From contig UQFQ01000002.1 of assembly GCA_900540395.1 (NCBI GenBank), forward strand, positions 6,684 through 70,683: 64,000 nt of DNA, read 5' to 3'. The stretch comes from an uncultured Mollicutes bacterium (lineage in GTDB: Bacteria; Bacillota_I; Bacilli_A; RFN20; CAG-826). The position numbers were made by a program, and so were the translations under genes. Numbering within the stretch: the first letter of the stretch is position 1; the number at the start of each line of letters is the position of its first letter. The notes below the pieces were generated by a model that was given only the letters and a program-made list of their open reading frames with translations, had not been told where the DNA came from and ran no database searches. This document shows positions 1-64,000 of this stretch, piece after piece.

Positions 1-946
1 CTTCTTTGTTTTGATTGCCCAAAAGATTACCTTCGATGACTTGCATAGCTATTCCGCTGCCACTTGCAAACAAGTAAATAATGGAAGTGATGGTCATAAT
101 GAATGTTCTTAAATTTTGATCTAAAACTGTGCAAGAATAGTTAACAATAATTGCTAAAACAAATTGTGATAAATTATATGATAAAGTTTCCCCAGCTGTT
201 GGCAATCCAATCTTTAGTTGTTTTTTAAGCAACATAGACGGAAATGGACGAAGAGATCTAAATGAAATTTTTGATTTAACTGTCACTTTAAAGAAAATAT
301 ACGAAATAAGGCAAGAGATAAAACGAGAAATTAATGTAGCTAATCCCACACCAATCAATTGATCTTCAACGTCAAGATTTGGAATTCCCCATAGCACAAT
401 TGCACAAATGACAATATTGATAATGTTGGTGGCAAAAGTAATAATAGTTGGCTCAACCATTTTTTTATTCGCTCGTAAAAAACTTGAAAAAGCTTGATAT
501 AAAGAATAAAAAACAAGAGAAGGTGCTGAGACATATAAGTAGAGTTTAGCCAGTGGAATAATTTGTGCATCGACTTGCATCCAATCAAAAATAAACGGCG
601 AAATAGCTAAAAGAATGCCACAGACTATTATTCCGATAAATAAATTCAAAAATAGTGTAAGTGGATAAATCTTTTTAATTCCTTCTTCATTATCCAATCC
701 TTTTAATTGTGTGATGAGAATAAGAGAAGATGTTGATAGCACGCTAAACGCGACAATAAAAATATTGCTTATTTGATTTACCTGTCCTATAGCGTTGGTG
801 GCTTGAGGTACACCAGCAAACATAAATTGATTAACATAGCCAATACCGACGCCTAAAATCAGTTCGATAAAAACTGGAACAGCCAATTTGATGACTTCTT
901 TATTGCGTGAGAATAAGCTAAATAGAGGAAACTTTTGTTTTTTCAC
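1..946 (-). CDS. MATE-family efflux transporter, N-terminal ~315 codons (gene runs off the left edge)
   Basis: My own minus-strand translation from GTG (946-944) is uninterrupted down to position 1. It reads VKKQKFPLFSLFSRNKEVIKLAVPVFIELILGVGIGYVNQFMFAG..., a MATE-like N-terminus followed by repeated hydrophobic helices. It is absent from the ORF track because it is open-ended. Confidence 0.6.
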   Translation of the reverse strand, partial: MKKQKFPLFSLFSRNKEVIKLAVPVFIELILGVGIGYVNQFMFAGVPQATNAIGQVNQISNIFIVAFSVLSTSSLILITQLKGLDNEEGIKKIYPLTLFLNLFIGIIVCGILLAISPFIFDWMQVDAQIIPLAKLYLYVSAPSLVFYSLYQAFSSFLRANKKMVEPTIITFATNIINIVICAIVLWGIPNLDVEDQLIGVGLATLISRFISCLISYIFFKVTVKSKISFRSLRPFPSMLLKKQLKIGLPTAGETLSYNLSQFVLAIIVNYSCTVLDQNLRTFIMTITSIIYLFASGSGIAMQVIEGNLLGNQNKE

Positions 947-1112
947 AAGTAATAATTCTATATTCTAAAACTAGTATTACAAGAGTCTTTTGTATTTTGT
1001 TTGCAAATTGTATTTTATAGATATTTATAATAAAGAATTTTTGAAAAATACTTAAATTTAATTAAAAATTAAATAATTTATTATATAAATTAAATAAAGG
1101 AGGTTTATATCA

Positions 1113-1370
1113 ATGGCAAATATTAATATAACCATACGCATTGATAAGGAATTGAAGAAAGAAGCAGATAATCTCTTTCATCAATTAGGCATGTCCTTTA
1201 CCACCGCCGTCACGATTTTTGTTCAACAAACCGTCCGCGAACAAAGGATTCCTTTTGATATTAGGCTTCATCAAGAGAGAGCCGTGGCTGCAACGAGCGT
1301 GGAAGTGGAAAAGATTTCAAATAAATATCTTGATGAGAATAAAAAAGCTTACCAAGAACTTGCCAAATGA
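1113..1370 (+). CDS. RelB/DinJ-type ribbon-helix-helix antitoxin
   Basis: AAGGAGG lies 8 nt upstream. The N-terminus MANINITIRIDKELKKEADNLFHQLGMSFTTAVTIFVQQTVREQRIPF fits the DinJ/RelB RHH pattern. Its TGA stop overlaps the ATG of the downstream doc frame (ATGA). Confidence 0.8.
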   Translation: MANINITIRIDKELKKEADNLFHQLGMSFTTAVTIFVQQTVREQRIPFDIRLHQERAVAATSVEVEKISNKYLDENKKAYQELAK

Positions 1371-1747
1371 AATATTTAACTAAAGAGCAAATTATTTACC
1401 TTCAATAACAGCTTATGCAAGAATTTGGCGGCATAGGAGGAATTCGAAATGAAAATCTTTTGGAATCTGCTATTGCTTCGCCATTTCAAACATTTTCATC
1501 GAAAGAATTTTATCCTACTATAGAAGAAAAGGCTGCACGTCTTGAATACGGACTAGTTTCCAATCATTGTTTTTTTGACGGAAACAAAAGAATTGGTGCG
1601 CATGCTATGCTTGTCTTTTTAGTATTAAATGATATTCAACTTGATTTTACGCAGGAAGAGTTGATTCGGATTTTTCTAGACTTCGCTTCCAGTAATTTTG
1701 ACTATAGCACTCTTCTGGTTTGGATTAGAAGTCACGAGAGAAAATAG
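1367..1747 (+). pseudogene. doc: Doc (Fic-fold death-on-curing) toxin interrupted by an in-frame TAA at 1406-1408; the longest intact ORF is 1415-1747
   Basis: ATG 1367 is in the same frame as ORF 1415. Translation gives MKYLTKEQIIYLQ*QLMQEFGGIGGIRNENLLESAIASPFQ. The Doc/Fic motif HCFFDGNKRIG (HxFxDGNKR) is intact. Confidence 0.75.
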
Positions 1748-1823
1748 TAAGTTAAAATCATCAAATTGACTTGCGAATTTTTATTTTAAAAAATTAAATA
1801 TTACCCTAAGTGTTTTATTGAAA

Positions 1824-1870
1824 TATCACCCATTTTTTATAATAATAGTAATAGAAATATGTGGGTGATA
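1824..1870. promoter_or_regulatory. 9-bp inverted repeat TATCACCCA / TGGGTGATA bracketing a TATAAT box upstream of the AlbA_2-type gene
   Basis: TATCACCCA is at 1824-1832 and its exact reverse complement TGGGTGATA is at 1862-1870. TTGAAA lies at 1818-1823 and TATAAT at 1838-1843. Confidence 0.45.
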
Positions 1871-1872
1871 AA

Positions 1873-3279
1873 ATGTTGAAAATTAAAGAGATTATCGAAG
1901 AATGCATATCGTATGAAAACGAAAGAGAATGGTTTGAATTTAAAGAAAATTGGTTTGAAAAAGATCAAATAGGAGAATATATCTCCTCGCTTTCTAATAG
2001 TGCCGCCATTTTAGGAAGGGACTTTGCTTATATAATATGGGGAATAAATAATGAAAGTCATGAAATTGTAGGCACAACAATAAATTATGAAATTGAGGTT
2101 AATAATGAACCTCTTAAGCATTATTTAGCAAGGAATTTAAATCCTAGTATTAACTTTTATTTTTTAGAGACACGAATGAGCAACAAAAGAGTTGTGGTGT
2201 TAGTTATTCCAAGTGCTAAAATTGTACCAACAGCTTATAAAGATATTAGATATATCAGGATAGGTTCAAGTAAAGAAAAAATAAGAAAATATCCAGAAAG
2301 AGAAGCTTATTTATTTTCTGCTTTAACTTTTGGCATTCCTACGATTAATAATAAAGAAAGCGAATATCAAGACTTAGAATTTAACCAATTGAAGACATAT
2401 TATGCCTCCAAAAATATAACTTTATATAATTCTAGCTATCTTAAAAATCTTCATCTTTTAACTAAAGATGGTAAATTTAACATTATGGCTCAACTTTTAT
2501 CAGATAATTCTCATGTCCCAATTCGAGTTGCAATTTTTGATGGCAAAACTAAGGCTTCAAAAATGTATTCGGTTAAAGAATTTGGATATAAATGTTTACT
2601 ATACTCATTAAATGATGTTTTAAATTATGGTGAAGTTATGAATATTCCTCAAGCTGATGAAGAGGGGAGAGTAATGGAACGTAATGAAGTGATGCTATTT
2701 GATTTTGATTGTTTTAGAGAAGCGATTATCAATGCGTTTTTACATAACGAATGGGTTAATTTAAATGAACCGATGATAACTTTTTATTCTGATAGAATTG
2801 AAATTCTATCTAGAGGATCGCTACCACCATTACAAACTTTAAATGGCTTTTATGAAGGACATTCAGTACCTGTAAACGATAAATTATCTGAGTTATTTAT
2901 GCAGTTACATATCAGCGAAAAAACCGGTCGAGGTATACCTACTATTACTAATAAATATGGTAAAGAATCAATTAAAGTTAGTGAAAACAACATTATAGTT
3001 ACTATTCCATTTAACAGAATTAACGATGTGGGTGATAAAGTGGGTGATAAAGTGGGTGATAAAGTGGGTGATAAATTAAATTCAGCGTGGCTTAATTTCT
3101 CTCAGATTAAGGTTTTGGCAGAAATTAGGAATAATCCAAATATAACCAAACCGCAATTAATGGTTAAGTGCAATCTAGGTAAAACGTCTATCGATAATAT
3201 AATTAAAATTTTAAAAAATAAAGGTTATATCAAAAGAGTTGGAGCGAATAAAAACGGCTATTGGGAGGTCCTAAAATAA
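1873..3279 (+). CDS. Schlafen/AlbA_2-domain, HATPase_c_4-like putative transcriptional regulator with C-terminal winged HTH ('RecG-like' annotation class)
   Basis: The N-terminus ...ENEREWFEFKENW... fits AlbA_2. The C-terminus KPQLMVKCNLGKTSIDNIIKILKNKGYIKRVGANKNGYWEVL fits a wHTH. ATG 1873 is preferred over the track's GTG 1861 because GGTGA sits 4 nt upstream of it. A paralogue lies at 47811-49246. Confidence 0.7.
   Translation: MLKIKEIIEECISYENEREWFEFKENWFEKDQIGEYISSLSNSAAILGRDFAYIIWGINNESHEIVGTTINYEIEVNNEPLKHYLARNLNPSINFYFLETRMSNKRVVVLVIPSAKIVPTAYKDIRYIRIGSSKEKIRKYPEREAYLFSALTFGIPTINNKESEYQDLEFNQLKTYYASKNITLYNSSYLKNLHLLTKDGKFNIMAQLLSDNSHVPIRVAIFDGKTKASKMYSVKEFGYKCLLYSLNDVLNYGEVMNIPQADEEGRVMERNEVMLFDFDCFREAIINAFLHNEWVNLNEPMITFYSDRIEILSRGSLPPLQTLNGFYEGHSVPVNDKLSELFMQLHISEKTGRGIPTITNKYGKESIKVSENNIIVTIPFNRINDVGDKVGDKVGDKVGDKLNSAWLNFSQIKVLAEIRNNPNITKPQLMVKCNLGKTSIDNIIKILKNKGYIKRVGANKNGYWEVLK
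3028..3075 (+). repeat. In-frame perfect tandem repeat, 4 x GTGGGTGATAAA, encoding (VGDK)4
   Basis: Read directly: four identical 12-mers at 3028, 3040, 3052 and 3064. The same 12-mer also occurs at 1861-1872. Confidence 0.95.
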
Positions 3280-3824
3280 TGGCAAGCGAAAACATCTTTA
3301 ATAAGGATGATATAATTTTGATCAATGATATTACTTATAAAATTATTAAATTAATTGGTCATGGAAAAGGTGGCTATTCGTATTTAGCCACTGATGGAAA
3401 AACCAAAGTAGTAATTAAGAAAATTCATCATGAACCATGTTCTTATTATAACTTTGGCGATAAGATTCAATCTGAAATAATTGACTATAATACTTTATTT
3501 AATATAGGTATTAGAATTCCTAAGATGATTGATTATGACCTAAATAAAGAAATTATCGTTAAAGAATACATAAAAGGTGATGTAATATCGGATTTAATTA
3601 AGGAAAAGAAAGATATTTCTAAGTATATTAATCAGTTAAGAGAATTTTTACCTATTTTATATAACTTAAATATTAATATTGATTATTATCCGACTAACTT
3701 TGTTGTTAACTCTATCAATGATTTGATTTATTACATAGATTATGAGTGTAACACTTATGATAGCAAGCGGGATTTTGATAATTGGGGAATAAAATATTGG
3801 AATGGTGAAGAAGCCATAAATTAA
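3279..3824 (+). CDS. Minimal protein-kinase-like fold protein (RIO/Kdo/Bud32-like size, ~181 aa)
   Basis: It has a Gly-rich loop GHGKGGYSY, a VVIKK lysine, a catalytic-loop-like DYYPTNFVV and a YYIDYE motif. GGGAGG lies at 3263-3268. ATG 3279 overlaps the upstream TAA (TAATG). Confidence 0.55.
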   Translation: MASENIFNKDDIILINDITYKIIKLIGHGKGGYSYLATDGKTKVVIKKIHHEPCSYYNFGDKIQSEIIDYNTLFNIGIRIPKMIDYDLNKEIIVKEYIKGDVISDLIKEKKDISKYINQLREFLPILYNLNINIDYYPTNFVVNSINDLIYYIDYECNTYDSKRDFDNWGIKYWNGEEAIN

Positions 3825-4164
3825 GATGTTTTCGATACTAGTTTATGATTAGCAGGAGGTTCTTCATCCTTGCCTTGTAGTGCTGAAAGTATCAAAATTT
3901 ACTAGTTCTCATTTTTGTACGATATATCTAATACAAATTTAAAAATTAACTTAAACTTACTATATTCAGCTTTGTTCTTGTTGGAGATTAACTTCTCTAA
4001 TAGGTATGGGTATTTTTTGATGATGGAATATATGTTAGATTCAATTAAATATAGAAGGGAATAAGCCGTTAATTGATTTAAACTGCGCAATTTTTACGAA
4101 AACAGAGAAATTGCGCAGTATATCGCTAGTGAAATAAAAGGTATTTCTAAATATTCGAAAATGA

Positions 4165-4374
4165 TATAAATCAATAGTAAATGGACCAACTTATGTTGGT
4201 GTTCAATCATTATCTGCTAGTGCAGTTGTAATTAGAATTATTGCCGAATGTAATGAAACAATGCGCTATCAAGTGCAACGTGACATTAATCGAGAAATTA
4301 AAATCATCTTTGATCAAAATAACATCTTAATTCCTTATCCTCAAATTGTTGTACACGATGCAAAGAATAAATAG
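4165..4374 (+). pseudogene. C-terminal remnant of an MscS-family mechanosensitive channel
   Basis: My own translation gives ...NGPTYVGVQSLSASAVVIRIIAECNETMRYQVQRDINREIKIIFDQNNILIPYPQIVVHDAKNK*. This is the typical MscS C-terminal beta domain (..IPFPQ..). It is preceded by a stop and a frame change, and there is no N-terminal TM part. Confidence 0.6.
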
Positions 4375-4605
4375 CCAGAGAACTAAATGGAGACGGTTTT
4401 AAATTATTCATTTTGTAGCTAGGTCAGTTGCAACGAGCCATCTTCAAAGAATATTTAAGTGATAAGCCGTATTTTTTTGTCAATTTTACATTTTTTACGC
4501 CGTATAAAGTGTAAAAATAACACTTTTTACGGCTTATCGTTAAATTCTCAGTTTTATATGAGCTGAAATTAATGAAAGAAGAGCGAATTAGTTATTAGCA
4601 GAAAT

Positions 4606-5052
4606 GTGTTTAAAGTTGATTCGGTAGGTGGATATCTTTGTTTAGATTTATATGCAAAATTAAGGAAAGCAAAAGCTTTAATGTTATTTTATTCAGTAGT
4701 AACTAATAAGAATTTTGAAGCAAAAGAAATATTTAAAGACACACCGGTGCGGAATAGTCAATTAAATAAAAAGATGTGGAAAAGATTTTTAAAAAATAAA
4801 GAAGTAGATGATATTTTAGATTTAGACTTCTCTAATATTCCAAAAACATATATTGAAATATGCGAAAACGATTGTTTAAAAGATGAAGGTTTAGCTTTAG
4901 CCGATAAATTTAAAGCTGAACACCACATTATTAAAAAAGCCATGCATGGATTTGATAGTGTGGAGTCTTCTTACTTAACAAAAAAGCACTTAATAAGAGA
5001 AATTCTTTTATTCATAAGGTTATATCAGAAAATTAAAAGCTTTATAGATTAG
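4606..5052 (+). pseudogene. 5'-truncated alpha/beta-hydrolase (fold-3 / HSL-type esterase) fragment
   Basis: The frame opens only about 10 codons before the nucleophile elbow (KVDSVGGYL, compare GDSAGG). The C-terminal ENDCLKDEG and HGF triad motifs are present. The N-terminal oxyanion-hole half is missing. Confidence 0.5.
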
Positions 5053-5210
5053 TACACTTTTGTTAATTTGCTTTTATAAATTATAAAAATATAACCGATA
5101 ACACATAATTTAGTTAATTTGGTCACATTTATATAAAAATATTACCGATTGTATAGATTCCTTTGATTATTGTCTGCTTAATTGAGAAAATATGTATGAA
5201 AGGTAATATC

Positions 5211-5408
5211 ATGAATAAAATAGGTCAATTTGTTAAAGAAAAAAGAAAAGAAAATCATTTGAAACAAGAAGATTTAGCTTTATATGCTGGTGTTAGTACG
5301 AAATTTATTAGTCAATTAGAAAATGGAAAAGAAACACTTAAATTAGATAAGATAAATCAAGTTTTATCTATTTTTGATTATGAATTATCGCCTACAAAAA
5401 AGGATTAA
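5211..5408 (+). CDS. XRE-family HTH protein, HipB-like antitoxin/repressor
   Basis: MNKIGQFVKEKRKENHLKQEDLALYAGVSTKFISQLENGKE is a canonical HTH_3. It is the first gene of a tightly packed three-gene unit. The start is uncertain: in-frame candidates are 5163, 5196 and 5211. Confidence 0.75.
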   Translation: MNKIGQFVKEKRKENHLKQEDLALYAGVSTKFISQLENGKETLKLDKINQVLSIFDYELSPTKKD

Positions 5409-5411
5409 AGC

Positions 5412-5738
5412 ATGAAAAAAGCTAAAGTCTTTTATAATGATATTTTATGTGGTTATTTGACTGAAAATGATGATGGCTATATTTTTTACTACGTCGATGA
5501 GTATTTAAAAAAGAGCAATAGTAAAGCTATAAGTTTAACGTTGCCTCTTAAAGATGAACCATATCATTCAATGGAACTTTTTCCTTTTTTTGATGGCCTT
5601 ATACCTGAAGGCTATCTTTTTAACTTAGCAGTAAAAATATATAACATTAATCCGTTAAATAGATTTGAAGTTTTGCTTAAAACTTGTGCTGATGCAATTG
5701 GATGTGTTTCCTTAAAAGAGGATTTAGGTAATGAATAA
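5412..5738 (+). CDS. Stand-alone HipA N-terminal (couple_hipA) domain protein, HipS-like
   Basis: KVFYNDILCGYLTENDDGYIFYYVDEYL...FPFFDGLIPEGY matches the HipA N-subdomain pattern. It starts 4 nt after the HTH gene and overlaps the kinase gene by 8 nt. Confidence 0.75.
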   Translation: MKKAKVFYNDILCGYLTENDDGYIFYYVDEYLKKSNSKAISLTLPLKDEPYHSMELFPFFDGLIPEGYLFNLAVKIYNINPLNRFEVLLKTCADAIGCVSLKEDLGNE

Positions 5739-6681
5739 TCATAGGTGCTTATTTTGCGGAAGAAAATTAAACTCTGATTTAGAAGATAGTTATCATCGGC
5801 ATCTTTTTTGTATTAAAAAATTCTTTAATGTTAGTGCTTTTCCAGACACCTTACTTTTAGAAAATAATTTAGAAATTCTAGCTATTGATGAATTAAGAAA
5901 TCACTTATCTATTACAGGCGTTCAAAAGAAAATTTCTTGTAGCGTTAAAAGAGATAAGAAAACCAAAAAATTGTTTTTTGATACTGATAATTCTGAATTT
6001 ATTATTAAAACACCTGATTATGATATTCCAGATATTACCGAAAATGAACATTTTATAATGCTGTTGGCAAATGATATAGGCCTCGAAACTGTAGAAAATG
6101 GTCTTATTAAAACTAAAAATAATGGATATTTATATATTACAAAAAGAATTGATCGAGTGAGTGGAAAGAAGTTACCAATGGAAGATTTTTGTCAACTATC
6201 TTACAAGCTTACTGAATATAAATATCAAGGTTCTTATGAAAAATGTGTTAAAGAGATTATTGATAAATATTCTTCGAGAAAGCAATTAGATAAAATTCGC
6301 TTTTTTAACGTAATTTATTTTTCTTATGTTGTTGGAAACACTGATATGCATTTGAAGAATTTTTCTCTTTATGATGATGGAAGTGGCTTTCATTTAGCGC
6401 CTTTTTATGATCTTGTCTCATCGTATTTACTAGTCGGACAAGACGAGTTTGCTTTATCTTTAAATGGAAAAAGAAAGAAATTTACTAAAAATGATTTTAT
6501 AAAATTTGGTGAAAATATTGGTCTATCAAAAGAGTTAAGCATGAAAATTATAAAGTCTTTAAATGCTAAGATTGATTATGGCTTTAAAACATTGCTTCCT
6601 ACTTCTTTGATGAGTGAAAAACTTAATAAAAAGATGGAAGAATTAGTCAAAGAAAGATTAACAATTTTACATGCGGAGTAA
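5731..6681 (+). CDS. HipA-family Ser/Thr kinase core (HipT-like) with N-terminal Cys/His motif
   Basis: Motifs present are ITGVQKKIS (P-loop-like), GNTDMHLKNFSL (catalytic DxHxKN) and APFYDLVSS (Mg-binding D). The N-terminus CLFCGRKLNSD..HRHLFC is typical of Gram-positive HipA proteins. Confidence 0.8.
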   Translation: MNNHRCLFCGRKLNSDLEDSYHRHLFCIKKFFNVSAFPDTLLLENNLEILAIDELRNHLSITGVQKKISCSVKRDKKTKKLFFDTDNSEFIIKTPDYDIPDITENEHFIMLLANDIGLETVENGLIKTKNNGYLYITKRIDRVSGKKLPMEDFCQLSYKLTEYKYQGSYEKCVKEIIDKYSSRKQLDKIRFFNVIYFSYVVGNTDMHLKNFSLYDDGSGFHLAPFYDLVSSYLLVGQDEFALSLNGKRKKFTKNDFIKFGENIGLSKELSMKIIKSLNAKIDYGFKTLLPTSLMSEKLNKKMEELVKERLTILHAE

Positions 6682-6937
6682 GTAACACAATATTATGTTT
6701 AAATGAAGAAATATCTATAAATTTGACTCCTATAAATTAATAGAGCTATCTTCTTGATTAAGTTTGCTAGATCCAAAGCGGATAACTACTAGGAGGAAAT
6801 TTTGTAAATTATTATATAGCAATAAAAAATTAGCTTTTGCTGAGTTTTTTCCTAATTTGTTGTCTTTTATTGATATTTCTATTTGCTTATTTTATTAATA
6901 AATAAGCCATTTAAATAGAAGATTTATAATAGAATAT

Positions 6938-7022
6938 GTCCAAATCATATAATAAAAGAAAGCCAAATCGTATAATACTTTGCGTCCAAATTATATAATG
7001 ATTTTGGTCCAAATCGTTAAAT
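6938..7022 (+). repeat. 4 tandem 23-bp units with core (G/A)(T/G)CCAAAT(C/T)(A/G)T(A/T)AAT upstream of the AAA ATPase gene
   Basis: The cores start at 6938, 6961, 6984 and 7007, an exact 23-bp period. They read GTCCAAATCATATAAT, AGCCAAATCGTATAAT, GTCCAAATTATATAAT and GTCCAAATCGTTAAAT. Confidence 0.9.
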
Positions 7023-7085
7023 TTAATTGTTAATTGAATAGCTAAACATTATACTTATATTAAAGAGATTGAAGGATTTGATTTC

Positions 7086-8357
7086 ATGATTTATAAAAAA
7101 AGAATCGCTGATAGTATTTTGTCTAGGATGTTAGAAGGAAAAGGAGCAGTTTTGATTGAAGGACCTAAATGGTGTGGAAAAACCACGACGGCAGAAAAAC
7201 ACGCTTCAAGTGTTTTATATGCTGACGATCCTAGAAGAAAAGCTCAGAATTTAGCTATGGCTGATTTAAACCCAGAAATTATTTTAAGAGGTGCGAAACC
7301 TAGATTAATAGATGAACGGCAAATCATGCCAAAGATTTGGGATTCAATTCGTTTTGAAATCGATCATAGTGGCGAATTAGGACAATTTATACTCACTGGA
7401 TCTGCTGTTCCTTTTGAAACCAAAGATATAACTCACAGTGGTGTAGGTAGATTTGCTTTTCTTACAATGCGAACTATGTCACTATTTGAATCTGGAGAAT
7501 CAACTGGAGATGTTAGTTTAAAAGAACTATTTGATAGCAAAGAAAATATTTATGGTTTTTCGAATGTTTCACTAGAAAGATTAGCTTTTATTACTTGTAG
7601 AGGTGGCTGGCCTCAAGCGATTGGTATGCGAGATGAGATAGCTCTTGACCAAGCTAAATACTACTATGAAGCGGTTGTTAGATCTGATATAAATCGAGCC
7701 GATAATTCTCAAAAGAATGTTGATAAAGTTAGAATGCTAATGAAATCCTATGCAAGAAATCAAGGGAGCCAAGCTTCAAAAGAAGTTTTAGCTAGTGATT
7801 GTTTGCCAAACGAGGAAAAAGCAGTTTCTTGCTTAACTATCACATCTTATCTAGACGCATTATCTAAAATTTTTGTTATTGAGGAAATGACAGCACGGAA
7901 TCCTAATTTAAGATCAAAAACAGCTATTCGAACATCAAATACACGTTATTATAGTGACCCTTCTATAGCTGCAGCAGCTTTGGGAATAGGACCTAATGAT
8001 TTAATAAATGACTTAAATACCTTTGGACTATTATTTGAAACATTATGTATCCGAGATTTAAGAGTTTATGCTAACGCTTTAGACGGTGATGTGTATCATT
8101 ATAGAGATAAATCAGGCTTAGAATGTGATGCGGTTATACATTTAAGAAATGGTAAATATGGCCTGATAGAAATTAAGCTTGGTGGAGAAAGACTAATAGA
8201 AGAAGGCGTAAAAAATCTTAAATTACTAGAGGGAAAAATTGATACGCAGAAAATGAATAAACCATCATTTTTAATGGTCTTAACTGGAGTAGGTGATTAT
8301 GCCTATCGTCGTAAAGATGGCGTCTATGTTGTTCCAATTGGCTCATTAAAAGATTAA
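7086..8357 (+). CDS. AAA-family ATPase with C-terminal DUF4143-type (PD-(D/E)xK-like) domain
   Basis: It has Walker A GPKWCGKTTTA and a C-terminal ...ECDAVIHLRNGKYGLIEIKLG typical of the AAA_14/DUF4143 family. By eye it is visibly more G+C-rich than its surroundings. Confidence 0.75.
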   Translation: MIYKKRIADSILSRMLEGKGAVLIEGPKWCGKTTTAEKHASSVLYADDPRRKAQNLAMADLNPEIILRGAKPRLIDERQIMPKIWDSIRFEIDHSGELGQFILTGSAVPFETKDITHSGVGRFAFLTMRTMSLFESGESTGDVSLKELFDSKENIYGFSNVSLERLAFITCRGGWPQAIGMRDEIALDQAKYYYEAVVRSDINRADNSQKNVDKVRMLMKSYARNQGSQASKEVLASDCLPNEEKAVSCLTITSYLDALSKIFVIEEMTARNPNLRSKTAIRTSNTRYYSDPSIAAAALGIGPNDLINDLNTFGLLFETLCIRDLRVYANALDGDVYHYRDKSGLECDAVIHLRNGKYGLIEIKLGGERLIEEGVKNLKLLEGKIDTQKMNKPSFLMVLTGVGDYAYRRKDGVYVVPIGSLKD

Positions 8358-8489
8358 TCAAGATTTTAAATTAAGTTCATATATAAAAAACTTTTCTCGT
8401 TTTTTATAGCGGAGATAATTGATATAATTTCAAAGATTTAAAATAATAAAGCGAGATTTGATATAATCTTTTTAAGGAGTTTTTGACTT

Positions 8490-9590
8490 ATGTATGATTA
8501 TTTAATTGTTGGTAGTGGTTTATATGGAGCAATAGTTGCTCGTGAACTTAAAAATGCCGGCTATAAAGTTTTGATAATTGAAAAAAGAAACCATATTGCA
8601 GGTAATGTTTATACAGAAAAAAGAGACAATATAAACGTCCACGTTTATGGTGCCCATATTTTCCATACAAGTGATGAAAAAGTCTGGAATTATGTAAATA
8701 AGTATGCAAAATTCAATGATTTTATTAATTCTCCATTAGCTTACTACAAGGGCGAATATTACCATATGCCTTTTAATATGAATACATTCCATGAAATTTG
8801 GGGTGTCAATACTGCCGAAGAAGCTAAAGCTAAAATCGAAGAAGAAAAGGCTAAAGAAAATATTAAAGAAATTACTAATTTAGAAGAGCAAGCCATTTCT
8901 CTTGTAGGTCGAACAATTTATGAAAGACTAGTTAAAGGTTATACGGAAAAACAATGGGGAAGAGACTGTAAAGATTTACCATCCTTTATTATTAAAAGAT
9001 TGCCTTTAAGATTTGAATATAATAACAATTACTTTAATGATATATATCAAGGTATACCAATTGGTGGTTATACAAAGCTTGTTGAAAATATCATTGGTGA
9101 TATCGAAGTAAAATTAAATGAAGATTACTTAAAGAATAAGGATTACTGGAACAAACAAGCTAAAAATATTATTTATACTGGTGCAATTGATGAATTTTAT
9201 GATTATAAGTTTGGTGAACTTGAATATCGTTCACTTAAATTTGAAGTTGAACGCATCGAAAAAGAATTTTATCAAAAAAATTGTGTTATAAATTACACCG
9301 AAAGAGAAGTTCCTTATACTCGAATTATTGAACATAAATATTTTGAAAACGATCAATCACCTGTAACTTGGATTACGAAAGAATATCCATCTGACTACAA
9401 AAAAGGTATGGAAAAATTCTACCCAGTTAATGATGAAAAGAATAATTCTTTATATAAGCAATATGAAGAATTAGCTGCAAAAGAAAATAACATCATCTTT
9501 GGCGGTCGACTTGGGAAATATAAATATTACGATATGGATGATGTTATCGCTGAAGCTTTAAAAGATAGTGAAATCATCTTAAATAAATAA
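8490..9590 (+). CDS. glf: UDP-galactopyranose mutase
   Basis: MYDYLIVGSGLYGAIVARELKNAGYKVLIIEKRNHIAGNVYTE is an FAD-binding N-terminus, and the length is typical of Glf. AAGGAG lies upstream. Confidence 0.9.
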   Translation: MYDYLIVGSGLYGAIVARELKNAGYKVLIIEKRNHIAGNVYTEKRDNINVHVYGAHIFHTSDEKVWNYVNKYAKFNDFINSPLAYYKGEYYHMPFNMNTFHEIWGVNTAEEAKAKIEEEKAKENIKEITNLEEQAISLVGRTIYERLVKGYTEKQWGRDCKDLPSFIIKRLPLRFEYNNNYFNDIYQGIPIGGYTKLVENIIGDIEVKLNEDYLKNKDYWNKQAKNIIYTGAIDEFYDYKFGELEYRSLKFEVERIEKEFYQKNCVINYTEREVPYTRIIEHKYFENDQSPVTWITKEYPSDYKKGMEKFYPVNDEKNNSLYKQYEELAAKENNIIFGGRLGKYKYYDMDDVIAEALKDSEIILNK

Positions 9591-9724
9591 CTGTTATATA
9601 AATAAATATATTCTAAAAACAATTATAAATTTTAAAAACACTGCAAAACTTAAGTATTTTTAAAAATAAACTAAATTTAGAAGGTTATTTAATTACTTAA
9701 ACTAGACTTAATAAAGGAAACAAA

Positions 9725-10675
9725 ATGACTTATTTAATAACTGGAGGAGCTGGCTTTATAGGCACAAATTATTGTCTTTATTTTCTTGAAAAAGAAAATC
9801 ATAAAGACGATGTTTTAGTTGTGATTGACAAAATGAGCTATGCCTCTAATCAAGTTATTAAAAGCATGAGTGATGGAAAAAAGATTATTTTCATTCAAGA
9901 AGATTTAACTAAATATAGTAAAGTGAATCAAATATTTAAAAAGTTTCATTTTGATTATGTGATTAACTTTGCTGCTGAAAGTCATGTTGATAGAAGTATA
10001 AGTAAACCTGAACTCTTTATTAAAAATAATATTGATTTAACACTGAACCTTTTAAAGCTTTCTTTAAAGTATAAAGTGAAGAGATTTCATCAAGTTTCAA
10101 CAGATGAAGTCTATGGTGCAACTAGTTTATCTTCTTCATATCGCTTTAAAGAAAGCGATAACCTCTTGCCGACTAATCCATATAGTGTTTCAAAAGCTAG
10201 TTGTGATTTATTGGTTTTATCTTTTTATAAAACTTATGGATTAAATGTAACTCTATCTCGCTCATCAAATAACTTTGGTTTATATCAACATCACGAAAAA
10301 CTCATTCCACTAGTTATAAAAAAAGCGATGAATAACGAATATATTCCTGTTTATGGTGATGGTAAAAATATCAGAGATTGGATTGATGTTAAAGATCATG
10401 TTTATGCTATAGATGAAATCGTTTTAAAAGGGGAAGAAGGAGAAATTTATAACGTTTCTTCTCACAATGAATATTCTAATCTTGAAATTGTTAAATTTAT
10501 CCTTTCTATTTTAAATAAAGATGAAAACTTAATTAAGTTTGTTAAAGATAGAAAAGGTCATGACGCTCGTTACGCTTTAGATACATCAAAATTAAATAAT
10601 GAACTCAAAATATCATTTTCTAAAAGTGACTTTTTTGAAAAACTAAAAGAATACGTTTTAAAAGTAGTCAATTAA
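9725..10675 (+). CDS. rfbB: dTDP-glucose 4,6-dehydratase
   Basis: Motifs present are GGAGFIGTN, DKMSYASN, FAAESHVDRSI, STDEVYG, NPYSVSKAS (YxxxK), SSNNFG..EKLIP and GDGKNIRDW. Confidence 0.85.
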   Translation: MTYLITGGAGFIGTNYCLYFLEKENHKDDVLVVIDKMSYASNQVIKSMSDGKKIIFIQEDLTKYSKVNQIFKKFHFDYVINFAAESHVDRSISKPELFIKNNIDLTLNLLKLSLKYKVKRFHQVSTDEVYGATSLSSSYRFKESDNLLPTNPYSVSKASCDLLVLSFYKTYGLNVTLSRSSNNFGLYQHHEKLIPLVIKKAMNNEYIPVYGDGKNIRDWIDVKDHVYAIDEIVLKGEEGEIYNVSSHNEYSNLEIVKFILSILNKDENLIKFVKDRKGHDARYALDTSKLNNELKISFSKSDFFEKLKEYVLKVVN

Positions 10676-10732
10676 AAATTCTTTTAAATTTTCTTTAATA
10701 AACTCCTTTATATTTATGAAAGGAGTTTTAAT

Positions 10733-11542
10733 TTGGAAGAAGTAAATATAAAAGAAATTGTATCTTATTTTGATAAAGGTTTTTTAAAAGAGATATTAGG
10801 TATTGATAAAGAGAGTTTAAATCTAAAAGAAATTGAAAAGAAGCTAATAGATGTTTTAAATATTTCATCTTTAAAAGAGTTAAAAAAAGAAAGACTATTT
10901 GTTAAATGCAAAAGACTAAATAGAGGCGATGTTAAAATTAAAGAAATAATTTTAAGAAATGCTTGGATTGCTTTAGCTATTGAACTTTCAAGAAAACAAA
11001 AATGTATTGAATTCAACGAAAACGCCTTCAAAAACTCAATTAATTTGTTAAAAAGATATTCTCACGTAAGAGGAGGCCCTTTAATTGAAAATTTAAAAAG
11101 AACACTAAATAAATGTGGAGTGAAGTTTATTGTTTTGCCTTATTTAAAAGAATCTAAGATAAGAGGATTTACAAAATATTTAAAAGAAGAAAAATGCTAT
11201 TTAATTGCAATTAATGATTGTGGAAAAGCGTTAGATAAATTTTATTTCACTTTGTTTCATGAAATAAGTCACATCTTAATAAGTAAGAAAAAAACAAATT
11301 TTACTATTAATAAAGATGATGAGGAGGAAGAGGAAGTTGATAAGTTAGCAACTGACATTTTAATCGATCCTGATTTATATAACCGTTTTGTTAATAGAAA
11401 ATGTTTTAATTTAACTTCGATTCTTTTCTTTGCTCGTCAAAATAACGTTGATCAATCAATTGTTATAGGAAGACTACAGAAAGATGGATTTATCCCTTAT
11501 TCGTACTTTAACAAATATAAAAAGAAGACTTATCGGATATAA
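10733..11542 (+). CDS. ImmA/IrrE-family (COG2856-like) zinc metallopeptidase domain protein
   Basis: It has the HExxH motif FTLFHEISHIL in the C-terminal half. AAAGGAG lies 7 nt before the TTG start. No adjacent XRE partner gene is present. Confidence 0.55.
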   Translation: MEEVNIKEIVSYFDKGFLKEILGIDKESLNLKEIEKKLIDVLNISSLKELKKERLFVKCKRLNRGDVKIKEIILRNAWIALAIELSRKQKCIEFNENAFKNSINLLKRYSHVRGGPLIENLKRTLNKCGVKFIVLPYLKESKIRGFTKYLKEEKCYLIAINDCGKALDKFYFTLFHEISHILISKKKTNFTINKDDEEEEEVDKLATDILIDPDLYNRFVNRKCFNLTSILFFARQNNVDQSIVIGRLQKDGFIPYSYFNKYKKKTYRI

Positions 11543-11671
11543 AGAAATCATAGTTTACCGAGTAAATTAAATATTTATATTTAATATTTTTATATTTTTT
11601 TCATTATTTTTAATGTAATTTCACATCAAAAAAAGTCAAAAATTCAAGTTTAGTAGTGTAAAATAGTAGCG

Positions 11672-12316
11672 ATGAACGAAAAACTTGATGAACTTGTCAA
11701 ATATCTTAGTCAATTAAGTGCTTATAAGCTCCCTGATTATGAATCAATACCAGATGGAGTTAAGATGGAAGAAAGCATCAATTTTATTAACGGCGTTTTA
11801 TCTTCTTTTGATACAAAGGGAGAGAATCGTGTTACAAATTATATGATTAATAATTATGTTAAAGCTAAAATTATCTCTTCTCCAAAAGATAAAACTTATT
11901 CAAGAGAGCAAATAGCTTATACCATTTTTATTAGTTTACTTAAAAACTGTTCATCTTTAAGAAATATTGCTTCTTTAATTGCAATTGATGAAGACTATAT
12001 CGAAGATAAAAATGATCTTTATAACTTTTACCGTAACTTACAAGAAAGTGCTGATAAAGAAGTTGCTAAAGAAGCGAGTGAGATTTCAAAAAAAGCAGCG
12101 TTAATGGAAGATCAAAAACAAGTGACTTTACGTTTAGCATATACTGCTTTAAAACTTTATGTTAAAAGCAACACTGAAAAATTAGTTGCTGATAATATTA
12201 TGAGTTTAATTAGTGATTCAATTTTACCTTCACTTTCTATGAAGGATGATAAGAAAGAAAAAGTATTAGAGAAAAAGATACTTGATAATGAGGCTAAATT
12301 ATTAAGTAAGAGATAA
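11672..12316 (+). CDS. DUF1836-family protein
   Basis: TNYMINNYVKAKIISSPKDKTYSREQIAYTIFISLLKN fits my memory of the DUF1836 core motif. Confidence 0.5.
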   Translation: MNEKLDELVKYLSQLSAYKLPDYESIPDGVKMEESINFINGVLSSFDTKGENRVTNYMINNYVKAKIISSPKDKTYSREQIAYTIFISLLKNCSSLRNIASLIAIDEDYIEDKNDLYNFYRNLQESADKEVAKEASEISKKAALMEDQKQVTLRLAYTALKLYVKSNTEKLVADNIMSLISDSILPSLSMKDDKKEKVLEKKILDNEAKLLSKR

Positions 12317-12332
12317 TGGAGGATAAGTTTTT

Positions 12333-13385
12333 ATGAAAGTATTAGTTACAGGTGGATTAGGTTTTATTGGGAGTCATACGGTTGTATCTTTAATTGAAAA
12401 TGGATATGACGTTGTTATTGTTGATAACCTTTATAACGCTAAAATGGAAGCTTTAGATGGAATTGAAAAAATAACTCACGTTAGACCAAAATTCTATAAA
12501 TTAGATTGTGCTGATGTTGAAGCAATGGATAAGCTTTTTAAAGAAGAAAAATTTGACGCTATTATTAACTTTGCTGGATATAAAGCAGTTGGTGAAAGTG
12601 TTAAAAAACCATTAATGTATTATCAAAACAATCTTGATATTTGCTTTGCTTTATTTAGAGCTATGGAAAAATATGATGTTAGAAATTTTGTTTTCTCATC
12701 TAGTGCAACTGTTTATGGTTTACCAGATAGAGTCCCATTAACAGAAGATGCTCCTGTAAAAAGTGCTACGTCTCCATATGGCGAAACAAAAGTTATGATT
12801 GAAAGAATTTTAGAAGATATGGCTTTTGTTCATAAAGATTGGAATATTGCTATTTTAAGATACTTTAATCCAATTGGCGCACATAAATCAGGTTTACTTG
12901 GTGAAGATCCTAATGGAATTCCAAATAACCTTCTCCCATATATCAACAAAGTTGCTGTTGGTGTATTAAAAGAAGTAAGTGTTTACGGAAATGATTATGA
13001 AACAGTTGATGGAACAGGTGTTAGAGATTATATCCACGTTTGTGATTTAGCTAGAGGTCACGTTCTTGCTTTAAGAAGACTTGAAGCTAATCCAGGACTT
13101 GTAATTTATAATCTTGGAACTGGTAAAGGAACTTCAGTTTTAGAAATTATTAAAGCTTATGAAAAAGCCACTGGAGTTAAAATTCCATATAAATTTGCTC
13201 CTAGAAGAGATGGAGACGTCCCAATCAACTTTGCTGCAACCGATAAAGCTGAAGAAGAACTTGGATTTAAATGTGAATTTAACATCGAAGATGCTTGTAG
13301 AGATGGCTATAATTTCCAAAAAGCTGAGTTAGCTAGACAAAAAGCAGCTGAAGAAAAAGCTAAAGCTAAAAGCAAAACTCTTTAA
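12333..13385 (+). CDS. galE: UDP-glucose 4-epimerase
   Basis: Motifs present are GGLGFIGSH, SSSATVYG, YGETK (YxxxK) and RYFNPIGAH. There is a short Lys/Ala-rich C-terminal tail. Confidence 0.9.
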   Translation: MKVLVTGGLGFIGSHTVVSLIENGYDVVIVDNLYNAKMEALDGIEKITHVRPKFYKLDCADVEAMDKLFKEEKFDAIINFAGYKAVGESVKKPLMYYQNNLDICFALFRAMEKYDVRNFVFSSSATVYGLPDRVPLTEDAPVKSATSPYGETKVMIERILEDMAFVHKDWNIAILRYFNPIGAHKSGLLGEDPNGIPNNLLPYINKVAVGVLKEVSVYGNDYETVDGTGVRDYIHVCDLARGHVLALRRLEANPGLVIYNLGTGKGTSVLEIIKAYEKATGVKIPYKFAPRRDGDVPINFAATDKAEEELGFKCEFNIEDACRDGYNFQKAELARQKAAEEKAKAKSKTL

Positions 13386-13396
13386 TTTATAACATT

Positions 13397-13427
13397 GGAA
13401 CTAGTGGTAATCGCTAGTTCCTTTTCT
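13397..13427 (+). terminator. Rho-independent terminator of galE
   Basis: GGAACTAG-tggtaatcg-CTAGTTCC is followed by TTTTC. Confidence 0.75.
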
Positions 13428-13495
13428 TATAGATTAATTTATCTGGACAAATTATTGGGACTTTATCTAGACAAATTTTGTCTCCAGATAAAAAT

Positions 13496-14875
13496 TTAAC
13501 GATAAATATCGTCAGAATTTATTAATATTAAATCTTTGTTTTCTTTTAATTTTTCATCAAATCCATTTAAGGAAGCAAATCCGTATTTATAGACATTAAA
13601 AGGTAAACCTTTCCATTGATTGATTTCTTCATTAATGTCGTTTTCATTTAATGGACGACTAAAAAATTTACACTCAATAGGAATAAAACCTTTAGCTGTT
13701 TCTAAAACTAAATCAAATTCTCTATTGATATATTCTTTTCTTTGCTTTGCATTATAAATTAGACGACCCGCATTAAAAAATAGTGGTAATTCAACTGAAT
13801 TTTTTCTTATGGCATATTCTTTAATTATTTCTTCAAACTTTCTAGGTAAGTATTGCTTTAAGAATTTTTCTTTTACAACTTTTTCGTAAAATAAGTGTGA
13901 ATTCATTAATTGTCTTGTGCTTTGATGTTTAAAGACAAAACTATAATAGAAATCTAAAAGGTTGTTTTTAATATAGTAAATTGGTTTCTTATTAAACTTA
14001 TCATTAACCATATAGGATTTTCCAATAATACCCATTTCCTCTAGCTTGGCTAAATATCTAGAAATGTTATCTTTCGATTTATCGCCAAGTAAATCGTTTA
14101 ATTCTTTAAATTTAGTCTTGCCATTTGCTATTAATTCTAAAATCGCGTTTACTTTTTCTTCTTTTTGAATTTCACTTGCAATTACATTTATGGCTTCTTT
14201 TTCAAAAAAAGAATCGTTTTCTAAAAATCGTGTGATTAAATTTTCTTCAAAAGGAACGGAATAATCTATATTTAATATATTAAAAGCAGTACCACCAAAA
14301 GTTGCATAGTATTTGATTTTATCAATAGTTGGCAAAGTTGGATAAAACCTAGAAGAATCAAAATAATTGAATTCTTTTAACAAAATAATCTCGTTAAATC
14401 TTCCATATAATGGAGCTTTTATATCTACAATCCTTTTCATTATATCAACATAAGAACCGCATAAAATAAGAGTTAACTTAGCGTCTTTTGAGTGAAATTC
14501 GATAGCTTTTTGAAGAGAAGAGTCGATGAGATCATCGTCTTGTTTTAAAAAAGAGTACTCGTCGATAAATAAAATGAAAGGATGAATTTTGCTATATTCA
14601 AATAATGATGAGAAAAAATCATAATAGTTTTCAGCCTTGAAGCCAATTATATTCATGAATTTAGACGCCTCGCTATTAAAATCAGTTAGATTAATCTGCG
14701 AGGTTGTTTTTCTTGCCAAAAGAGATAAACAAGGTTTTTTACACTCTCTTATTGCCTGGTTAATTAATTCTGTCTTGCCGACTCTTCTACGACCATAAAC
14801 TAATACAGCTTTAAATGAGTCTAATTGAAATGTGCTATTTATTCTTTTTAATTCATTTTCTCTACCTATAAACAT
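13496..14875 (-). CDS. AAA ATPase of the archaeal-ATPase/DUF234 type
   Basis: It has Walker A YGRRRVGKTELI, Walker B ILFIDEYSF, and a C-terminal REFDLVLETAKGFIPIECKF nuclease-like DUF234 signature. Confidence 0.75.
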   Translation of the reverse strand: MFIGRENELKRINSTFQLDSFKAVLVYGRRRVGKTELINQAIRECKKPCLSLLARKTTSQINLTDFNSEASKFMNIIGFKAENYYDFFSSLFEYSKIHPFILFIDEYSFLKQDDDLIDSSLQKAIEFHSKDAKLTLILCGSYVDIMKRIVDIKAPLYGRFNEIILLKEFNYFDSSRFYPTLPTIDKIKYYATFGGTAFNILNIDYSVPFEENLITRFLENDSFFEKEAINVIASEIQKEEKVNAILELIANGKTKFKELNDLLGDKSKDNISRYLAKLEEMGIIGKSYMVNDKFNKKPIYYIKNNLLDFYYSFVFKHQSTRQLMNSHLFYEKVVKEKFLKQYLPRKFEEIIKEYAIRKNSVELPLFFNAGRLIYNAKQRKEYINREFDLVLETAKGFIPIECKFFSRPLNENDINEEINQWKGLPFNVYKYGFASLNGFDEKLKENKDLILINSDDIYR

Positions 14876-14948
14876 GTTTACATTATAACCTATTTCATTC
14901 TAGCCTACAATAAAATAGGTTAATTATTATTTTCTTTTTTGTGTGTAA

Positions 14949-15233
14949 TTATATTTCTAATTTAGCTATATAGTTATACTCATCATCTTTCTTTAAGAAT
15001 CCAAGCATATAAATTGGTAAATAAGTTATTTCATTTTTAACTTCCAGATTATTAGTACTTAAAACATAAGGAGTAGTTAAGTTAGCTGAATAAGCTGATA
15101 CCAATAATTTATTTAGCGAAGTATGTTTTTTATAATCACCTCCGTTTTTAACTTCAAGAGGAATTATTTTATTGTTTTTCTCGATTAAAAAAAATGATTT
15201 CTTTGATATTTTTGCTTCGACATCTATTTTCAT
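14949..15233 (-). pseudogene. 3' remnant (DUF4143-like C-terminal domain only) of another AAA ATPase gene
   Basis: The 94-aa ORF contains ...IIPLEVKNGGDYKKHTSLNKL..., which matches the C-terminal DUF4143 pattern. No Walker-motif part lies upstream. Confidence 0.5.
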
Positions 15234-15435
15234 ATTAAAAGACCAAGGAGTTTTGCAAATGACAGCAACTGAAATTGCCCCTTTTTACTAGGAAAAACGG
15301 GGCATTTTGCCCCGTTATTCTAAATATTTCGGGGCAGTTATTGTGTTTTGCAGTTACTACGTTTAAAGAAGCTTTTAAAAAAGTCTGTACAACTTTAGAA
15401 GTTCTAAGTTTGTATCAGACTTGTCATATAAATAT

Positions 15436-15512
15436 TGGCTGCCCCAGTTGGACTCGAACCAACACGGACCATGTTTCAGAGACATGTGACTTTACCATTT
15501 GTCTATGGGGCA
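15436..15512 (-). tRNA. tRNA-Gln (anticodon CUG)
   Basis: The reverse complement folds as a cloverleaf. The acceptor is TGCCCCA/TGGGGCA, the anticodon stem CATGT/ACATG with loop CTCTGAA (U33-CUG-A37), and the T arm GTTGG-TTCGAGT-CCAAC. The discriminator is G and CCA is encoded. Confidence 0.9.
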
Positions 15513-15667
15513 ATTGCGATTTGCTCATTTATTTTATATAAAAAGATACTCTTTTTCTAGATAATTAAACGTGTTCTACAAAGTTGTTAGGTAAAATTAA
15601 CACTTTTTATTGACGAATGAGCAAAAGTGATAAATACTTTAAATATAAAAGAAAAGGGGTTATAAAT

Positions 15668-16129
15668 ATGAAAACTGTAATTAAAGTATTTCTTTATTTA
15701 GGTATTATTCTTTTTGGGCTTAGTGCAGGAATAATGCTTATCACGTCGTTTATTGCGCTACCTGCATCATTGATTTATTTGCTTTATGTCTGTTTCTGCG
15801 CAATTCCAATTACTGTAGACGTTATTGCTCTTAAAAAGTTAGATAATTGTTCATCTAAATCAGAGCTTTTAGGAATTTCAATTTGCGTTTTGATCTTTGG
15901 TGGATTGATCGCTGGTATTTTAATGCTTTGTGCTAGTGAAGAAGATTTATGTGGTTATTCTAAAAAGGTAAGTAAAACTCCAGAAAGCACAACTAAAGAT
16001 AGTGACAAAACAGAAGATTTAGAAAAAGAATTAACTAAACTTAAAAAGTTAAAAGATAATGGAGACATTAGCGAAGAAGAATATGAAACTCTTCGTAAAA
16101 AGGCTTTAGATAAGTATTCTAATTTTTAA
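15668..16129 (+). CDS. Membrane protein with C-terminal SHOCT domain
   Basis: It has three hydrophobic helices followed by LKKLKDNGDISEEEYETLRKKAL (SHOCT pattern). AAGGGG lies 8 nt before ATG 15668, which is in frame with the track's start at 15617. Confidence 0.6.
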   Translation: MKTVIKVFLYLGIILFGLSAGIMLITSFIALPASLIYLLYVCFCAIPITVDVIALKKLDNCSSKSELLGISICVLIFGGLIAGILMLCASEEDLCGYSKKVSKTPESTTKDSDKTEDLEKELTKLKKLKDNGDISEEEYETLRKKALDKYSNF

Positions 16130-16168
16130 ATAAATCATTTTAAAAGTAGATATTAATTTTTGATTTTA

Positions 16169-16222
16169 ACTTAGATTTGTATGGTTTTTAAATAAATACC
16201 ATGGAATATCTAAGTTTTTTTC
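16169..16222 (+). terminator. Rho-independent terminator
   Basis: The stem ACTTAGAT...ATCTAAGT, with an inner ATGGT/ACCAT stem, is followed by TTTTTTT. Confidence 0.6.
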
Positions 16223-16257
16223 TTATCTTCATATTATTATTTTGTTAATCTATTTAT

Positions 16258-17205
16258 ATGAAAATTAAAGAAATTTATTCTAATTTTAAAAAGGAAGATA
16301 AGCTATTTAAGATAACTACAATCTGCTCGTTATCTATTAATTTAGTAATTGGTTTAGGTAAGTGGATCTTAGCTATTTTTAGTGGAGTTGTTTTCTTTGT
16401 AAGTGGCGTTGTAAATATTTTAATGGGACTAGCAAAACTTGTTTGTTACATTGGTTTAATGAATAGTGATATAGATTTTAAAAAGCGCAATTTGATTGTT
16501 TCAATTTTAGTTTTTGCTAGTGGCTTAGAATATTTCATTTATATGCTTAATGTTTACTTAGGCAATTTCAATTTGAGTAGTTATGAAACATCAATTGCTT
16601 TAATTATTGCTTTAGTTTCTTTTATTGAAATTGGTGTAGCTATAAGCGGATTAATTCGCTTAAAAGGACGTGGTCACTCTTTTAGAAACATCAAACTTAT
16701 TAATTTTGTTTTAGCACTTGAAGCTTTAGTTTTAACTGAAACGGCTATTCTTTCTTTTACTAGAAGTGATACTTTTGAAGTTTCATCATCTTTATTTGGC
16801 TTTATAGCCGGAATATTTGTAATGGTTTTATCAATATTTATGGTTTTTTCTCCATATATTACTATTGCTAATCAAGAAAAGAATGACTTTATATTAGTTA
16901 ATAAAGATAAAAACAATTTAGAAAAAGAAGGAGAACTCACTCTTTCTAAATCATTTATATATGGAGACTATGTTTATAAATATAAGTTAATTAATGAAGA
17001 AGAAGTGAGTGGAGAAATCACTAAAAAGAGTGGATTTTGGAAAAAAACACATATTCTTATTAAAATTCTTTTAATTATATTAAGCGAGATTTTAATCTTT
17101 GTTTGGCTTATTGGTCGCTTTATTTATTTTTTAAGATGTTCAACTTTAATTAAAAAGTTAAACAAGATTATGGAAGAAAACGGATTTAAGAAAGATAAGA
17201 ATTGA
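16258..17205 (+). CDS. Polytopic membrane protein, unknown function
   Basis: This 315-aa ORF has at least 6 hydrophobic segments. I recognise no family motif. Confidence 0.5.
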   Translation: MKIKEIYSNFKKEDKLFKITTICSLSINLVIGLGKWILAIFSGVVFFVSGVVNILMGLAKLVCYIGLMNSDIDFKKRNLIVSILVFASGLEYFIYMLNVYLGNFNLSSYETSIALIIALVSFIEIGVAISGLIRLKGRGHSFRNIKLINFVLALEALVLTETAILSFTRSDTFEVSSSLFGFIAGIFVMVLSIFMVFSPYITIANQEKNDFILVNKDKNNLEKEGELTLSKSFIYGDYVYKYKLINEEEVSGEITKKSGFWKKTHILIKILLIILSEILIFVWLIGRFIYFLRCSTLIKKLNKIMEENGFKKDKN

Positions 17206-17458
17206 TTATTTAAGAAACTAACTTAATAGAATAATTTTAGTGCGATAGAAGTCAGAGAAGATAAAAGTGCTTTTATTACTTTAGTGGTTTTATAACCCTA
17301 CTAAGGTTTATGAATATTGTGTATTATCTATAACTTCTAGTAGAAGATTTTTAAAGAGGAACTGAATTAGGCGTTAAAGGTTTGTTAGCTGTTATTTTTT
17401 AATAAAAAAGCAAGTATAGAACAATAAAAGCAAACACTCAATTTTAATTATTTGTAAA

Positions 17459-17918
17459 GTAACATGTAACTACGTTACATTGTTAGTAAATTCAATATTA
17501 AAAGCGATTAATATTTAATGGCTAAAAAACCTGATTCATTTCTTATTATGGAGAATCCATTGTTAAACAATATAGATGAAGAGACTTTAACTATTTTGAA
17601 AGTAACATGTAACTACGTTACATTGTTAGTATTTTGATATTAAAAGCATCTATTTTAAGCTCTAAAGATTTATTCCTTTGTTCAGTTGAGGAAATAACTG
17701 CCGAAACAACCCAAAGAATTGTATCTTTAATCGCTAAATTTAAAGTAACATGTAACTACGTTACATTGTTAGTAATTCAGCGTTAAAAATGGATGTTTTT
17801 TAAACGTTGAAACTTGACTTATTATTTTAAGTTAAAAATCCATTTCAAAACAAATATAAATAAATGCTAATTTTTACTTGTTATTTTAGGTAACATGTAA
17901 CTACGTTACATTGTTAGT
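17459..17918. repeat. Array of four identical 29-nt bulged palindromes (GTAACATGTAACTACGTTACATTGTTAGT) at a 143/143/145-bp period
   Basis: The cores lie at 17459-17487, 17602-17630, 17745-17773 and 17890-17918. About 15 further nt on the right flank are semi-conserved. The intervening ~115 nt are dissimilar by eye. Confidence 0.9.
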
Positions 17919-18316
17919 TTTTCAATATACTTTTTTAAGTATGAAATTACTAGATTATCAGCTGGAAGTAGATCAAGCTTTTTAACATCATCTAAATCGT
18001 TAAAACTAATCCATTTATATGATTCATGTTCTTTAAAAATGATGTGTTCATCTTCTAAAGAAACACAAAAAACATTCATCTTTAGATAAAAAGTAGTGTA
18101 GTCATATTCGACTTTGCACAGGAAGTTATCAACTTTTATTGAAGCATCTAATTCTTCTTTAATTTCTCTTTTAATGGCATCTTCTTTACTTTCGTCTTTT
18201 TCGATTTTACCACCCGGAAATTCCCATTTATCTTTATATTCTCCATAACCTCTTTGAGTTAATAAAATCTTTTTATCTTTAATTATTACTGCAGCACAAA
18301 CTTCAATTTCTTTCAT
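17906..18316 (-). CDS. NUDIX hydrolase (MutT-like)
   Basis: It has the NUDIX box GGKIEKDESKEDAIKREIKEELD. The last 4 codons and the stop lie inside repeat copy 4. Confidence 0.85.
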   Translation of the reverse strand: MKEIEVCAAVIIKDKKILLTQRGYGEYKDKWEFPGGKIEKDESKEDAIKREIKEELDASIKVDNFLCKVEYDYTTFYLKMNVFCVSLEDEHIIFKEHESYKWISFNDLDDVKKLDLLPADNLVISYLKKYIEKLTM

Positions 18317-18361
18317 AGCTTTTACAGTCTATCACACTAGCTTTTAGTTAAAAGATCAACT

Positions 18362-19030
18362 CTATTTAAGTGTCTTTTCAATGAATTCAGGAGTAATATC
18401 TTCTTTTTTGAATGAGTTATTTAAAGAGTAACAATGAATATATTCATTGAATGGATATTTCTTTGATAGTTCATCATATATTATTTTAGTTTGTTTCTTT
18501 TTGAGGCTTTTAAATCCAGATTGAGAGTAGATTGTTAAAAGAGTTTTGATGAATTCTTTATTCATTGAATGCATTAAGTAGTGGTCATAACGCGTTAAAA
18601 AGAATTTAAGTGGTTCGTCTTTTTTGTATTTATCTTTTAAGTATGTTTTACTTGCCGCAATCATATCAGCTACATACTCTAAAGAGTATTTAAAAGGAAT
18701 TTTAGTTAATATAAAGTCACCTTTAAATTCACTAATCCAATATTCATAGTGATGTTTATTATGATTGGTATGATGAGCAAAAATAGAAGAATATAAACCT
18801 TCGTTACGTCTTTCATTTACAATTGGTGAATAGTTTCCGCTAAAGTATTTAACACTAGGAAGAAATTCATTTCTAGAAAACTTAGATAAATCATGAACCA
18901 AGCCTAGATGTAATATTCCTAACTTATATGAATGAATTAATACTAAGTTTTTATGCTTTATAACGACACGCAAATGTTTAAAGAAATTTTTCATATAAAC
19001 AATTGTAACCCATTTATCTTTATTGTTCAT
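18362..19030 (-). CDS. Hypothetical protein with His-rich motifs (HDLSKF, HHTNHNKHHYEYW)
   Basis: It is a 222-aa intact ORF with metal-binding-looking His clusters. I cannot assign a family with certainty. Confidence 0.45.
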   Translation of the reverse strand: MNNKDKWVTIVYMKNFFKHLRVVIKHKNLVLIHSYKLGILHLGLVHDLSKFSRNEFLPSVKYFSGNYSPIVNERRNEGLYSSIFAHHTNHNKHHYEYWISEFKGDFILTKIPFKYSLEYVADMIAASKTYLKDKYKKDEPLKFFLTRYDHYLMHSMNKEFIKTLLTIYSQSGFKSLKKKQTKIIYDELSKKYPFNEYIHCYSLNNSFKKEDITPEFIEKTLK

Positions 19031-19398
19031 AAAAAGATGGAACTAATTTAAAAATGTAAAGAGTGCTAAACTTAATTTAATTGAAAAAAATTATTAATAA
19101 GCAAAAGTGTTAATTTTTAAATCAACAGGTGTTGTTTTCAGCAATTCTGTCTTTTATTTGTCTAAATTTTTGCTATGACAAATATGACAATTGTTGAAGA
19201 AAGAAGATTTTTCAAAATATTTGCAAATCTAATACTTTTTAATTTTATTGAAAATTTTTTGAAATAAAAATTAAATTACTCAATTTTAAACACTATCTTT
19301 TTTGTTTTTTTATTCTTGGAGTCGTGTTGTTATTATTTTTTTGAACAAATAAAAAAATTTTTATTTCAAATTAAACAAATTAAAAGAGGGATTTAAGT

Positions 19399-20240
19399 AT
19401 GATGAAAAGAAAATTTTTAGCAGTAATTTTACCTATCATAGGTTGTGCAACTGTCGTTGGTAGTGGATTTAGTGCTTGGTATTTCGTGATACGGTTACAA
19501 CAGGCGATTCTGGCTCAACAGCTATTAATGTTGAAGTTACTGACGAAATTAAAGATGCATCAGGCACTCTTAGTGTAGATCCAACAGCTTCAACTATTAC
19601 GAATAAGTTTTTAATCTTAGATCAAGGCGGTCCTAAAAATGATAGTCTTGACTCAGGAATTATGTTTGGAGATGAAGGTGCTACCGAAACTACAGCAACT
19701 AGCGAAAATGCAGGAACTATCGTAAATAAATGGGATTTTACCGTTAAATACGAAGGAGATGGACTTACTCTTGGTGAACTTTATGATGCCGGGTTAAGAA
19801 TCAGAATTAATTTGACTATTGCAATTAAAGGTGATTTAGGAAGAAAATACATTACTTTCCAAGATCCAGTTCCAACAGTCAAAGTTACTCCATCAGGTTT
19901 GACTGGAACTGATGACCCAGTAACATTGACAGGCGAAAGCACTAGTCCTATTAGAAGTGCTAATTATATCATTACTGATGACCAAGTAAATCGTAGTGAA
20001 ACAACCGCCAGTTGGAGATTTGAACTTGGAGTAGATACTCTAAAGAAAGGAAACGATTATTCAAACGCTTTATTAAAATATCAACAACGTGTTTACGCTG
20101 ATAACACTTATAAAGGTGGTAAACCTGGTGATGAAGGCGAACCACTAACAATGAAAACTGATTTGATAAACGATGATGAAGATCCATCAAAAATTGTATT
20201 TTCAGTTATCGCTTACATTGAAGACGATACAACTAAATAA
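19399..20240 (+). pseudogene. TasA/camelysin-like secreted subunit with SipW-cognate signal peptide; 1-nt frameshift at about 19485/19486
   Basis: AAGAGGG precedes ATG 19399, which gives MMKRKFLAVILPIIGCATVVGSGFSAWYF. The frame then shifts by -1 into ORF 19476-20240 (..DTVTTGDSGSTAINVEVTDEIKDASGTLSVD). Restoring one G gives WYFGDTV. Compare TasA GGGTWAAFND...ASGTLDLS. Confidence 0.65.
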
Positions 20241-20258
20241 TTAATAAACAAACATTTC

Positions 20259-20294
20259 GTGTGGACTTACCTTTAAGATAAGTCCACACTTTTA
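20259..20294 (+). terminator. Strong hairpin plus T-tract between the TasA-like gene and the signal peptidase gene
   Basis: GTGTGGACTTA-cctttaaga-TAAGTCCACAC is followed by TTTT. Confidence 0.8.
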
Positions 20295-20318
20295 CAAAAC
20301 AAAAAGGGTATTAAATAA

Positions 20319-21377
20319 ATGAATGGCCAAGAAATACTAGGTAATGTTGCTTTTTATGTTTCAATTGCAGTTGTTATTGGCATGGCAATCATGTTTTCTA
20401 TACTTTTTGCTATTTATGGATACTATAAAATTAAACATATTAATTACGGACATGAAGATGCTCAATTAGAGAAAACTTTACGTAATAGATATAAAGAGAT
20501 TATAGAAAGAAATAGTGAAGAAGGACTTAAAACAAAAACAATTGTAGATAAAGACAAAGTAAATGAACCAGACTATGTTATGGTTCAAAATATGAGAAAC
20601 GTCAAAACATTTACTCTTGTTGGTGAAAAAGAAGTTGAAAAGCCACTCGAACCTAAAACTGTTTTAGAAGCAATATTTGAAGAGAAACGTAAGTCAAAGA
20701 AATGGAGAGTTGTCTCTAATGTTTTCTTTGCGATTTTTTATGTTCTTCTTCTAATCTTGCTTGGATTTTCAATAGCTTTTAAAGTTACAAATCAACAATT
20801 ATATTTTGGTAACTCTGGTCTTGTTGCAATTTACACTGGTTCAATGGAATCAGTGAATGACGAAAATGAATATATCAAAGAACAAGGTTTAGAAGCTGCT
20901 GAAAATCGAATCATGCAATATTCACTAATTGGTGTGGATAAAGTAACATCTCCAGACCAAATGGAGCTTTATAAGATTTATGGTTATCGTACTCCTGAAG
21001 GTAATTTAATTGTTCACCGTTTAATCAGAATTTACACAAATCCAGAAACAAATGTAACTTATTATACTTTTAGAGGCGATGCTAACTCTGATTCTTTATC
21101 TTTTGAACTTGTCTTAACCTTTGATGACATTGAATGTGTATATAATGGATTCCAGAACTTCGGACTTGGTGTCACAACAATTTACTTACAATCAAATATT
21201 GGTTTAATCGCAATTTTGGCTGCTTTCTTGTTCTTAATTACATATCAATCAACTGAACATTTTATTGAAGTCGCTTATGATAAACGTACTCAAGAAATTG
21301 CTAAAAAGATTGATGGAAAAGAATATATTTTAGATTTACGTAACAAGAAAATGAAAAAAGTGGAGGAGAAGATATGA
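20319..21377 (+). CDS. SipW-type (ER/archaeal-type, Ser-His) signal peptidase I with long N-terminal extension
   Basis: It has the catalytic boxes YTGSMES, IVHRLIRI and FRGDANSDS (compare SipW SGSMEP / HR / GDNN). There are three TM segments. It is 352 aa versus about 190 aa for B. subtilis SipW. Confidence 0.75.
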   Translation: MNGQEILGNVAFYVSIAVVIGMAIMFSILFAIYGYYKIKHINYGHEDAQLEKTLRNRYKEIIERNSEEGLKTKTIVDKDKVNEPDYVMVQNMRNVKTFTLVGEKEVEKPLEPKTVLEAIFEEKRKSKKWRVVSNVFFAIFYVLLLILLGFSIAFKVTNQQLYFGNSGLVAIYTGSMESVNDENEYIKEQGLEAAENRIMQYSLIGVDKVTSPDQMELYKIYGYRTPEGNLIVHRLIRIYTNPETNVTYYTFRGDANSDSLSFELVLTFDDIECVYNGFQNFGLGVTTIYLQSNIGLIAILAAFLFLITYQSTEHFIEVAYDKRTQEIAKKIDGKEYILDLRNKKMKKVEEKI

Positions 21378-22729
21378 TTTCTCTCCGTAAGACTTTAGTT
21401 ACATTACTTGCCCCATTAGGTGCAGCCACAATTATTGGAACAGGGTTTGCAACCTGGAGTTTTGGACTTAAGGAAACCGTAATAGCTGATCCGATAACAA
21501 ATGATGTAAATATTACAGCAGAAGTTACAAATGGCAACATTGAAATACGTACTTGGCCAAACTTATTAGTTTTTTCTGAAGGCACTCAAGGAAGATATAA
21601 CCTTTTTGATGGCATAAATTTTTATACTGATAAAAAAATTGTTCAAGGAAGAGATTTAATTGTTTCAGGAAATACCGCGGGACATTTATTAAGCCTTGTT
21701 TATAGTAATGTTAATAATGAAAATACGCTATATTTTTCTTGGAAAGAAAATGCAGATAGTAATTTACCAATTACTGGTGAACTAACCAATTTTCTAGGTT
21801 CTAATGCTACAGAAGAGGTCCCATATACAGGTACATGGACTGGAACAACTGTTTCTGAAAATCAACAAGTAAATGTTCAAGTAGTTCTTAACAATGATAA
21901 TAGCGGTTCAATTGAATTAAGTACTATTAGAAACCAAGAAACTGAAACTTATTCTTCAAGTTTCAAATATTCTGAAACTCAAAGTGGTACTACCCCTGAT
22001 ATTACAGTTACAGATAGCACTTTTTCTTTTAGATATAAATATGATAATCCTGATTTGATTGACGAAAATGCAACTGGATATCATTTAAACGTCAGGATGA
22101 AATTAGCTCTTGAAACAGAGCCACCTTATGGGTTTACATTTAATTATGATTCTGAGCATGGAACATTGATATATGAAACAGCAAATAAAGCTATTAATCT
22201 TGTTTTAACAAAATCGGGTAACAATTATTCACTTTCGGCAAACGTTAATAGTAATAGACTTGTATTTAATATCGTTGAGTTTCCACCATCAATTAGTGGA
22301 GAAGAATTTCCTAGTGGAACTTATGTCGGTCATACCAAAGGAAGTATTATACCATGTACTTTAGTAATTGGTGAAAACTATAGTGCAACTTTAGAAATTG
22401 GAAAAATGGATAGCTATTTGTCAATCATTGATAGTTTTACTTCACGTTGTGATAAAGATGGCTATTTTAATATTTTTGGCGACAATGACAATGAAGGATA
22501 CGCTGAAACGTCTCTTCATATTGGCATAGATAAATCTGGGTTAGCTGAAGACAATAAAGAAAGATATATTGATTTTACTTGTCAATTGGCTAACTATTTA
22601 CGTTATGCTTCACCAGAAGTTAAGCCTATTGATTATCAAAAATATTTAGGTCTTACGGCGGCTTTAATTTTAGGGAATTGGACATTTAAGATTGAGGTTT
22701 GCGCTGATTTTACTTCAATAAGAGGTTAA
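21374..22729 (+). CDS. Secreted 451-aa protein with SipW-cognate-type signal peptide
   Basis: The N-terminus is MISLRKTLVTLLAPLGAATIIGTGFATWSFG. It then reads ..DVNITAEVTNG, resembling AINVEVTDE of the upstream subunit. Its ATG overlaps the peptidase stop (ATGA). Confidence 0.65.
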   Translation: MISLRKTLVTLLAPLGAATIIGTGFATWSFGLKETVIADPITNDVNITAEVTNGNIEIRTWPNLLVFSEGTQGRYNLFDGINFYTDKKIVQGRDLIVSGNTAGHLLSLVYSNVNNENTLYFSWKENADSNLPITGELTNFLGSNATEEVPYTGTWTGTTVSENQQVNVQVVLNNDNSGSIELSTIRNQETETYSSSFKYSETQSGTTPDITVTDSTFSFRYKYDNPDLIDENATGYHLNVRMKLALETEPPYGFTFNYDSEHGTLIYETANKAINLVLTKSGNNYSLSANVNSNRLVFNIVEFPPSISGEEFPSGTYVGHTKGSIIPCTLVIGENYSATLEIGKMDSYLSIIDSFTSRCDKDGYFNIFGDNDNEGYAETSLHIGIDKSGLAEDNKERYIDFTCQLANYLRYASPEVKPIDYQKYLGLTAALILGNWTFKIEVCADFTSIRG

Positions 22730-22733
22730 GATT

Positions 22734-25700
22734 GTGTTTAGAAGATTTAAAGGTTTATTAGCATTATTTGGAGTTATTTGTGTTGCAGCTGTTGCCGGCG
22801 GAACAGCGATGTTTTATTTTGGTTATAATGTTCATGACGAAAAAACTATTACCAATGATTCCGAAGAAGCTGATGGTAGTGGCGTTTTTGCCGACAATAT
22901 TTTAGAAAACTATGAGTTCGGCGCAAAAACTGACTTAAACGAAACTTACACATATTATTTTTATCCATCCACTCTTTACATGAGTAATGAGTTTTTTAAT
23001 GCTAACACAAATCCTGAAGATATTTTTGGTTATAACGAAGTAATTTTAGATGATAACGGAAATCCAGTTTTAGTGGATGGGCAACCACAATATGAGATTG
23101 TTACAGAAGGTATTAGTGGTATTAATGCAAATGGAACTAAGTATGATACTTATTATTATTATTTAACGAATTATTTAAATAGCCAAACAGATTCTTATTT
23201 ATATGGAGCTGTTATTGAGCCTAATTATAACCATACAAATAGAGCTGGGTCGACTACTACACCAGGCAATGTTTTTGCTTATGGTATTGGTTTTCGAAAA
23301 GATAGTGATAATGGCGATGATTATCACTTGCAAGGAATTGATGTTTCAATTAAAGACCCCTATATAGTCAATAACAAAAATACTGTCGCACTTGATGCTT
23401 TACTTAAAGACAATCTTAATATGGACTACTATGGCGATAAAAGAAAAGGTGGCACCAGTTATGATGAATATTATGATTTTATCTATGATCAAGGACTGAC
23501 AAGTGTTAATTATAACGATGAGGTACTTTCTCCTCAATACAATGATGATTTGCACGGCATTTCTTTAGAAATCACTACTGAAGGAGAGAGTCTTATATAT
23601 AATTTTGCTAACTATTATCAACGTGGTTCGAGTTCTAGAATTGATGGTAACACGCTTAGAGCTTCTGGCCATATAAACTATGACTATGGTTGGGAATTAG
23701 GTATGTGGGGCAATGATTATCTTGATCGTATTAATGATGGTACCCAATTAGTCGATCATTCTCCTTTTTATTATGATAGAGATAATATCAATATTTGTTC
23801 AATTAGTTTGGATGAAATATCAAGAAACCCTGAATTAGGAACGTGGTTTACTAGTTCAAATGACGGCAACGATGTTACTTTAGCTTTTACAAGTTTTAAT
23901 GGTAGTCAAGGCACTGGTTATATAGCAGATAGTGGTGGTTATAGACGAACTACTTTTACTTATCGAAAAAATGATGAGACTATTACTTTTAATACTTCAG
24001 AACATAATATTGAAGGTAGTCTTACAATTAGTGCTTCTAACCCTCTGGATCAAATGATAAATCGTGCTCAATATCGTAATGATCGTTTTGGCTTTTGGAC
24101 ATCTTTTTACGATTGGGACGACGATAGCAATAAAAACTTTAAAATCGAAAATTCAGCTAGTCGATATTTACCAATTAAAATTACTGTTAATGGTAATTTG
24201 ACTCCTGATGATATGGCTAAAGTCATTCCAACACTCTCGGCTTCAATGCCAGATGATAACATGTGGTTTGACTTTACTTCCAATGTTTGGACATATGTTC
24301 CTACCGATGATAATGGTAAATATAACTTTAATGTAAGGGAATATACGACTGGAACTGGCGGATTTACAGCAAAGGATATTACTTATATTTTTGATATTAT
24401 GCAAAATCCTTCTAAATATGCAGACAAAGATGGAAATATAAGATTATTCCCTGTATTTAGCAATGGTAAAAATAAGGGAAACGATGCTGAAAACGGTGGA
24501 GCTGATGCTATACAAGCTTCATTCACTTATAAAGATGGTTTTAGTCCAACAATTAATGATGATTTATTGCCATCTTCTACAAAAATGACTTATTCAACGT
24601 TTGATTATCAATATGGTGATTTCTATAACTACCCTGTAAACTATGCAGTTTTGAAAAATGTCGAAATTACTAAAAATAAATATGAACAGTTAACAATTCG
24701 TATTGATACAACTTATACTAATTCCCGGTGGTCAGGAAATTGGATTGATTTATATACTTTTAGTGGTAATGCTTTAAATTCATTTATTTCAACTTATGGT
24801 GAAGGACTTTATACATTCTATTTATTTGTTGGAGCTAGGGCGACAAATGAAGATCGCGGTGACACTCCTTTTCCAGATGTGAATGGGCAAAGTTTAATAG
24901 AACGTATTGTAAATTACAATGTGACAGGGAACGAACTCCATGATAAATATCTTTTACCACTTTCTGTTAATAACGATGGATCAATTGGTGTTGGTGGAGT
25001 AAATAATGTTTCGGAGAGAGCTGGATATAAATATGCCTATATTGATAATTTTGGATTAAATACTGGTCCAAGAGTACGTCCAGTTGCTCTTGCTATCGAA
25101 AAAGTTACTAATTTAAGACTTGTTTCTGATATTCCAATTAAGGAGGATTCTAATGGTAATCCATCAGTAGATCAAGATTGGGGCGATATCGATAATAATC
25201 TTGAACAAGGTTTATTAAACGCCAAAAACTTTACTATAGCAGATGAAGTTTACGGCATTAATGATCCGACGACTTATGAAAATGGCTTGACACAAGATGA
25301 TTTAGATGAAAGTAAAAGATTGGACACAAATAACCCATACATTTATGTAATTCAAAATGCTGATTTTAGATTTGTAAACAATCTTTACTTCCAAATCAGA
25401 TTCTCTAATTCATATATTAATAACGCTATGAATGTTGTGACTGATTATAGCGGTGTCGAAGACACAGATGAAACTCCAAAATATGTAGCTTATTCTATAA
25501 GTGGACAAATTATGACTTTCAAATTTCAAGATAGTAAAGATGATGATGTTTTTATTAGTAATGTTTCTGCTGAAGGCGTTTCTGCTGAAGGCGGCACAAG
25601 TAAAAGACAAGGATTTAAACTTAAGGATTATAATGCAAGAGGAATTTATGATATTCTTTTAGTCTCAACTGGTACTACAGGCGGCAGACAATATTACAAC

Positions 25701-26225
25701 ATGTATATCAATCGTCATACAAATAGTTTCATTAAATTATTCTATGGAAATCCAGGAACATTTAGATTTAACGGAACTGGTGCTGGAGAAGATGGTAATA
25801 TCTTCGTTTCGCATAAAATACCTAGCGAATTACGTGATGATAGAAGTGATTCCTATCAAATGAGAGAAATAAACTCAACTCTTTTATGGAATGGACAAAC
25901 TTATTTAGGCGAATATTTAACGACTAGTACGACGGGTATTCGTTATTCTCGTGTTGGAGATAATGAAGAGCAAGTAGATCCTTCTTCTGATGCTTCTTTA
26001 TATGCAGCTATAAGAGATAAATGCCGTTTAACCCCAGGCGAAGATAATGTTTATAAAATTATAGATGCTGTTACTGGAAGAGTAGTTGCTTACTATAATA
26101 GTGGTGTAGGAAGAATATTTACTAGCGAAGGATCAACTGGTAGTGGTGATAGTAGTGATGCAATTAACTTATTCACTATTATGAAGAACTACGTACTTTA
26201 TATTGACCCTTCCCCTGTTCAATAA
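22734..26225 (+). CDS. Secreted 1163-aa N/D/Y/G-rich protein with SipW-cognate-type signal peptide
   Basis: The N-terminus is MFRRFKGLLALFGVICVAAVAGGTAMFYFG. The GTG start lies 4 nt after the previous stop, with AGAGG upstream. I recognise no catalytic motif. Confidence 0.65.
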   Translation: MFRRFKGLLALFGVICVAAVAGGTAMFYFGYNVHDEKTITNDSEEADGSGVFADNILENYEFGAKTDLNETYTYYFYPSTLYMSNEFFNANTNPEDIFGYNEVILDDNGNPVLVDGQPQYEIVTEGISGINANGTKYDTYYYYLTNYLNSQTDSYLYGAVIEPNYNHTNRAGSTTTPGNVFAYGIGFRKDSDNGDDYHLQGIDVSIKDPYIVNNKNTVALDALLKDNLNMDYYGDKRKGGTSYDEYYDFIYDQGLTSVNYNDEVLSPQYNDDLHGISLEITTEGESLIYNFANYYQRGSSSRIDGNTLRASGHINYDYGWELGMWGNDYLDRINDGTQLVDHSPFYYDRDNINICSISLDEISRNPELGTWFTSSNDGNDVTLAFTSFNGSQGTGYIADSGGYRRTTFTYRKNDETITFNTSEHNIEGSLTISASNPLDQMINRAQYRNDRFGFWTSFYDWDDDSNKNFKIENSASRYLPIKITVNGNLTPDDMAKVIPTLSASMPDDNMWFDFTSNVWTYVPTDDNGKYNFNVREYTTGTGGFTAKDITYIFDIMQNPSKYADKDGNIRLFPVFSNGKNKGNDAENGGADAIQASFTYKDGFSPTINDDLLPSSTKMTYSTFDYQYGDFYNYPVNYAVLKNVEITKNKYEQLTIRIDTTYTNSRWSGNWIDLYTFSGNALNSFISTYGEGLYTFYLFVGARATNEDRGDTPFPDVNGQSLIERIVNYNVTGNELHDKYLLPLSVNNDGSIGVGGVNNVSERAGYKYAYIDNFGLNTGPRVRPVALAIEKVTNLRLVSDIPIKEDSNGNPSVDQDWGDIDNNLEQGLLNAKNFTIADEVYGINDPTTYENGLTQDDLDESKRLDTNNPYIYVIQNADFRFVNNLYFQIRFSNSYINNAMNVVTDYSGVEDTDETPKYVAYSISGQIMTFKFQDSKDDDVFISNVSAEGVSAEGGTSKRQGFKLKDYNARGIYDILLVSTGTTGGRQYYNMYINRHTNSFIKLFYGNPGTFRFNGTGAGEDGNIFVSHKIPSELRDDRSDSYQMREINSTLLWNGQTYLGEYLTTSTTGIRYSRVGDNEEQVDPSSDASLYAAIRDKCRLTPGEDNVYKIIDAVTGRVVAYYNSGVGRIFTSEGSTGSGDSSDAINLFTIMKNYVLYIDPSPVQ

Positions 26226-26246
26226 ATATTTTTAAAAAAAGAAATT

Positions 26247-26276
26247 AAAGCCCGGTCTTGTTTGACCGGGCTTTTA
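26247..26276. terminator. Bidirectional terminator between convergent genes
   Basis: AAAGCCCGGTC-ttgtt-(t)GACCGGGCTTT is flanked by A-runs and T-runs. Confidence 0.8.
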
Positions 26277-26281
26277 ACAAT

Positions 26282-28039
26282 CTAATTCACCTTTAATGTA
26301 TACGAAGAATTTAAAGTGTAATATTTAATTCCTGGCTCAGAAGGTGTTTCTTGTAAACACCAGCCTGGATAACTGTAATCAGCATTCTGTATAATTCCAT
26401 ACTCATCAAAAACTATTAATAAAGAATTACTACTGTCTCGAATTTGGTAAGTATTAGCTTCATCATGATAGAAGTATTTTAAAGTGCTTTCTTCTTTTTT
26501 AGTTACCTCATCTATTAAAGCATTAATAGAAGAACCATCACAATTTAAATAGTTTGAATAAAAATTGCTAATCACTCCTTGAAGCATTTCTTTTGCTTGG
26601 TTTTTAGTATAGGTTTGGGTTTGGTCTTTGATATCAAGACTTTCTCCGTTTACTATAGTAGTTAAAGTGTAGTTATCTTCGCTTTGATTGTAAGTTAATT
26701 TATCAGTAGATGTATTAATGGTTTCTTCCTCAATGTAATAGATTTCGTTAGTTAACTCAAAAGAGTAGATTTCATTAATATAGGAATAATTTAAAGAGGT
26801 TTGCAGTGAAGTTGTTGTAGAACGTATATCATAAATATCTAATTCTAGACTTTCTAAGTTATCAAAAAACACTGAAGAAGAAATAAAGTTATTTTTATTT
26901 ATATCTTCTTTGTTTATTTCTATAAGATGGTTATTAGAAGATTGATTAGATAGATTTAAAGATACTGGAATTAAGATTGCAAGAAGTGCAACTAAAATTA
27001 CACCACCAACTATTAAACCTTTTGTTGAAAAAAGTTTAGATATTTTAATTTCTTCTTTATTGGAATCTTCTTTGTTATCACTATCATTTGATTCTGTAAC
27101 TGTATAAGTGGTTGAATCGCTCTCTTCTTTTGTCTCTTCTTCTTTAGAAGCGTCTTCATTAGATTCATCATTTGCTTCTTCAATTTGATCAACGTCGTTT
27201 TCTTTAATGTCTTTGTCATCTTCATCTTTATCTTTAGATGGCTCAGAAATTTTATTTTCTTCTATATTTCCTTCTTTTGTTGTTTCTTCTGTTTTATTTT
27301 CTTCTAAAGAAGAAGTGTCTGATTCGTTCTTAATTGAATCTTTTTCGCTTTTTTCACTTGATGATGTTTCTTCGCCTTTTTCTTCTTTTTCTACAATTTC
27401 AGCTTCTAGTGTTTCTAGTTTTTCACCTTTTATTTCAGCTTTATTAGTTGCTTTAATTTCGCCATCTATTATTTCAGGATTATCAATAACTTCTTTAGAG
27501 TTTTCTTCTTTATCTACTAAAGAAACTCCATTTTCTTCAATAGTTGTAGGGACAGCGTTTTCTACAATTTTATCTTCGTTTTTAACTGAAATCTCTGCAA
27601 AACCCGAATCTTTTGTTGTGTTAGAAGATATTTGTTCTTCAACTTGAACTTCTTTTTTCTCTTCTTTTAAAGGGAGTTCGATTACAGAAGAAGTGGTTTG
27701 AGTTTCTTGGACTTCTTTTTTATTTTCATCTTTTTTCTTACTAGTAGAAGGAGTTTTCCTCTTTGAGCTAGTTTTAGATTTTGTGTTCTTTTTCTTAGAT
27801 GAAGAAGTGGTTTTCTTTTTTGAAGAAGTTGCTTTTTTCTTTGTTGATTTAGAAGATTTATTGCTACTTGTTTTCTTTTTAGTAGAAGTAGTCTTTTTCT
27901 TCTCTTCCATACTATCTTTTTTCTCGTTAGTAAAATCTATTTCTTTAAATTGATCGCCATCAACAAAAACTTTGGTGGAGCCTTCATCTTCACCAACGAC
28001 TTCTTCAATGATAATTTTAGTTCTTCTAACTTTAGCCAT
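26282..28039 (-). CDS. Single-pass membrane protein with a low-complexity basic (K/S/T) then acidic (E/D/K) cytoplasmic region and a ~230-aa external domain
   Basis: The 585-aa ORF has a KKKTTSTKKKTSSNKSSKSTKKK.. tract, then E/D-rich tracts, then the TM LIVGGVILVALLAILIPVSL. Confidence 0.55.
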   Translation of the reverse strand: MAKVRRTKIIIEEVVGEDEGSTKVFVDGDQFKEIDFTNEKKDSMEEKKKTTSTKKKTSSNKSSKSTKKKATSSKKKTTSSSKKKNTKSKTSSKRKTPSTSKKKDENKKEVQETQTTSSVIELPLKEEKKEVQVEEQISSNTTKDSGFAEISVKNEDKIVENAVPTTIEENGVSLVDKEENSKEVIDNPEIIDGEIKATNKAEIKGEKLETLEAEIVEKEEKGEETSSSEKSEKDSIKNESDTSSLEENKTEETTKEGNIEENKISEPSKDKDEDDKDIKENDVDQIEEANDESNEDASKEEETKEESDSTTYTVTESNDSDNKEDSNKEEIKISKLFSTKGLIVGGVILVALLAILIPVSLNLSNQSSNNHLIEINKEDINKNNFISSSVFFDNLESLELDIYDIRSTTTSLQTSLNYSYINEIYSFELTNEIYYIEEETINTSTDKLTYNQSEDNYTLTTIVNGESLDIKDQTQTYTKNQAKEMLQGVISNFYSNYLNCDGSSINALIDEVTKKEESTLKYFYHDEANTYQIRDSSNSLLIVFDEYGIIQNADYSYPGWCLQETPSEPGIKYYTLNSSYTLKVN

Positions 28040-28176
28040 AACGACCTGCTAAAAGTATTATAGCCTATTTTTAAGATTCATTCATTAAGTATATTTAGAC
28101 AACAAAGTACAAAAATAGTCGAAAGTCTTCACTAATTTTTTACTTTAGACTTTTAAATCTTTATAATTATAGATAT

Positions 28177-29490
28177 ATGGATTACCAATTGATTGTTACA
28201 TGGATTGATATCGCACTGGTATTAGCCTTTCTTTTTTTCTCGTGCTTTCTTTGGTATTACTTTTTGTATTTTGCTGTAGCTTGTAAAAAGCCAAGAGTAC
28301 TCCCTAAAGCTAAAAAGTACACCAAGTTTGCAATATTAATTCCAGCTCGAAACGAATCTAATGTTATTCGTAATATTTTAAATGCTTGTAAGAAACTAGA
28401 TTATCCAAGAGAATATTTTGATGTTTATGTAATTATTGAAGATGAAAAAGATCCAACCAATGAAATAGTTAAAGAATTTGGTTTTAATGTTGTAATAAGA
28501 GGTGATTTAACAAATCGTAAAACCAAAGGCTTTGCTTTAGATGATGCCTATCAAGAAATTAAAAAAAGAGGCCTGATTTACGACGCTTTTATGATATTTG
28601 ACGCAGATAATGTCATGAATTCAGATTATTTAATACTGATGAATGATGTCTATCAAGCTGGTTATCAAGTTGGTGTTGGCTATCGTAGTTTTACTAACGC
28701 TACTAAAAACTGGGTTTGTGGATGTAGTGCAACTTTATTCTCATTTATGAATCAATTTACATCAAGAGGAAGAAGTTTCTTTTTTGAAAAAGCAACACTA
28801 ACTGGAACGGGTTACTTTTTAGCAAGAGAAATCGTTGATAATGAAGGTGGATGGATTTGGAATGGAATGACGGAAGATGTAGAACTTACTACTTATTGTT
28901 ATTACCATAACATTAAAATGCATTATTATCCTTATGCTAAGTATTTTGATGAACAACCTGATAGATTTAAAACTTTAAATCGTCAACATGTTCGTTGGCT
29001 TTGGGGGTTCTTTGCTTCTAAAAAAAGATTTAAAGTCCAAACTCATGTTTACCCAGAAAAAAGTAAAGTTAAAAGATTTTTCTCCTTACTTGAATATAGC
29101 ACCTCAATTTATCCTTTTGTTATCTTTTCAGTAATTTGTCTATTAACTTTTATTGCTTCTCTTGGTTTATTTATTGCTAGTTTCGTTAATGCTAGTGAAC
29201 AATCGGGCTGGCTATTTGCTCATGCCTTATTCCAATTTTCAATTCTTTATTTAATATTTATCTTTATTAGTGCATTTACTTTAGCAATTGATAATAAAAA
29301 CTTAAAATTCTCGACTTCTCAATGTATTGTTATTTGTTTGACCTATTTAGCCTTCTTTTCTTCTTTCTTATTAGCTTTATTTGATGGTTTATTCCACAAA
29401 AGCAAAAGAACAAATTGGGTTAAAATTGAACATAAAGGTGATATTATAGACGAGCAAGCTTTGGAGAGTGAAAATGACGAAAGAAAGTAA
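28177..29490 (+). CDS. Membrane-embedded processive family-2 glycosyltransferase (synthase type)
   Basis: It has an N-terminal TM, then the motifs IPARNE, FDADN (DxD), GMTEDVELT (TED) and RQHVRW (QxxRW), then 3-4 C-terminal TM helices. Confidence 0.8.
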   Translation: MDYQLIVTWIDIALVLAFLFFSCFLWYYFLYFAVACKKPRVLPKAKKYTKFAILIPARNESNVIRNILNACKKLDYPREYFDVYVIIEDEKDPTNEIVKEFGFNVVIRGDLTNRKTKGFALDDAYQEIKKRGLIYDAFMIFDADNVMNSDYLILMNDVYQAGYQVGVGYRSFTNATKNWVCGCSATLFSFMNQFTSRGRSFFFEKATLTGTGYFLAREIVDNEGGWIWNGMTEDVELTTYCYYHNIKMHYYPYAKYFDEQPDRFKTLNRQHVRWLWGFFASKKRFKVQTHVYPEKSKVKRFFSLLEYSTSIYPFVIFSVICLLTFIASLGLFIASFVNASEQSGWLFAHALFQFSILYLIFIFISAFTLAIDNKNLKFSTSQCIVICLTYLAFFSSFLLALFDGLFHKSKRTNWVKIEHKGDIIDEQALESENDERK

Positions 29491-30286
29491 AGGACACACT
29501 TTTTATTACACAGACGAATTAACTGACGACTTTGAAAAAACTAAAACCTTAAAAAGAATTGATTTACCAAAAGATTATAAATATATTCATAGAAATATCT
29601 TTTTTAGAATATATGCTTTTTTACTTTTTTGGTGTATAGCTAAACCAGTTTTACATTTAATTGTCTTTTTTGCTGGAATTAAAGTTAAAGGTAGAAAAAA
29701 CATAAAAGAAGTTAAAAAAAGATGTGGAAGTGGCTATATTTACATGAATCATACTTCTTTTTGGGATGCGGTAGTTAATCAAGTTATAACCGTAACTTTT
29801 AGAAGAAGTAATATAATTGGTTATACTGATGCTTTAACTTTACCTCGATTTGTTCGCTTTTTAGTTTATGGTTTAGGTTATTTACCTCTTCCTTCTTCAC
29901 TTAGTGATTATCGTAAATTTGATGAAGCCTTAAAATATTATTCTAATAAAAAGCGCTTTACAATTATCTTCCCAGAAGCTCATATTTGGCCTTATTACAC
30001 TAAGATTAGACCATTTATTGCTACTTCCTTTAAATATCCTGCAAAGCTTAATGTACCGGCAATTCCAGTGGTAACTTGCTATACTAAAAGACGCTTTTCA
30101 GATAAACCTAAGCCAACTGTCTATGTTGGTGAACCAGTTTATCCAAAAGCTGAGTTATCATTAAATGAAAATAAAGACTATATGAGAAATGAATGCTATA
30201 AAAGAATGTGTGAATTAGCCGAGAAATATTCTACATATAGTTACTATAATTATGTGAAGGTTGAAAAAGATGAAGAAAGCAAGTAA
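29474..30286 (+). CDS. PlsC/LPLAT-family acyltransferase
   Basis: It has the HX4D motif NHTSFWD and an FPEAH block. GGAGAG lies upstream of ATG 29474. It overlaps the GT2 stop by 17 nt. Confidence 0.7.
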   Translation: MTKESKGHTFYYTDELTDDFEKTKTLKRIDLPKDYKYIHRNIFFRIYAFLLFWCIAKPVLHLIVFFAGIKVKGRKNIKEVKKRCGSGYIYMNHTSFWDAVVNQVITVTFRRSNIIGYTDALTLPRFVRFLVYGLGYLPLPSSLSDYRKFDEALKYYSNKKRFTIIFPEAHIWPYYTKIRPFIATSFKYPAKLNVPAIPVVTCYTKRRFSDKPKPTVYVGEPVYPKAELSLNENKDYMRNECYKRMCELAEKYSTYSYYNYVKVEKDEESK

Positions 30287-31043
30287 GTATAAAAATAAAT
30301 ATGTTATTGGGAGAAGCTTTTATTCTCATTTAGCTTTTTATATTGTTATTACAATTTTTATTTTAACTGTTTTAGCTTTTGCAATTACATCTTTTGCCTA
30401 CTTTTTAGGTATTCCTCTAGGTGATTTTCCAGAAGATGCTTGTGTTGCTAATAGTCCTAACTTTAATGTTTTCTATTGTTTAGTAATTTATGGGAAAGAT
30501 TCTCGTTTTTATGATCTTTTATACTATTTCTTTATTATATTAATTATTGTTTCTATATTAGCTTTAATCATTTTAAATGTTATTTATATTGTTAATCGTT
30601 TCTATTTTGTTCGACTTGTTAAAGAAAAGAGTTGTGGTGCTGTAATTTATAAAGTTGAAAATGAGAAAGTTTATTACCTGCTTTTAAAAATGAATTATGG
30701 ACATACTTCATTATGCAAAGGCCATCAAGAAGAAGGTGAAAGCGATGAAGAAACCGCTATAAGAGAAATCAAAGAAGAAACAAGTTTAGATGTTAAGCTT
30801 GATACAAGTTTTAAAACTAAAATTACTTATTCACCAAATGAATTATCGTTAAAAGATGTTTATTTCTTTTTAGCAACTCCAGTTGACTCTTCATTAACAC
30901 CAAAAGATGACCATGATGAAGAAGTGGCTTCTTTTGAATGGTGTGATTATGAAGAAGCTCTATTTAAAATAACTTATGATAGCGATCGTAATGTAGTCAA
31001 AAAAGCCGAAGCTCACATTAAAAGATATCGTGGATTAGAATAA
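30270..31043 (+). CDS. NUDIX hydrolase (Ap4A-hydrolase-like core) fused to an N-terminal multi-TM anchor
   Basis: About 110 aa of hydrophobic helices precede CGAVIYK...KGHQEEGESDEETAIREIKEETSL (NUDIX box). It overlaps the acyltransferase stop by 17 nt. Confidence 0.7.
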   Translation: MKKASKYKNKYVIGRSFYSHLAFYIVITIFILTVLAFAITSFAYFLGIPLGDFPEDACVANSPNFNVFYCLVIYGKDSRFYDLLYYFFIILIIVSILALIILNVIYIVNRFYFVRLVKEKSCGAVIYKVENEKVYYLLLKMNYGHTSLCKGHQEEGESDEETAIREIKEETSLDVKLDTSFKTKITYSPNELSLKDVYFFLATPVDSSLTPKDDHDEEVASFEWCDYEEALFKITYDSDRNVVKKAEAHIKRYRGLE

Positions 31044-31566
31044 ATAGGTAATACTTATCCTTAAATTCTTTTTACTATTTATTATTTAAATAAGTTATTT
31101 TCTTTGATTATAAATAGTAAGGAATAAATAGATAAAATATCATTTAACTAAAATAGTAAAATTTACAAAAATAAGCTGCTTTTGCAAAGATATTATGTAA
31201 AATTCGAGGTGTAAACTCTAAAGCTCAAGGCTATTTTCATTAAGAAGAAATTCTTGAAGAATTAAAATCAAATATCCTTTTTCATTTCTACTTGGTTTAA
31301 TACTTTCAGAGGCAATTTTAATAATTTTTCTGGTTATAGGAAAGATTGCTTAATTACAAAAAAAGATATATTGTATCTTCTAATTTCTGGCATCTTTAAT
31401 TAATCTGTTGAACTCTAGTTATTAATTAACATAAAGATTTAATTCTTTTTATAAACGTTAGTAATAATTGTTGTGAGAAGATTAGAGAAGTATTTAGACA
31501 CAGTGAGTGTTTAGATACCTCTTTTTCTTTTTAAAAATGCAGAGCGTAAAGAGTATAAAAAACTTT

Positions 31567-31625
31567 TTACTAGCGTATGATAATAAAAAGTTTATATTTA
31601 ACTTCTTACTAGCGTACGCTATAAT
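31567..31625 (+). promoter_or_regulatory. Two TTACTAGCGTA direct repeats; the second forms the perfect 12-bp palindrome TAGCGTACGCTA overlapping a TATAAT box
   Basis: The repeats are at 31567-31577 and 31606-31616. The palindrome is at 31610-31621 and TATAAT at 31620-31625. This lies about 25 nt upstream of the HTH-DUF3990 gene's SD. Confidence 0.6.
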
Positions 31626-31650
31626 AAAGTGGTGAGGTGATATTGAATCT

Positions 31651-32508
31651 ATGGTGAATTATAGAATAGATGAGGATGTTAAATTAATTAGAGAAATACT
31701 TAATTTATCTCAAAAACAATTTGCTGAAAAAATAGATGTTGATGCGATTACGGTAGCAAGATGGGAAACTGGCAAAATGGATACAAATGAAAATAATATC
31801 GAAAAAATATATACTTTTGCATTAAATAATAATATCTTTATAAATGAGATTAAAGCACAACTTTATTATGAAGATTTAGCAAATGAGAATAAATTAGTAT
31901 TATACCATGGCGCCAAGAACATTATAGAGGGTAATATTGATATTGAGCATTCAAAAAACAATAATGATTTTGGTAAAGGATTTTACTGCGGTGAAAGTTT
32001 TGAGCAGTCATCCTTATTTGTAAGTGGATTTGATACATCTAGCGTTTATATATTAAGTTTTAATCCACAAAACCTTTCTAGCATTGAATATAAAGTCAAT
32101 AAAGAATGGATGCTGACAATAGCATATTTTAGAGGAAGGCTTAGTGGCTATGAAGATCATCCGATTATCAAAAAGTTAATTAACAAATTAGAAGACATAG
32201 ATTATTTAGTAGCACCAATCGCTGATAACAGGATGTTTAGAATTATAGATAGTTTTATTGAAGGTGAAATTACTGATGAACAATGTATACATTGTTTGGC
32301 AGCTACTAATTTAGGATTTCAATATGTTTTTAAAACAGAGAGAGCGTTGAGTCAGGTAAAAATTGTTGAAAGATGCTATTTATGTAGTAAAGAAAAAGAA
32401 AAGTATCAAATCAAAAGATTAGAGGATAGTAAAGTTGGAGATACTAAAATTAAAATGGCTCGAAGACAGTATAGGGGGCAAGGTCAATATATTGACGAAA
32501 TATTATGA
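31651..32508 (+). CDS. XRE-type HTH fused to a DUF3990-like domain
   Basis: The N-terminus LNLSQKQFAEKIDVDAITVARWETGK is an HTH_3. The core LVLYHGAKN...NNDFGKGFYCGESFEQS fits my memory of the DUF3990 motif (YHG...FGxGFY). Confidence 0.65.
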   Translation: MVNYRIDEDVKLIREILNLSQKQFAEKIDVDAITVARWETGKMDTNENNIEKIYTFALNNNIFINEIKAQLYYEDLANENKLVLYHGAKNIIEGNIDIEHSKNNNDFGKGFYCGESFEQSSLFVSGFDTSSVYILSFNPQNLSSIEYKVNKEWMLTIAYFRGRLSGYEDHPIIKKLINKLEDIDYLVAPIADNRMFRIIDSFIEGEITDEQCIHCLAATNLGFQYVFKTERALSQVKIVERCYLCSKEKEKYQIKRLEDSKVGDTKIKMARRQYRGQGQYIDEIL

Positions 32509-33002
32509 AAAGAGAAATGGATCAAGTAGGTTTGTTACTATGTGATATACAAGGTAAAATTTTTGAACAATCTGTGACTAGAGAAGAATGTAGTTCAAAT
32601 ATATTTATCCGCCGATTTATGAATTCTAAATTTGTTTCTAGAATAGATAATTTAACCTTTATAAACGAAAGCATGACAATTGAAGAAATTTTTGAAGAAC
32701 TTGATATAGAATATGGTAAAACCAATTATGGAAAAATAAAGTTTTCAATTAATGAGATGTATTGGATAGGGTATATTTATAGATATCTATCATATGTTTA
32801 TCAAATTGATAGTAAAAATGCTTATAAGATTATAAAAGGTACAGAGCTTAGGCATTTGTTCTTTGCATATCATTCCCTAGATCCAATGAATGCAATAGAT
32901 AGGATCTTAGAAGCAAAATCATTAGTATTAGATAAAGATAGTGACCAATTGACTAAAGAGGGGGTAAAAATACTCAGAAGAATAAAAAGATTGAAGAATT
33001 AA
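32505..33002 (+). CDS. DUF3791-like protein
   Basis: Its ATGA overlaps the upstream gene. The size, helical sequence and usual DUF3990-DUF3791 gene pairing all fit. Confidence 0.5.
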   Translation: MKREMDQVGLLLCDIQGKIFEQSVTREECSSNIFIRRFMNSKFVSRIDNLTFINESMTIEEIFEELDIEYGKTNYGKIKFSINEMYWIGYIYRYLSYVYQIDSKNAYKIIKGTELRHLFFAYHSLDPMNAIDRILEAKSLVLDKDSDQLTKEGVKILRRIKRLKN

Positions 33003-33328
33003 GTGTTGTATAAATTATTTTGATAACTATTTGAGTTGTTCTGAAAAGTTTTGGCAATGCAACACGTATGCAACAAAACCACTCTAAAATGCCTATTTTA
33101 TCGTACCTAGGAGTTCTCAAAACGATAATTTTTTTCCACTGAAAATTTTGTTGCATTTGCATAGATATTTTAAGTAAGACAAGCCGATATTATAGAATTT
33201 TACTCAAATTTAGTTATTTTCACTGAAAATTTTGTTGCATATGCACTAAAATTTTCAGTAGAGATTATTGGAAATTTTACAAAAAAGTGCCACCAAGAAG
33301 TGACACAAAATATTTATATTACAAAAGT

Positions 33329-33403
33329 GGTGCCGGCTAGAGGATTCGGACCTCCGACCTACTCATTACGAATGAGTTGCTCTACCAACTAAGCTAAGCC
33401 GGC
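33329..33403 (-). tRNA. tRNA-Thr (anticodon CGU)
   Basis: The reverse complement is GCCGGCTTAGCTTAGTTGGTAGAGCAACTCATTCGTAATGAGTAGGTCGGAGGTCCGAATCCTCTAGCCGGCACCA. The acceptor is GCCGGCT/AGCCGGC and the anticodon stem ACTCA/TGAGT with loop TTCGTAA. Confidence 0.9.
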
Positions 33404-33542
33404 GCTTTTTTATTATATCAAAAAAGAGAAGATTGATTATAGAGATTTTATATCTATATTAGACTTGTTTAATTTTCAAAATTGTCTATGATAGTTTCAT
33501 TAGCTAAGTCTCTTAAATAGGCTTTTTTAGTGGAGTTTAACT

Positions 33543-34562
33543 ATGGAAGAAAAAGAAGTAAACTTAAAAGAAACTGAACCAAAAGAAGAAGTAACTCTAG
33601 AAAAGTATAATGGAAAAAGTTGGTTTAAATCGGCTTTTACAGGGTTATTACTTGGATTAGCAGTAATTTTACCAGGAATAAGCGGATCAACAATTGCAAT
33701 TTTATTTAAACTTTATGACAAAATCTTATATGCAGTTAGCAATATATTTAAAAGATTTAAAGGATGTTTTTTATTTCTTTTACCGATTATTATAGGTGCC
33801 ATAATTGGCTTTGTAGTTGGATTTTTTGTTGTTCAATCAGTGATTGAAGATTTTACCTTTATTGTTGTTTGTATTTTTGGTGGATTGATGCTAGGAGCAG
33901 CTCCAGAAATATATCAAGTTATTAAAAAAGAAAAAGTGACTCCTATTAGAATTACTTTGGCTTTAATTGGTCTTGCTTTTCCAGTTGTTTTAAGTGCTAG
34001 CCTTGCTAACATCCCTGAACTTGATATTTCTTCAACCTTTGAAGCTTTCCCTTGGTGGATTCATATTGTCGGATTTTTAATTGGAGCTGTTATATCTTTA
34101 ACTCAAATTATTCCTGGTTTATCAGCCACAGTCTTATTAATGTCGATAGGATTTTTTAAGCCAATGATGGGAGCAGTGCATTTAAATGTTTTGCTTGATC
34201 AACCTCAATGGATATTATTTTTCTTTTTATTTGTGGTTGGTTTTGCTGTTGGTTTTTTTGGACTAAGTAAATTAATGTCTTTCTTTTTTAAGAAGTGTCA
34301 TACAAATATGTATTTCTTAATTACAGGATTAACTTTTGGCTCTGTTATTTCTGTTTTTTATAACAAAGATGTTAGTAATGTTTATACAACTATTTGGCCT
34401 AGTGATGGTGGAAAGATGGCAATAGATTTAGGAGTAGGACTACCACTTTTTATTGTTTGTACTGTTTTAGCATATTTACTTGTTATTTATATGAGAAAAA
34501 AGAAAGCTAAAGAAGTAGTCTCTAATATCGAAGAAAAGACCGATATTGATAACAATAAATAG
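33543..34562 (+). CDS. DUF368-family membrane protein (family recently linked to undecaprenyl-phosphate recycling)
   Basis: It carries the two hallmark motifs LPGISGSTIAILF and IPGLSATVLLM in a protein of about 9 TM segments. Confidence 0.75.
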   Translation: MEEKEVNLKETEPKEEVTLEKYNGKSWFKSAFTGLLLGLAVILPGISGSTIAILFKLYDKILYAVSNIFKRFKGCFLFLLPIIIGAIIGFVVGFFVVQSVIEDFTFIVVCIFGGLMLGAAPEIYQVIKKEKVTPIRITLALIGLAFPVVLSASLANIPELDISSTFEAFPWWIHIVGFLIGAVISLTQIIPGLSATVLLMSIGFFKPMMGAVHLNVLLDQPQWILFFFLFVVGFAVGFFGLSKLMSFFFKKCHTNMYFLITGLTFGSVISVFYNKDVSNVYTTIWPSDGGKMAIDLGVGLPLFIVCTVLAYLLVIYMRKKKAKEVVSNIEEKTDIDNNK

Positions 34563-34752
34563 AAATTATAATACCTATTTAAAGAAAAACTTTGCAAAAG
34601 TCTGCTTTTTAACTTATTTATTGAAGTTTCTATTATATTTTGGCTTAATTTTTTGAAAAAATAAGAAATTTATTCAAAAATTCTGCAAATCTTAAATATT
34701 CGGTATAATTTATCTAGTAGTTATCATATAATTATAAAGAAGGAGACAACTT

Positions 34753-34860
34753 ATGTTATTTCCTCGAAATTGGCTTTGTGTTGACTGCTTGGAGTGGAAT
34801 GGAATACTTAGTTATTCTTGTTGTTATATTGGTGGTTTTGTTATTACTAGTTGGAAGTAA
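34753..34860 (+). CDS. Candidate 35-aa Cys/Trp-rich small ORF (MLFPRNWLCVDCLEWNGILSYSCCYIGGFVITSWK)
   Basis: It has the best SD in the region, GGAG at 34742-34745, 7 nt before the ATG. It is too short for the supplied track. Confidence 0.3.
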   Translation: MLFPRNWLCVDCLEWNGILSYSCCYIGGFVITSWK

Positions 34861-34882
34861 GAAAAAAGATTCAGAAGGCTAA
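34799..34882 (+). CDS. Candidate 27-aa hydrophobic peptide (MEYLVILVVILVVLLLLVGSKKKDSEG), type-I-toxin-like
   Basis: It overlaps the previous ORF in another frame. GGAG lies 4 nt upstream. Its 3' end sits inside a perfect 10-bp hairpin (34869-34893) that has a T-run only on the opposite strand. Confidence 0.3.
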   Translation: MEYLVILVVILVVLLLLVGSKKKDSEG

Positions 34883-35445
34883 CTTCTGAATCCCAAAGAC
34901 CATCTTTGTACTAAATACTAACACCATGTCTTAATGCAGTCAAGGCTTCAGAGCCTTTTCGATTGGAAAGAGATAGGAAAGATTAGTTCAAGATTAAAAT
35001 ATAAATGGCAAGAGTGTAATATGTATTTAAGAGAGCCTGTTGCCCACTTGATTTGATAGTATTGTTTATATATTTTAATTTAAAATTATTTTTAGTAAGT
35101 TAAAACTAGTGTGACTATTCTTCTTAGAAAAGCTGTGTAACTAAAATTACTTGTCTACGCTCTACAAATTAAGTGAAAATAATGTTTAAAAATTTAATAA
35201 TATATCAATCTCTATATACCTTTTTATACAACTTTGTGTATATTCTTATCATTAAAGAATAGAAAATGCTAAAATTATCAATAGATAAGAAGTAATTAAT
35301 CAAAAAGCAATATCGATTAACATAAATGTAATCTAATATTGAACATTGACTAGAACTTATTTGTTTAAAATTAAGTTTTGTTACAGGAATTTATCTAAGT
35401 TATTTTATTTTAATTACTATTTACTAATTTTAGAAAGGAGAAGAG

Positions 35446-35757
35446 ATGATTCAAGAAAAAAGAAACGATCAATTAGTTGATAATGCTACCGACCTTTTTA
35501 AAAGTGATGATGATAGAGAATATTTTGAAATCGATAATGGTCTTATTTTTGACGATGATGAAGTAGTAGATTTTGATTTTGATGAATTTGATAAAGATGC
35601 AAAATTACAAACCTTTTGTAATAAGGTTAAAGAAATGAATGTTGATGATGTCTCAAACCGTTGGATTCAAGCTACTTATAGATGTGCATTTGAAAAAGCG
35701 AGAGCGATTAAAAAGTATTTAAATAAAAAAGGCATTCTTCATACTATCGAAATATAA
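35446..35757 (+). CDS. Acidic 103-aa hypothetical protein
   Basis: AAAGGAGAAG lies upstream. The ORF is intact and has no recognised motif. Confidence 0.5.
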   Translation: MIQEKRNDQLVDNATDLFKSDDDREYFEIDNGLIFDDDEVVDFDFDEFDKDAKLQTFCNKVKEMNVDDVSNRWIQATYRCAFEKARAIKKYLNKKGILHTIEI

Positions 35758-35776
35758 ATTGATTAGTGCTTTATTT

Positions 35777-35837
35777 AAAAAAGCACGACTTTAATCAAGA
35801 AATCCCCCTTCATTCTTGACAAGAGTCGTGCTTTTTT
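35777..35837. terminator. Bidirectional terminator (long compound hairpin)
   Basis: AAAAAAGCACGACT ... AGTCGTGCTTTTTT has an inner TCAAGAA/TTCTTGA stem and lies between convergent genes. Confidence 0.7.
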
Positions 35838-35924
35838 AGTTGTAGTTGTAGTAGAAAATTTTTAAATAAAAGCTCAGCCGATATACTAACTGAGCATTTA
35901 AGAAAAATAAATTTAGTACTATCT

Positions 35925-37043
35925 TTAATCGTTAAACGCAAAAAGATATAACTCTTTTTCTTCTTTGGTTCCTCCAGCATGAGCTCCTTTAAAGCCAATT
36001 GGTTCTTCTCCATCAAAGAAAATATATCTACCTTTTGTAATTAAAAAATAATCAGGTAAGGTTTCGTTAAGATATTCACACATTTTTCCATAACCAAATA
36101 AATGTTCTTTTAAAAGTTCATCTTTAGTTAAAATATAAAATCTATCGTCATAATATTTATGAGCTAATTGTTCAAAAGCTTCCTTGTCTTTAACAAAAAA
36201 ACCTGCAAAAGCTGATTCAAAAACAAAATATGGACGAGAAAGTGTTTCAAAAAAGTCTTGATGTTCACGAATAGAAATTTCTTCAACATCTTGGAAACCA
36301 TGATCAGCGACTAGTAAAAATAAAGTGTCTGGATTGTCTTCAACGAGTTTTTTAAGCTTAGTTTCTAAATAGAGCAATGTCTCTTTAATGGTGTTGTTAA
36401 AACAACCATAGTCGTGAAGATTATGATCTGGCATTGAAGAATAAACATAAACAAAATCATGAGTTTTAATTAATTCATCAGCATGCATAAAGAAGTATTC
36501 AAAATCATCTTCTTTAAGAGGAGTCTTCTTTTCATAGCTTGAAATAGAAGAGGCATTAAATTTTTGAGTTTTTTTAATGAGCTCCCATAGATAAGTTGGT
36601 TTTAAGATATTTTGTTGAACACTAGGGTAAAACTTTGATGGTTCAAACTTATCATTAGATGGGAAAACATTAATGACGGCTTTATGTTTTTGAAAGTATT
36701 GATTCCATCCTATATGTCCATTTTCTAAAGGATATAAACCAGTAGTTAAAGCGGTAGTTGCAGCTACTGTGGTAGGTGGATATACACTAAAAAACTCAAA
36801 CTTTTTATGAGAATAGATAAAAGGAATGTGTTCTTTATAGTAGTCGGCAATAACTTTGCCAAAACCATCAAAAAGAACTAAAGCAATCTTCTTTTTATTA
36901 CTCTTTTTAATAATTTCATCTGCTTCTTTTAATGTTTCATGAAATGGAGTAACTCCAAAATAATTAAGAATCGAATTTCCTAAGTTAACTAATGTTTTAC
37001 TTTTACTTAAATTTAAATTTTCCATAGCCCTATAATTTAGCAC
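35925..37043 (-). CDS. Alkaline-phosphatase-superfamily enzyme (type I phosphodiesterase / nucleotide pyrophosphatase family)
   Basis: Motifs present are VLFDGFG (metal Asp), PPTTVAATTALTTGLYPLENGH (nucleophile Thr region) and LLVADHGF. Confidence 0.7.
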   Translation of the reverse strand: MLNYRAMENLNLSKSKTLVNLGNSILNYFGVTPFHETLKEADEIIKKSNKKKIALVLFDGFGKVIADYYKEHIPFIYSHKKFEFFSVYPPTTVAATTALTTGLYPLENGHIGWNQYFQKHKAVINVFPSNDKFEPSKFYPSVQQNILKPTYLWELIKKTQKFNASSISSYEKKTPLKEDDFEYFFMHADELIKTHDFVYVYSSMPDHNLHDYGCFNNTIKETLLYLETKLKKLVEDNPDTLFLLVADHGFQDVEEISIREHQDFFETLSRPYFVFESAFAGFFVKDKEAFEQLAHKYYDDRFYILTKDELLKEHLFGYGKMCEYLNETLPDYFLITKGRYIFFDGEEPIGFKGAHAGGTKEEKELYLFAFND

Positions 37044-37063
37044 ATATTTAGACTTATAGAAAT

Positions 37064-37097
37064 AAAAAACCCGGCCAGGAGGGGGTTCGTGGCCGGG
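37064..37097 (-). terminator. Rho-independent terminator of rpsD
   Basis: The minus strand reads CCCGGCCA-cgaaccccctcc-TGGCCGGG followed by TTTTTT. Confidence 0.8.
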
Positions 37098-37121
37098 AAT
37101 TTTGCTACATTTGTTTTATAA

Positions 37122-37748
37122 CTAGATAATTCTGTTATAGTATTCAACAATTAATGCTTCGTTGATTTCTTTTGATAATTCGCTTCTTTCTGGAAGTCTT
37201 AAGAATTTACCAGATTTCTTCTCTTTATCAACTTCAACGTAAGGAACTGTAACAGCGGTGTTATCTAATGAAGTTTTAATGACTGCTAAATCTTTGCTAT
37301 TTTCTTTAACGGCGATAACGTCATTAACGTGGCAAAGATAAGATGGGATATCGATTGTTTTACCATTAACAACGATATGTTTATGATTAACGAGTTGTCT
37401 AGCAGCTCTTCTTGTTGGAGCAAAACCTAATCTATAAACTAAGTTATCAAGTCTTGACTCTAAGATTATCATAAAAGCAGTACCAGTGACTTCCTTTGAT
37501 TTACGAGCCATTAAGAATAATCTTCTAAATTGTCTTTCATTGACTCCGTATAAATCTCTTAATTTTTGTTTTTCATTTAATTGCTTTCCATATTCAGAAA
37601 GCTTTTTCTTTTCTGCACCATGTTGTCCTGGAGCATAATCTCTTTTGTCACCTTTTTTAAGTGTGTGACCGTTGAATTCTTCACCTGTTCCGAGTAATGA
37701 GAAGCCAAGTCTTCTTGCTCTTCTCCATTTTGGTCCTGTGTATCTCAT
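37122..37748 (-). CDS. rpsD: 30S ribosomal protein S4
   Basis: The sequence is [18 protein letters not shown]...[12 protein letters not shown]...[32 protein letters not shown]. Confidence 0.97.
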
Positions 37749-38134
37749 AATTTTTCTCCTCTCTTTAACAATGTAAAGCTAAGGTCATTAACTCCCAACT
37801 CCTACGGTGAACAAATAGGGATTTCAGATATGTAGCGAATCTTACTTTCGTAATCTACTTGATCTTTGTTCAACTAGACGAGTGATGCTAATGATGCTCA
37901 CAATTGCTTTAAAAGCATATAACAAATTAGTCTGGCTTGCAAGCATAAATTGTTGATATAGATGTGTTAGATTGTTGATATAGATGTTAGATAGACATGC
38001 TTTTACCTGTATTTTAACCTGTATATCAACATAAAATCTGGACTTCTAGAAAGTGGCGAATCGTTTATGTTAGTGAAAACCAAATTGTAAATTTCGGCGA
38101 AAACTATTAATATAAAAAAGAAAAGAGGAATATT

Positions 38135-40873
38135 ATGCAAAGAAAAATTACTTTAGTTATGAGTTGGGTGATTAGCTTAATTTTAGTTTTGCTTTTAACG
38201 CAAAATAATGAAAAAGCGAGCGACCCAAGTATTTTAAGCACAAAATCTAATTTAGTCTGTCAAAGACACGATGATTTAGAACTAGATAGCAAGAATGCAA
38301 GCAAGAATGACATAATACTTACAAGTCAAAGTCCTTTAGATAAAAAGTTGTTGTCATTTTCTTATTACAAAATTTCTTTCAACGGCAATAATTTTTATGT
38401 TGCAGATTTAACTGAAATTAATCAAAATGAGTCGATTAATCCTGTTGCCGAAATTAAGCTTATCGAAAATTGCCAGTATTATAATAATTTTGGTGAGTAT
38501 CAAAGTTTAAGACAAGAAAAATTTGTTTTAGAAGTGATTAATGTTTTAAAAGAATCTTTGCACGTCCAAAAAAATTTTTCAATTGTTAGTAATAGTGATG
38601 CAGAAATGATTATAAGCAAATCTATACCTATTGATGTGAGTGATGAGAAATATTATAAAATTTTAAGTTCTATTAATTTTGAATATAATTATAGGCAAAC
38701 TGTAGCAAGGGATGAAAATGAAATTGAACCCATGAGTACGAGTGATTCTGATGAAAACACAAATGAACAAGGCCCATTGGATTATTATTTAGCAAATACT
38801 TCTAATGGCTCAAATACAGATACTATTACAGTCGGAACGGAATCGCAAGATGGTATAGCCTATGCTTCCGATGATTCAATAGTTAAGTTAATTCCTAAGT
38901 CTTATTTTAAAATTAACGGGACGCATACTGGAGCCGGGTCTGAATGGGGCTATTTGATAAAAACTTATGATGATATTGGTAATAATAAAAATAGCAGTTT
39001 AATTATTTATGATATTGAACAAGAAAGATTTACTACAATAAGTAATGAACTGACTGAGATAACTGTGGTCGTCCATAAAAATTATAAATATTATTATGAT
39101 GAAGATAGAGTTGTTGGCGATATTGATAATACTTATGCTTTGGCTAACCCTGTTTATAAAGAAAATATTAGGTATTTTCAGCCTAATAATGTCGAATCAT
39201 CTAATAAATATTTAAATCCTGGTGATTCTGGTTACGACCCAATAGATGATTATGGATATTCTTTTGGAACTACATCGGCTTATTATAAGGGTCGCGGAAA
39301 GAATTACAATAATTATACCGTATTACCAACTATTCTCGGACTCGCTTCAACTGTATTACAGGCTGCTCTTATTCCTTCAGGGATACCGATAGGAATAAAT
39401 ATTGCTGTAAGCGTTTTAGGGAGTTTAATTACTGATTCCATTATTTCTGCAACAACGAATTTGATTAGAGAGCAAAATAATTCTAATTTATTAACAGATT
39501 CAAACGATTTTAATATTGCTTCTACAACTTTTTTTAATAATTATCTCAATTATGACTATATGCGAAGAGATAAAAAATTACTTAAAGAAGTAAATTTTTT
39601 GCTTTCTAATGGTGATGGGAATTTTTCTTACAATGAATTAGAAGAAGCGCTACTTTTTAAAGATAATTCATGCAAAATTTCATATAAAACAAGTCTTGTG
39701 GCTAGTGAAAAAAGCGATGATTATAACGCGATTATTGCTCATAATTTGAAAGTTGACGTTATTAACGATAATACTTGGCGGCCTTTTCATTGGATGCCTG
39801 AATTTATTGGAACAATCAGCGGCTCATGGGCTTATTCTTTTGGACAAGAATTTACTCCTAAAACTTATAATCTGCTTGCGAATGGTAACTATTTTAATAC
39901 TGCTTTCAGCAATTCACAAAAGCAAAAATTTAAATTTAAACCTGAGAATAGCGGTGAATACTATCTTTATTTTAAAGAATTACCACCATTTATAAAGGTA
40001 GATGTAAAACAAAACAATTTAGTTATTCAAAGTTTTGAGGTTGGTTATTCTTCAAAAAAAGACGCTTGGGGCAATAATGTTTTTTATAAAAAGAAGCACA
40101 CTTATAAAGAGCTCATTAGGCTAAGTAAAGGGTCGGAATATATATTTGAGATTTATGCTAATAACGGCAATCTAAATGTATCTGGGTCTTGCGATATAGG
40201 TATTTCTTTTAATGGTGGTTTAATCAGCAATTCTTTTTTAAATTCTAATAACAAGAGTACGACAAAGAGCATTACTTATAATAAAGAAAATCAAATATTG
40301 CAATTTAATCCAAGTGTTGATGGCGGTTACTTATTTTCAACATCTTCAAATCAAACATCGTCTAATTTTGGAACATGTATTACACTATTTGACAAAAATT
40401 TTAATATAGTTTTTTCAAGTTATGATTTATCGGGTGAATCATGTGCATGTTTTTATGCCCATCTTAAATCTGGTCAAACATATTATGTTTCTACAAGGAA
40501 TTATAATTATTACGATTCAAATAATTTTTCACTGGTAATAATGAATGGAACGCCTTTACCAGAAATAAGAGGGACAATGATCAATGCTGGCTTTAATATG
40601 GTTTTTAAAGGTGCTGTACGAAATTCCTTCTTGCTGTATCAATCTGGTTCCTTAAATGGCAATATTCGCTTTGAATATTTAGGCGAAAATGTTGGCATCA
40701 AGCCATTTATTTACTTTAATATTGTTAACGTTAACGGCTCCATTGTTTATTCGAATAGTTTTAATTATACAAAAGATTTTAAATACAATTTTTCCTCAGG
40801 ATTACCATATTTAATAAATGTTTATTCAACTTCAAGTAATACCTACGATTATATTAATTTATTTTTGAATTAA
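38135..40873 (+). CDS. Secreted/anchored 912-aa protein with a central Gly/Ile/Ser-rich hydrophobic segment and C-terminal PPC-like beta-sandwich repeats
   Basis: The N-terminal signal/anchor is VMSWVISLILVLLL. A central segment reads TVLPTILGLASTVLQAALIPSGIPIGINIAVSVLGSLI. The C-terminal modules resemble pre-peptidase C-terminal domains (..GEYYLYF.., ..LKSGQTYYVSTRNY..). Confidence 0.5.
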   Translation: MQRKITLVMSWVISLILVLLLTQNNEKASDPSILSTKSNLVCQRHDDLELDSKNASKNDIILTSQSPLDKKLLSFSYYKISFNGNNFYVADLTEINQNESINPVAEIKLIENCQYYNNFGEYQSLRQEKFVLEVINVLKESLHVQKNFSIVSNSDAEMIISKSIPIDVSDEKYYKILSSINFEYNYRQTVARDENEIEPMSTSDSDENTNEQGPLDYYLANTSNGSNTDTITVGTESQDGIAYASDDSIVKLIPKSYFKINGTHTGAGSEWGYLIKTYDDIGNNKNSSLIIYDIEQERFTTISNELTEITVVVHKNYKYYYDEDRVVGDIDNTYALANPVYKENIRYFQPNNVESSNKYLNPGDSGYDPIDDYGYSFGTTSAYYKGRGKNYNNYTVLPTILGLASTVLQAALIPSGIPIGINIAVSVLGSLITDSIISATTNLIREQNNSNLLTDSNDFNIASTTFFNNYLNYDYMRRDKKLLKEVNFLLSNGDGNFSYNELEEALLFKDNSCKISYKTSLVASEKSDDYNAIIAHNLKVDVINDNTWRPFHWMPEFIGTISGSWAYSFGQEFTPKTYNLLANGNYFNTAFSNSQKQKFKFKPENSGEYYLYFKELPPFIKVDVKQNNLVIQSFEVGYSSKKDAWGNNVFYKKKHTYKELIRLSKGSEYIFEIYANNGNLNVSGSCDIGISFNGGLISNSFLNSNNKSTTKSITYNKENQILQFNPSVDGGYLFSTSSNQTSSNFGTCITLFDKNFNIVFSSYDLSGESCACFYAHLKSGQTYYVSTRNYNYYDSNNFSLVIMNGTPLPEIRGTMINAGFNMVFKGAVRNSFLLYQSGSLNGNIRFEYLGENVGIKPFIYFNIVNVNGSIVYSNSFNYTKDFKYNFSSGLPYLINVYSTSSNTYDYINLFLN

Positions 40874-40887
40874 CTCTGCGGTTTGAT

Positions 40888-41526
40888 ATGAAGAAATTAA
40901 ATCCAATTTATAATTCCATATTTTATATTCTTAGTTCATTATCTTTATTGACGAACTCATTCCTTAATTTTGGAGCTTATATTTTTGATAAATCCTTTAA
41001 TGATGTAGGAATTGAAAATAAAACAATTATTGTCTTTTTGATAATTTCTAGTTTGTTTATTGCTTTTTCATTAGGCCTTAGTGTCTATGAAATATATAAA
41101 TTTATAAAAAAAGAAAGAATAGTTGATACATTTAACTATTTTACTATCGGATATTTTATTACTATCTTGTCATACACGATTACTTCCTATTATTTTACAA
41201 GTAGTGTTTATTATGGAATAGTGTTATTTATTATTTTATCTTTATTAATTGCGTTACCTTTTTTAATAAAACTATTTGATAAAAAAGACTTTATAGATAT
41301 TCCTTTTTGGATTTATACAATCAGTTATCTAGCAATGTTAATTTTTATTGTTTGTTTTGGAATTGCCATAGCAATAAAAGGATTCTCTTTAGATTTAGAA
41401 AAATCTTTAAGCGGAGCAGAAATATCCTATCTTGTTGGAGGAATTATTGGTTTAATTGCTTCCATATATACTTTATTCTATCTGCCATATAAGTGGTTTA
41501 GCGATTATAGTAATAAACGGAACTAA
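40888..41526 (+). CDS. Polytopic membrane protein (212 aa)
   Basis: It has 5-6 hydrophobic helices and starts 15 nt after the 912-aa gene. Confidence 0.5.
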   Translation: MKKLNPIYNSIFYILSSLSLLTNSFLNFGAYIFDKSFNDVGIENKTIIVFLIISSLFIAFSLGLSVYEIYKFIKKERIVDTFNYFTIGYFITILSYTITSYYFTSSVYYGIVLFIILSLLIALPFLIKLFDKKDFIDIPFWIYTISYLAMLIFIVCFGIAIAIKGFSLDLEKSLSGAEISYLVGGIIGLIASIYTLFYLPYKWFSDYSNKRN

Positions 41527-41705
41527 TTTTAAAAGTTTGTTATTATTTGAAGTTGACCTTAGTTATAGCAGTAATTTATGTACTGATTTAACTTTTAATT
41601 GTACCAACTATATCATTTCTAATAATCGATTATGTTAGATTTAAAAGTTTCTCAATATAGAAAAAATGGCTTCTCTAGTATAAAATACTAGAGAGGAAGA
41701 AAGTC

Positions 41706-43445
41706 ATGTATATAAATATTTTAGATGGTTTAAGCACAGAACTTATTATTGGAGTAGTTGTTTCTTGTGTTTTTGCTTTATTTTTATTAATTCTTGTTGG
41801 TTATCTAGCTTTAAGTAAGTTTTATTTAAATAAAAAGAAATGTCGAAAGCAACTTGATATCTATCAATCTAAGTATGAATATCTTCATGCTTTACTTACT
41901 GGGCAAGATAATTCTTATATTCAAAGACTTGAAATTATTAGTCGTACTAATCTTTTATATAGTGATATACATGCAAGTTATTTTAAAAGAAGTAAAGAAA
42001 TTAGAGATACTACTGATCAAAAGTATCAAGATATTCTTTTTCAACTTCAAAACTACCTTGAAGAAAATAAGACTCGTGAGTTTAAGTACTATTTAAAAGA
42101 AAATTTACCAATTTTAAAACAATATGAAGATGCAGTTAACTCTTTAAATAATGATTTAGTTAATGTTATTCGACCTGAAGAAGAAGCTCGTCAAATGAGC
42201 TTAAATGAAAAAGAGAAATTAAGAGATGTTAAATCTAAATTTAATTTTAATGAAAACGATTTAACCTTTGTAGCTTCATCCTTCCAACAAGTATTTGCTA
42301 AAATCGACCGTAAGTTTAATGATTTTGATGATTTAGTAGAAAATGCAAACTATGATGATGCTAAAAACATTATTCCTGAAGTTGATAAAGTTTTAAATTT
42401 ACTTGATAAATTAATTGATGAAATTCCACCTTTAGTTAAAGAAGTAAATGAGAATATTCCTTCTAAAGTTAAAAAACTAAGCGAAGAATATGAACGCATT
42501 ATGAAAGAAGGTAAACCTTTAACTCATTTACAAGTTGAAGTGCTTGTAAGTCAAATTGATGAAGCGCTTGATACTGAAAGAAGCAATATTAAAAATCTAG
42601 CGGTTTCGCACATTAAAGAAGAAACCGAAGAGATTAATCGAGTAATTGATGAACTATTTGAAAAATTTAAAAAAGAAGAAGATGCTTTTATTGAATTTAA
42701 CGAAAAGAAAGACCCTGTCATTAATGAGTTCTTAAATTACGATAAAGAACTTGTAAAGATTAATAACAATATAACTAGATTTAAAAAGATTTATATAATT
42801 GATGAAGAACACACCAATGAATTAACTAATATTCGTAATAAAGTTGAAGAAGTTAGTAAGGATAAACGTCGTTTAGATCAATATATGCGAAATATTGAGC
42901 CATATCCTTATAGTGAACTTTTAGATAAATTAAGATTATTAGAAAATGGAACAAGAGAAATTAGCGGAAGAATTAATTCTTATAATGAATATTTAATTTC
43001 ACTAAAAACTGATAGTGAAACTGCCTTTAAAAACATTCGTACAAAATACGATTTATTAAAAGAACACGAAAAGATTATTCGTGATTTTAAAGTTGATAAA
43101 TATGTTGATTACTTTAAAGATCGTTTTGATGATTGCTATGCTTTAATTGATGATATTTCTAAGATTTTAGCAAAAGTTCCAATTGACGTTAATCAAGTTA
43201 ACCAATATCAAAGAGAATTAAATGATAAAACAAATAATCTTGTAAAAGAGATTCAAGATTTAGATAATTATAAACGTTTAGCAAGTGAAGATATTCTTCT
43301 TGTTAATCGTGATCGTATGAAGTTTGCAGAAATTAATAACTTAATCTCACAAGCAGAAACATTATATTTAAGTGGAGACTTTAAGAGTGCTTATGATATT
43401 AGTGAACAAGCACTCGAAAAATTAAATTTTAGGGACAAACAATGA
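41706..43445 (+). CDS. ezrA: Septation ring formation regulator EzrA
   Basis: It has a single N-terminal TM plus about 540 aa of coiled coil. Its 579-aa length and its position upstream of cysteine desulfurase-thiI and next to rpsD match other Bacilli. Confidence 0.8.
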   Translation: MYINILDGLSTELIIGVVVSCVFALFLLILVGYLALSKFYLNKKKCRKQLDIYQSKYEYLHALLTGQDNSYIQRLEIISRTNLLYSDIHASYFKRSKEIRDTTDQKYQDILFQLQNYLEENKTREFKYYLKENLPILKQYEDAVNSLNNDLVNVIRPEEEARQMSLNEKEKLRDVKSKFNFNENDLTFVASSFQQVFAKIDRKFNDFDDLVENANYDDAKNIIPEVDKVLNLLDKLIDEIPPLVKEVNENIPSKVKKLSEEYERIMKEGKPLTHLQVEVLVSQIDEALDTERSNIKNLAVSHIKEETEEINRVIDELFEKFKKEEDAFIEFNEKKDPVINEFLNYDKELVKINNNITRFKKIYIIDEEHTNELTNIRNKVEEVSKDKRRLDQYMRNIEPYPYSELLDKLRLLENGTREISGRINSYNEYLISLKTDSETAFKNIRTKYDLLKEHEKIIRDFKVDKYVDYFKDRFDDCYALIDDISKILAKVPIDVNQVNQYQRELNDKTNNLVKEIQDLDNYKRLASEDILLVNRDRMKFAEINNLISQAETLYLSGDFKSAYDISEQALEKLNFRDKQ

Positions 43446-44572
43446 TCTATTTTGATAACGCTAGTTCAACAAGACCAATTGATAAATGTCTTGATGCTTT
43501 TTTAATAGCCGCAAAAGAAAGCTATTATAATCCAAGTTCAATTCATGCTCCAGGCATGAAACTTTTTAACGATATTAATCGAATTAAAGAGAACTTTCTT
43601 AAAAAGCTTAAACTTGATAATAATTATGAAGTAATTTTTACAAGTGGTGCTAGTGAATCAAACAATTTAGCGCTTGTTGGTTATGCCTTGAAAAATAAGG
43701 GTCGTGGTCGAAAATTAATTACTACTAAAATTGAACATGAGTCAGTTTTAGAAGTTTTTAAATATTTAGAAACTCAAGGCTTTCAAGTTACCTATTTAAA
43801 TATTAATAGCGAAGGAAAAATTGATATTGATGAATTTAAAAAAGCCATTGATAATCAAACTATATTAGTTTCAATAATGGGTGTTAATAATGAGCTTGGT
43901 AATGTTTTAAATATTAAAGAGATTAAAGAAGTTATTAAAGACTACCCAAAATGTGTTTTACATTCTGATCTTGCTCAAACTCTTGGAAAAGAAAAATTTG
44001 ATTATACACTTCCTGATATGTTTACAATTAGTGCTCATAAAATTTATGGACTTAAAGGAATTGGAGCATTGGTTAAAAAGAAAAAGATTATGCTTACTCC
44101 TTTAATTCATGGAGGCGGTCAAGAGAATGGATTAAGAAGTGGAACTTATGATTATCCTTCAATTGTTTCTTTTAACGCTTCTTTAAATTTTATTATTGAA
44201 CACTTTGATGAATTTTATAAAAAGAGTAAAGAAATGCAGGCTTTTTTAATTGAAAACCTACAAAAAATCGATGAAGTAGTGATTAATAACTACCCTAATA
44301 ATTCTTCGCCCTTTATTGTTAATTTTTCTTTAAAAACAAAAAAAGCTAGTGTGGTAGTTGAAGCATTATCTAATAAAGAAATTTATGTTTCTAGTGTTTC
44401 GGCTTGTAACTCTAAAAAAGAAGGAGCTTCATATGTTTTACTAGCCGCCAATAAATCAATGCATGAAGCTAGTAATTCAATTCGTCTTTCTTTAGGAAAA
44501 GATAATACAATTGAAGAATGTAGAACTTTTATCGAAGTATTAAAAAACATTTTAAGAACAGTTAGGGGATAA
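43442..44572 (+). CDS. Class-V aminotransferase / cysteine desulfurase (NifS/IscS-like, ThiI partner)
   Basis: It has the PLP lysine in SAHKIYGLKG and the catalytic Cys in SSVSACNS. Its ATGA overlaps ezrA. Confidence 0.85.
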   Translation: MIYFDNASSTRPIDKCLDAFLIAAKESYYNPSSIHAPGMKLFNDINRIKENFLKKLKLDNNYEVIFTSGASESNNLALVGYALKNKGRGRKLITTKIEHESVLEVFKYLETQGFQVTYLNINSEGKIDIDEFKKAIDNQTILVSIMGVNNELGNVLNIKEIKEVIKDYPKCVLHSDLAQTLGKEKFDYTLPDMFTISAHKIYGLKGIGALVKKKKIMLTPLIHGGGQENGLRSGTYDYPSIVSFNASLNFIIEHFDEFYKKSKEMQAFLIENLQKIDEVVINNYPNNSSPFIVNFSLKTKKASVVVEALSNKEIYVSSVSACNSKKEGASYVLLAANKSMHEASNSIRLSLGKDNTIEECRTFIEVLKNILRTVRG

Positions 44573-44574
44573 AT

Positions 44575-45735
44575 ATGAAATATAACACAATTATTGTTCG
44601 CTTTGGCGAGATGTCAACCAAAGGCAAAAATAAAAGAGACTTTATTAATTCATTAGCTAGATCAATTAGACATAGTTTAAAAGATAATGAAAACGATTAT
44701 GAAATGATTATTCGTCATGATCATATCTATTTAAATTTAAAAAATGAAATTGATGATCTTGTAAATAAACTTAAAGATATATCTGGAATGTATTCATTTT
44801 CTTTAGCCTTAAAAATTGATCAAGATTTAGATAATATTTTAAATGTTTCTTTAGATATTCTTAAAAAAGAAAATGGAAAAACTTTTAAAATAAGGACTAA
44901 GCGAATTGATAAATCTTATCCTTATATAAGTGATGAAATCAATCGAAAAGTCGCTACAGTAATCTTAAAAAATACTGATAAAAAAGTTGATGTCCATCAT
45001 CCAGATACTTTACTTGATATTGAGATTAGAGAAGATGGTGCTTATTTATTTACTGAAACGATTAAAGGAATGGGTGGTTATCCAAGTGGAACTATTGGTA
45101 AATCTTTAGTGATGTTAAGCGGAGGAATTGATTCTCCAGTTGCAGCTTATCTTCTTTTAAAAAGAGGAGTTGATATAACTTGTATTCACTATGCTTCTCC
45201 TCCATATACTAATAGTGGTGTTATCGATAAACTTGAAGATATTTTACATAAACTTACTAAATATCAAACTCGAATCAGATTATATGTAATTCCTTTTACC
45301 AAGATTCAAGAAAAGATTTATGAAATTTCTCCAGAAGGATATCCAATTACCATCATGAGAAGAATGATGTATCGTTTAGCAAGTCGTCTTGCTAAACGAT
45401 TAAAAATAAATTGCTTAGCAAATGGAGAAAGTATAGGGCAAGTCGCTTCTCAGACCATTGACTCTTTAAATGTCATTAATGAAGTCACTAACATGCCAGT
45501 TTTAAGACCACTTTGTACTTATGATAAAGTTGATATTATTAAAATAAGTGAAGAGATTGGAACTTATGATATTTCAATTCGACCTTATGAAGATTGTTGT
45601 ACAATCTTTGCTCCGGTAAGACCTAAAACTTCTCCAAAACTAGAAGAGTGTTATGAAATTGAAAAGAAGTTTGACTTTGAACCTCTTTTAGAAGAAGCAT
45701 TAAATAATGCTGAGTTAAAAATTATCAAAGATTAA
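44575..45735 (+). CDS. thiI: tRNA 4-thiouridine synthase ThiI
   Basis: The N-terminus IIVRFGEMSTKGKN is THUMP-type, and the PP-loop SGGIDSPVAAYL is present. Confidence 0.92.
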   Translation: MKYNTIIVRFGEMSTKGKNKRDFINSLARSIRHSLKDNENDYEMIIRHDHIYLNLKNEIDDLVNKLKDISGMYSFSLALKIDQDLDNILNVSLDILKKENGKTFKIRTKRIDKSYPYISDEINRKVATVILKNTDKKVDVHHPDTLLDIEIREDGAYLFTETIKGMGGYPSGTIGKSLVMLSGGIDSPVAAYLLLKRGVDITCIHYASPPYTNSGVIDKLEDILHKLTKYQTRIRLYVIPFTKIQEKIYEISPEGYPITIMRRMMYRLASRLAKRLKINCLANGESIGQVASQTIDSLNVINEVTNMPVLRPLCTYDKVDIIKISEEIGTYDISIRPYEDCCTIFAPVRPKTSPKLEECYEIEKKFDFEPLLEEALNNAELKIIKD

Positions 45736-45754
45736 TATATCAAATTAAATAAAA

Positions 45755-45796
45755 ATAGGAGTTTTGCAGAGTTTTTCTTGTAAACTCCTATTTTTT
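45755..45796. terminator. Bidirectional terminator (overlaps the stop codon of the minus-strand gene)
   Basis: ATAGGAGTTT-17 nt-AAACTCCTAT is followed by TTTTT. Confidence 0.75.
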
Positions 45797-46585
45797 AAAT
45801 ACGTGAAGCACTTTATTTTTGTTGTGTGATTCTAGATAAATAGCAGCAATTGATAATCCAATTATTACCAAGACGAATAAATCAAAGAAGAAAGTCCCAC
45901 CTTGAAATGTGTTAACTGAGCTATTAGAGCCGCTTAGTCTAGTCATAGCTTCAATATAAAGGAAGAAGGTAAAAATAAATGTAGCGGAAGATGTTACTAG
46001 TAAAGCTATATTTATTTTTTTACTAGCTTTAGTTACAAATAATGAAACTATAGGTAAAATGAAGTTTGCTAAAGAAGTGATGATTATAAAAAATGGACAA
46101 ACCATTGTTTGATCTGCAATCATTGAGATAGATTCAAAGCAATTATACTGAATATTAATTGTCCATATGCCATCTTGATGTATACTTCCTTGAACAAATG
46201 GAGCAAACTGTAAAAAGAAAGCTATGAAAGAAAGTAAAACAATAATCATTAATAGAAGTCTATTTATAGTTAAGACAAAACATCTTTCCTTTTTAACTTC
46301 ACTTTCTTGACTTGTCACATTTTGACTAATTACTTGCTCTTGAACTGAGTTAACATCTGGTTTAATTTGTTTAGCTTGAGGATCTTCAATCTTATCGTTT
46401 AATAAATAATCAATTGAGCAATCAAAGATTTGACTAATTCGAATAATTTTATCAGTTTCAGGATATGTAATATTGCTCTCCCATTTTGAAACAGATTGAC
46501 GAGATACTTTAAGTAAACTAGCTAATTGATCTTGAGTTAAATTATTTTGTTTTCTTAATTTTGCTATTTTATCTCCAGTTTTCAT
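45788..46585 (-). CDS. XRE-family HTH protein with C-terminal multi-TM domain
   Basis: MKTGDKIAKLRKQNNLTQDQLASLLKVSRQSVSKWE is an HTH_3. GAAGGAG lies upstream of ATG 46585, which I prefer to the track's longer start. The C-terminal half is hydrophobic. Confidence 0.7.
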   Translation of the reverse strand: MKTGDKIAKLRKQNNLTQDQLASLLKVSRQSVSKWESNITYPETDKIIRISQIFDCSIDYLLNDKIEDPQAKQIKPDVNSVQEQVISQNVTSQESEVKKERCFVLTINRLLLMIIVLLSFIAFFLQFAPFVQGSIHQDGIWTINIQYNCFESISMIADQTMVCPFFIIITSLANFILPIVSLFVTKASKKINIALLVTSSATFIFTFFLYIEAMTRLSGSNSSVNTFQGGTFFFDLFVLVIIGLSIAAIYLESHNKNKVLHVFKK

Positions 46586-46788
46586 ATTAAGCTCCTTCAG
46601 ATAACAACTTAATTTTAGTTTGAAAGAGGACGATAAACAATGTAGTTTGACGTTATAAATGTAAATTTTAGGTTGCAATAGTTATATTTTAAGTTGAGTT
46701 TGCTGATTTTATTAGTTTTTTTCTTCTTTTATCGCAAAATAAAATCACCACAAGTAGTGGTGATGATATTTAATGCTCTAGTTTAAAT

Positions 46789-47277
46789 TTATCTTCTTGC
46801 GCCGAGTTTTTCACTTAATTCATAAACGCCTTTAGAATCAACAGCGAATAATTCAAATTCTTTAAGTAAATCAGCGGCAGTTTTTTCTTCTTCGGCTTGT
46901 TCGGTAATAAACCAATTTAAGAAATTAACTGAGCGATAATCTTTAGCTTCAATAGCGGCAGCATAGATATCGTTAATTAAAGATGTAACATATTTTTCAT
47001 GGCTTAATTGAAGAGTAAGTGGTTCTTTGAAATCCTTAAAACTAGCTTTATAAGCTTCAATTGTTTCAAGAGCTACTTTTTCATCATTATCATGAAGATA
47101 TTCCATGAATTTATCAGCATGTTCACTTTCTTCCTGAGCTTGTTTTTTAAACCAAGAAGCAAAACCATTTAATCCTTCTTCAGCATAATAATTAGCAATT
47201 GCTAGATATAAATAAGAAGAGTATAACTCTTTATTAACTTGATTAACCATCAACTCGGCAACTTTTTTATTTAACAT
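46789..47277 (-). CDS. ftn: Non-haem ferritin
   Basis: The di-iron ligand pattern ..ELYSSYLYLAIANYY.., ..QAQEESEHADKFMEYL.. is present in a 162-aa protein. Confidence 0.88.
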   Translation of the reverse strand: MLNKKVAELMVNQVNKELYSSYLYLAIANYYAEEGLNGFASWFKKQAQEESEHADKFMEYLHDNDEKVALETIEAYKASFKDFKEPLTLQLSHEKYVTSLINDIYAAAIEAKDYRSVNFLNWFITEQAEEEKTAADLLKEFELFAVDSKGVYELSEKLGARR

Positions 47278-47810
47278 ATTTTTTTATCTCCTTTGTTATT
47301 TAATTCTTACATGTTTATGAGTTAATTACCACTTACATGCATTTATATTTTAAAGTGAGTTAAAACATTAAAATTAATGGTAGAGAAATATATCTATTTA
47401 GTTAAAGAGTCTATCTTTAATATTTTTAACAAGGCTTTTTACAACTTCATCGAACAAATATGGACATTAAAGGGGGGAGAGTCCAATTTTGTCATAGTTT
47501 TGACTTGCTAATCACAAAACTGATGAAAGAGATAATTAAATATCTTATTTGTAAAAAGCCCTTAAACAATGGCAAATATCTGCTTGTATGTCGAGAATTT
47601 ATTCGCATTTAATCGTAAAAAAATAAATTTGTTATTATTGATCAGTTGTGGTTTTAAAACCTTATATTAGTTATGACTTTATTTATGTTTTGTTAGATAA
47701 GTATAGCGAATTTTGACATAGATGTGCTGACAAGAATTATTTTTTAAACATAGATAAAACATGCATTTTTAAGTATAATTAAATTACTTTAAGAAAGTTG
47801 GTGTTTTGCG

Positions 47811-49246
47811 GTGAAATTTCAAGAAACAGAGTCTGTCGAACTAAAGAGAATTTTAAACAAAGACTTTGCAAAAGAAGTTGTTGCTTTTTTAAACACGCGT
47901 AATGGAACTATTTATATCGGTGTAGATGATAAAGGAAACGTTATTGGTGTTGATAACGTTGACAAGACAATGAGAGAAGTAAGGCAAATTATTAGAGACC
48001 AAATTCTCCCATCAACAGAGGGATTGTGCGAAATTGAATCATTTTTTGAGAATGAAAAGATAATAATCATTATTAAAATTAAAAAAGGCTCAAAACTTTA
48101 TTACATAAAAAAGAGGGAAGGAGCGCTACAGGTTGCTTTTATCGTGATGGAACGTCTTCTGTTCCAATGAGTGAAGAGGAAATTGAAAGACAATTTATGT
48201 CTTCTTTAAGCTATAAGCGCGTTTTATTAAGTGAAATTCCAGTTAATAAAAATGATTTAAAATTTGACACATTAAGAGATAAATTGCGTTCTAACGATGT
48301 TCATATTAATGATAGAACTTTTTTGAGCAACTTTAATCTTGTTACAAAAGATGGGAATTTCAATTTATTAGCAGAACTTTTATCCGACGAAAACAGAGTT
48401 TCTATAGCTGTTTGCGTTTTTAAAGGCAAAGATAAGACTGAATATCTTATGAGAAATGAATATGGTAATAAGTCTCTTATTCAATCTTATATAGATGTAA
48501 TAAATTACTGCGAAGCAATTAATCCGACATATATTGATGTTAGTTCAAGACCTCGAAAAGAAAAAAGAATGTTTGATAATAAAGCATTTGAAGAAGCACG
48601 GATTAACGCTTGCGTGCATAATTTATGGGAATCTCATATTTCCCCTCAAATTTATATTTTTGAAGATCGTATGGAAATCGAATCTCAGGGAGGTCTTCCT
48701 TATGGTCTTTCCAAGGATGAATTTTTATCTGGTATTTCTAAACCGGTTAATCCTGATTTAATGGATATTTTTAAATCTTGCCGAATTGTCGAACGTTCTG
48801 GACATGGTGTACCTGAAGTTGTGAAAGTGTATGGTGAAAGTGCCTATAAATTTTCCGCAAATACAATTACTGTTGTTATACCTTTCGACAAAAAAGGTTT
48901 TAAAAAAGATGCTACGATAAAAAAGAATGCAAATGGCACTGTAAATGGCACTGTAAATGACACTGTAAATGACACTGTAAATGGCACTGTAAATGACACT
49001 GTAAATGGCACTGTAAATGAGTTCGAATTATCTAAGTCAGAACAATTAATATTAAATATAATTTCTCTTGATGGAAAGGTTACGCGTAATAATATATGCA
49101 AGCAAACCAATTTATCTCTCCGTACAGTTGCAAGAGTGCTTAACTCACTTAAAAGTAAGAAAGTAATTTATAGAGTTGGTTCAGATAAAAACGGTCAATG
49201 GAAAATTGTTGAATATAAAAAGGACGATAATCAAAAGAATAACTAA
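47811..49246 (+). pseudogene. Second Schlafen/AlbA_2-HATPase_c_4-wHTH regulator paralogue, split by a 1-nt frameshift in an A6 tract (48107-48112)
   Basis: ORF 47811-48170 ends in out-of-frame ..KKREGALQVAF... The ORF-48167 frame read backwards gives KKEGRSATGCFYRDGTSSVPMSEEEIERQF, a continuous family-typical sequence. One extra A would fuse them. Confidence 0.75.
48932..49015 (+). repeat. In-frame tandem repeat, 7 x 12 nt (AATGGCACTGTA / AATGACACTGTA), encoding (NGTV/NDTV)7
   Basis: Read directly. The two unit variants differ only at G/A in codon 2. Confidence 0.95.
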
Positions 49247-49554
49247 AATGTATGCTATATAAATGAGTATGGATACGTGATTGTGACTACAAATCACGCT
49301 TAATGTTATACCAATACTTTTTAAATAACTTTAACCTCATTGCTTATCAAGAGACATAAAACTTTCTAGTATTATACACAATGCTCAATATTTAATTTGA
49401 AATTAAAATGTTTAGGTTTTGCATTGTTTTTACTTAAATACAAACGTTATATTTGAGATTTTTTATCTACAATATTCCCACAAAATCCTTCTATAACGAC
49501 ATTGAATTTGCGTCCTGAGTTGCTAAAATATTACCAGTTTAGGAGAAAACAACA

Positions 49555-50172
49555 ATGACTGAATTTGAGAAAATGAGTATTGGAAAAATCTATGATCCAA
49601 ACGTTGAAGATTTATATAAAGTTAGAAATAAAGCTCATCATCTTGTTCAAGAATATAACAATACTTTTGAAGAAGAGACTGAAAAAAGAGAAAAAATATT
49701 AAATGAATTAATGCCAAATCGAAAAGAAGGAACTTATTTACAAGGGCCAATATTTTTTGACTATGGTTTAAATATTACAGCTGGTAAAAACTTTTACGCT
49801 AATTTTAACTTTACTTGTTTAGATTGTGCAAAAGTTACAATAGGTGACAATGTTTTTTTAGGACCAAATGTTTCAATTCTTACTCCAATGCATCCTTTTA
49901 TGTATGAAGAAAGAAATCCTTATATTAGAAAAGATGGCGTACAAACTGATCAAGAATACGCTAAACCTATTACAATTGGTAGCAATACTTGGATTTGTGG
50001 CAATGTCACCATAGTTGGTGGAGTAACAATTGGTGAAGGATGTGTTATCGGAGCAGGTAGCGTTGTCACTAGAAATATTCCACCTCATTCCTTAGCTTGT
50101 GGTAATCCTTGTAGAGTTATTAGAGAAATTAACGAAAAAGATTCAATTAAATACAAGAAAGAGTTGTTTTGA
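49555..50172 (+). CDS. maa: Maltose/galactoside O-acetyltransferase (hexapeptide-repeat)
   Basis: The N-terminal Mac domain is MTEFEKMSIGKIYDP...R..A..L..EYN, with left-handed beta-helix hexapeptides (IGSNTWICGNVTIVGGVTIGEGCVIGAGSVV). Confidence 0.85.
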   Translation: MTEFEKMSIGKIYDPNVEDLYKVRNKAHHLVQEYNNTFEEETEKREKILNELMPNRKEGTYLQGPIFFDYGLNITAGKNFYANFNFTCLDCAKVTIGDNVFLGPNVSILTPMHPFMYEERNPYIRKDGVQTDQEYAKPITIGSNTWICGNVTIVGGVTIGEGCVIGAGSVVTRNIPPHSLACGNPCRVIREINEKDSIKYKKELF

Positions 50173-50266
50173 GTTTTAGATTGAAATTTTTAACTGAAAT
50201 TAATTTGTTTCTACTATTTTAGCTTTCTGCAGTTCTATCTCAATTGTTTTAAATTTACTCGACTTG

Positions 50267-50364
50267 AAAAAACCTAACTTTTTGCAAATATCGACATTTT
50301 AAAAACCTAAGTTTTTGCAAATATCAGCACTTTGAAAACCTAAGTTTTTGCAAATGGCAATTTT
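50267..50364 (+). repeat. 3 tandem ~33-bp direct repeats (AAAACCTAA(C/G)TTTTTGCAAAT...)
   Basis: The units start at about 50267, 50301 and 50334. The last copy diverges at its 3' end. Confidence 0.85.
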
Positions 50365-50628
50365 AAAATACGATTGTTATCGATTTTTTTACAGTTGTGG
50401 CCTTAAAAAACAAGATAATAGCATTGTTTTAATTAATGGTCAGAAATATGGCAACATATTTCTAAAAATTTTACATAAATTTTGATATTGAAAATATCAA
50501 ATTTAAAGCTTCACTAAAAGTTGATTTACTAATTGCTGTAATGCCAATATTTACCTTCATTATGCTATTTAGTTGCCAAAAAGACAAAGTAGGTTAATAG
50601 TAAAGGTAGTAAGAAAAAGGAGATAATT

Positions 50629-50787
50629 ATGCCAAATACTTATGAAGGAACATTTTCTGTTAATGGTATCAGAACAACAGAAAGAGTCGTTGCTAATGAT
50701 CAAACAAGTGCTAAAAAATTAATGGAGATGAGATATCCAGGTGCAAAGATTTCGTGGCACAAGCTTCCAAATAAAGTTAAAGATTAG
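50629..50787 (+). CDS. Unlisted 52-aa ORF (MPNTYEGTFSVNGIRTTERVVANDQTSAKKLMEMRYPGAKISWHKLPNKVKD)
   Basis: AAGGAG lies 7 nt upstream of the ATG. The composition is non-repetitive and balanced. It falls below the length cut-off of the track. Confidence 0.5.
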   Translation: MPNTYEGTFSVNGIRTTERVVANDQTSAKKLMEMRYPGAKISWHKLPNKVKD

Positions 50788-50919
50788 TTTTTGTTTGAAA
50801 AGTAAATAACGCCTTTTCTGAAAACTTTCATTTAGAGTGTAAAATTTTGATTAATCCATATATTTTTACGTTTAAACTTTAAAAGTTTAATGAAAACTTT
50901 TAGCGTCTTATTTTGTTAT

Positions 50920-50934
50920 TGAGAATCATTATCA
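50920..50934. promoter_or_regulatory. Fur-box-like 7-1-7 inverted repeat TGAGAATCATTATCA
   Basis: It matches 14/15 positions of the Bacillus Fur consensus TGATAATnATTATCA. It lies about 120 nt upstream of the ECF sigma ORF. Confidence 0.5.
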
Positions 50935-51050
50935 AATGTGCATGTGCAATAAAAATTATCGATTTCCTTTATTTTTTGCTCATTTCGTGCTAAAAATTAA
51001 TAAAATGTGTGCAAGAATTAGGGGAGGAGAGTTATTACTGTGACACATAA

Positions 51051-51794
51051 GTGTCATTGATTTTTATTAACCCATTAATTAATATTGATATGGTGTTTGG
51101 GACTTATAAAATTAAAAAGCAAGAATATATTGAAAAGATTGAAGATATGTTCAATCTTCAAAATGATAGAATTAAATTTCAAGACTCCTTGATTTTAAAT
51201 TCTGAACATTTTGAAAATGTCAGTAGTGGAGATTCCACTTATTTGACAATGGATAATAATATTGTTGATATATTCAAGTCTTTAAAAGATGGCAGTGAAA
51301 AAGCTTTTAATCTTTTTTATTTTAAGACTTATAAAAGTGTTTACTATAAATTACTTTCCTATGTTAAAAATCCTGATTTTGCGAACGACCTTTCTCAAGA
51401 AGTATATATTGAGTTTTATCGAAATGCAAAACGAGTAAGAGAAGATAAATCATGTTTAACTTTTCTTTTCACTATTGCTCGTAATATTGCTTTAAACTAC
51501 ATCAAGACTAAAAAAGAAGACTTAGAATATGATGATGGTTTAAATTATGCAAGTGATACCAAAGAGCAAAAGATTGACGTTAATATTATATTTGCCGTCT
51601 TGTTAAATGAAATTAAAGTCAAAGAAGAAGATTGCGATATCCTTTTACTTCATATCGTTCAAGGATATGCGTTTAACGAGATTGCTGCAATGTATAATGC
51701 AAATTTGAATACCATTATCACTAAATACAATCGTATAATTAAGAAACTTCAAAATTACTTTGCTGAGAAAGGAGGTTCTTTAGATGCAATTTAA
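51051..51794 (+). CDS. ECF-type sigma-70 family RNA polymerase sigma factor (start uncertain)
   Basis: Region 2 is GSEKAFNLFYFKTYKSVYYKLLSYVKNPDFANDLSQEVYIEFYRN. Region 4 is QGYAFNEIAAMYNANLNTIITKYNRIIKKLQ. In-frame starts exist at 51051 (GTG), 51090 and 51249. Confidence 0.75.
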   Translation: MSLIFINPLINIDMVFGTYKIKKQEYIEKIEDMFNLQNDRIKFQDSLILNSEHFENVSSGDSTYLTMDNNIVDIFKSLKDGSEKAFNLFYFKTYKSVYYKLLSYVKNPDFANDLSQEVYIEFYRNAKRVREDKSCLTFLFTIARNIALNYIKTKKEDLEYDDGLNYASDTKEQKIDVNIIFAVLLNEIKVKEEDCDILLLHIVQGYAFNEIAAMYNANLNTIITKYNRIIKKLQNYFAEKGGSLDAI

Positions 51795-53607
51795 TGAAAA
51801 TAAATTTAAAGAAGAACTCCTTTCTAATCCAAAAATTGAAAATAGATACGATAACATTAAAGAAGAAATTGAAAAACGTCATATAGTGATGCTTGAAAGT
51901 AAGCCATCTCTTTTAGATCGCTTACTTGATTTTACATCAACTAGAGCCTTTAAATATTCTTTAGCAACTTGCGGGGCAGTTGTTCTTGTGGCTGGTGTAG
52001 CTTTAGGAATATTATTACCTCAACTAGGAGGTGAACCTGATTTACCTGATGTAAAAAAACCTCCTATATTTCTTGGCGTTAGTTTAAAAGAAGTACCAAG
52101 TGAAGAAGTAAATTCACTTAACCATATTCATCTTGCTGAAGAGTTAGATTCAACTTCTGAAAGTGATGCAACCCTTGATAAAGATACTGATATCATTTTA
52201 GATTTAGCATTTGAAAATCCTGATGAGTTTGAAATTAATTCTTTCACCGTTAGTGAAAAAGAAGGCGGAAGTGTAACTTATACAACCGCGAATTATTTAG
52301 AAGGTTCATCTTCAACACATATTTATGTAAAAGTTGGAAAAATGCAAGACGTTACCTTAAATTATGAAGTTGGAAATATTACTTATCTTGATGAAGGAGT
52401 TTCTAAACCAGTTATGATAAAAGGTGAAACAAGCTTAACTCTTTCACCAAGTTCAGATCCAACTCCACCTCCAGTTGAAGAACATGAGTATACTTTTACT
52501 TTTGAAAATAGTGAAATATATACTGATTCTGCAAGCTTTTCTTTTAAAATTGAAGATAATTATGACATGCTTGTTAACATGAGAGCAGTATTATATCGTA
52601 ATGATACTGTTGTTGAATCACAAAGTATTAATAAAGAAAATGAAATAAGTATCTCTTTTGATAACCTCTTATATAACAGCGAATATCATCTTGAAATTAT
52701 TTCTGATGTTGTAGATAACGGGGAAGTAAAAGAAGAAGAAAAAATCTTTACTCATGATTTTTCAACAAGTAAATATTTTGATGAAATAAGCATTACTCCT
52801 AGCTTTATTAGTGCTGATATTTCTGTAGTTAATAAAGCTCAAAATGTTTCAGTTGATTCAATTAGGTTATTAAGTGTAGTGGATGAATTAATTAAAGATG
52901 TAACGACACAAGAAAGTGAATTTAACATTTCTGATTTATTAGCAAATACAACTTATAAAGTTGAATTTACTTTTTCAGTAAGTGGTGAGCACGCATATAA
53001 AACCACTCAAACATTTACTACCTTAAAATATACAGTTCCTACTTTAACAATTGATTTTGCTAATGTTACTGGGGCTACAGTTGATTTTCGCTATACGATT
53101 AATGATCCTGATGATATAGCAACCTTCTCTCGAATTGAACTATATAGAGAAGGAGAACTTTATCGTAGTTCTCAAACTGAGACTGAGATATTTACTAATT
53201 TAACCGCTTCATCTAACTACGAACTTAGAGTCATTTATACTTATGATCTCCATGAAGGTGATGGCAGTGTTGAATTAGTCGCGACAGATACTTTTGAAAC
53301 TGAATCAATTAGTTTATCTATTAAAGAAGTTACTAGTAATGGTACAGCTAATGCTAATACGAGTATTCCAATACGTGTAACTATTAATAATATTAGTTTG
53401 GTGACAATTAAAGGATTTATTATTGATGGCAAACAATATGATGCCACTAAAGAAGGGGTTGGTGAAACTTACTTTGTTAGTTTAGATCCTATAGCAACAA
53501 CTGGCATACATGAATATAGTTTGACAGCATGTGTCTATGAAGCAGGCGGCGTAAGTGATACTTACACTTTTAATGCACCTACAACCTTTGAGATACAAAT
53601 TGTTTAG
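51784..53607 (+). CDS. Putative anti-sigma factor: short cytoplasmic N-terminus, one TM, and a large extracellular domain of FN3/Ig-like repeats
   Basis: It overlaps the sigma gene by 11 nt. The TM is YSLATCGAVVLVAGVALGILLP. Repeated ~90-aa beta-rich modules are present (..YHLEI.., ..YKVEFTF.., ..YELRVIYTY..). Confidence 0.6.
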   Translation: MQFNENKFKEELLSNPKIENRYDNIKEEIEKRHIVMLESKPSLLDRLLDFTSTRAFKYSLATCGAVVLVAGVALGILLPQLGGEPDLPDVKKPPIFLGVSLKEVPSEEVNSLNHIHLAEELDSTSESDATLDKDTDIILDLAFENPDEFEINSFTVSEKEGGSVTYTTANYLEGSSSTHIYVKVGKMQDVTLNYEVGNITYLDEGVSKPVMIKGETSLTLSPSSDPTPPPVEEHEYTFTFENSEIYTDSASFSFKIEDNYDMLVNMRAVLYRNDTVVESQSINKENEISISFDNLLYNSEYHLEIISDVVDNGEVKEEEKIFTHDFSTSKYFDEISITPSFISADISVVNKAQNVSVDSIRLLSVVDELIKDVTTQESEFNISDLLANTTYKVEFTFSVSGEHAYKTTQTFTTLKYTVPTLTIDFANVTGATVDFRYTINDPDDIATFSRIELYREGELYRSSQTETEIFTNLTASSNYELRVIYTYDLHEGDGSVELVATDTFETESISLSIKEVTSNGTANANTSIPIRVTINNISLVTIKGFIIDGKQYDATKEGVGETYFVSLDPIATTGIHEYSLTACVYEAGGVSDTYTFNAPTTFEIQIV

Positions 53608-53733
53608 TTTCAAAAAATACCATTTATATCATTTTTTTGAACATTTTTGAGTAAAAAATGATTTCGAAAAAAGTTTTTTAAAAATTTTGAAATAATGTGA
53701 AATATTTTACACCCTTAAGTTGTCTTTATAGGT

Positions 53734-53955
53734 ATGAAGACAAATATTGCAGTTTTAACCATCTTCAAGATGGTAATTAAGAAAGAAAGATTTAATACTA
53801 ATGACCTTGTAAAGATAACAGGATGCTCTAAGAGAACTTGTTTTCGTTACATCAAAGACATTAAGGAGTTCATTAAGGAAAATACTCGTTTTGAGTTAAA
53901 ATACTCAGCTCGAATTAAAAGTTTTGTCCTTGTTGAAGCTAGACAAAAACACTAG
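53734..53955 (+). CDS. Small (73 aa) winged-HTH protein
   Basis: FNTNDLVKITGCSKRTCFRYIKDIKEFI resembles an HTH_11/DeoR-type N-terminal domain. Confidence 0.5.
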   Translation: MKTNIAVLTIFKMVIKKERFNTNDLVKITGCSKRTCFRYIKDIKEFIKENTRFELKYSARIKSFVLVEARQKH

Positions 53956-54304
53956 TTATTAAATAATTCTTTTATCTACTTAAAGAAATAATCTCTGAAG
54001 GGGTTACATCTTTAATTTAGTTTGACTTATTAAGTTTAAGCCAATTTTAGTGTGAACAAATTATAACGGTTATAGCTATACCTATCTTATTGGGAGTGTT
54101 ATTTTATTTAGATAACTGTTACTTTTTTGCGAAGTTTATAAATATTAAAATTAACGATAATTATCATATTTTTGACATTTTTGTGTACTAAGATTTACTT
54201 ATACCTTTCTTTTTATTAATATAGTGTTAGTAAATAAATTTTAAGGACAATTCTTTTTTATTTTTAACAAAAAACAATATATTGAATTGTCAATGAGGAA
54301 GGTT

Positions 54305-57300
54305 ATGAAACGAAAAATAATTTTTGCTTTAAGCCTTGTAGCAATGCTAGGCTTTGGTAGCCTTACTACACTCACTTCTTGTGATTCTTCAACTGTAACA
54401 AGTGAAAAACATCAAGTCACAGTAACTGAAGGTGAAGGATTCACAGTTAGTGGTTTAAAAGAAGAAGGTTACTCTTATGGAGAAACAGTTACATTCAATA
54501 TTAATGTATCTGATTCAACAAAAACAGTCGATGAAGTTAAAGCTGGAGATACTAAGTTAACTCCAACAAGTGATAGCGGTTATGCTTTTAAAATTGGTAA
54601 TGAGGATGTAGCAATTACAGTTTCTTTAAAAACAAAAGGAACTGAAGTAGAAACAGCAACTGTAACTATAAAAGAAGGAATAAGTAATGGTTCAGTTACA
54701 CTTTCGCGCATTGGTGAAGTCAAAGTTGGTGAAACTATTGAAATCATCGCTATTCCTAATGATGGATATGAAGTTGATAAGTATTATTTAGATAATACAG
54801 AATTAACTTCAAATACATTTGTTGTTACTAGTGGGACGCATGAAGTTAATGTTACCTTTAAAGTTTTAGATCCTAGTATTATTTATGGTAGCGTTGTTGT
54901 CCAAGAAGAAAGTGTTACAAATGGAACAATAGTTGCTAAGCTTGAAGATGGAACTATCTTAAAAGAAGAAAATAGAAGACAACCTGTAGGTACAAAAATT
55001 CTTCTTGAAGTTAGTCCTCAGGATGAATGCTATAAAGTTAATGAAGTAAAACTTAATGATACAGTATTATCGCCTGAAGGTGATGCTTATTCGTTTACTG
55101 TTCAAGAAGGCAAGAATTACATTAGCGGTAGTTTTACTTTAACTAATCCAGGTCAAGGCTTAATTCGACTTAGTGCAGATCCTGAGCATGCAACATTTGA
55201 AATAGATAAATTAGATGAGTATGTAGCGGTCGGTGAAAAAATTACAATAAAAGTTACACCTGATGCTAACTTTACTGTTAAGTCGGTCCTATTAAATGAT
55301 CAACCAATAATTGAATCAAGCGAAGAGAACGTTTTTACTTTTGAAGTTATAGAAGGTCTTAACAGAATTACAATTGAAGTTGCTTCATCTGCAGAAGGTA
55401 TTGAATTTATTATTCCAGATGATTGGGTCAAAACAAATAGTACTTATCGTGAATCTTATTACATTGTTGTCGGTCAAGAATATCAAATTCAAACAAGGTT
55501 TACTCCTGAAGGAAGCTATGACGATTTGATTTATGAAGTCACAATTGGAGATGATGCTTATATTGAGGTAACTCAAGAAGGTGTTGTTAAAGGTAAAGAG
55601 ATTTATGGAAGTGATGTAGGTATTAAAGTATCTTTAAAGAGTAATCCTGATACTTATGAAATTATCTATTTTAGAGTTGTAAGTAAAAATGAACTTTCGA
55701 TTGAAACACTTAAAAATAGTCTTAAAGCATCGATTGAAAGTGAAAAGAAGAACACTAATAAAACTCAACTTGTAGTAGAAACTAAAGCTATGGAAGAAAC
55801 TAGTTCTAGTAAAACAACATATGATTTTGAAGTCTATAACGATAATCATTCTGTTACTACAGTAACTACTGAAAAAGGCGATACTTCTCGTTATTATCGT
55901 ACGATTTTTGAAGATACATTCTACTCTTTATATCGTAATGGAAGTGAAACAAAAGTTCCTGATAATGGCGACACAACAAAAATAACCAGTGATAACCGTG
56001 AAGAATATGAAACAATGGTTAATACTTTTGGTGGCATCGAATTTTCATTAACTGAAGGTCAATATAGTGGTGTAACTGATTTCTTATATCAAAAAGTATT
56101 TGGTGATGGTAGTGTCTATGATGAAGATGATGATTATGACCCATTTGCATCCTCAACAATAGTAACAAGTACATTTGGTAATGAATGGGACATCGTCACA
56201 AAGATTAAAGGTACTGATTGGTTAGGCGATCCATATTCTTTTGATATTCATCTTTACTTTAAGTTTAACTTTTATGGCGACTTACAAAGTGCAACTTATG
56301 AAAGAAAAGATTATAAAGGTTTAACTGAAGAAAATATTGAAGTTACTAGCGAAACTCCATACGATTTTGAAAAGTATGAAATTTCATTAACCTATGGTGA
56401 AAAAGGTAGTGATCAAAATAATTATTTTGATATCAATGATTACTTCTTTACTGATTTTAAACCTGAAGTTTATCTTTCTAGAGATTTTACTGAAGAAAGC
56501 AAAGTTCAAGCTGATAATGAAGGTAAATACAATGTTAGTGTTGATGATACAGTTTATATAAGCATAAACGATGCTATGCCAAAAGAAGCAATGCAAGATA
56601 TCGATAAGATTGAGACAAGCTCTGAAGGCGATACTATAGGAGCAATTTCAACCACTTCTAGTGGTGGCTTCTATTTTGATGTAATTGGTGAAGGAGAAAC
56701 AACTATTACTTTAAAGAGTAAGAATGTTACAAAAGAAATCACCATTAAATCAACTTATAAGCCTGTAGAATCCGTCTCTTTTGATGAAAGTTTAGCTGAC
56801 ACAATGCTTGTTGGAAATTCTCTTTTGTTGAGCGCTAGCGTTACTCCTTCGGAAGGAATTCGTAATGATGAAGTAAAATTCGAAGTTATCGAAGATACTA
56901 CTGGTGGAGCTTATATAGACGAGAGACCAGGCAGATATGGTTATGGTACTGACTACTATTTAATTTCTGGCCCTAATGCTGGTACAGTAAAGGTGAAAGC
57001 AATTTCACTAGACAATGAAAACATTTCCGCTGAAAAAACTATAGAGGTAAAAGAAGTACCAAGTGTTCTATCTAATATTGCAGGAAAAACTTACTCAACA
57101 AGTTGGTCAGATTATGGTTATGATACAACATCATATGATTTCAAAATTAGTTTTGGTGGCGATATTAATAATATGACGGCGGAAGTTTCTTTTACTATAA
57201 CGACAGAACCTTATTGGGGTGACACTACTGTTACAAACGGAACTTTTACAGCTGATGTTAAACAAAATTTATCATTCATAGTTTTATCAAATCTACAGAA

Positions 57301-57751
57301 GACAAGTGGCAACATGGAAGCTACTGAAGTTCCAACAAACTTAACTATTAATTTAAATGATAATTTTGAGTTTGATAAATTATCAATAAATGATGATGGT
57401 GATGTACATGATCTTATAGAATTTGTTGATATTACCGATTTAATTAATGGAAATATTTACGAGCTTTCATGGTCTGACTATTATAGTGATTATAGCATGA
57501 AGATGACTTTTGATAATTCGTCAGGTTCTATGAAAGTCTCAATTGATTATACAGTAAGTGGATATTCAACCCAGACAGGTAAATTTACAGCCGATGTTAC
57601 AATCGGAGCAAGCTCTATTACTCTTAGTAACTTAACTCAGGTTGAAGGCGATGAAATTTCAGAATATGATTATCCGCCAACTGAAATAGACTATAAGGTA
57701 AATAATGGAGAAGTCACTTTTACTTACGAAGGTGGCGGATGGTACGAATGA
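54305..57751 (+). CDS. Large surface lipoprotein with Ig-like (incl. Big_2-like) repeats
   Basis: GAGGAAGG lies upstream of ATG 54305. The lipobox is LTTLTSC. It has repeated ~90-aa modules and a Big_2-like segment (SVSFDESLADTMLVGNSLLLSASVTP). Confidence 0.7.
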   Translation: MKRKIIFALSLVAMLGFGSLTTLTSCDSSTVTSEKHQVTVTEGEGFTVSGLKEEGYSYGETVTFNINVSDSTKTVDEVKAGDTKLTPTSDSGYAFKIGNEDVAITVSLKTKGTEVETATVTIKEGISNGSVTLSRIGEVKVGETIEIIAIPNDGYEVDKYYLDNTELTSNTFVVTSGTHEVNVTFKVLDPSIIYGSVVVQEESVTNGTIVAKLEDGTILKEENRRQPVGTKILLEVSPQDECYKVNEVKLNDTVLSPEGDAYSFTVQEGKNYISGSFTLTNPGQGLIRLSADPEHATFEIDKLDEYVAVGEKITIKVTPDANFTVKSVLLNDQPIIESSEENVFTFEVIEGLNRITIEVASSAEGIEFIIPDDWVKTNSTYRESYYIVVGQEYQIQTRFTPEGSYDDLIYEVTIGDDAYIEVTQEGVVKGKEIYGSDVGIKVSLKSNPDTYEIIYFRVVSKNELSIETLKNSLKASIESEKKNTNKTQLVVETKAMEETSSSKTTYDFEVYNDNHSVTTVTTEKGDTSRYYRTIFEDTFYSLYRNGSETKVPDNGDTTKITSDNREEYETMVNTFGGIEFSLTEGQYSGVTDFLYQKVFGDGSVYDEDDDYDPFASSTIVTSTFGNEWDIVTKIKGTDWLGDPYSFDIHLYFKFNFYGDLQSATYERKDYKGLTEENIEVTSETPYDFEKYEISLTYGEKGSDQNNYFDINDYFFTDFKPEVYLSRDFTEESKVQADNEGKYNVSVDDTVYISINDAMPKEAMQDIDKIETSSEGDTIGAISTTSSGGFYFDVIGEGETTITLKSKNVTKEITIKSTYKPVESVSFDESLADTMLVGNSLLLSASVTPSEGIRNDEVKFEVIEDTTGGAYIDERPGRYGYGTDYYLISGPNAGTVKVKAISLDNENISAEKTIEVKEVPSVLSNIAGKTYSTSWSDYGYDTTSYDFKISFGGDINNMTAEVSFTITTEPYWGDTTVTNGTFTADVKQNLSFIVLSNLQKTSGNMEATEVPTNLTINLNDNFEFDKLSINDDGDVHDLIEFVDITDLINGNIYELSWSDYYSDYSMKMTFDNSSGSMKVSIDYTVSGYSTQTGKFTADVTIGASSITLSNLTQVEGDEISEYDYPPTEIDYKVNNGEVTFTYEGGGWYE

Positions 57752-57762
57752 GGTGATTCTAT

Positions 57763-58935
57763 ATGAAAAAACTTAAATTATTAGTCTTCCCAGCATTAAT
57801 GACACTTAGTACTTTTGGTGTTACTAGTTGTGGACAAGAAAGTGGTGAGCCACTTTTACCACCAGTAACTGATTTAGGTGAAGGAGAAAAACCTGAATTT
57901 GTTGAATTAAGTCCAATTGCTGCAGAAACCTCAACTCTTTATCCAGGTCAATCTATTAAATTAAGTGGACCAGAAAATGTTACGTGGTCTGTAAATAATG
58001 ATTTAGCAACAATAAGTGCAGATGGAACACTTAAAGCTGGAGATAAAGATGGCAGCTTTATTGTCAAAGCAACCAGCAAAAGTAATGATACAATCGCTGT
58101 TCAAAAACTATTTAAGATTTATACAATGTCTTCCAAGGATTTAGCAAACAAGCTTATAAGTTGGGCTGAAGGCTATAACTACACTATGGAATGGACTGGT
58201 AAATTTTTTAATAGTGATGGTAGTGAAGTTACTGCTCAACAAATTGTTAATGATTCAGATGGTATAGAAAATAGTGATGCATCCTATATTTATGAAGATA
58301 TGGCTATTAAAGGCAATCTTATTAAATATACTAATGATGCTTTCTATTGGAAGTATGGAGTTGACGGCAACAATCAAACATATGAAGGAGGATCGTATAA
58401 CTCGCCTTTATATGGTGGAAGTGTTTGGGACTACAACATTGTAGATGGTAAAGCCGTAAGAGGAAATCCAGATTATTTTGATAGTTATCTAGGTGTTGGC
58501 GATTATAAAAAGATTTATACTGCTGATTTAACTTACTTCGTAAGAGATGAATTTAAAGTTGAAGATTCAAATTTAACACTTAGTGAAGATAAGTCTGCTC
58601 TTTTATATGATGCTACTAAAGATATGAATGGTTTTAGAGATAAAGACTACTATAATTCAGATTATTCTTTGCCTATTACTTTATGGGGTATTGTTGACTC
58701 GGCTTATGCCTTACAATTCTTTGACTATAGTTGGGATTTAGACACTACTGGAAAAATAAGTTATTCCGATGAAGGGCTTAAAGGCGTCTTTATGTTCAAT
58801 GAGATTGCTATAGGAACAAGTAAAACTTATAACTATGAAATGACGGTTACAATCTCTGATATAGGTTCAACTATTATTGATGGAATTGATGAACTTATTG
58901 CAGCCGACAAAGAAGAAATGAGTCAAGCCGCATAG
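57763..58935 (+). CDS. Lipoprotein with an N-terminal Big_2-like domain
   Basis: The lipobox is FGVTSC, followed by LYPGQSIKLSGPENVTWSVNNDLATISADGTLKA. Confidence 0.65.
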   Translation: MKKLKLLVFPALMTLSTFGVTSCGQESGEPLLPPVTDLGEGEKPEFVELSPIAAETSTLYPGQSIKLSGPENVTWSVNNDLATISADGTLKAGDKDGSFIVKATSKSNDTIAVQKLFKIYTMSSKDLANKLISWAEGYNYTMEWTGKFFNSDGSEVTAQQIVNDSDGIENSDASYIYEDMAIKGNLIKYTNDAFYWKYGVDGNNQTYEGGSYNSPLYGGSVWDYNIVDGKAVRGNPDYFDSYLGVGDYKKIYTADLTYFVRDEFKVEDSNLTLSEDKSALLYDATKDMNGFRDKDYYNSDYSLPITLWGIVDSAYALQFFDYSWDLDTTGKISYSDEGLKGVFMFNEIAIGTSKTYNYEMTVTISDIGSTIIDGIDELIAADKEEMSQAA

Positions 58936-58958
58936 TTATTATTTACTAAAAACAATAA

Positions 58959-59006
58959 AACACTGAGGTTTTGCAAGGTTATTTGTATATTTCTCAGTGT
59001 TTTTTA
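58959..59006 (+). terminator. Rho-independent terminator
   Basis: AACACTGAG-25 nt-CTCAGTGTT is followed by TTTTATT. Confidence 0.7.
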
Positions 59007-59256
59007 TTACTCTATTATTATGCTTAAATAGCAAACTAACATTTCAAATGACTAAATTATTCTTTTGGAATGTTGATGCTCAAACAGATTTTTAACTATC
59101 ATTTTTGTTATTTCTCTATTTTGTAGAGTGGTTTTTCTTTTTATAGAGTGAAGTAGAAGAATAAATCTATTATGATTAAGGAGTAGGATTTAATTTTAAA
59201 GTATTTATCTAATGACAAAGCTATTAGTTAATTACTTTGCTGAAGGTAGTGTTAAT

Positions 59257-59814
59257 ATGAATTTTGGTGATAAGATTTTAGAAGCAAGAAAAAAGAAAGG
59301 TTTAACTCAAAAAGAACTTGGTGCTTTATTGCATGTTTCAGATAAAGTAATTTCTAAATGGGAGACTGGAAGAGGTTTACCAGATCTTGATATGTTTCGT
59401 GAAATTTCAAAAATTCTTGATATTGATGTTAGTGAGTTTTTTCAAAAAGTTGATCTTAAACCTAATACTTCTAAATTAGTATATGACACAGTAATTTTAA
59501 ATTACGTTAAATATATTTTAATAAATATGTTTGCTGTGATTTTAGGAATTATTATCTACAATTCTGGTTATAACATAGCAAATGGAAACACCTATTTTAA
59601 TGTTACTATTTTTCAAACATTTAAACTTATTAAAGATTTAATTTGTATTATTAGTGTTGTGGCTCAAATAGTCTTTTTAATTAACTTTATTATTGTTTCT
59701 AAAAGCCAAGTTAGTTTTTATCGTCGAAGAAATTTGATTATTTGTATTGTATTAACAACAATTTATGCAATCTTATTTTTCGTCACGATTGGCTTAGGTA
59801 ATTTCATTTTTTAA
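59257..59814 (+). CDS. XRE-family HTH protein with C-terminal TM helices
   Basis: MNFGDKILEARKKKGLTQKELGALLHVSDKVISKWETGR is an HTH_3. GAAGGT lies 9 nt before ATG 59257. Three hydrophobic helices follow. Confidence 0.7.
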   Translation: MNFGDKILEARKKKGLTQKELGALLHVSDKVISKWETGRGLPDLDMFREISKILDIDVSEFFQKVDLKPNTSKLVYDTVILNYVKYILINMFAVILGIIIYNSGYNIANGNTYFNVTIFQTFKLIKDLICIISVVAQIVFLINFIIVSKSQVSFYRRRNLIICIVLTTIYAILFFVTIGLGNFIF

Positions 59815-59819
59815 TCAAT

Positions 59820-61064
59820 ATGCAAAATAAGAAAACCTATAAATTTATCTTTTCTATTATTTCTTTAGCTTCATTATGTTCTTGTGAGGTTTATCGAAAT
59901 GAATATCCTGATACCTATTGGTTTACAATACGGGGTAATACTTTCGAACTATCTACTGGTCCTCGTACTGTGGATGATGTTAATGAAGAATTTAGGGTTT
60001 ATGGAAATGATTCTGCCGGAATTGATGGGCTTAATTTCGATAGAGCTTATAACAAACTTTATGCTGAATATCATGTTACTAGAGAAACAGACGAAAGTAG
60101 AATTTATGATTTTCTTTATGATTCAGATTTGTATGTATATGATTGTGAAAATTCTATATCATATGCATATAAGACTACTTCAGAAGAAATTAATATAAGA
60201 GCTTATGAAATTACGAATTTTCTCAACGAGACTTTTAAGAAAATTGAAAATAAAAAATACAATTATCTATCAAGACAACCATTTACTCTGCTAGGGGTTC
60301 ACTATTTCACTTATACTGACAAACCTTATTTTTTAGTGAATGCAAGTACTTATTTATGGAAGTATCGTTTAAACGACAATTCATCTTTTTATATTTTAGA
60401 GAGTGATACTGACTTCATTCCTGGATGTGAAGCAAGCAAATATAATAGTGATTATATTGTAAATTGGCGTAATTTTAACAATCAAATCACAATTGTTCCT
60501 CACACTCTTTTTAAAACTATTTATTACTGTAGCTCTGGAAGCGACTATTGTATGCCTTTTAATCAAAAAGAAGTAGAAAGTGGAAGAATAATTAGAGACG
60601 AAACATTTCCTTTAGTCGATGCTGAAGCTTCCATAATTACTAAAAATGATGAAATTACTTTGCCATTAGGCTATTCCTTTTTAAATGGATTTGATTTTGA
60701 GTACAATTATTCACTTAACAACAAAAGTTACGGTGCAGATCCAGTTTTTCCGTATTCAAAAACATACAATAAAGGAAATCCTAAATTGTTTTATTCAATA
60801 GATATATTTAATAGCGAGCCTACTTGGCTATATAGTTACGAATATCCGACCAAAATCTCCAATCACACTAAAAGCTATTATATTTTTTCCATGTTTAATG
60901 ACTCTGATTTTTTAGAAAGCGAAATGCTTTTTGAAATTCAGTATAATTTTGAAGTATCAACAGGAGTGCAATATCATTCGTCTGCTTATAACAATTATGC
61001 TTACTTTAGCAATAAACCAGAAAGAAATTATTCCAATAGTTCAAATGTCTATTCCATGAAATAG
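59820..61064 (+). CDS. Lipoprotein, unknown function
   Basis: It has the lipobox LASLCSC and is a 414-aa Y/N/F-rich mature protein. Confidence 0.55.
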   Translation: MQNKKTYKFIFSIISLASLCSCEVYRNEYPDTYWFTIRGNTFELSTGPRTVDDVNEEFRVYGNDSAGIDGLNFDRAYNKLYAEYHVTRETDESRIYDFLYDSDLYVYDCENSISYAYKTTSEEINIRAYEITNFLNETFKKIENKKYNYLSRQPFTLLGVHYFTYTDKPYFLVNASTYLWKYRLNDNSSFYILESDTDFIPGCEASKYNSDYIVNWRNFNNQITIVPHTLFKTIYYCSSGSDYCMPFNQKEVESGRIIRDETFPLVDAEASIITKNDEITLPLGYSFLNGFDFEYNYSLNNKSYGADPVFPYSKTYNKGNPKLFYSIDIFNSEPTWLYSYEYPTKISNHTKSYYIFSMFNDSDFLESEMLFEIQYNFEVSTGVQYHSSAYNNYAYFSNKPERNYSNSSNVYSMK

Positions 61065-61282
61065 AGATTTAATCTCTATATTAAAGAGTGCTTACTTCTT
61101 TTAACTTATTTATTATTAATACATGAAGTGGATTGATTTTATTTATTCATTTCTTAGGAGTGGAGCGCTTAACAAAATCTAGCGTTGAATATTGTAATTC
61201 CTATAATGACCATAAACTTTAAAGGTTATAAAGATTAAAATATTTAATGAATTCCGTTAGCGTAGAAAGGCATTGTCAAAAG

Positions 61283-62455
61283 ATGAAATATCAAATTAAA
61301 CATATTTTAGAAATAGCTTCTTTTGTGTTATTGGGCATATTCTTTATTATTTTTGCCTTTATTGGTACAGGTAATTTAGATTATATAGATTATGCAAAAA
61401 TTGTTTTATTTATATGTCTTGGAGTTTTTTCTTTAACAGTCGGAATAACGGATTTAGTTATAAATAGATATGATGAAGAAATTGATTTTAAAAATCATAT
61501 TTTGGGAATTTTTGCTTTAGCTGGAATAATTGAAGGAACTTATTTATTATTTGCTAACGTTTTTATTCTTTCTTTTGTAATCTATTTATTGACGCTTGTA
61601 ATATTGGCTTTAAACATTATCTATAAGCATTATAAATGCAAAAATAAAGTAAAAACAATTGATGATTATTTAATAATTGGAATAACTTTTGCAGGGTTAT
61701 TATTAGAAATTCTATATTTAATATTTAAGATTTTGCCTTCCGATTATAGTGGTGTCGAGTTTGTTTTAAGTATTTTAGCATTGGCTATTTTAAGTTCTTT
61801 TATTATTACTTATTTAATAAATTTTGTATTCTGCATAATTGTAAATTTTAAATTTGATCTTAAATCTTTAAAATTGTCTGGCTCAATTTTTACTCTTATA
61901 TTTTTAGGCGCTTTTCATATGGCCTTAAACTATGAATTGCTTTTTGGAGATGGAGTAACATTTAGTCCATCTATTGGATATATGTCTTGCTTTATAATAG
62001 GAGTTATATCTTTAATTCTAGGTTTAGTTTTATATTTCATTATTAGGAAAAACCTTAATAACAAAGATTTTGACGATTATGATATTACTTTAATCTTTTT
62101 AACTGCCATTCAATCATTTCAGTTTATTATTTGTTTGTTTTTCTATGGACCTCAACAAATTGAAATGTTTATTCCTTGGTCAATAGTTGTGATTATTCCA
62201 TTAATTACAATTTTTGTTAAATATACGTTTTCTAAAATACGCGATGTTTATGCTTGGTTTGAAATAATATCTGACGTCTGTATCATTATATTTGTTATTT
62301 TTGGCACTGTTTGGTGCGTAATTAATTATGCCTCATTTGATTGTCTTTCAATATATCTTACAGTGTTTATTATTCTATCGTTTTTTTCATCCATTTCGGT
62401 GTTAGCTTTTACTGTTCCAAATTTAATCGATAACTTTGAAGGCACTAGAGAATAA
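61283..62455 (+). CDS. Polytopic membrane protein, paralogue A (390 aa from ATG 61283)
   Basis: It aligns end to end with the next gene (MKYQIKHILEIASFVLLGIFFIIFAFIGT versus MKFKTEHISEVISFIALGILFIVYAFIGT). Confidence 0.6.
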   Translation: MKYQIKHILEIASFVLLGIFFIIFAFIGTGNLDYIDYAKIVLFICLGVFSLTVGITDLVINRYDEEIDFKNHILGIFALAGIIEGTYLLFANVFILSFVIYLLTLVILALNIIYKHYKCKNKVKTIDDYLIIGITFAGLLLEILYLIFKILPSDYSGVEFVLSILALAILSSFIITYLINFVFCIIVNFKFDLKSLKLSGSIFTLIFLGAFHMALNYELLFGDGVTFSPSIGYMSCFIIGVISLILGLVLYFIIRKNLNNKDFDDYDITLIFLTAIQSFQFIICLFFYGPQQIEMFIPWSIVVIIPLITIFVKYTFSKIRDVYAWFEIISDVCIIIFVIFGTVWCVINYASFDCLSIYLTVFIILSFFSSISVLAFTVPNLIDNFEGTRE

Positions 62456-62492
62456 AATATTAGTAAAACATTAATGAAGAAGGGATATAAGC

Positions 62493-63665
62493 ATGAAATT
62501 TAAAACAGAACATATAAGTGAAGTAATATCTTTTATCGCTTTAGGCATACTTTTTATTGTTTATGCTTTTATAGGAACATCAATTAATCAATATGGCGGA
62601 AGTGCAAAGATATATCTATTTATAACTTTAGGTCTAGCATCTCTTGCTATTAGTATTATTGATATAGTAATAAATTCTTATTCAAAAGATGTTGAACTTA
62701 AAAATTACTTCTTTGGTCTTTTATTGTTTGCCGGACTCCTTGAAGGAATGTTTTATCTTGTTAACAAAAATTATTTTTTACCTTTCGCATTATTTTTTAT
62801 ACCAATCATTCTTTTCACTATAAACCTAATCTATGATTATTATAAAAGAAGAGAGAGGATAACAACTTTAGATCAATATTTTACAATTGGCTTAACTTTT
62901 GCAGGCTTTTTGTTTGTAATTTTATATCTAATCACACGCATGTTTACTCAGCAATTTGAAGGTGCTGAATATGTTTTGAAATATTTGGTATTAATACTTG
63001 TTTGTATATTAACTATTTCATTTACTACAAATTTAATTACAAGAATTATTAATTCCGTTAAGTTTGATTTAAAGGTTTTAAAGTCTAACCTTATTATTTT
63101 TGGTTTAATCTTTTTAGGGTGCTTTTTTATGACTAATGGCTTTTCCGCAATGTTTTATCATCAAACCGATTTTGTCCCAACTCTTTTTCCAATTTGTACT
63201 ATGGTGCTTGGAGCTATTTCAATTCTTTTTGCTCCTATTTTGTTTGTGACTATTAGAAAGAACCAAAATAATAAAAAGTTTGACAATTTTTATGCAGCTT
63301 TAATCTTTTTATCGATTGTTGAAATTGGTGAATTTATTATTTTTTGCTTTGCCGGAAGAGTCAATTTTATAATTATACCTTGGATTTTAGTTGTCATAAC
63401 ACCTCTTATTACTTGCCTTGTTAAATACACCTTTTCTGATAATTTGACTTACGATAACACTTCATATTTTGAATTTGCTTCAGCTATAGCCGTAACTTTC
63501 TTTGTTGTTTCTGTTCCAATTTATCGAACAGTTTATTATTCAACAAGTGATAGTATTTATTTAGGTTATTTAATTGTTTTAATTATATCAACAATAATAT
63601 CAATATTATCTATTGTCTCTTTCATGGCAATAAATGTTTATGACTCAATTAAAGGCAATCGATAA
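62493..63665 (+). CDS. Polytopic membrane protein, paralogue B (390 aa)
   Basis: It is a tandem paralogue of 61283-62455. GAAGGG lies upstream. Confidence 0.6.
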   Translation: MKFKTEHISEVISFIALGILFIVYAFIGTSINQYGGSAKIYLFITLGLASLAISIIDIVINSYSKDVELKNYFFGLLLFAGLLEGMFYLVNKNYFLPFALFFIPIILFTINLIYDYYKRRERITTLDQYFTIGLTFAGFLFVILYLITRMFTQQFEGAEYVLKYLVLILVCILTISFTTNLITRIINSVKFDLKVLKSNLIIFGLIFLGCFFMTNGFSAMFYHQTDFVPTLFPICTMVLGAISILFAPILFVTIRKNQNNKKFDNFYAALIFLSIVEIGEFIIFCFAGRVNFIIIPWILVVITPLITCLVKYTFSDNLTYDNTSYFEFASAIAVTFFVVSVPIYRTVYYSTSDSIYLGYLIVLIISTIISILSIVSFMAINVYDSIKGNR

Positions 63666-63705
63666 CAAGTTTAAAAATTAAATAGAGAAAACAAAAAGAA
63701 AATAG

Positions 63706-63730
63706 AGTAGGGGTGCGCCCTACTTTTCTT
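63706..63730 (+). terminator. Rho-independent terminator
   Basis: AGTAGGG-gtgcg-CCCTACT is followed by TTTCTTT. Confidence 0.7.
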
Positions 63731-63818
63731 TAAGAAGAAATTATCATTTATTAAGAATTAGGCCTTAAAAATATACTTATTTATATCTAATTATTTAGAA
63801 TATCTTTGAGGATTTATT

Positions 63819-64000
63819 ATGAAAAGAAAAATATTTTTGCTTGCTGCAGCTTTATTATCATTATCAGTTACAGCTTGCGCCAATCAAACTCCTCCGATAG
63901 ATGATGATAATCAAAATCAAAATGATGGAGATAATAATGGCGATAATAATGGAGATGATACTGTGACTTATACTGATACTAAAATTGAAAATTTTGATTT
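63819..64000 (+). CDS. Lipoprotein, 5' part (runs off the right edge)
   Basis: GAGGA lies upstream. The ORF begins MKRKIFLLAAALLSLSVTACANQTPP.. (lipobox LSVTAC), followed by an Asp/Asn-rich linker. Confidence 0.6.
   Translation, partial: MKRKIFLLAAALLSLSVTACANQTPPIDDDNQNQNDGDNNGDNNGDDTVTYTDTKIENFD

Follow-up and report, generated by a model that had tools for sequence, protein, structure and literature searches.

The locus described here is very probably (about 80% by our estimate) a set of four paralogous non-coding units of 143–145 bp, each consisting of a diverged 114–116-nt body and an invariant 29-nt imperfect palindrome, which arose by tandem duplication in place, was seeded at the 3′ end of a NUDIX gene and, as a single locus private to its species, fills a variable slot between convergent genes. 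It lies in a window of 64,000 nt, the whole stretch of DNA analysed, from an uncultured Mollicutes bacterium, and occupies a gap of ~700 bp with the NUDIX and DUF5662 genes on its right side. The same locus is present on three human-gut metagenome contigs (L005, L006 and L007) whose flanks are 91–97% identical to those of the window. Each of these contigs carries exactly four cores, at unchanged spacing and with the same three bodies; the comparison for gain or loss of units proposed in the earlier note thus returned four copies and the same bodies in all four assemblies. The features of the locus, in window coordinates, are as follows.

16258..17205, plus strand: convergent 315-aa ORF, the left border of the gap
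17202..17906: lineage-specific 705-bp segment, without counterpart in the sister species G001
17345..17458: region left of copy 1, perhaps a fourth unit body, with weak likeness to s3
17459..17487, plus strand: core copy 1, 29-nt bulged palindrome, unchanged in 4/4 assemblies
17488..17601: unit body s1, 114 nt, paralogue of s2 and s3
17518..17637, plus strand: 39-codon ATG ORF running into core 2, intact in 4/4 assemblies, judged non-coding
17602..17630, plus strand: core copy 2, plus-strand hairpin followed by GTATTTTGAT; A>G at position 4 in L007
17631..17744: unit body s2, 114 nt, paralogous to s1 and s3
17634–17786, plus strand: 50-codon TTG ORF reading through core 3 in the frame that the 39-codon ORF uses through core 2
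17745..17773, plus strand: core copy 3, the most variable between assemblies; followed by CTTTAAATTT on the minus strand
17774..17889: unit body s3, 116 nt, paralogous to s1 and s2
17890..17918, plus strand: core copy 4, its right 12–14 nt forming the last NUDIX codons and stop; followed by GTTTTTCAAT on the plus strand
17906..18316, minus strand: MutT-like NUDIX gene, ending ...YIEKLTM*, with its stop codon within core 4

The repeat that first drew attention to the locus, GTAACATGTAACTACGTTACATTGTTAGT, is a 29-nt bulged palindrome present in four copies without a single mismatch, all on the plus strand of the window and with start-to-start distances of 143, 143 and 145 bp. This description from the earlier note was confirmed, and none of 100 shuffled controls contained any match to the core, even with up to three mismatches allowed. 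The hairpin had been described as 12 bp long with one bulge; the bulge (one T) stands, but the fold has 11 base pairs, closed by a 3-nt loop. Its predicted RNA energy is −8.3 kcal/mol on the plus strand and −7.3 on the minus strand (z about −2), and its DNA energy −5.9 and −5.2, respectively. None of the 16 copies in the four assemblies departs from the inner palindrome ATGTAAC-N3-GTTACAT, and variation is found in the centre and the outer parts of the core.

The intervals between the cores, which had been taken as unrelated, turn out to be collinear and weakly homologous paralogues. Compared with dinucleotide shuffles, the spacer pairs reach z values of 5.4 (s1–s2), 4.5 (s1–s3) and 2.6 (s2–s3), and the scores of s1–s2 (23) and s1–s3 (24) exceed the maxima of 16–21 obtained with 300 random window segments. 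The likeness of s1 to s2 lies at the start of the body and that of s1 to s3 in its middle. Because the spacers are weakly but significantly homologous, we regard the array as an old tandem duplication. Identity falls in steps, from 100% in the core to 73–84% in a 55-nt family made up of the core and its flanks, and to 58–64% of aligned columns beyond. Tandem Repeats Finder reported no array at the locus, as fits units that are only 58–64% alike outside the core. The stretch at 17345–17458 resembles s3 with a z of 2.7 against shuffles and a score of 19, which the best of 300 random segments also reached. We also considered a further, degenerate fifth unit, or a ‘core 0’ to the left of copy 1; it is unsupported, as nothing further left is related.

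The right end of the array is tied to the NUDIX gene. The minus-strand ORF at 17906–18316 does take its final codons and stop from copy 4, as had been noted, and the link between the array and this gene end proved to be real: the BLAST homology between the window and the closest species, G001, ends at 17201 and restarts at 17907, inside core 4, and a semi-global alignment places the right arm of core 4 on the last NUDIX codons of G001. It follows from these alignments, with G001 as the one informative species, that the right arm and thus the palindrome were built on ancestral gene sequence, and that 17202–17906 is lineage-specific. The ‘..LTM*’ endings at copies 1–3, read in the earlier note as degenerate versions of the same gene end, are a trivial consequence of the repeat; L-T-M-stop is encoded within the core, so these endings carry no extra information. 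G001 keeps both flanking genes of the gap and holds in the slot a 964-aa PLDc_2 + ResIII/helicase + DUF3427 gene (L061 1098–3992, G001:C34), which overlaps the end of the NUDIX gene by 9 nt. A tblastx search of the gap for remnants of this DUF3427 gene gave nothing significant, and the neighbouring genes in the window include no recombinase, cas or transposase gene.

The array appears to be confined to this species. Within its own genome (1.62 Mb in 47 contigs), a search allowing up to three mismatches returned these four cores only, an nhmmer profile of the unit found nothing beyond the array, and the inner palindrome and the half-site pairs occur nowhere else. The core was not found in 60 relatives (0/60) or in 400 family genomes (0/400), and blastn of the array against 400 genomes of the order gave short AT-rich chance matches, none containing the core. 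The orthologous DUF5662 loci of 29 relatives hold no comparable repeat. Viral contigs contained neither the exact core nor a relaxed stem pattern, and among species-representative genomes the relaxed pattern yielded one single-copy match in a Prevotella MAG, which we take as chance. With the array and all three of its intervals as query (17400–17960), blastn found no match in phage records and one weak Borreliella match in plasmid records (81 bp, 76.5% identity, E 1e-3), also taken as chance. Complementarity of the spacers to their own genome was limited to chance 13–19-mers, and Rfam gave no match within the array at E ≤ 1. The earlier note had held that a core dispersed as a generic REP element would overturn its view; what we see is four copies at one locus and none in 400 family genomes.

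A role of the array as an origin of replication was considered and rejected, as dnaA sits on another contig; there is no strand composition skew at the array, and avoidance of the core sub-palindromes as restriction sites is unremarkable (observed/expected 0.7–1.2). Repeats of another kind occur on contigs C6 (about 69.6 kb and 74.5–74.8 kb) and C36 (195–281) of the same genome, in sets of about four tandem 22–23-bp iteron-like repeats such as are found at plasmid and phage replication origins. Contigs C47 and C26 (L041, L042) encode two extra XerA-type tyrosine recombinases besides a XerC/XerD-like pair. In the window itself, positions 1415–8357 and 13496–14875 hold a toxin-antitoxin/defence-like cluster with a Fic/DOC fragment, a Schlafen AlbA_2 + HATPase_c_4 gene, a split HipA, an AAA_14/DUF4143 ATPase and an ATPase_2/DUF234 protein with an HTH.

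Divergence was measured between the window and the three metagenome contigs, which are metagenome assemblies related to one another and therefore not independent comparisons. Counts of differences over compared positions are given below.

Array, non-coding differences: L005 14/458, L006 9/458, L007 9/458 (2.0–3.1%)
Flanking genes, 4-fold sites: L005 15/141, L006 34/358, L007 60/343
Flanking genes, third codon positions: L005 46/549, L006 105/1200, L007 165/1200
Fisher p, array against 4-fold sites: L005 0.001, L006 2e-6, L007 2.6e-15
Core changes: L005 1/116, L006 3/116, L007 3/116
Body changes: L005 13/344, L006 6/344, L007 6/344

Silent sites of the flanking genes differ by 8–17%, and the divergence of the array is 3–9 times below that of 4-fold sites and close to that of codon positions 1+2 (1.8–3.6%). 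An intergenic region used for comparison (19031–19475) differs by 7.8–11%. The pre-array part of the 705-bp segment differs by 4.1–5.0%, which is not significantly different from the array (p 0.06–0.21); given this similarity, a recent spread of the whole segment could mimic selection. Slow evolution is not a property of the core by itself: pooled over the assemblies, cores changed at 7 of 348 positions and bodies at 25 of 1032, which are like rates, and copy 1 was never altered. It is the whole array that is slow-evolving. The earlier argument from perfect core identity to constraint on the core was therefore half right, in that the array as a whole, and not the core alone, evolves slowly. 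The seven core changes, found in 12 copies, fall in the loop (3), next to the bulge (1) and at the outer pair 4–25 (3); none falls among the 13 inner-stem positions (P = 0.016 if changes were uniform).

All 29 core positions, including the loop and the bulge, are identical across paralogues whose bodies have diverged by ~40%. Simple purifying selection cannot give both this identity among paralogues and a body-like rate of core change between relatives. Short-tract gene conversion is the likely cause of core identity, and a conversion tract centred on the core fits the stepwise fall in identity away from it; copying of the core would fit the identity of the paralogues as well. The earlier note had also foreseen that gapped alignment of the intervals might reduce the array to a decaying tandem duplication with an unconstrained core, and half of this has come about, namely the origin by tandem duplication.

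Other parts of the window also differ between the related assemblies. L006 and L007 carry ~1.5 kb of extra sequence at window positions 15220–15377, beside tRNA-Gln (15436–15512). This insert (L006 1134–2480) encodes an AAA_14/DUF4143 ATPase of 448 aa and includes a second, partial copy of window 15207–15366; at this place the window has only a 94-aa ORF. The spacer between the NUDIX and DUF5662 genes (18317–18361) is replaced in L006 and L007 (47–53% identity) and kept in L005 (89%). Two ORFs of 254 and 352 aa at 19476–21377 vary strongly; the former is 78–81% identical with indels, and in L007 24.6% of the third codon positions of the latter are changed.

The array is non-coding. The 39-codon ATG ORF at 17518–17637 exists and lacks a Shine-Dalgarno sequence, just as the earlier note had it, but its six variable sites fall at codon positions 2, 3, 3, 1, 1 and 1, with no third-position excess. 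The 50-codon ORF likewise has no third-position excess and is broken in L005 by a 1-nt frameshifting deletion. Since the array is non-coding, and its variable sites bear no coding signal, a nucleic-acid-level function of the kind suggested in that note is a reasonable class of explanation.

RNAalifold on 12 aligned units returned the core hairpin as the sole consensus structure, with compensatory changes at none of its 11 pairs, and positions predicted to be paired show no shortage of substitutions (16/27 and 17/27 on the two strands). The scan for promoter-like sites gave 6 where 10.2 were expected, which is no enrichment. A standard scan of 16900–18500 found no canonical terminator, and neither convergent gene has one in the gap. 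Under relaxed criteria, cores 2 and 4 pass on the plus strand and core 3 on the minus strand, at −6.6 kcal/mol; T-rich tails follow three of the eight core-strand combinations, roughly the level of chance, for which we estimate ~1.6 of 8. Terminators were found at 15 of 149 sampled gene ends in this genome, with a median of −10.9 kcal/mol and 3–4 GC pairs. The genome thus uses GC-containing terminators at other sites, and at −6.6 kcal/mol the hairpin alone stands at the weak end of its terminator range.

What the array does, if anything, can be proposed only tentatively. We lean towards a reading, possible rather than probable, in which the palindromes act as RNA hairpins that punctuate small or 3′-UTR transcripts of a constrained non-coding array. 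The array would be copied into RNA either as a 3′ region common to both convergent operons or in small transcripts from the array itself, the two not being exclusive; every palindrome would form a hairpin serving as a weak terminator or as a 3′-end-protecting or processing element; and the products would be ~140-nt sibling RNAs or 3′-UTR-derived RNAs, with the conserved ‘spacers’ as their bodies. We favour this reading because all parts of the unit evolve equally slowly, because both genes are without other terminators, and because there is precedent for repeated hairpins at such sites: hairpin or direct repeats interspersed in intergenic DNA and in 3′ UTRs are known from STAR (PMC3532100) and NIME (PMC1797815). 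Selection on structure only does not explain why loop, bulge and unpaired ends are identical in four paralogues, however, and the low divergence could reflect a recent species-wide spread of the 705-bp segment. Nearly as likely, and better at explaining full sequence identity, is an array of double-stranded protein-binding sites. The core would then be a composite operator of two direct and two inverted GTAAC-type half-sites with an odd centre, bound by a dimeric or tetrameric protein, and the four sites ~143 bp apart may support a looped or wrapped nucleoprotein structure or local promoter control. Full identity suits sequence-specific recognition more than a structure-only hairpin, as does an inner palindrome that is invariant in 16/16 copies while the centre and outer parts vary. 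Cores 1–3 each contain TACATT and are closely preceded by a −35-like hexamer; the scan flags copy 2 at 9/12, and copies 1 and 3 were read by eye. Yet neither the palindrome nor its half-site pairs recur elsewhere in the genome, which leaves no regulon; none of the adjacent genes is a DNA-binding one, promoter-like sites show no enrichment, and binding sites alone leave the core-like slow rate of the 114-nt bodies unexplained. A functionless leftover is the next candidate, somewhat doubtful in our judgement: a decaying tandem duplication in a slot of variable content, where short-tract gene conversion would keep the cores alike and recent spread, rather than selection, would account for the low divergence. 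Homologous bodies that are 58–64% alike, the stepwise fall in identity from the core, the like rates of change in cores and bodies (7/348 and 25/1032), the restriction of the array to one species and the low divergence of the pre-array part of the novel segment all agree with it. Perfect direct repeats of 29–33 bp should nevertheless favour the loss of units, yet the array keeps four copies in the same order in 4/4 assemblies; its divergence is 3–9 times below that of adjacent-gene 4-fold sites, and core changes avoid the inner stem (P = 0.016).

Recombination offers an unlikely explanation, in which the cores would be tyrosine recombinase sites (att- or Xer-like, or miniature attC-like hairpins) and the array a record of repeated integration at the NUDIX 3′ end. 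The junction of the segment does lie inside core 4, and the core rebuilds the NUDIX end, as happens at many integration sites; what the slot contains varies between species, the genome encodes four Xer-like recombinases at other loci, and the AAC...AAC...GTT...GTT boxes, with their one bulged base, look like a small attC as defined in PMC5027507. Set against this, the R-box consensus and an unpaired central spacer are lacking, no integron integrase was found in the genome, and no recombinase is near the array. The bodies are homologous and of equal length, which marks them as duplicates and not as independent cargo, and no other copy of the site came up in the genome, viral or family searches, the metagenomes giving the same four-copy array of close relatives only. 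Copy number is constant in 4/4 assemblies, and the GC skew has no switch at the array. More doubtful still is a Cas-independent, hairpin-punctuated RNA array, in which one precursor or several nested transcripts would be cleaved or would terminate at the hairpins and so yield sibling RNAs of ~140 nt whose bodies have diversified. Such an array would fill a defence-gene slot with RNA alone, and copying or conversion linked to its machinery would keep the hairpins identical. A CRISPR-like adaptive or guide array, with repeats copied at acquisition and 114-nt spacers processed to guides by an unrecognised effector, strikes us as very improbable. Its identical repeats and regular intervals would suit such a system, repeat copying would explain why cores are younger than bodies, and the slot holds a defence-like nuclease-helicase gene in the sister species, but a search for Cas1 in the genome (97.7% complete) found none, the neighbourhood lacks cas genes and the genome has no other CRISPR-type array; the intervals are mutually homologous, the same in four assemblies and far longer than known spacers, and have no phage match, only the weak Borreliella plasmid match and no meaningful match in their own genome. 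Just as improbable are tandem small-peptide genes, the units encoding short peptides that end in ...KVTCNYVTLLV. The 39-codon and 50-codon ORFs do cross cores 2 and 3 in the same frame, and the former is intact in 4/4 assemblies, but a Shine-Dalgarno sequence is lacking, neither ORF has a third-position excess, the second is frameshifted in L005, in unit 3 a stop codon immediately precedes core 4, and the 143-bp period is not a multiple of 3.

If the slow evolution of the array reflects selection, the locus would be a species-specific functional non-coding element of a small, AT-rich, uncultured-type gut bacterium, one that originated at the 3′ end of a housekeeping-type gene and takes up the slot where the sister species has a nuclease-helicase gene. 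If it is only a relic, it would be a useful example of a false positive for callers of CRISPR-like arrays.

Among known systems, CRISPR, REP/BIME, attC and dif each fail at least one of the defining features tested. With CRISPR arrays it shares identical 29-nt, partly palindromic repeats (4/4) and a regular interval length. CRISPR spacers are mutually unrelated and tens of nt long, whereas the intervals here measure 114–116 nt, are homologous to each other and are the same in 4/4 assemblies. Cas1 (PF01867) has no match in the genome (97.7% complete), the neighbouring genes match no cas family apart from a sub-threshold HTH-only match, and other CRISPR-type arrays are lacking in the genome. The earlier verdict that the array is not CRISPR holds on these grounds: no Cas1, homologous intervals and no turnover in four assemblies. 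The likeness to REP-type sites suggested at the same time does not: unlike REP and BIME elements, the core sits at one locus in four copies and is not dispersed, and the Y1 (RAYT) transposase PF01797 has no match in the genome. Xer/dif is a single terminus site, as opposed to four copies here, and the cumulative GC skew rises steadily across the window, with no switch at the array, so this is not a terminus dif site. The sibling small RNAs LhrC1–4 of Listeria are tandem homologous units of ~100–150 nt in one intergenic region, with invariant modules and diverged bodies, and LhrC-type RNAs have mapped promoters, terminators and targets. Our array resembles them as a set of homologous tandem units of sRNA size, but its promoter and terminator signals are at chance level.

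The likeness to attC sites, also raised in the earlier note, is not supported. Both form an imperfect hairpin in which AAC/GTT boxes pair and a base is extrahelical, and both occur in one orientation as near-identical sites between dissimilar intervals. The core, which has one bulged T and a 3-nt loop, is too short at 29 nt, lacks an unpaired central spacer and separates no cassette ORFs. The R boxes of integron attC sites are given as RYYYAAC / GTTRRRY (PMC5027507); AAGTAAC is wrong at 2 of 4 degenerate positions, and GTTAGTA and GTTAGTT at 1–2. Against the integron integrase model TIGR02249, the four tyrosine recombinases of the genome score 143.7, 117.7, 77.4 and 73.8 bits, below the cut-off of 265.

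Closest in architecture are STAR and the neisserial dRS3/RS arrays, with a likeness in layout only and no shared sequence. STAR of Staphylococcus is a 14-bp GC-rich, non-palindromic repeat found at many loci in arrays that expand and contract, with intergenic spacers of at least 40 bp that are locus-specific and conserved within lineages (PMC3532100). The shared architecture is a short direct repeat interspersed with recurring spacers of at least 40 bp; our core differs as a 29-nt AT-rich palindrome at a single locus, with four copies in 4/4 assemblies and no sequence relation. NIME of Neisseria consists of the 20-bp palindromic dRS3 regularly separating non-coding units of 50–150 bp beside variable genes; a role as recombinase site has been proposed, dRS3 is a phage integration target, and there are many arrays per genome, with repeat numbers that vary between strains (PMC1797815). 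The layout of a short palindrome between non-coding spacer units is common to both. The array studied here is a single private locus with a stable copy number and with no associated recombinase or phage found, and its core is unlike both the 14-bp STAR consensus and ATTCCC-N8-GGGAAT. It offers a small, clean case of the puzzle posed by STAR and NIME, in which the repeats stay identical and the pieces between them diverge.

Follow-up and report, generated by a model that had tools for sequence, protein, structure and literature searches.

Among the closest described systems is the sipW-bsaA-bsaB-bsaC operon of C. perfringens (CPE0514-0517), four genes in which a SipW-type peptidase accompanies two smaller, related matrix proteins and a large accessory protein, the 70-kDa BsaC; signal peptides are present on all of the cargo, and SipW cleavage was presumed (PMC11580942). 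Both BsaA and BsaB are remotely homologous to TasA, a vWA domain is present in BsaC, and a disordered N-terminal segment of BsaA serves as donor strand (PMC11580942). In B. subtilis (tapA-sipW-tasA) and B. cereus (sipW-tasA-calY), the gene of a dedicated ER/archaeal-type peptidase lies between those of its substrates, a major fibre subunit and an accessory subunit, with a conserved signal end and an aromatic residue at P2'. One study reports that aromatic P2' substrates are poorly cleaved by LepB and that TasA, with Phe at this position, is processed by its dedicated peptidase SipW (PMC10269814); the aromatic P2' would make TasA a poor substrate for ordinary LepB-type peptidases. SEC11 (S26B; PDB 7P2P, 7P2Q), the catalytic subunit of the eukaryotic/archaeal signal peptidase, belongs to a multi-subunit complex acting on general secretory proteins. 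In archaea, AbpA bundling pili and Saci_0406 threads are chaperone-free, donor-strand-complemented filaments whose TasA-like subunits are Sec-exported and signal-peptidase-processed (PMC9245690, PMC9715654).

A conserved operon of four genes, encoding a signal peptidase distantly related to SipW and three unannotated secreted proteins, lies in the window, that is, the whole 64,000-nucleotide stretch analysed here. The host, an uncultured gut bacterium with a small genome, probably belongs to GTDB order RF39, to judge by the placement of genera such as Ca. Enterosoma. A first-pass annotation had proposed a dedicated peptidase with cognate cargo, and this was upheld, with one private signal common to three co-encoded proteins. 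It had also called a TasA-like system with large accessory cargo undescribed in this lineage; a SipW operon with such cargo is on record, with BsaC (PMC11580942), and the novelty is rather that of a variant of the known design of a dedicated peptidase plus its own cargo, with different signal and cargo. Unlike the C. perfringens operon, the window has the putative major subunit first, followed by a hairpin, its peptidase is extended at the N-terminus by a membrane span and a linker, its signal follows another consensus, its large cargo has 1163 aa, and the three cargo families match neither TasA, BsaA (TIGR04090), vWA nor other models.

Operon layout and the gene 2 peptidase

The gene 1 signal, the peptidase gene and genes 3 and 4 are adjacent on the + strand (Table 1). 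The three cargo N-termini read as first quoted (..CATVVGSGFSAWYF, ..GAATIIGTGFATWSFG, ..VAAVAGGTAMFYFG), and the compact layout was likewise confirmed: the peptidase gene and the 451-aa gene overlap by ATGA (21374-21377), 4 nt separate the latter from the 1163-aa gene, and the hairpin 3' of the first gene (20259-20289) is followed by UUUU. This terminator- or attenuator-like element is kept, with other stem sequences, in the closer loci L003, L005, L006, L007, L035 and L045 (dG -20 to -25) and is absent from more distant loci; a simple terminator scan missed it. The GC-rich hairpin beyond gene 4 likely marks the operon end as a bidirectional terminator.

Table 1. Positions of the operon features in the window
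Feature	Position	Strand	Description
Shine-Dalgarno-like GAGGG	19386..19390	+	8 nt 5' of gene 1 ATG; sequence read directly
Gene 1 signal-peptide segment MMKRKFLAVILPIIGCATVVGSGFSAWYF	19399..19485	+	29 codons; translation; near-invariant in family alignment A3
Gene 1 frameshift site	19486..19487	+	GT here; GGx Gly (or AGT Ser) codon in intact alleles
Gene 1 body	19488..20240	+	250 aa, DTVTTGD...IEDDTTK, plus stop
Stem-loop, 11-bp main stem, then UUUU	20259..20293	+	between gene 1 and peptidase gene; dG -17.2 kcal/mol, z -3.73
Gene 2, 352-aa divergent SipW/SEC11-type signal peptidase	20319..21377	+	profile matches, catalytic boxes
Gene 2 catalytic residues	Ser175 20841-20843; His233 21015-21017; Asp254 21078-21080	+	family alignment
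Gene 3, 451-aa cargo, signal MISLRKTLVTLLAPLGAATIIGTGFATWSFG	21374..22729	+	111 homologues, 0 annotated
Gene 4, 1163-aa cargo, signal MFRRFKGLLALFGVICVAAVAGGTAMFYFG, GTG start	22734..26225	+	74 representatives
GC-rich 11-bp hairpin	26247..26274	.	between gene 4 end and convergent 585-aa gene

The peptidase boxes recognized at first pass are all present in gene 2 (in GSMES, VHRLI and RGDANS), and none of T-G-S175-M, H233-R and G-D254-A-N varies across 30 sequences with identities as low as 26%. The SipW model NF046067 matched the window peptidase at E 2.9e-7 and 27 of the 30 family members (best 2.9e-15), and the family profile aligned with human SEC11C/SEC11A at E 1.4e-6 over the His and Asp boxes (VHR and GDxN), the SM(E) box being weaker. 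The SipW-type assignment accordingly holds at the superfamily level, in family S26B (SipW/SEC11-type), with the window protein far below the curated cut-offs (30 versus 190 bits for the SipW equivalog model, 15 versus 52 bits for TIGR02228). The expected TIGR02228 match was obtained for 22 of the 30 family members and fell short of the curated cut-off for the window peptidase itself. The catalytic residues are Ser-His-Asp as in SEC11, versus the Ser-Lys of bacterial LepB; in contrast to SEC11, the window peptidase shares its operon with three presumed private substrates and carries further membrane segments. Hydrophobic segments lie at residues ~5-36, 128-158 and 285-312, with the catalytic domain at ~166-285 and an additional N-terminal membrane segment and basic linker of ~100 aa. 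The contrast between the basic linker and tail and the acidic catalytic domain puts this domain outside the cell.

The shared export signal

The consensus common to the three cargo proteins is KRK, 15 hydrophobic residues and G-x-G-F-(S/A)-x-W-Y-F. Mean pairwise identity in the gene 1 family is 90.5% in the signal versus 38.8% in the mature part, and in the gene 3 family 78% versus 44%. Profile-profile matches among the three families (E 1e-11, 2e-9 and 7e-6) cover the signal; those of gene 4 with the gene 1 and gene 3 families are confined to it, and it supplies most of the score between genes 1 and 3. In the signal logo, G(-2) is found in 84 of 85 sequences, G(0) in all 85, F in 83, W in 77 and F in 83. 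In 45 related loci, 87 of 1425 ORFs carry the motif G[FTY][SAGC]x[WF]x[FL] within their N-terminal 110 residues; all 87 belong to the same-strand gene run of the peptidase gene, and the 163,507 other residues contain a single match. As the motif was derived from the same sequences, the independent evidence here is the specificity of location. The common signal is far beyond chance. The first-pass expectation of a TIGR04088-class signal failed, with none of the three window N-termini matching that model while the TasA control did so at 1.2e-9, and the private signal is analogous to the SipW-cognate one.

Cargo proteins and strain variation

Gene 1, first read as a single ORF, is frameshifted in the window, and the "G(D)" of that reading had silently repaired a deleted base. 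The frame from 19399 runs MMKRK...SAWYF and then out of frame, ending at a stop that follows 59 codons; a different frame encodes the body (DTVTTGD...), the mechanical ORF being 19476-20240. Comparison of TTC G-T GAT in the window with TTC GGx GAx in intact alleles reveals a 1-nt deletion right after ...SAWYF, which parts the signal peptide from the 250-aa body, so that the gene 1 subunit is probably not exported in the window's strain. The identical truncated 254-aa ORF (P0229) was found on 9 contigs, including scaffolds of samples SAMEA2452120 and SAMEA2452121, and the gene was lost independently in locus L020 by an in-frame TAA. Among the 120 listed of 235 gene 1 homologues found, those reaching the N-terminus have an intact signal, as do all 36 relatives aligned in A3.

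Modeling of the gene 1 body with AF2 (pLDDT 87.1, pTM 0.83; residues 1-21 below 50) predicted an acidic beta-sandwich whose first 21 residues are disordered. No Pfam, NCBIfam, PDB or Foldseek match was obtained for the body, the best Foldseek match of the model against PDB having E 8e-3 and TM <= 0.25. An alternating strand motif, I-x-V-x-V-T-D/E-E, is conserved within mature residues 1-21 (Glu20 does not vary) and was modelled as disordered although the rest of the domain is confident; disordered N-terminal donor strands of TasA and BsaA behave likewise (PMC9674648, PMC11580942). The product of gene 1 is a candidate for a major, strain-variable secreted subunit.

Relatives of gene 3 in most other genomes are shorter, at about 205-275 aa. 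The gene 1 and gene 3 families (A3 and A4) align by hhalign at E 1.1e-11 over the first ~90 residues; with the signal removed, similarity is weak and collinear (E 1.3e-3 N-terminal, 1.8e-4 C-terminal, the latter with an NxL(L/R)(K/R)Y..KP motif), so that paralogy is suggested, not established. The (I/V)N(V/I)..EVT(D/N) pattern noted at first pass in both proteins fits the 451-aa protein (VNITAEVTN); the first protein (INVEVTD) is missing the two-residue gap. The AF2 model of gene 3 (pLDDT 76) had no structural neighbour. Gene 4 is acidic and has no recognisable domain; a variable insert separates its N-terminal module from its C-terminal region of ~720 aa, both of which are conserved. Only 74 representatives turned up among 1.84 billion proteins, and 28 family members gave no Pfam or PDB match.

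The operon was found in 45 species-level genomes of uncultured gut Bacilli/"Mollicutes", its genes running small protein, peptidase, small or medium protein, large protein, or in a permuted order. Identity between strains is 93-99.5% for flanking genes and 94-100% for the peptidase versus just 26-44% for the gene 1 mature part; for genes 3 and 4 the paired values are 99% and 81-95%, or else 47% and 47%. Near-identical strains have their cargo swapped for very divergent alleles. The exchange of cargo against a conserved peptidase and flanks fits a surface structure under diversifying selection, and the operon product is probably such a strain-variable structure; the hypervariability fits any exposed protein, and not a polymer specifically.

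A putative surface structure and its alternatives

Together, these findings suggest that the operon is a module for secretion and processing specific to this lineage of uncultured gut Bacilli with low GC content. The three co-encoded proteins would be directed to Sec by their common private signal (KRK n-region, a hydrophobic stretch of ~15 residues, G-x-G-F-(S/A)-x-(W/F)-(Y)-F), lose it to the co-encoded ER/archaeal-type Ser-His-Asp membrane peptidase, and form an exposed surface structure, a fibre or coat; a probability of roughly 0.6 is given to this reading as a whole. By analogy with TasA (TWA|AF), cleavage would most likely occur after G-F-(S/A), which would put Gly at -3 and Ser/Ala at -1 and make P2' aromatic, and would presumably depend on gene 2. 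Gene 1, given its separate ribosome-binding site and the attenuating hairpin at its 3' side, may supply the subunit that is abundant and varies between strains, gene 3 a minor subunit, possibly related to gene 1, and gene 4 a large distal or anchoring component. The AbpA and Saci_0406 filaments provide the mechanistic template for a fibre; with no detectable sequence or fold similarity to them, assembly at this locus we infer entirely.

A real peptidase and signal could instead serve independent secreted or surface proteins, such as adhesins, enzymes or binding proteins, that form no common fibre or coat, an alternative considered distinctly less probable, at perhaps less than half the weight of the surface structure. 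The cargo has no likeness in sequence or predicted fold to known fibre or other polymerising subunits, gene 4 has the signal alone in common with genes 1 and 3, and C. perfringens BsaC, itself cargo of a SipW operon, is secreted as a monomer (PMC11580942). Additionally, the window strain has lost gene 1 with genes 2-4 still intact, so that the structure, its proposed major subunit being frameshifted, would be dispensable or not built there. Against independence stand a very stable composition across the 45 genomes (a single large protein in each, accompanied by one or more small ones that may be paralogues), the hairpin and ribosome-binding site of gene 1, typical of a stoichiometrically dominant subunit, its conserved yet disordered N-terminal strand motif, and the joint replacement of genes 3 and 4 as a cassette (47%/47%, L054), which suggests that their products interact.

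Uncleaved membrane anchors, with the peptidase-like protein acting in regulated shedding or as a non-catalytic partner, appear unlikely. The hydrophobic stretch plus GFSAWYF, ~24 residues, could cross the membrane as a helix bearing an aromatic belt, BsaA oligomers in C. perfringens are membrane-anchored, and the segment is conserved beyond what cleaved signals usually show; however, the lack of variation in the catalytic Ser, His and Asp speaks for an active protease, the proposed cleavage would follow the -3/-1 rule with its invariant small residues (G and S/A/G, respectively), and known SipW-cognate signals, similarly conserved, do undergo cleavage.

Least likely of all, and for the most part already refuted as far as homology can be detected, is the first-pass view of the cargo as diverged TasA/camelysin (Peptidase_M73) homologues of a TasA fibre system with a TIGR04088-class signal, since neither the window proteins nor 37, 36 and 28 members of their families matched TIGR04088, TasA, BsaA, PF12389 or any other model (the TasA control gave 9e-155 on the TasA model), hhalign to TasA aligned the signal peptide alone (E 0.028, probability 1.8%), and the confident gene 1 model had no PDB neighbour, TasA not being among the 50 best matches listed. 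By HMM, hhalign and Foldseek, then, the mature cargo is unrelated to the TasA/camelysin jelly-roll. What had pointed to kinship was the operon logic, like that of tapA-sipW-tasA and sipW-bsaABC, the resemblance of the cargo signal to TasA and camelysin signal ends, with GSGFSA set on TasA GGGTWA by hhalign, and the motif ASGTLSVD, which was found in the first protein.

Operon layout, setting and distribution

The four genes are best explained as a private export and processing module, in which a SipW-like peptidase would cut a private signal off three co-encoded extracellular proteins (the cargo, encoded by genes 1, 3 and 4), and the processed cargo would form a surface structure. All four genes are on the plus strand, and the arrangement proposed in the first-pass annotation, with abutting or overlapping genes and a hairpin between gene 1 and the peptidase gene, agrees with the coordinates and folding energy tabulated below. 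The window has a G+C content of about 29% and matches a 138 kb human-associated metagenome scaffold (ERZ28576595 scaffold_75). Neighboring genes encode a NUDIX protein, DUF5662, a family-2 glycosyltransferase (GT2), ribosomal protein S4, EzrA, ThiI and ferritin, and are chromosomal housekeeping and envelope genes; given S4, EzrA, ThiI and ferritin, a phage, plasmid or other mobile-element origin of the operon was ruled out.

Features of the operon and of other loci in the window
Feature	Position (nt)	Strand	Remarks
HipB-like HTH	5196-5408		three-part toxin-antitoxin module, 5196-6681
Couple_hipA	5412-5738		same module
HipA_C kinase	5731-6681		same module
Non-coding stretch	19031-19398		368 nt
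Gene 1	19399-20240	+	GAGGG ribosome-binding site; signal and body in different frames
Gene 1 body, mechanical ORF	19476-20240	+
Stem-loop and UUUU	20259-20289		after gene 1; dG -17.2 kcal/mol, z -3.7
Gene 2	20319-21377	+	352 aa, peptidase
Gene 3	21374-22729	+	451 aa; ATGA overlap with gene 2
Gene 4	22734-26225	+	1163 aa; GTG start 4 nt past gene 3 stop
GC-rich hairpin	26247-26274		closes operon towards convergent gene
Convergent gene	26282-28039	-	585 aa
Two ORFs	38135-41526		912 aa and 212 aa
ezrA	41706-43445
Possible further surface-protein cluster	51051-63665		stretches 51051-57751 and 57763-63665
Sigma-70 region-2 protein	51090-51794		in 51051-57751
ORFs of exactly 390 aa	57763-58935, 61247-62455, 62493-63665		in 57763-63665, with one 414-aa ORF

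The stem-loop past gene 1 also occurs, with differing stem sequences, in the closer clade of related loci (L003, L005, L006, L007, L035, L045), and was not found in more distant loci. The non-coding stretch upstream of gene 1 is unusually long and very AT-rich; about 80 nt of it, together with the part of gene 1 encoding the signal peptide, are about 85% conserved in L003, where the gene 1 body is replaced. Sigma-70-like matches in this stretch are weak, and nothing stronger was found there.

A genome scan using a peptidase profile built from 12 closer sequences, with one genome per species, yielded 45 loci, every one of them from an uncultured gut MAG, under the labels Bacilli, Bacillales, Mollicutes, Firmicutes, Candidatus Enterosoma, Candidatus Caccosoma and Anaeroplasmataceae. 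The labelled genera presumably belong to GTDB order RF39, which the NCBI taxonomy does not state. According to predictions, most RF39 species have a cell wall and they may form spores; their genomes are reduced (PMC10868615). Most often gene 1 comes first, followed by the peptidase gene, gene 3 and gene 4; among the variants are loci with gene 4 between gene 1 and the peptidase gene and with gene 3 last, and loci with two to five tandem small paralogues and one protein of about 720 aa. Some of the loci (L010, L011, L013, L016, L017, L020, L022, L024, L025, L028, L038) lie in "cleanbin" MAGs that bear names such as Faecalibacterium prausnitzii, Bacteroides uniformis, Alistipes, Hallerella and Prevotella; these bins, with their low-GC Bacilli operon, are evidently mislabelled or contaminated.

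The peptidase and the signal of its putative substrates

The description of gene 2 as a SipW-type peptidase was borne out at the level of the superfamily, but scores fell far below the cut-offs of the NCBIfam models: the protein matched the SipW model NF046067 with 30.2 bits (E 2.9e-7) against a cut-off of 190, and TIGR02228 with 15.2 bits (E 0.015) against 51.85, and a Pfam scan gave no match. Its family comprises 117 clusters at 90% identity, none annotated; at E <= 0.01 the SipW model was matched by 27 of 30 diverse members (best 2.9e-15) and TIGR02228 by 22 of the 30 (best 1.4e-11). Comparison of the family profile with all PDB sequences found SEC11C (E 1.4e-6) and SEC11A (5e-6), in alignments covering the VHR and GDxN boxes, and no other protease. 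The residues T173-G-S175-M176, H233-R234 and G253-D254-A255-N256 are invariant in 30 sequences that are 26-78% identical to the window protein, and by these conserved residues the catalytic arrangement is Ser-His-Asp, of the ER/archaeal S26B type, and not the bacterial Ser-Lys. Judged from its sequence, gene 2 encodes a real, strongly diverged SipW/SEC11-type peptidase, a superfamily member and no SipW equivalog, with predicted cleavage activity.

Bacillus subtilis SipW has N-terminal and C-terminal membrane anchors on either side of its catalytic domain. Gene 2 has hydrophobic segments at about residues 5-36, 128-158 and 285-312, of which the latter two flank the catalytic domain and the first, with the basic linker that follows, is extra; the protein is thus predicted to exceed the SipW architecture by one more membrane span and a cytoplasmic linker of about 100 residues. 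The charge pattern, basic in the linker (residues 35-140) and C-terminal tail and acidic in the catalytic domain, predicts that the latter lies outside the cell. An invariant Y..YK.K.I..G.ED motif directly follows the first span. Some distant relatives (P0186, P0194, P0203, P0208) have 430-530 aa, of which 100-200 residues form a cytoplasmic extension at the C-terminus, and in one cluster (P0165) the protein is seemingly fused with a downstream N-terminus that bears the motif (..VVVTLVGTGFCSWR..), or runs on into it.

The three cargo families were gathered separately (235 proteins for gene 1, 111 for gene 3, and 74 representatives among 1.84 billion proteins for gene 4) before their profiles were compared. 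Genes 1 and 3 matched at the N-terminus (E 1.1e-11), and gene 4 matched gene 1 (E 2.3e-9) and gene 3 (E 6.9e-6), both alignments covering only its first 35 or so residues; one remaining alternative is that the cargo are independent secreted proteins with the processing route alone in common. The signal logo reads K-R-K, about 15 hydrophobic residues, then G(84/85)-S-G(85/85)-F(83)-S/A-x-W(77)-Y-F(83), and the gene 4 type is a variant, ..SFG(L/M)SYFYF. In the 45 loci, 87 of 1425 ORFs carry G[FTY][SAGC]x[WF]x[FL] within their first 110 residues, and all 87 lie in a same-strand gene run containing the peptidase gene, against a single match in the 163,507 residues elsewhere; the motif was derived from the same sequences, and the independent evidence is the specificity of its location only. 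Mean identity in the gene 1 family is 90.5% for the signal versus 38.8% for the mature protein, and in the gene 3 family 78% versus 44%, which is opposite to ordinary Sec signals and would be expected if a dedicated enzyme reads the signal.

The small invariant residues would fit cleavage past G-F-(S/A), a cut that would put Gly at -3, one of Ser, Ala or Gly at -1, and Trp or Phe at P2'. TasA is known to be cleaved at A|AF, and the predicted GF(S/A)|xW cut parallels its TWA|AF; hhalign places GSGFSA on GGGTWA of TasA without significance (E 0.028). As described in one report (PMC10269814), proteins with an aromatic P2' are poor substrates for LepB-type peptidases, and TasA, which has an aromatic P2', is cut by the dedicated SipW. 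The preferred reading is processing by the gene 2 peptidase; the other remaining alternative is that the hydrophobic N-termini are signal anchors left uncleaved. The first-pass annotation had also assigned these signals to the SipW-cognate class, and that assignment did not survive: neither the three 61-residue N-termini nor the full proteins matched TIGR04088 at E <= 10 (threshold 19 bits), whereas the TasA control scored 38 bits (E 1.2e-9; TasA model 9e-155), so that the signal is an analogue of the class and not a member. The G-rich end of the h-region, small residues at -3 and -1, aromatic P2' and adjacency to the peptidase in the 45 loci would indicate functional analogy only, not membership.

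Cargo families, folds and allelic variation

No Pfam or NCBIfam family was matched by the window cargo proteins or by 37, 36 and 28 of their relatives, including PF12389 (camelysin/TasA), NF046066 and TIGR04090 (BsaA), and the gene 1 and gene 4 profiles found no match among PDB sequences. By hhalign, the gene 1 profile aligned with TasA in the signal alone, and the gene 3 profile reached only E 0.44. An AlphaFold2 model of mature gene 1 (37-sequence alignment; pLDDT 87.1, pTM 0.83) is a beta-sandwich with two short helices; its best Foldseek match in the PDB had E 7.8e-3 (TM 0.17-0.25), and TasA was not among the 50 best matches listed. The gene 3 model (pLDDT 76) found no neighbor in PDB or BFVD, TM values <= 0.25 being noise. 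The proposal that the cargo are TasA/camelysin relatives with a TasA-like jelly-roll thus found no support, and as far as homology can be detected, true, diverged TasA homologues are all but excluded. Scattered Foldseek matches to Gram-positive pilins (RrgB, FimA) were likewise within the noise (TM <= 0.25) and not taken as evidence, and an Adeno_knob match (E 3e-4, one of 36 members), below cut-off, was discarded as chance.

Without their signals, genes 1 and 3 retain weak collinear matches (N-terminal E 1.3e-3; C-terminal E 1.8e-4, an N-x-L-(L/R)-(K/R)-Y...K-P motif), and both models finish with a helix and then a long terminal strand, so they may be distant paralogues. In most genomes the gene 3 position holds a protein of 205-275 aa, which large insertions extend to 451-568 aa in the window clade, and in gene 4 a conserved module follows the signal, with a variable insert between it and about 720 conserved residues at the C-terminus. 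Each of the mature cargo proteins is acidic, and neither LPXTG nor an anchor at the C-terminus was found in any of them, which led to rejection of a sortase-LPXTG pilus. A type IV pilin processed by prepilin peptidase was rejected for want of a short leader with G|F..E, and a lipoprotein for want of a lipobox, the Cys of ..IGCATV.. lying mid-helix. Residues 1-21 of mature gene 1 carry a conserved alternating strand motif (I-x-V-x-V-T-D/E-E, Glu20 invariant) yet are disordered in the model, and could be a candidate donor strand.

Comparison of the window with near-identical strains showed very divergent cargo alleles between conserved flanks and peptidase, with the signal preserved.

Identity of near-identical strains to the window
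Region	L003	L054	L055 / L057
NUDIX, DUF5662		93-99.5%
GT2	99%	93-99.5%
Gene 1 signal	90%
Gene 1 mature	33% (no blastn match)	26%	44%
Peptidase	100%	98.6%	94%
Gene 3	99%	47%	99%
Gene 4	81%	47%	95%
Convergent gene	42%		38%

By sequence comparison, this mosaicism appears to be the pattern of exposed, immunodominant or phage-targeted surface components kept by recombination. The convergent gene is hypervariable like the cargo genes (38-88% amino acid identity, against 93-99.5% in the flanks, in near-identical strains); its product, in which Pfam finds no match, has an N-terminal half of low complexity that is rich in Lys, Ser, Thr and Glu, as well as one hydrophobic segment and a C-terminal domain, and may be another exposed surface protein or a functional partner of the operon. 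An extra 559-aa ORF between this gene and GT2 (L003 9566-11245; L055 9934-10436) is absent from the window.

In the window, gene 1 itself is broken. Translation from its ATG at 19399 gives MMKRKFLAVILPIIGCATVVGSGFSAWYF and then leaves the coding frame, ending at a stop 59 codons after the start, and the body (DTVTTGDSGST...IEDDTTK) is in another frame. Intact alleles of other strains read TGG TAT TTC GGx GAx where the window has TGG TAT TTC G-T GAT, so one base is missing and gene 1 is frameshifted; the reading of 'SAWYFG(D)' as one ORF in the first-pass annotation had tacitly repaired it. Signal and body share one frame in all 36 homologues aligned. The truncated 254-aa product (P0229) was called on nine contigs, among them scaffolds of samples SAMEA2452120 and SAMEA2452121 and a contig that Logan assembled independently (L002), so it is no artefact of one assembler, and the otherwise open body shows that the mutation is recent. 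Programmed -1 frameshifting at U UUC G, where re-pairing of tRNA-Phe on UUU would formally allow ...WYF-RDTV..., was rejected, as there is no stimulator and every intact allele has one extra base; the change was therefore treated as a mutation. A gene 1 homologue in another species-level MAG (L020 9228-9990) has an in-frame TAA (..CKYSI, stop, EDDYTT..) with the frame open beyond, which is either a second, independent break of the putative major subunit or a MAG error.

Proposed roles, novelty and other loci in the window

By analogy with tapA-sipW-tasA and sipW-bsaA-bsaB-bsaC (PMC9674648, PMC10151520, PMC11580942), gene 1 would supply the subunit that is both abundant and variable, gene 3 a minor subunit related to it, and gene 4 a large distal or anchoring component. 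A more specific and tentative reading, given roughly one chance in four, is that the operon encodes an unseen type of Gram-positive surface filament in abundant uncultured RF39-like gut Bacilli. The filament would be a chaperone-free, sortase-independent heteropolymer, with gene 1 as an antigenically variable shaft subunit polymerised via its conserved N-terminal strand, perhaps locked, in the manner of the BsaA isopeptide, through the invariant residues Glu20, Asn and Lys212, gene 3 as adaptor and gene 4 (about 130 kDa) as tip or anchor. The private signal and SipW-like peptidase would license export, and the extra cytoplasmic linker would couple processing to assembly. Cassette replacement and on/off loss (the frameshift here, the TAA in L020) would then serve immune or phage evasion.

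The private-peptidase principle and large accessory cargo in a SipW operon (BsaC) are already known. New are the peptidase subfamily, which carries one more span plus a linker, goes unseen by Pfam and stays under the NCBIfam cut-offs, as well as the consensus of the signal, the three cargo families (all unannotated), the lineage and the cassette-like hypervariability; for none of these was a description found in the literature, and searches on SipW in RF39, Tenericutes, Acholeplasma or Erysipelotrichia, and on TIGR04088, found nothing relevant. The SipW principle, a peptidase encoded with its own substrates, is extended accordingly to a new peptidase subfamily, signal consensus and three cargo families. 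Bacilli of the RF39 type are uncultured, have reduced genomes and are widespread in the gut; the operon is conserved across their lineage, all its protein families are unannotated, and its alleles are replaced in the way typical of major surface antigens. The system as a whole escapes TIGR04088, TIGR02228 and Pfam, and the signal motif offers a simple sequence rule for finding cargo. The operon also supplies targets: N-terminal peptides that metaproteomics could look for, antigens to use in studies of IgA coating, and proteins that may be phage receptors.

Elsewhere in the window, the 912-aa and 212-aa proteins directly upstream of ezrA have no Pfam match. The sigma-70 region-2 protein is followed by proteins of 607 aa and 1154 aa, the latter with a weak Flg_new_2 match and nothing else, and then by the 390-aa ORFs and the 414-aa ORF, which have no Pfam match; together these may be a further surface-protein cluster with paralogues. 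Further upstream of the HipB-like/HipA_C module lies a RelB-family antitoxin gene.
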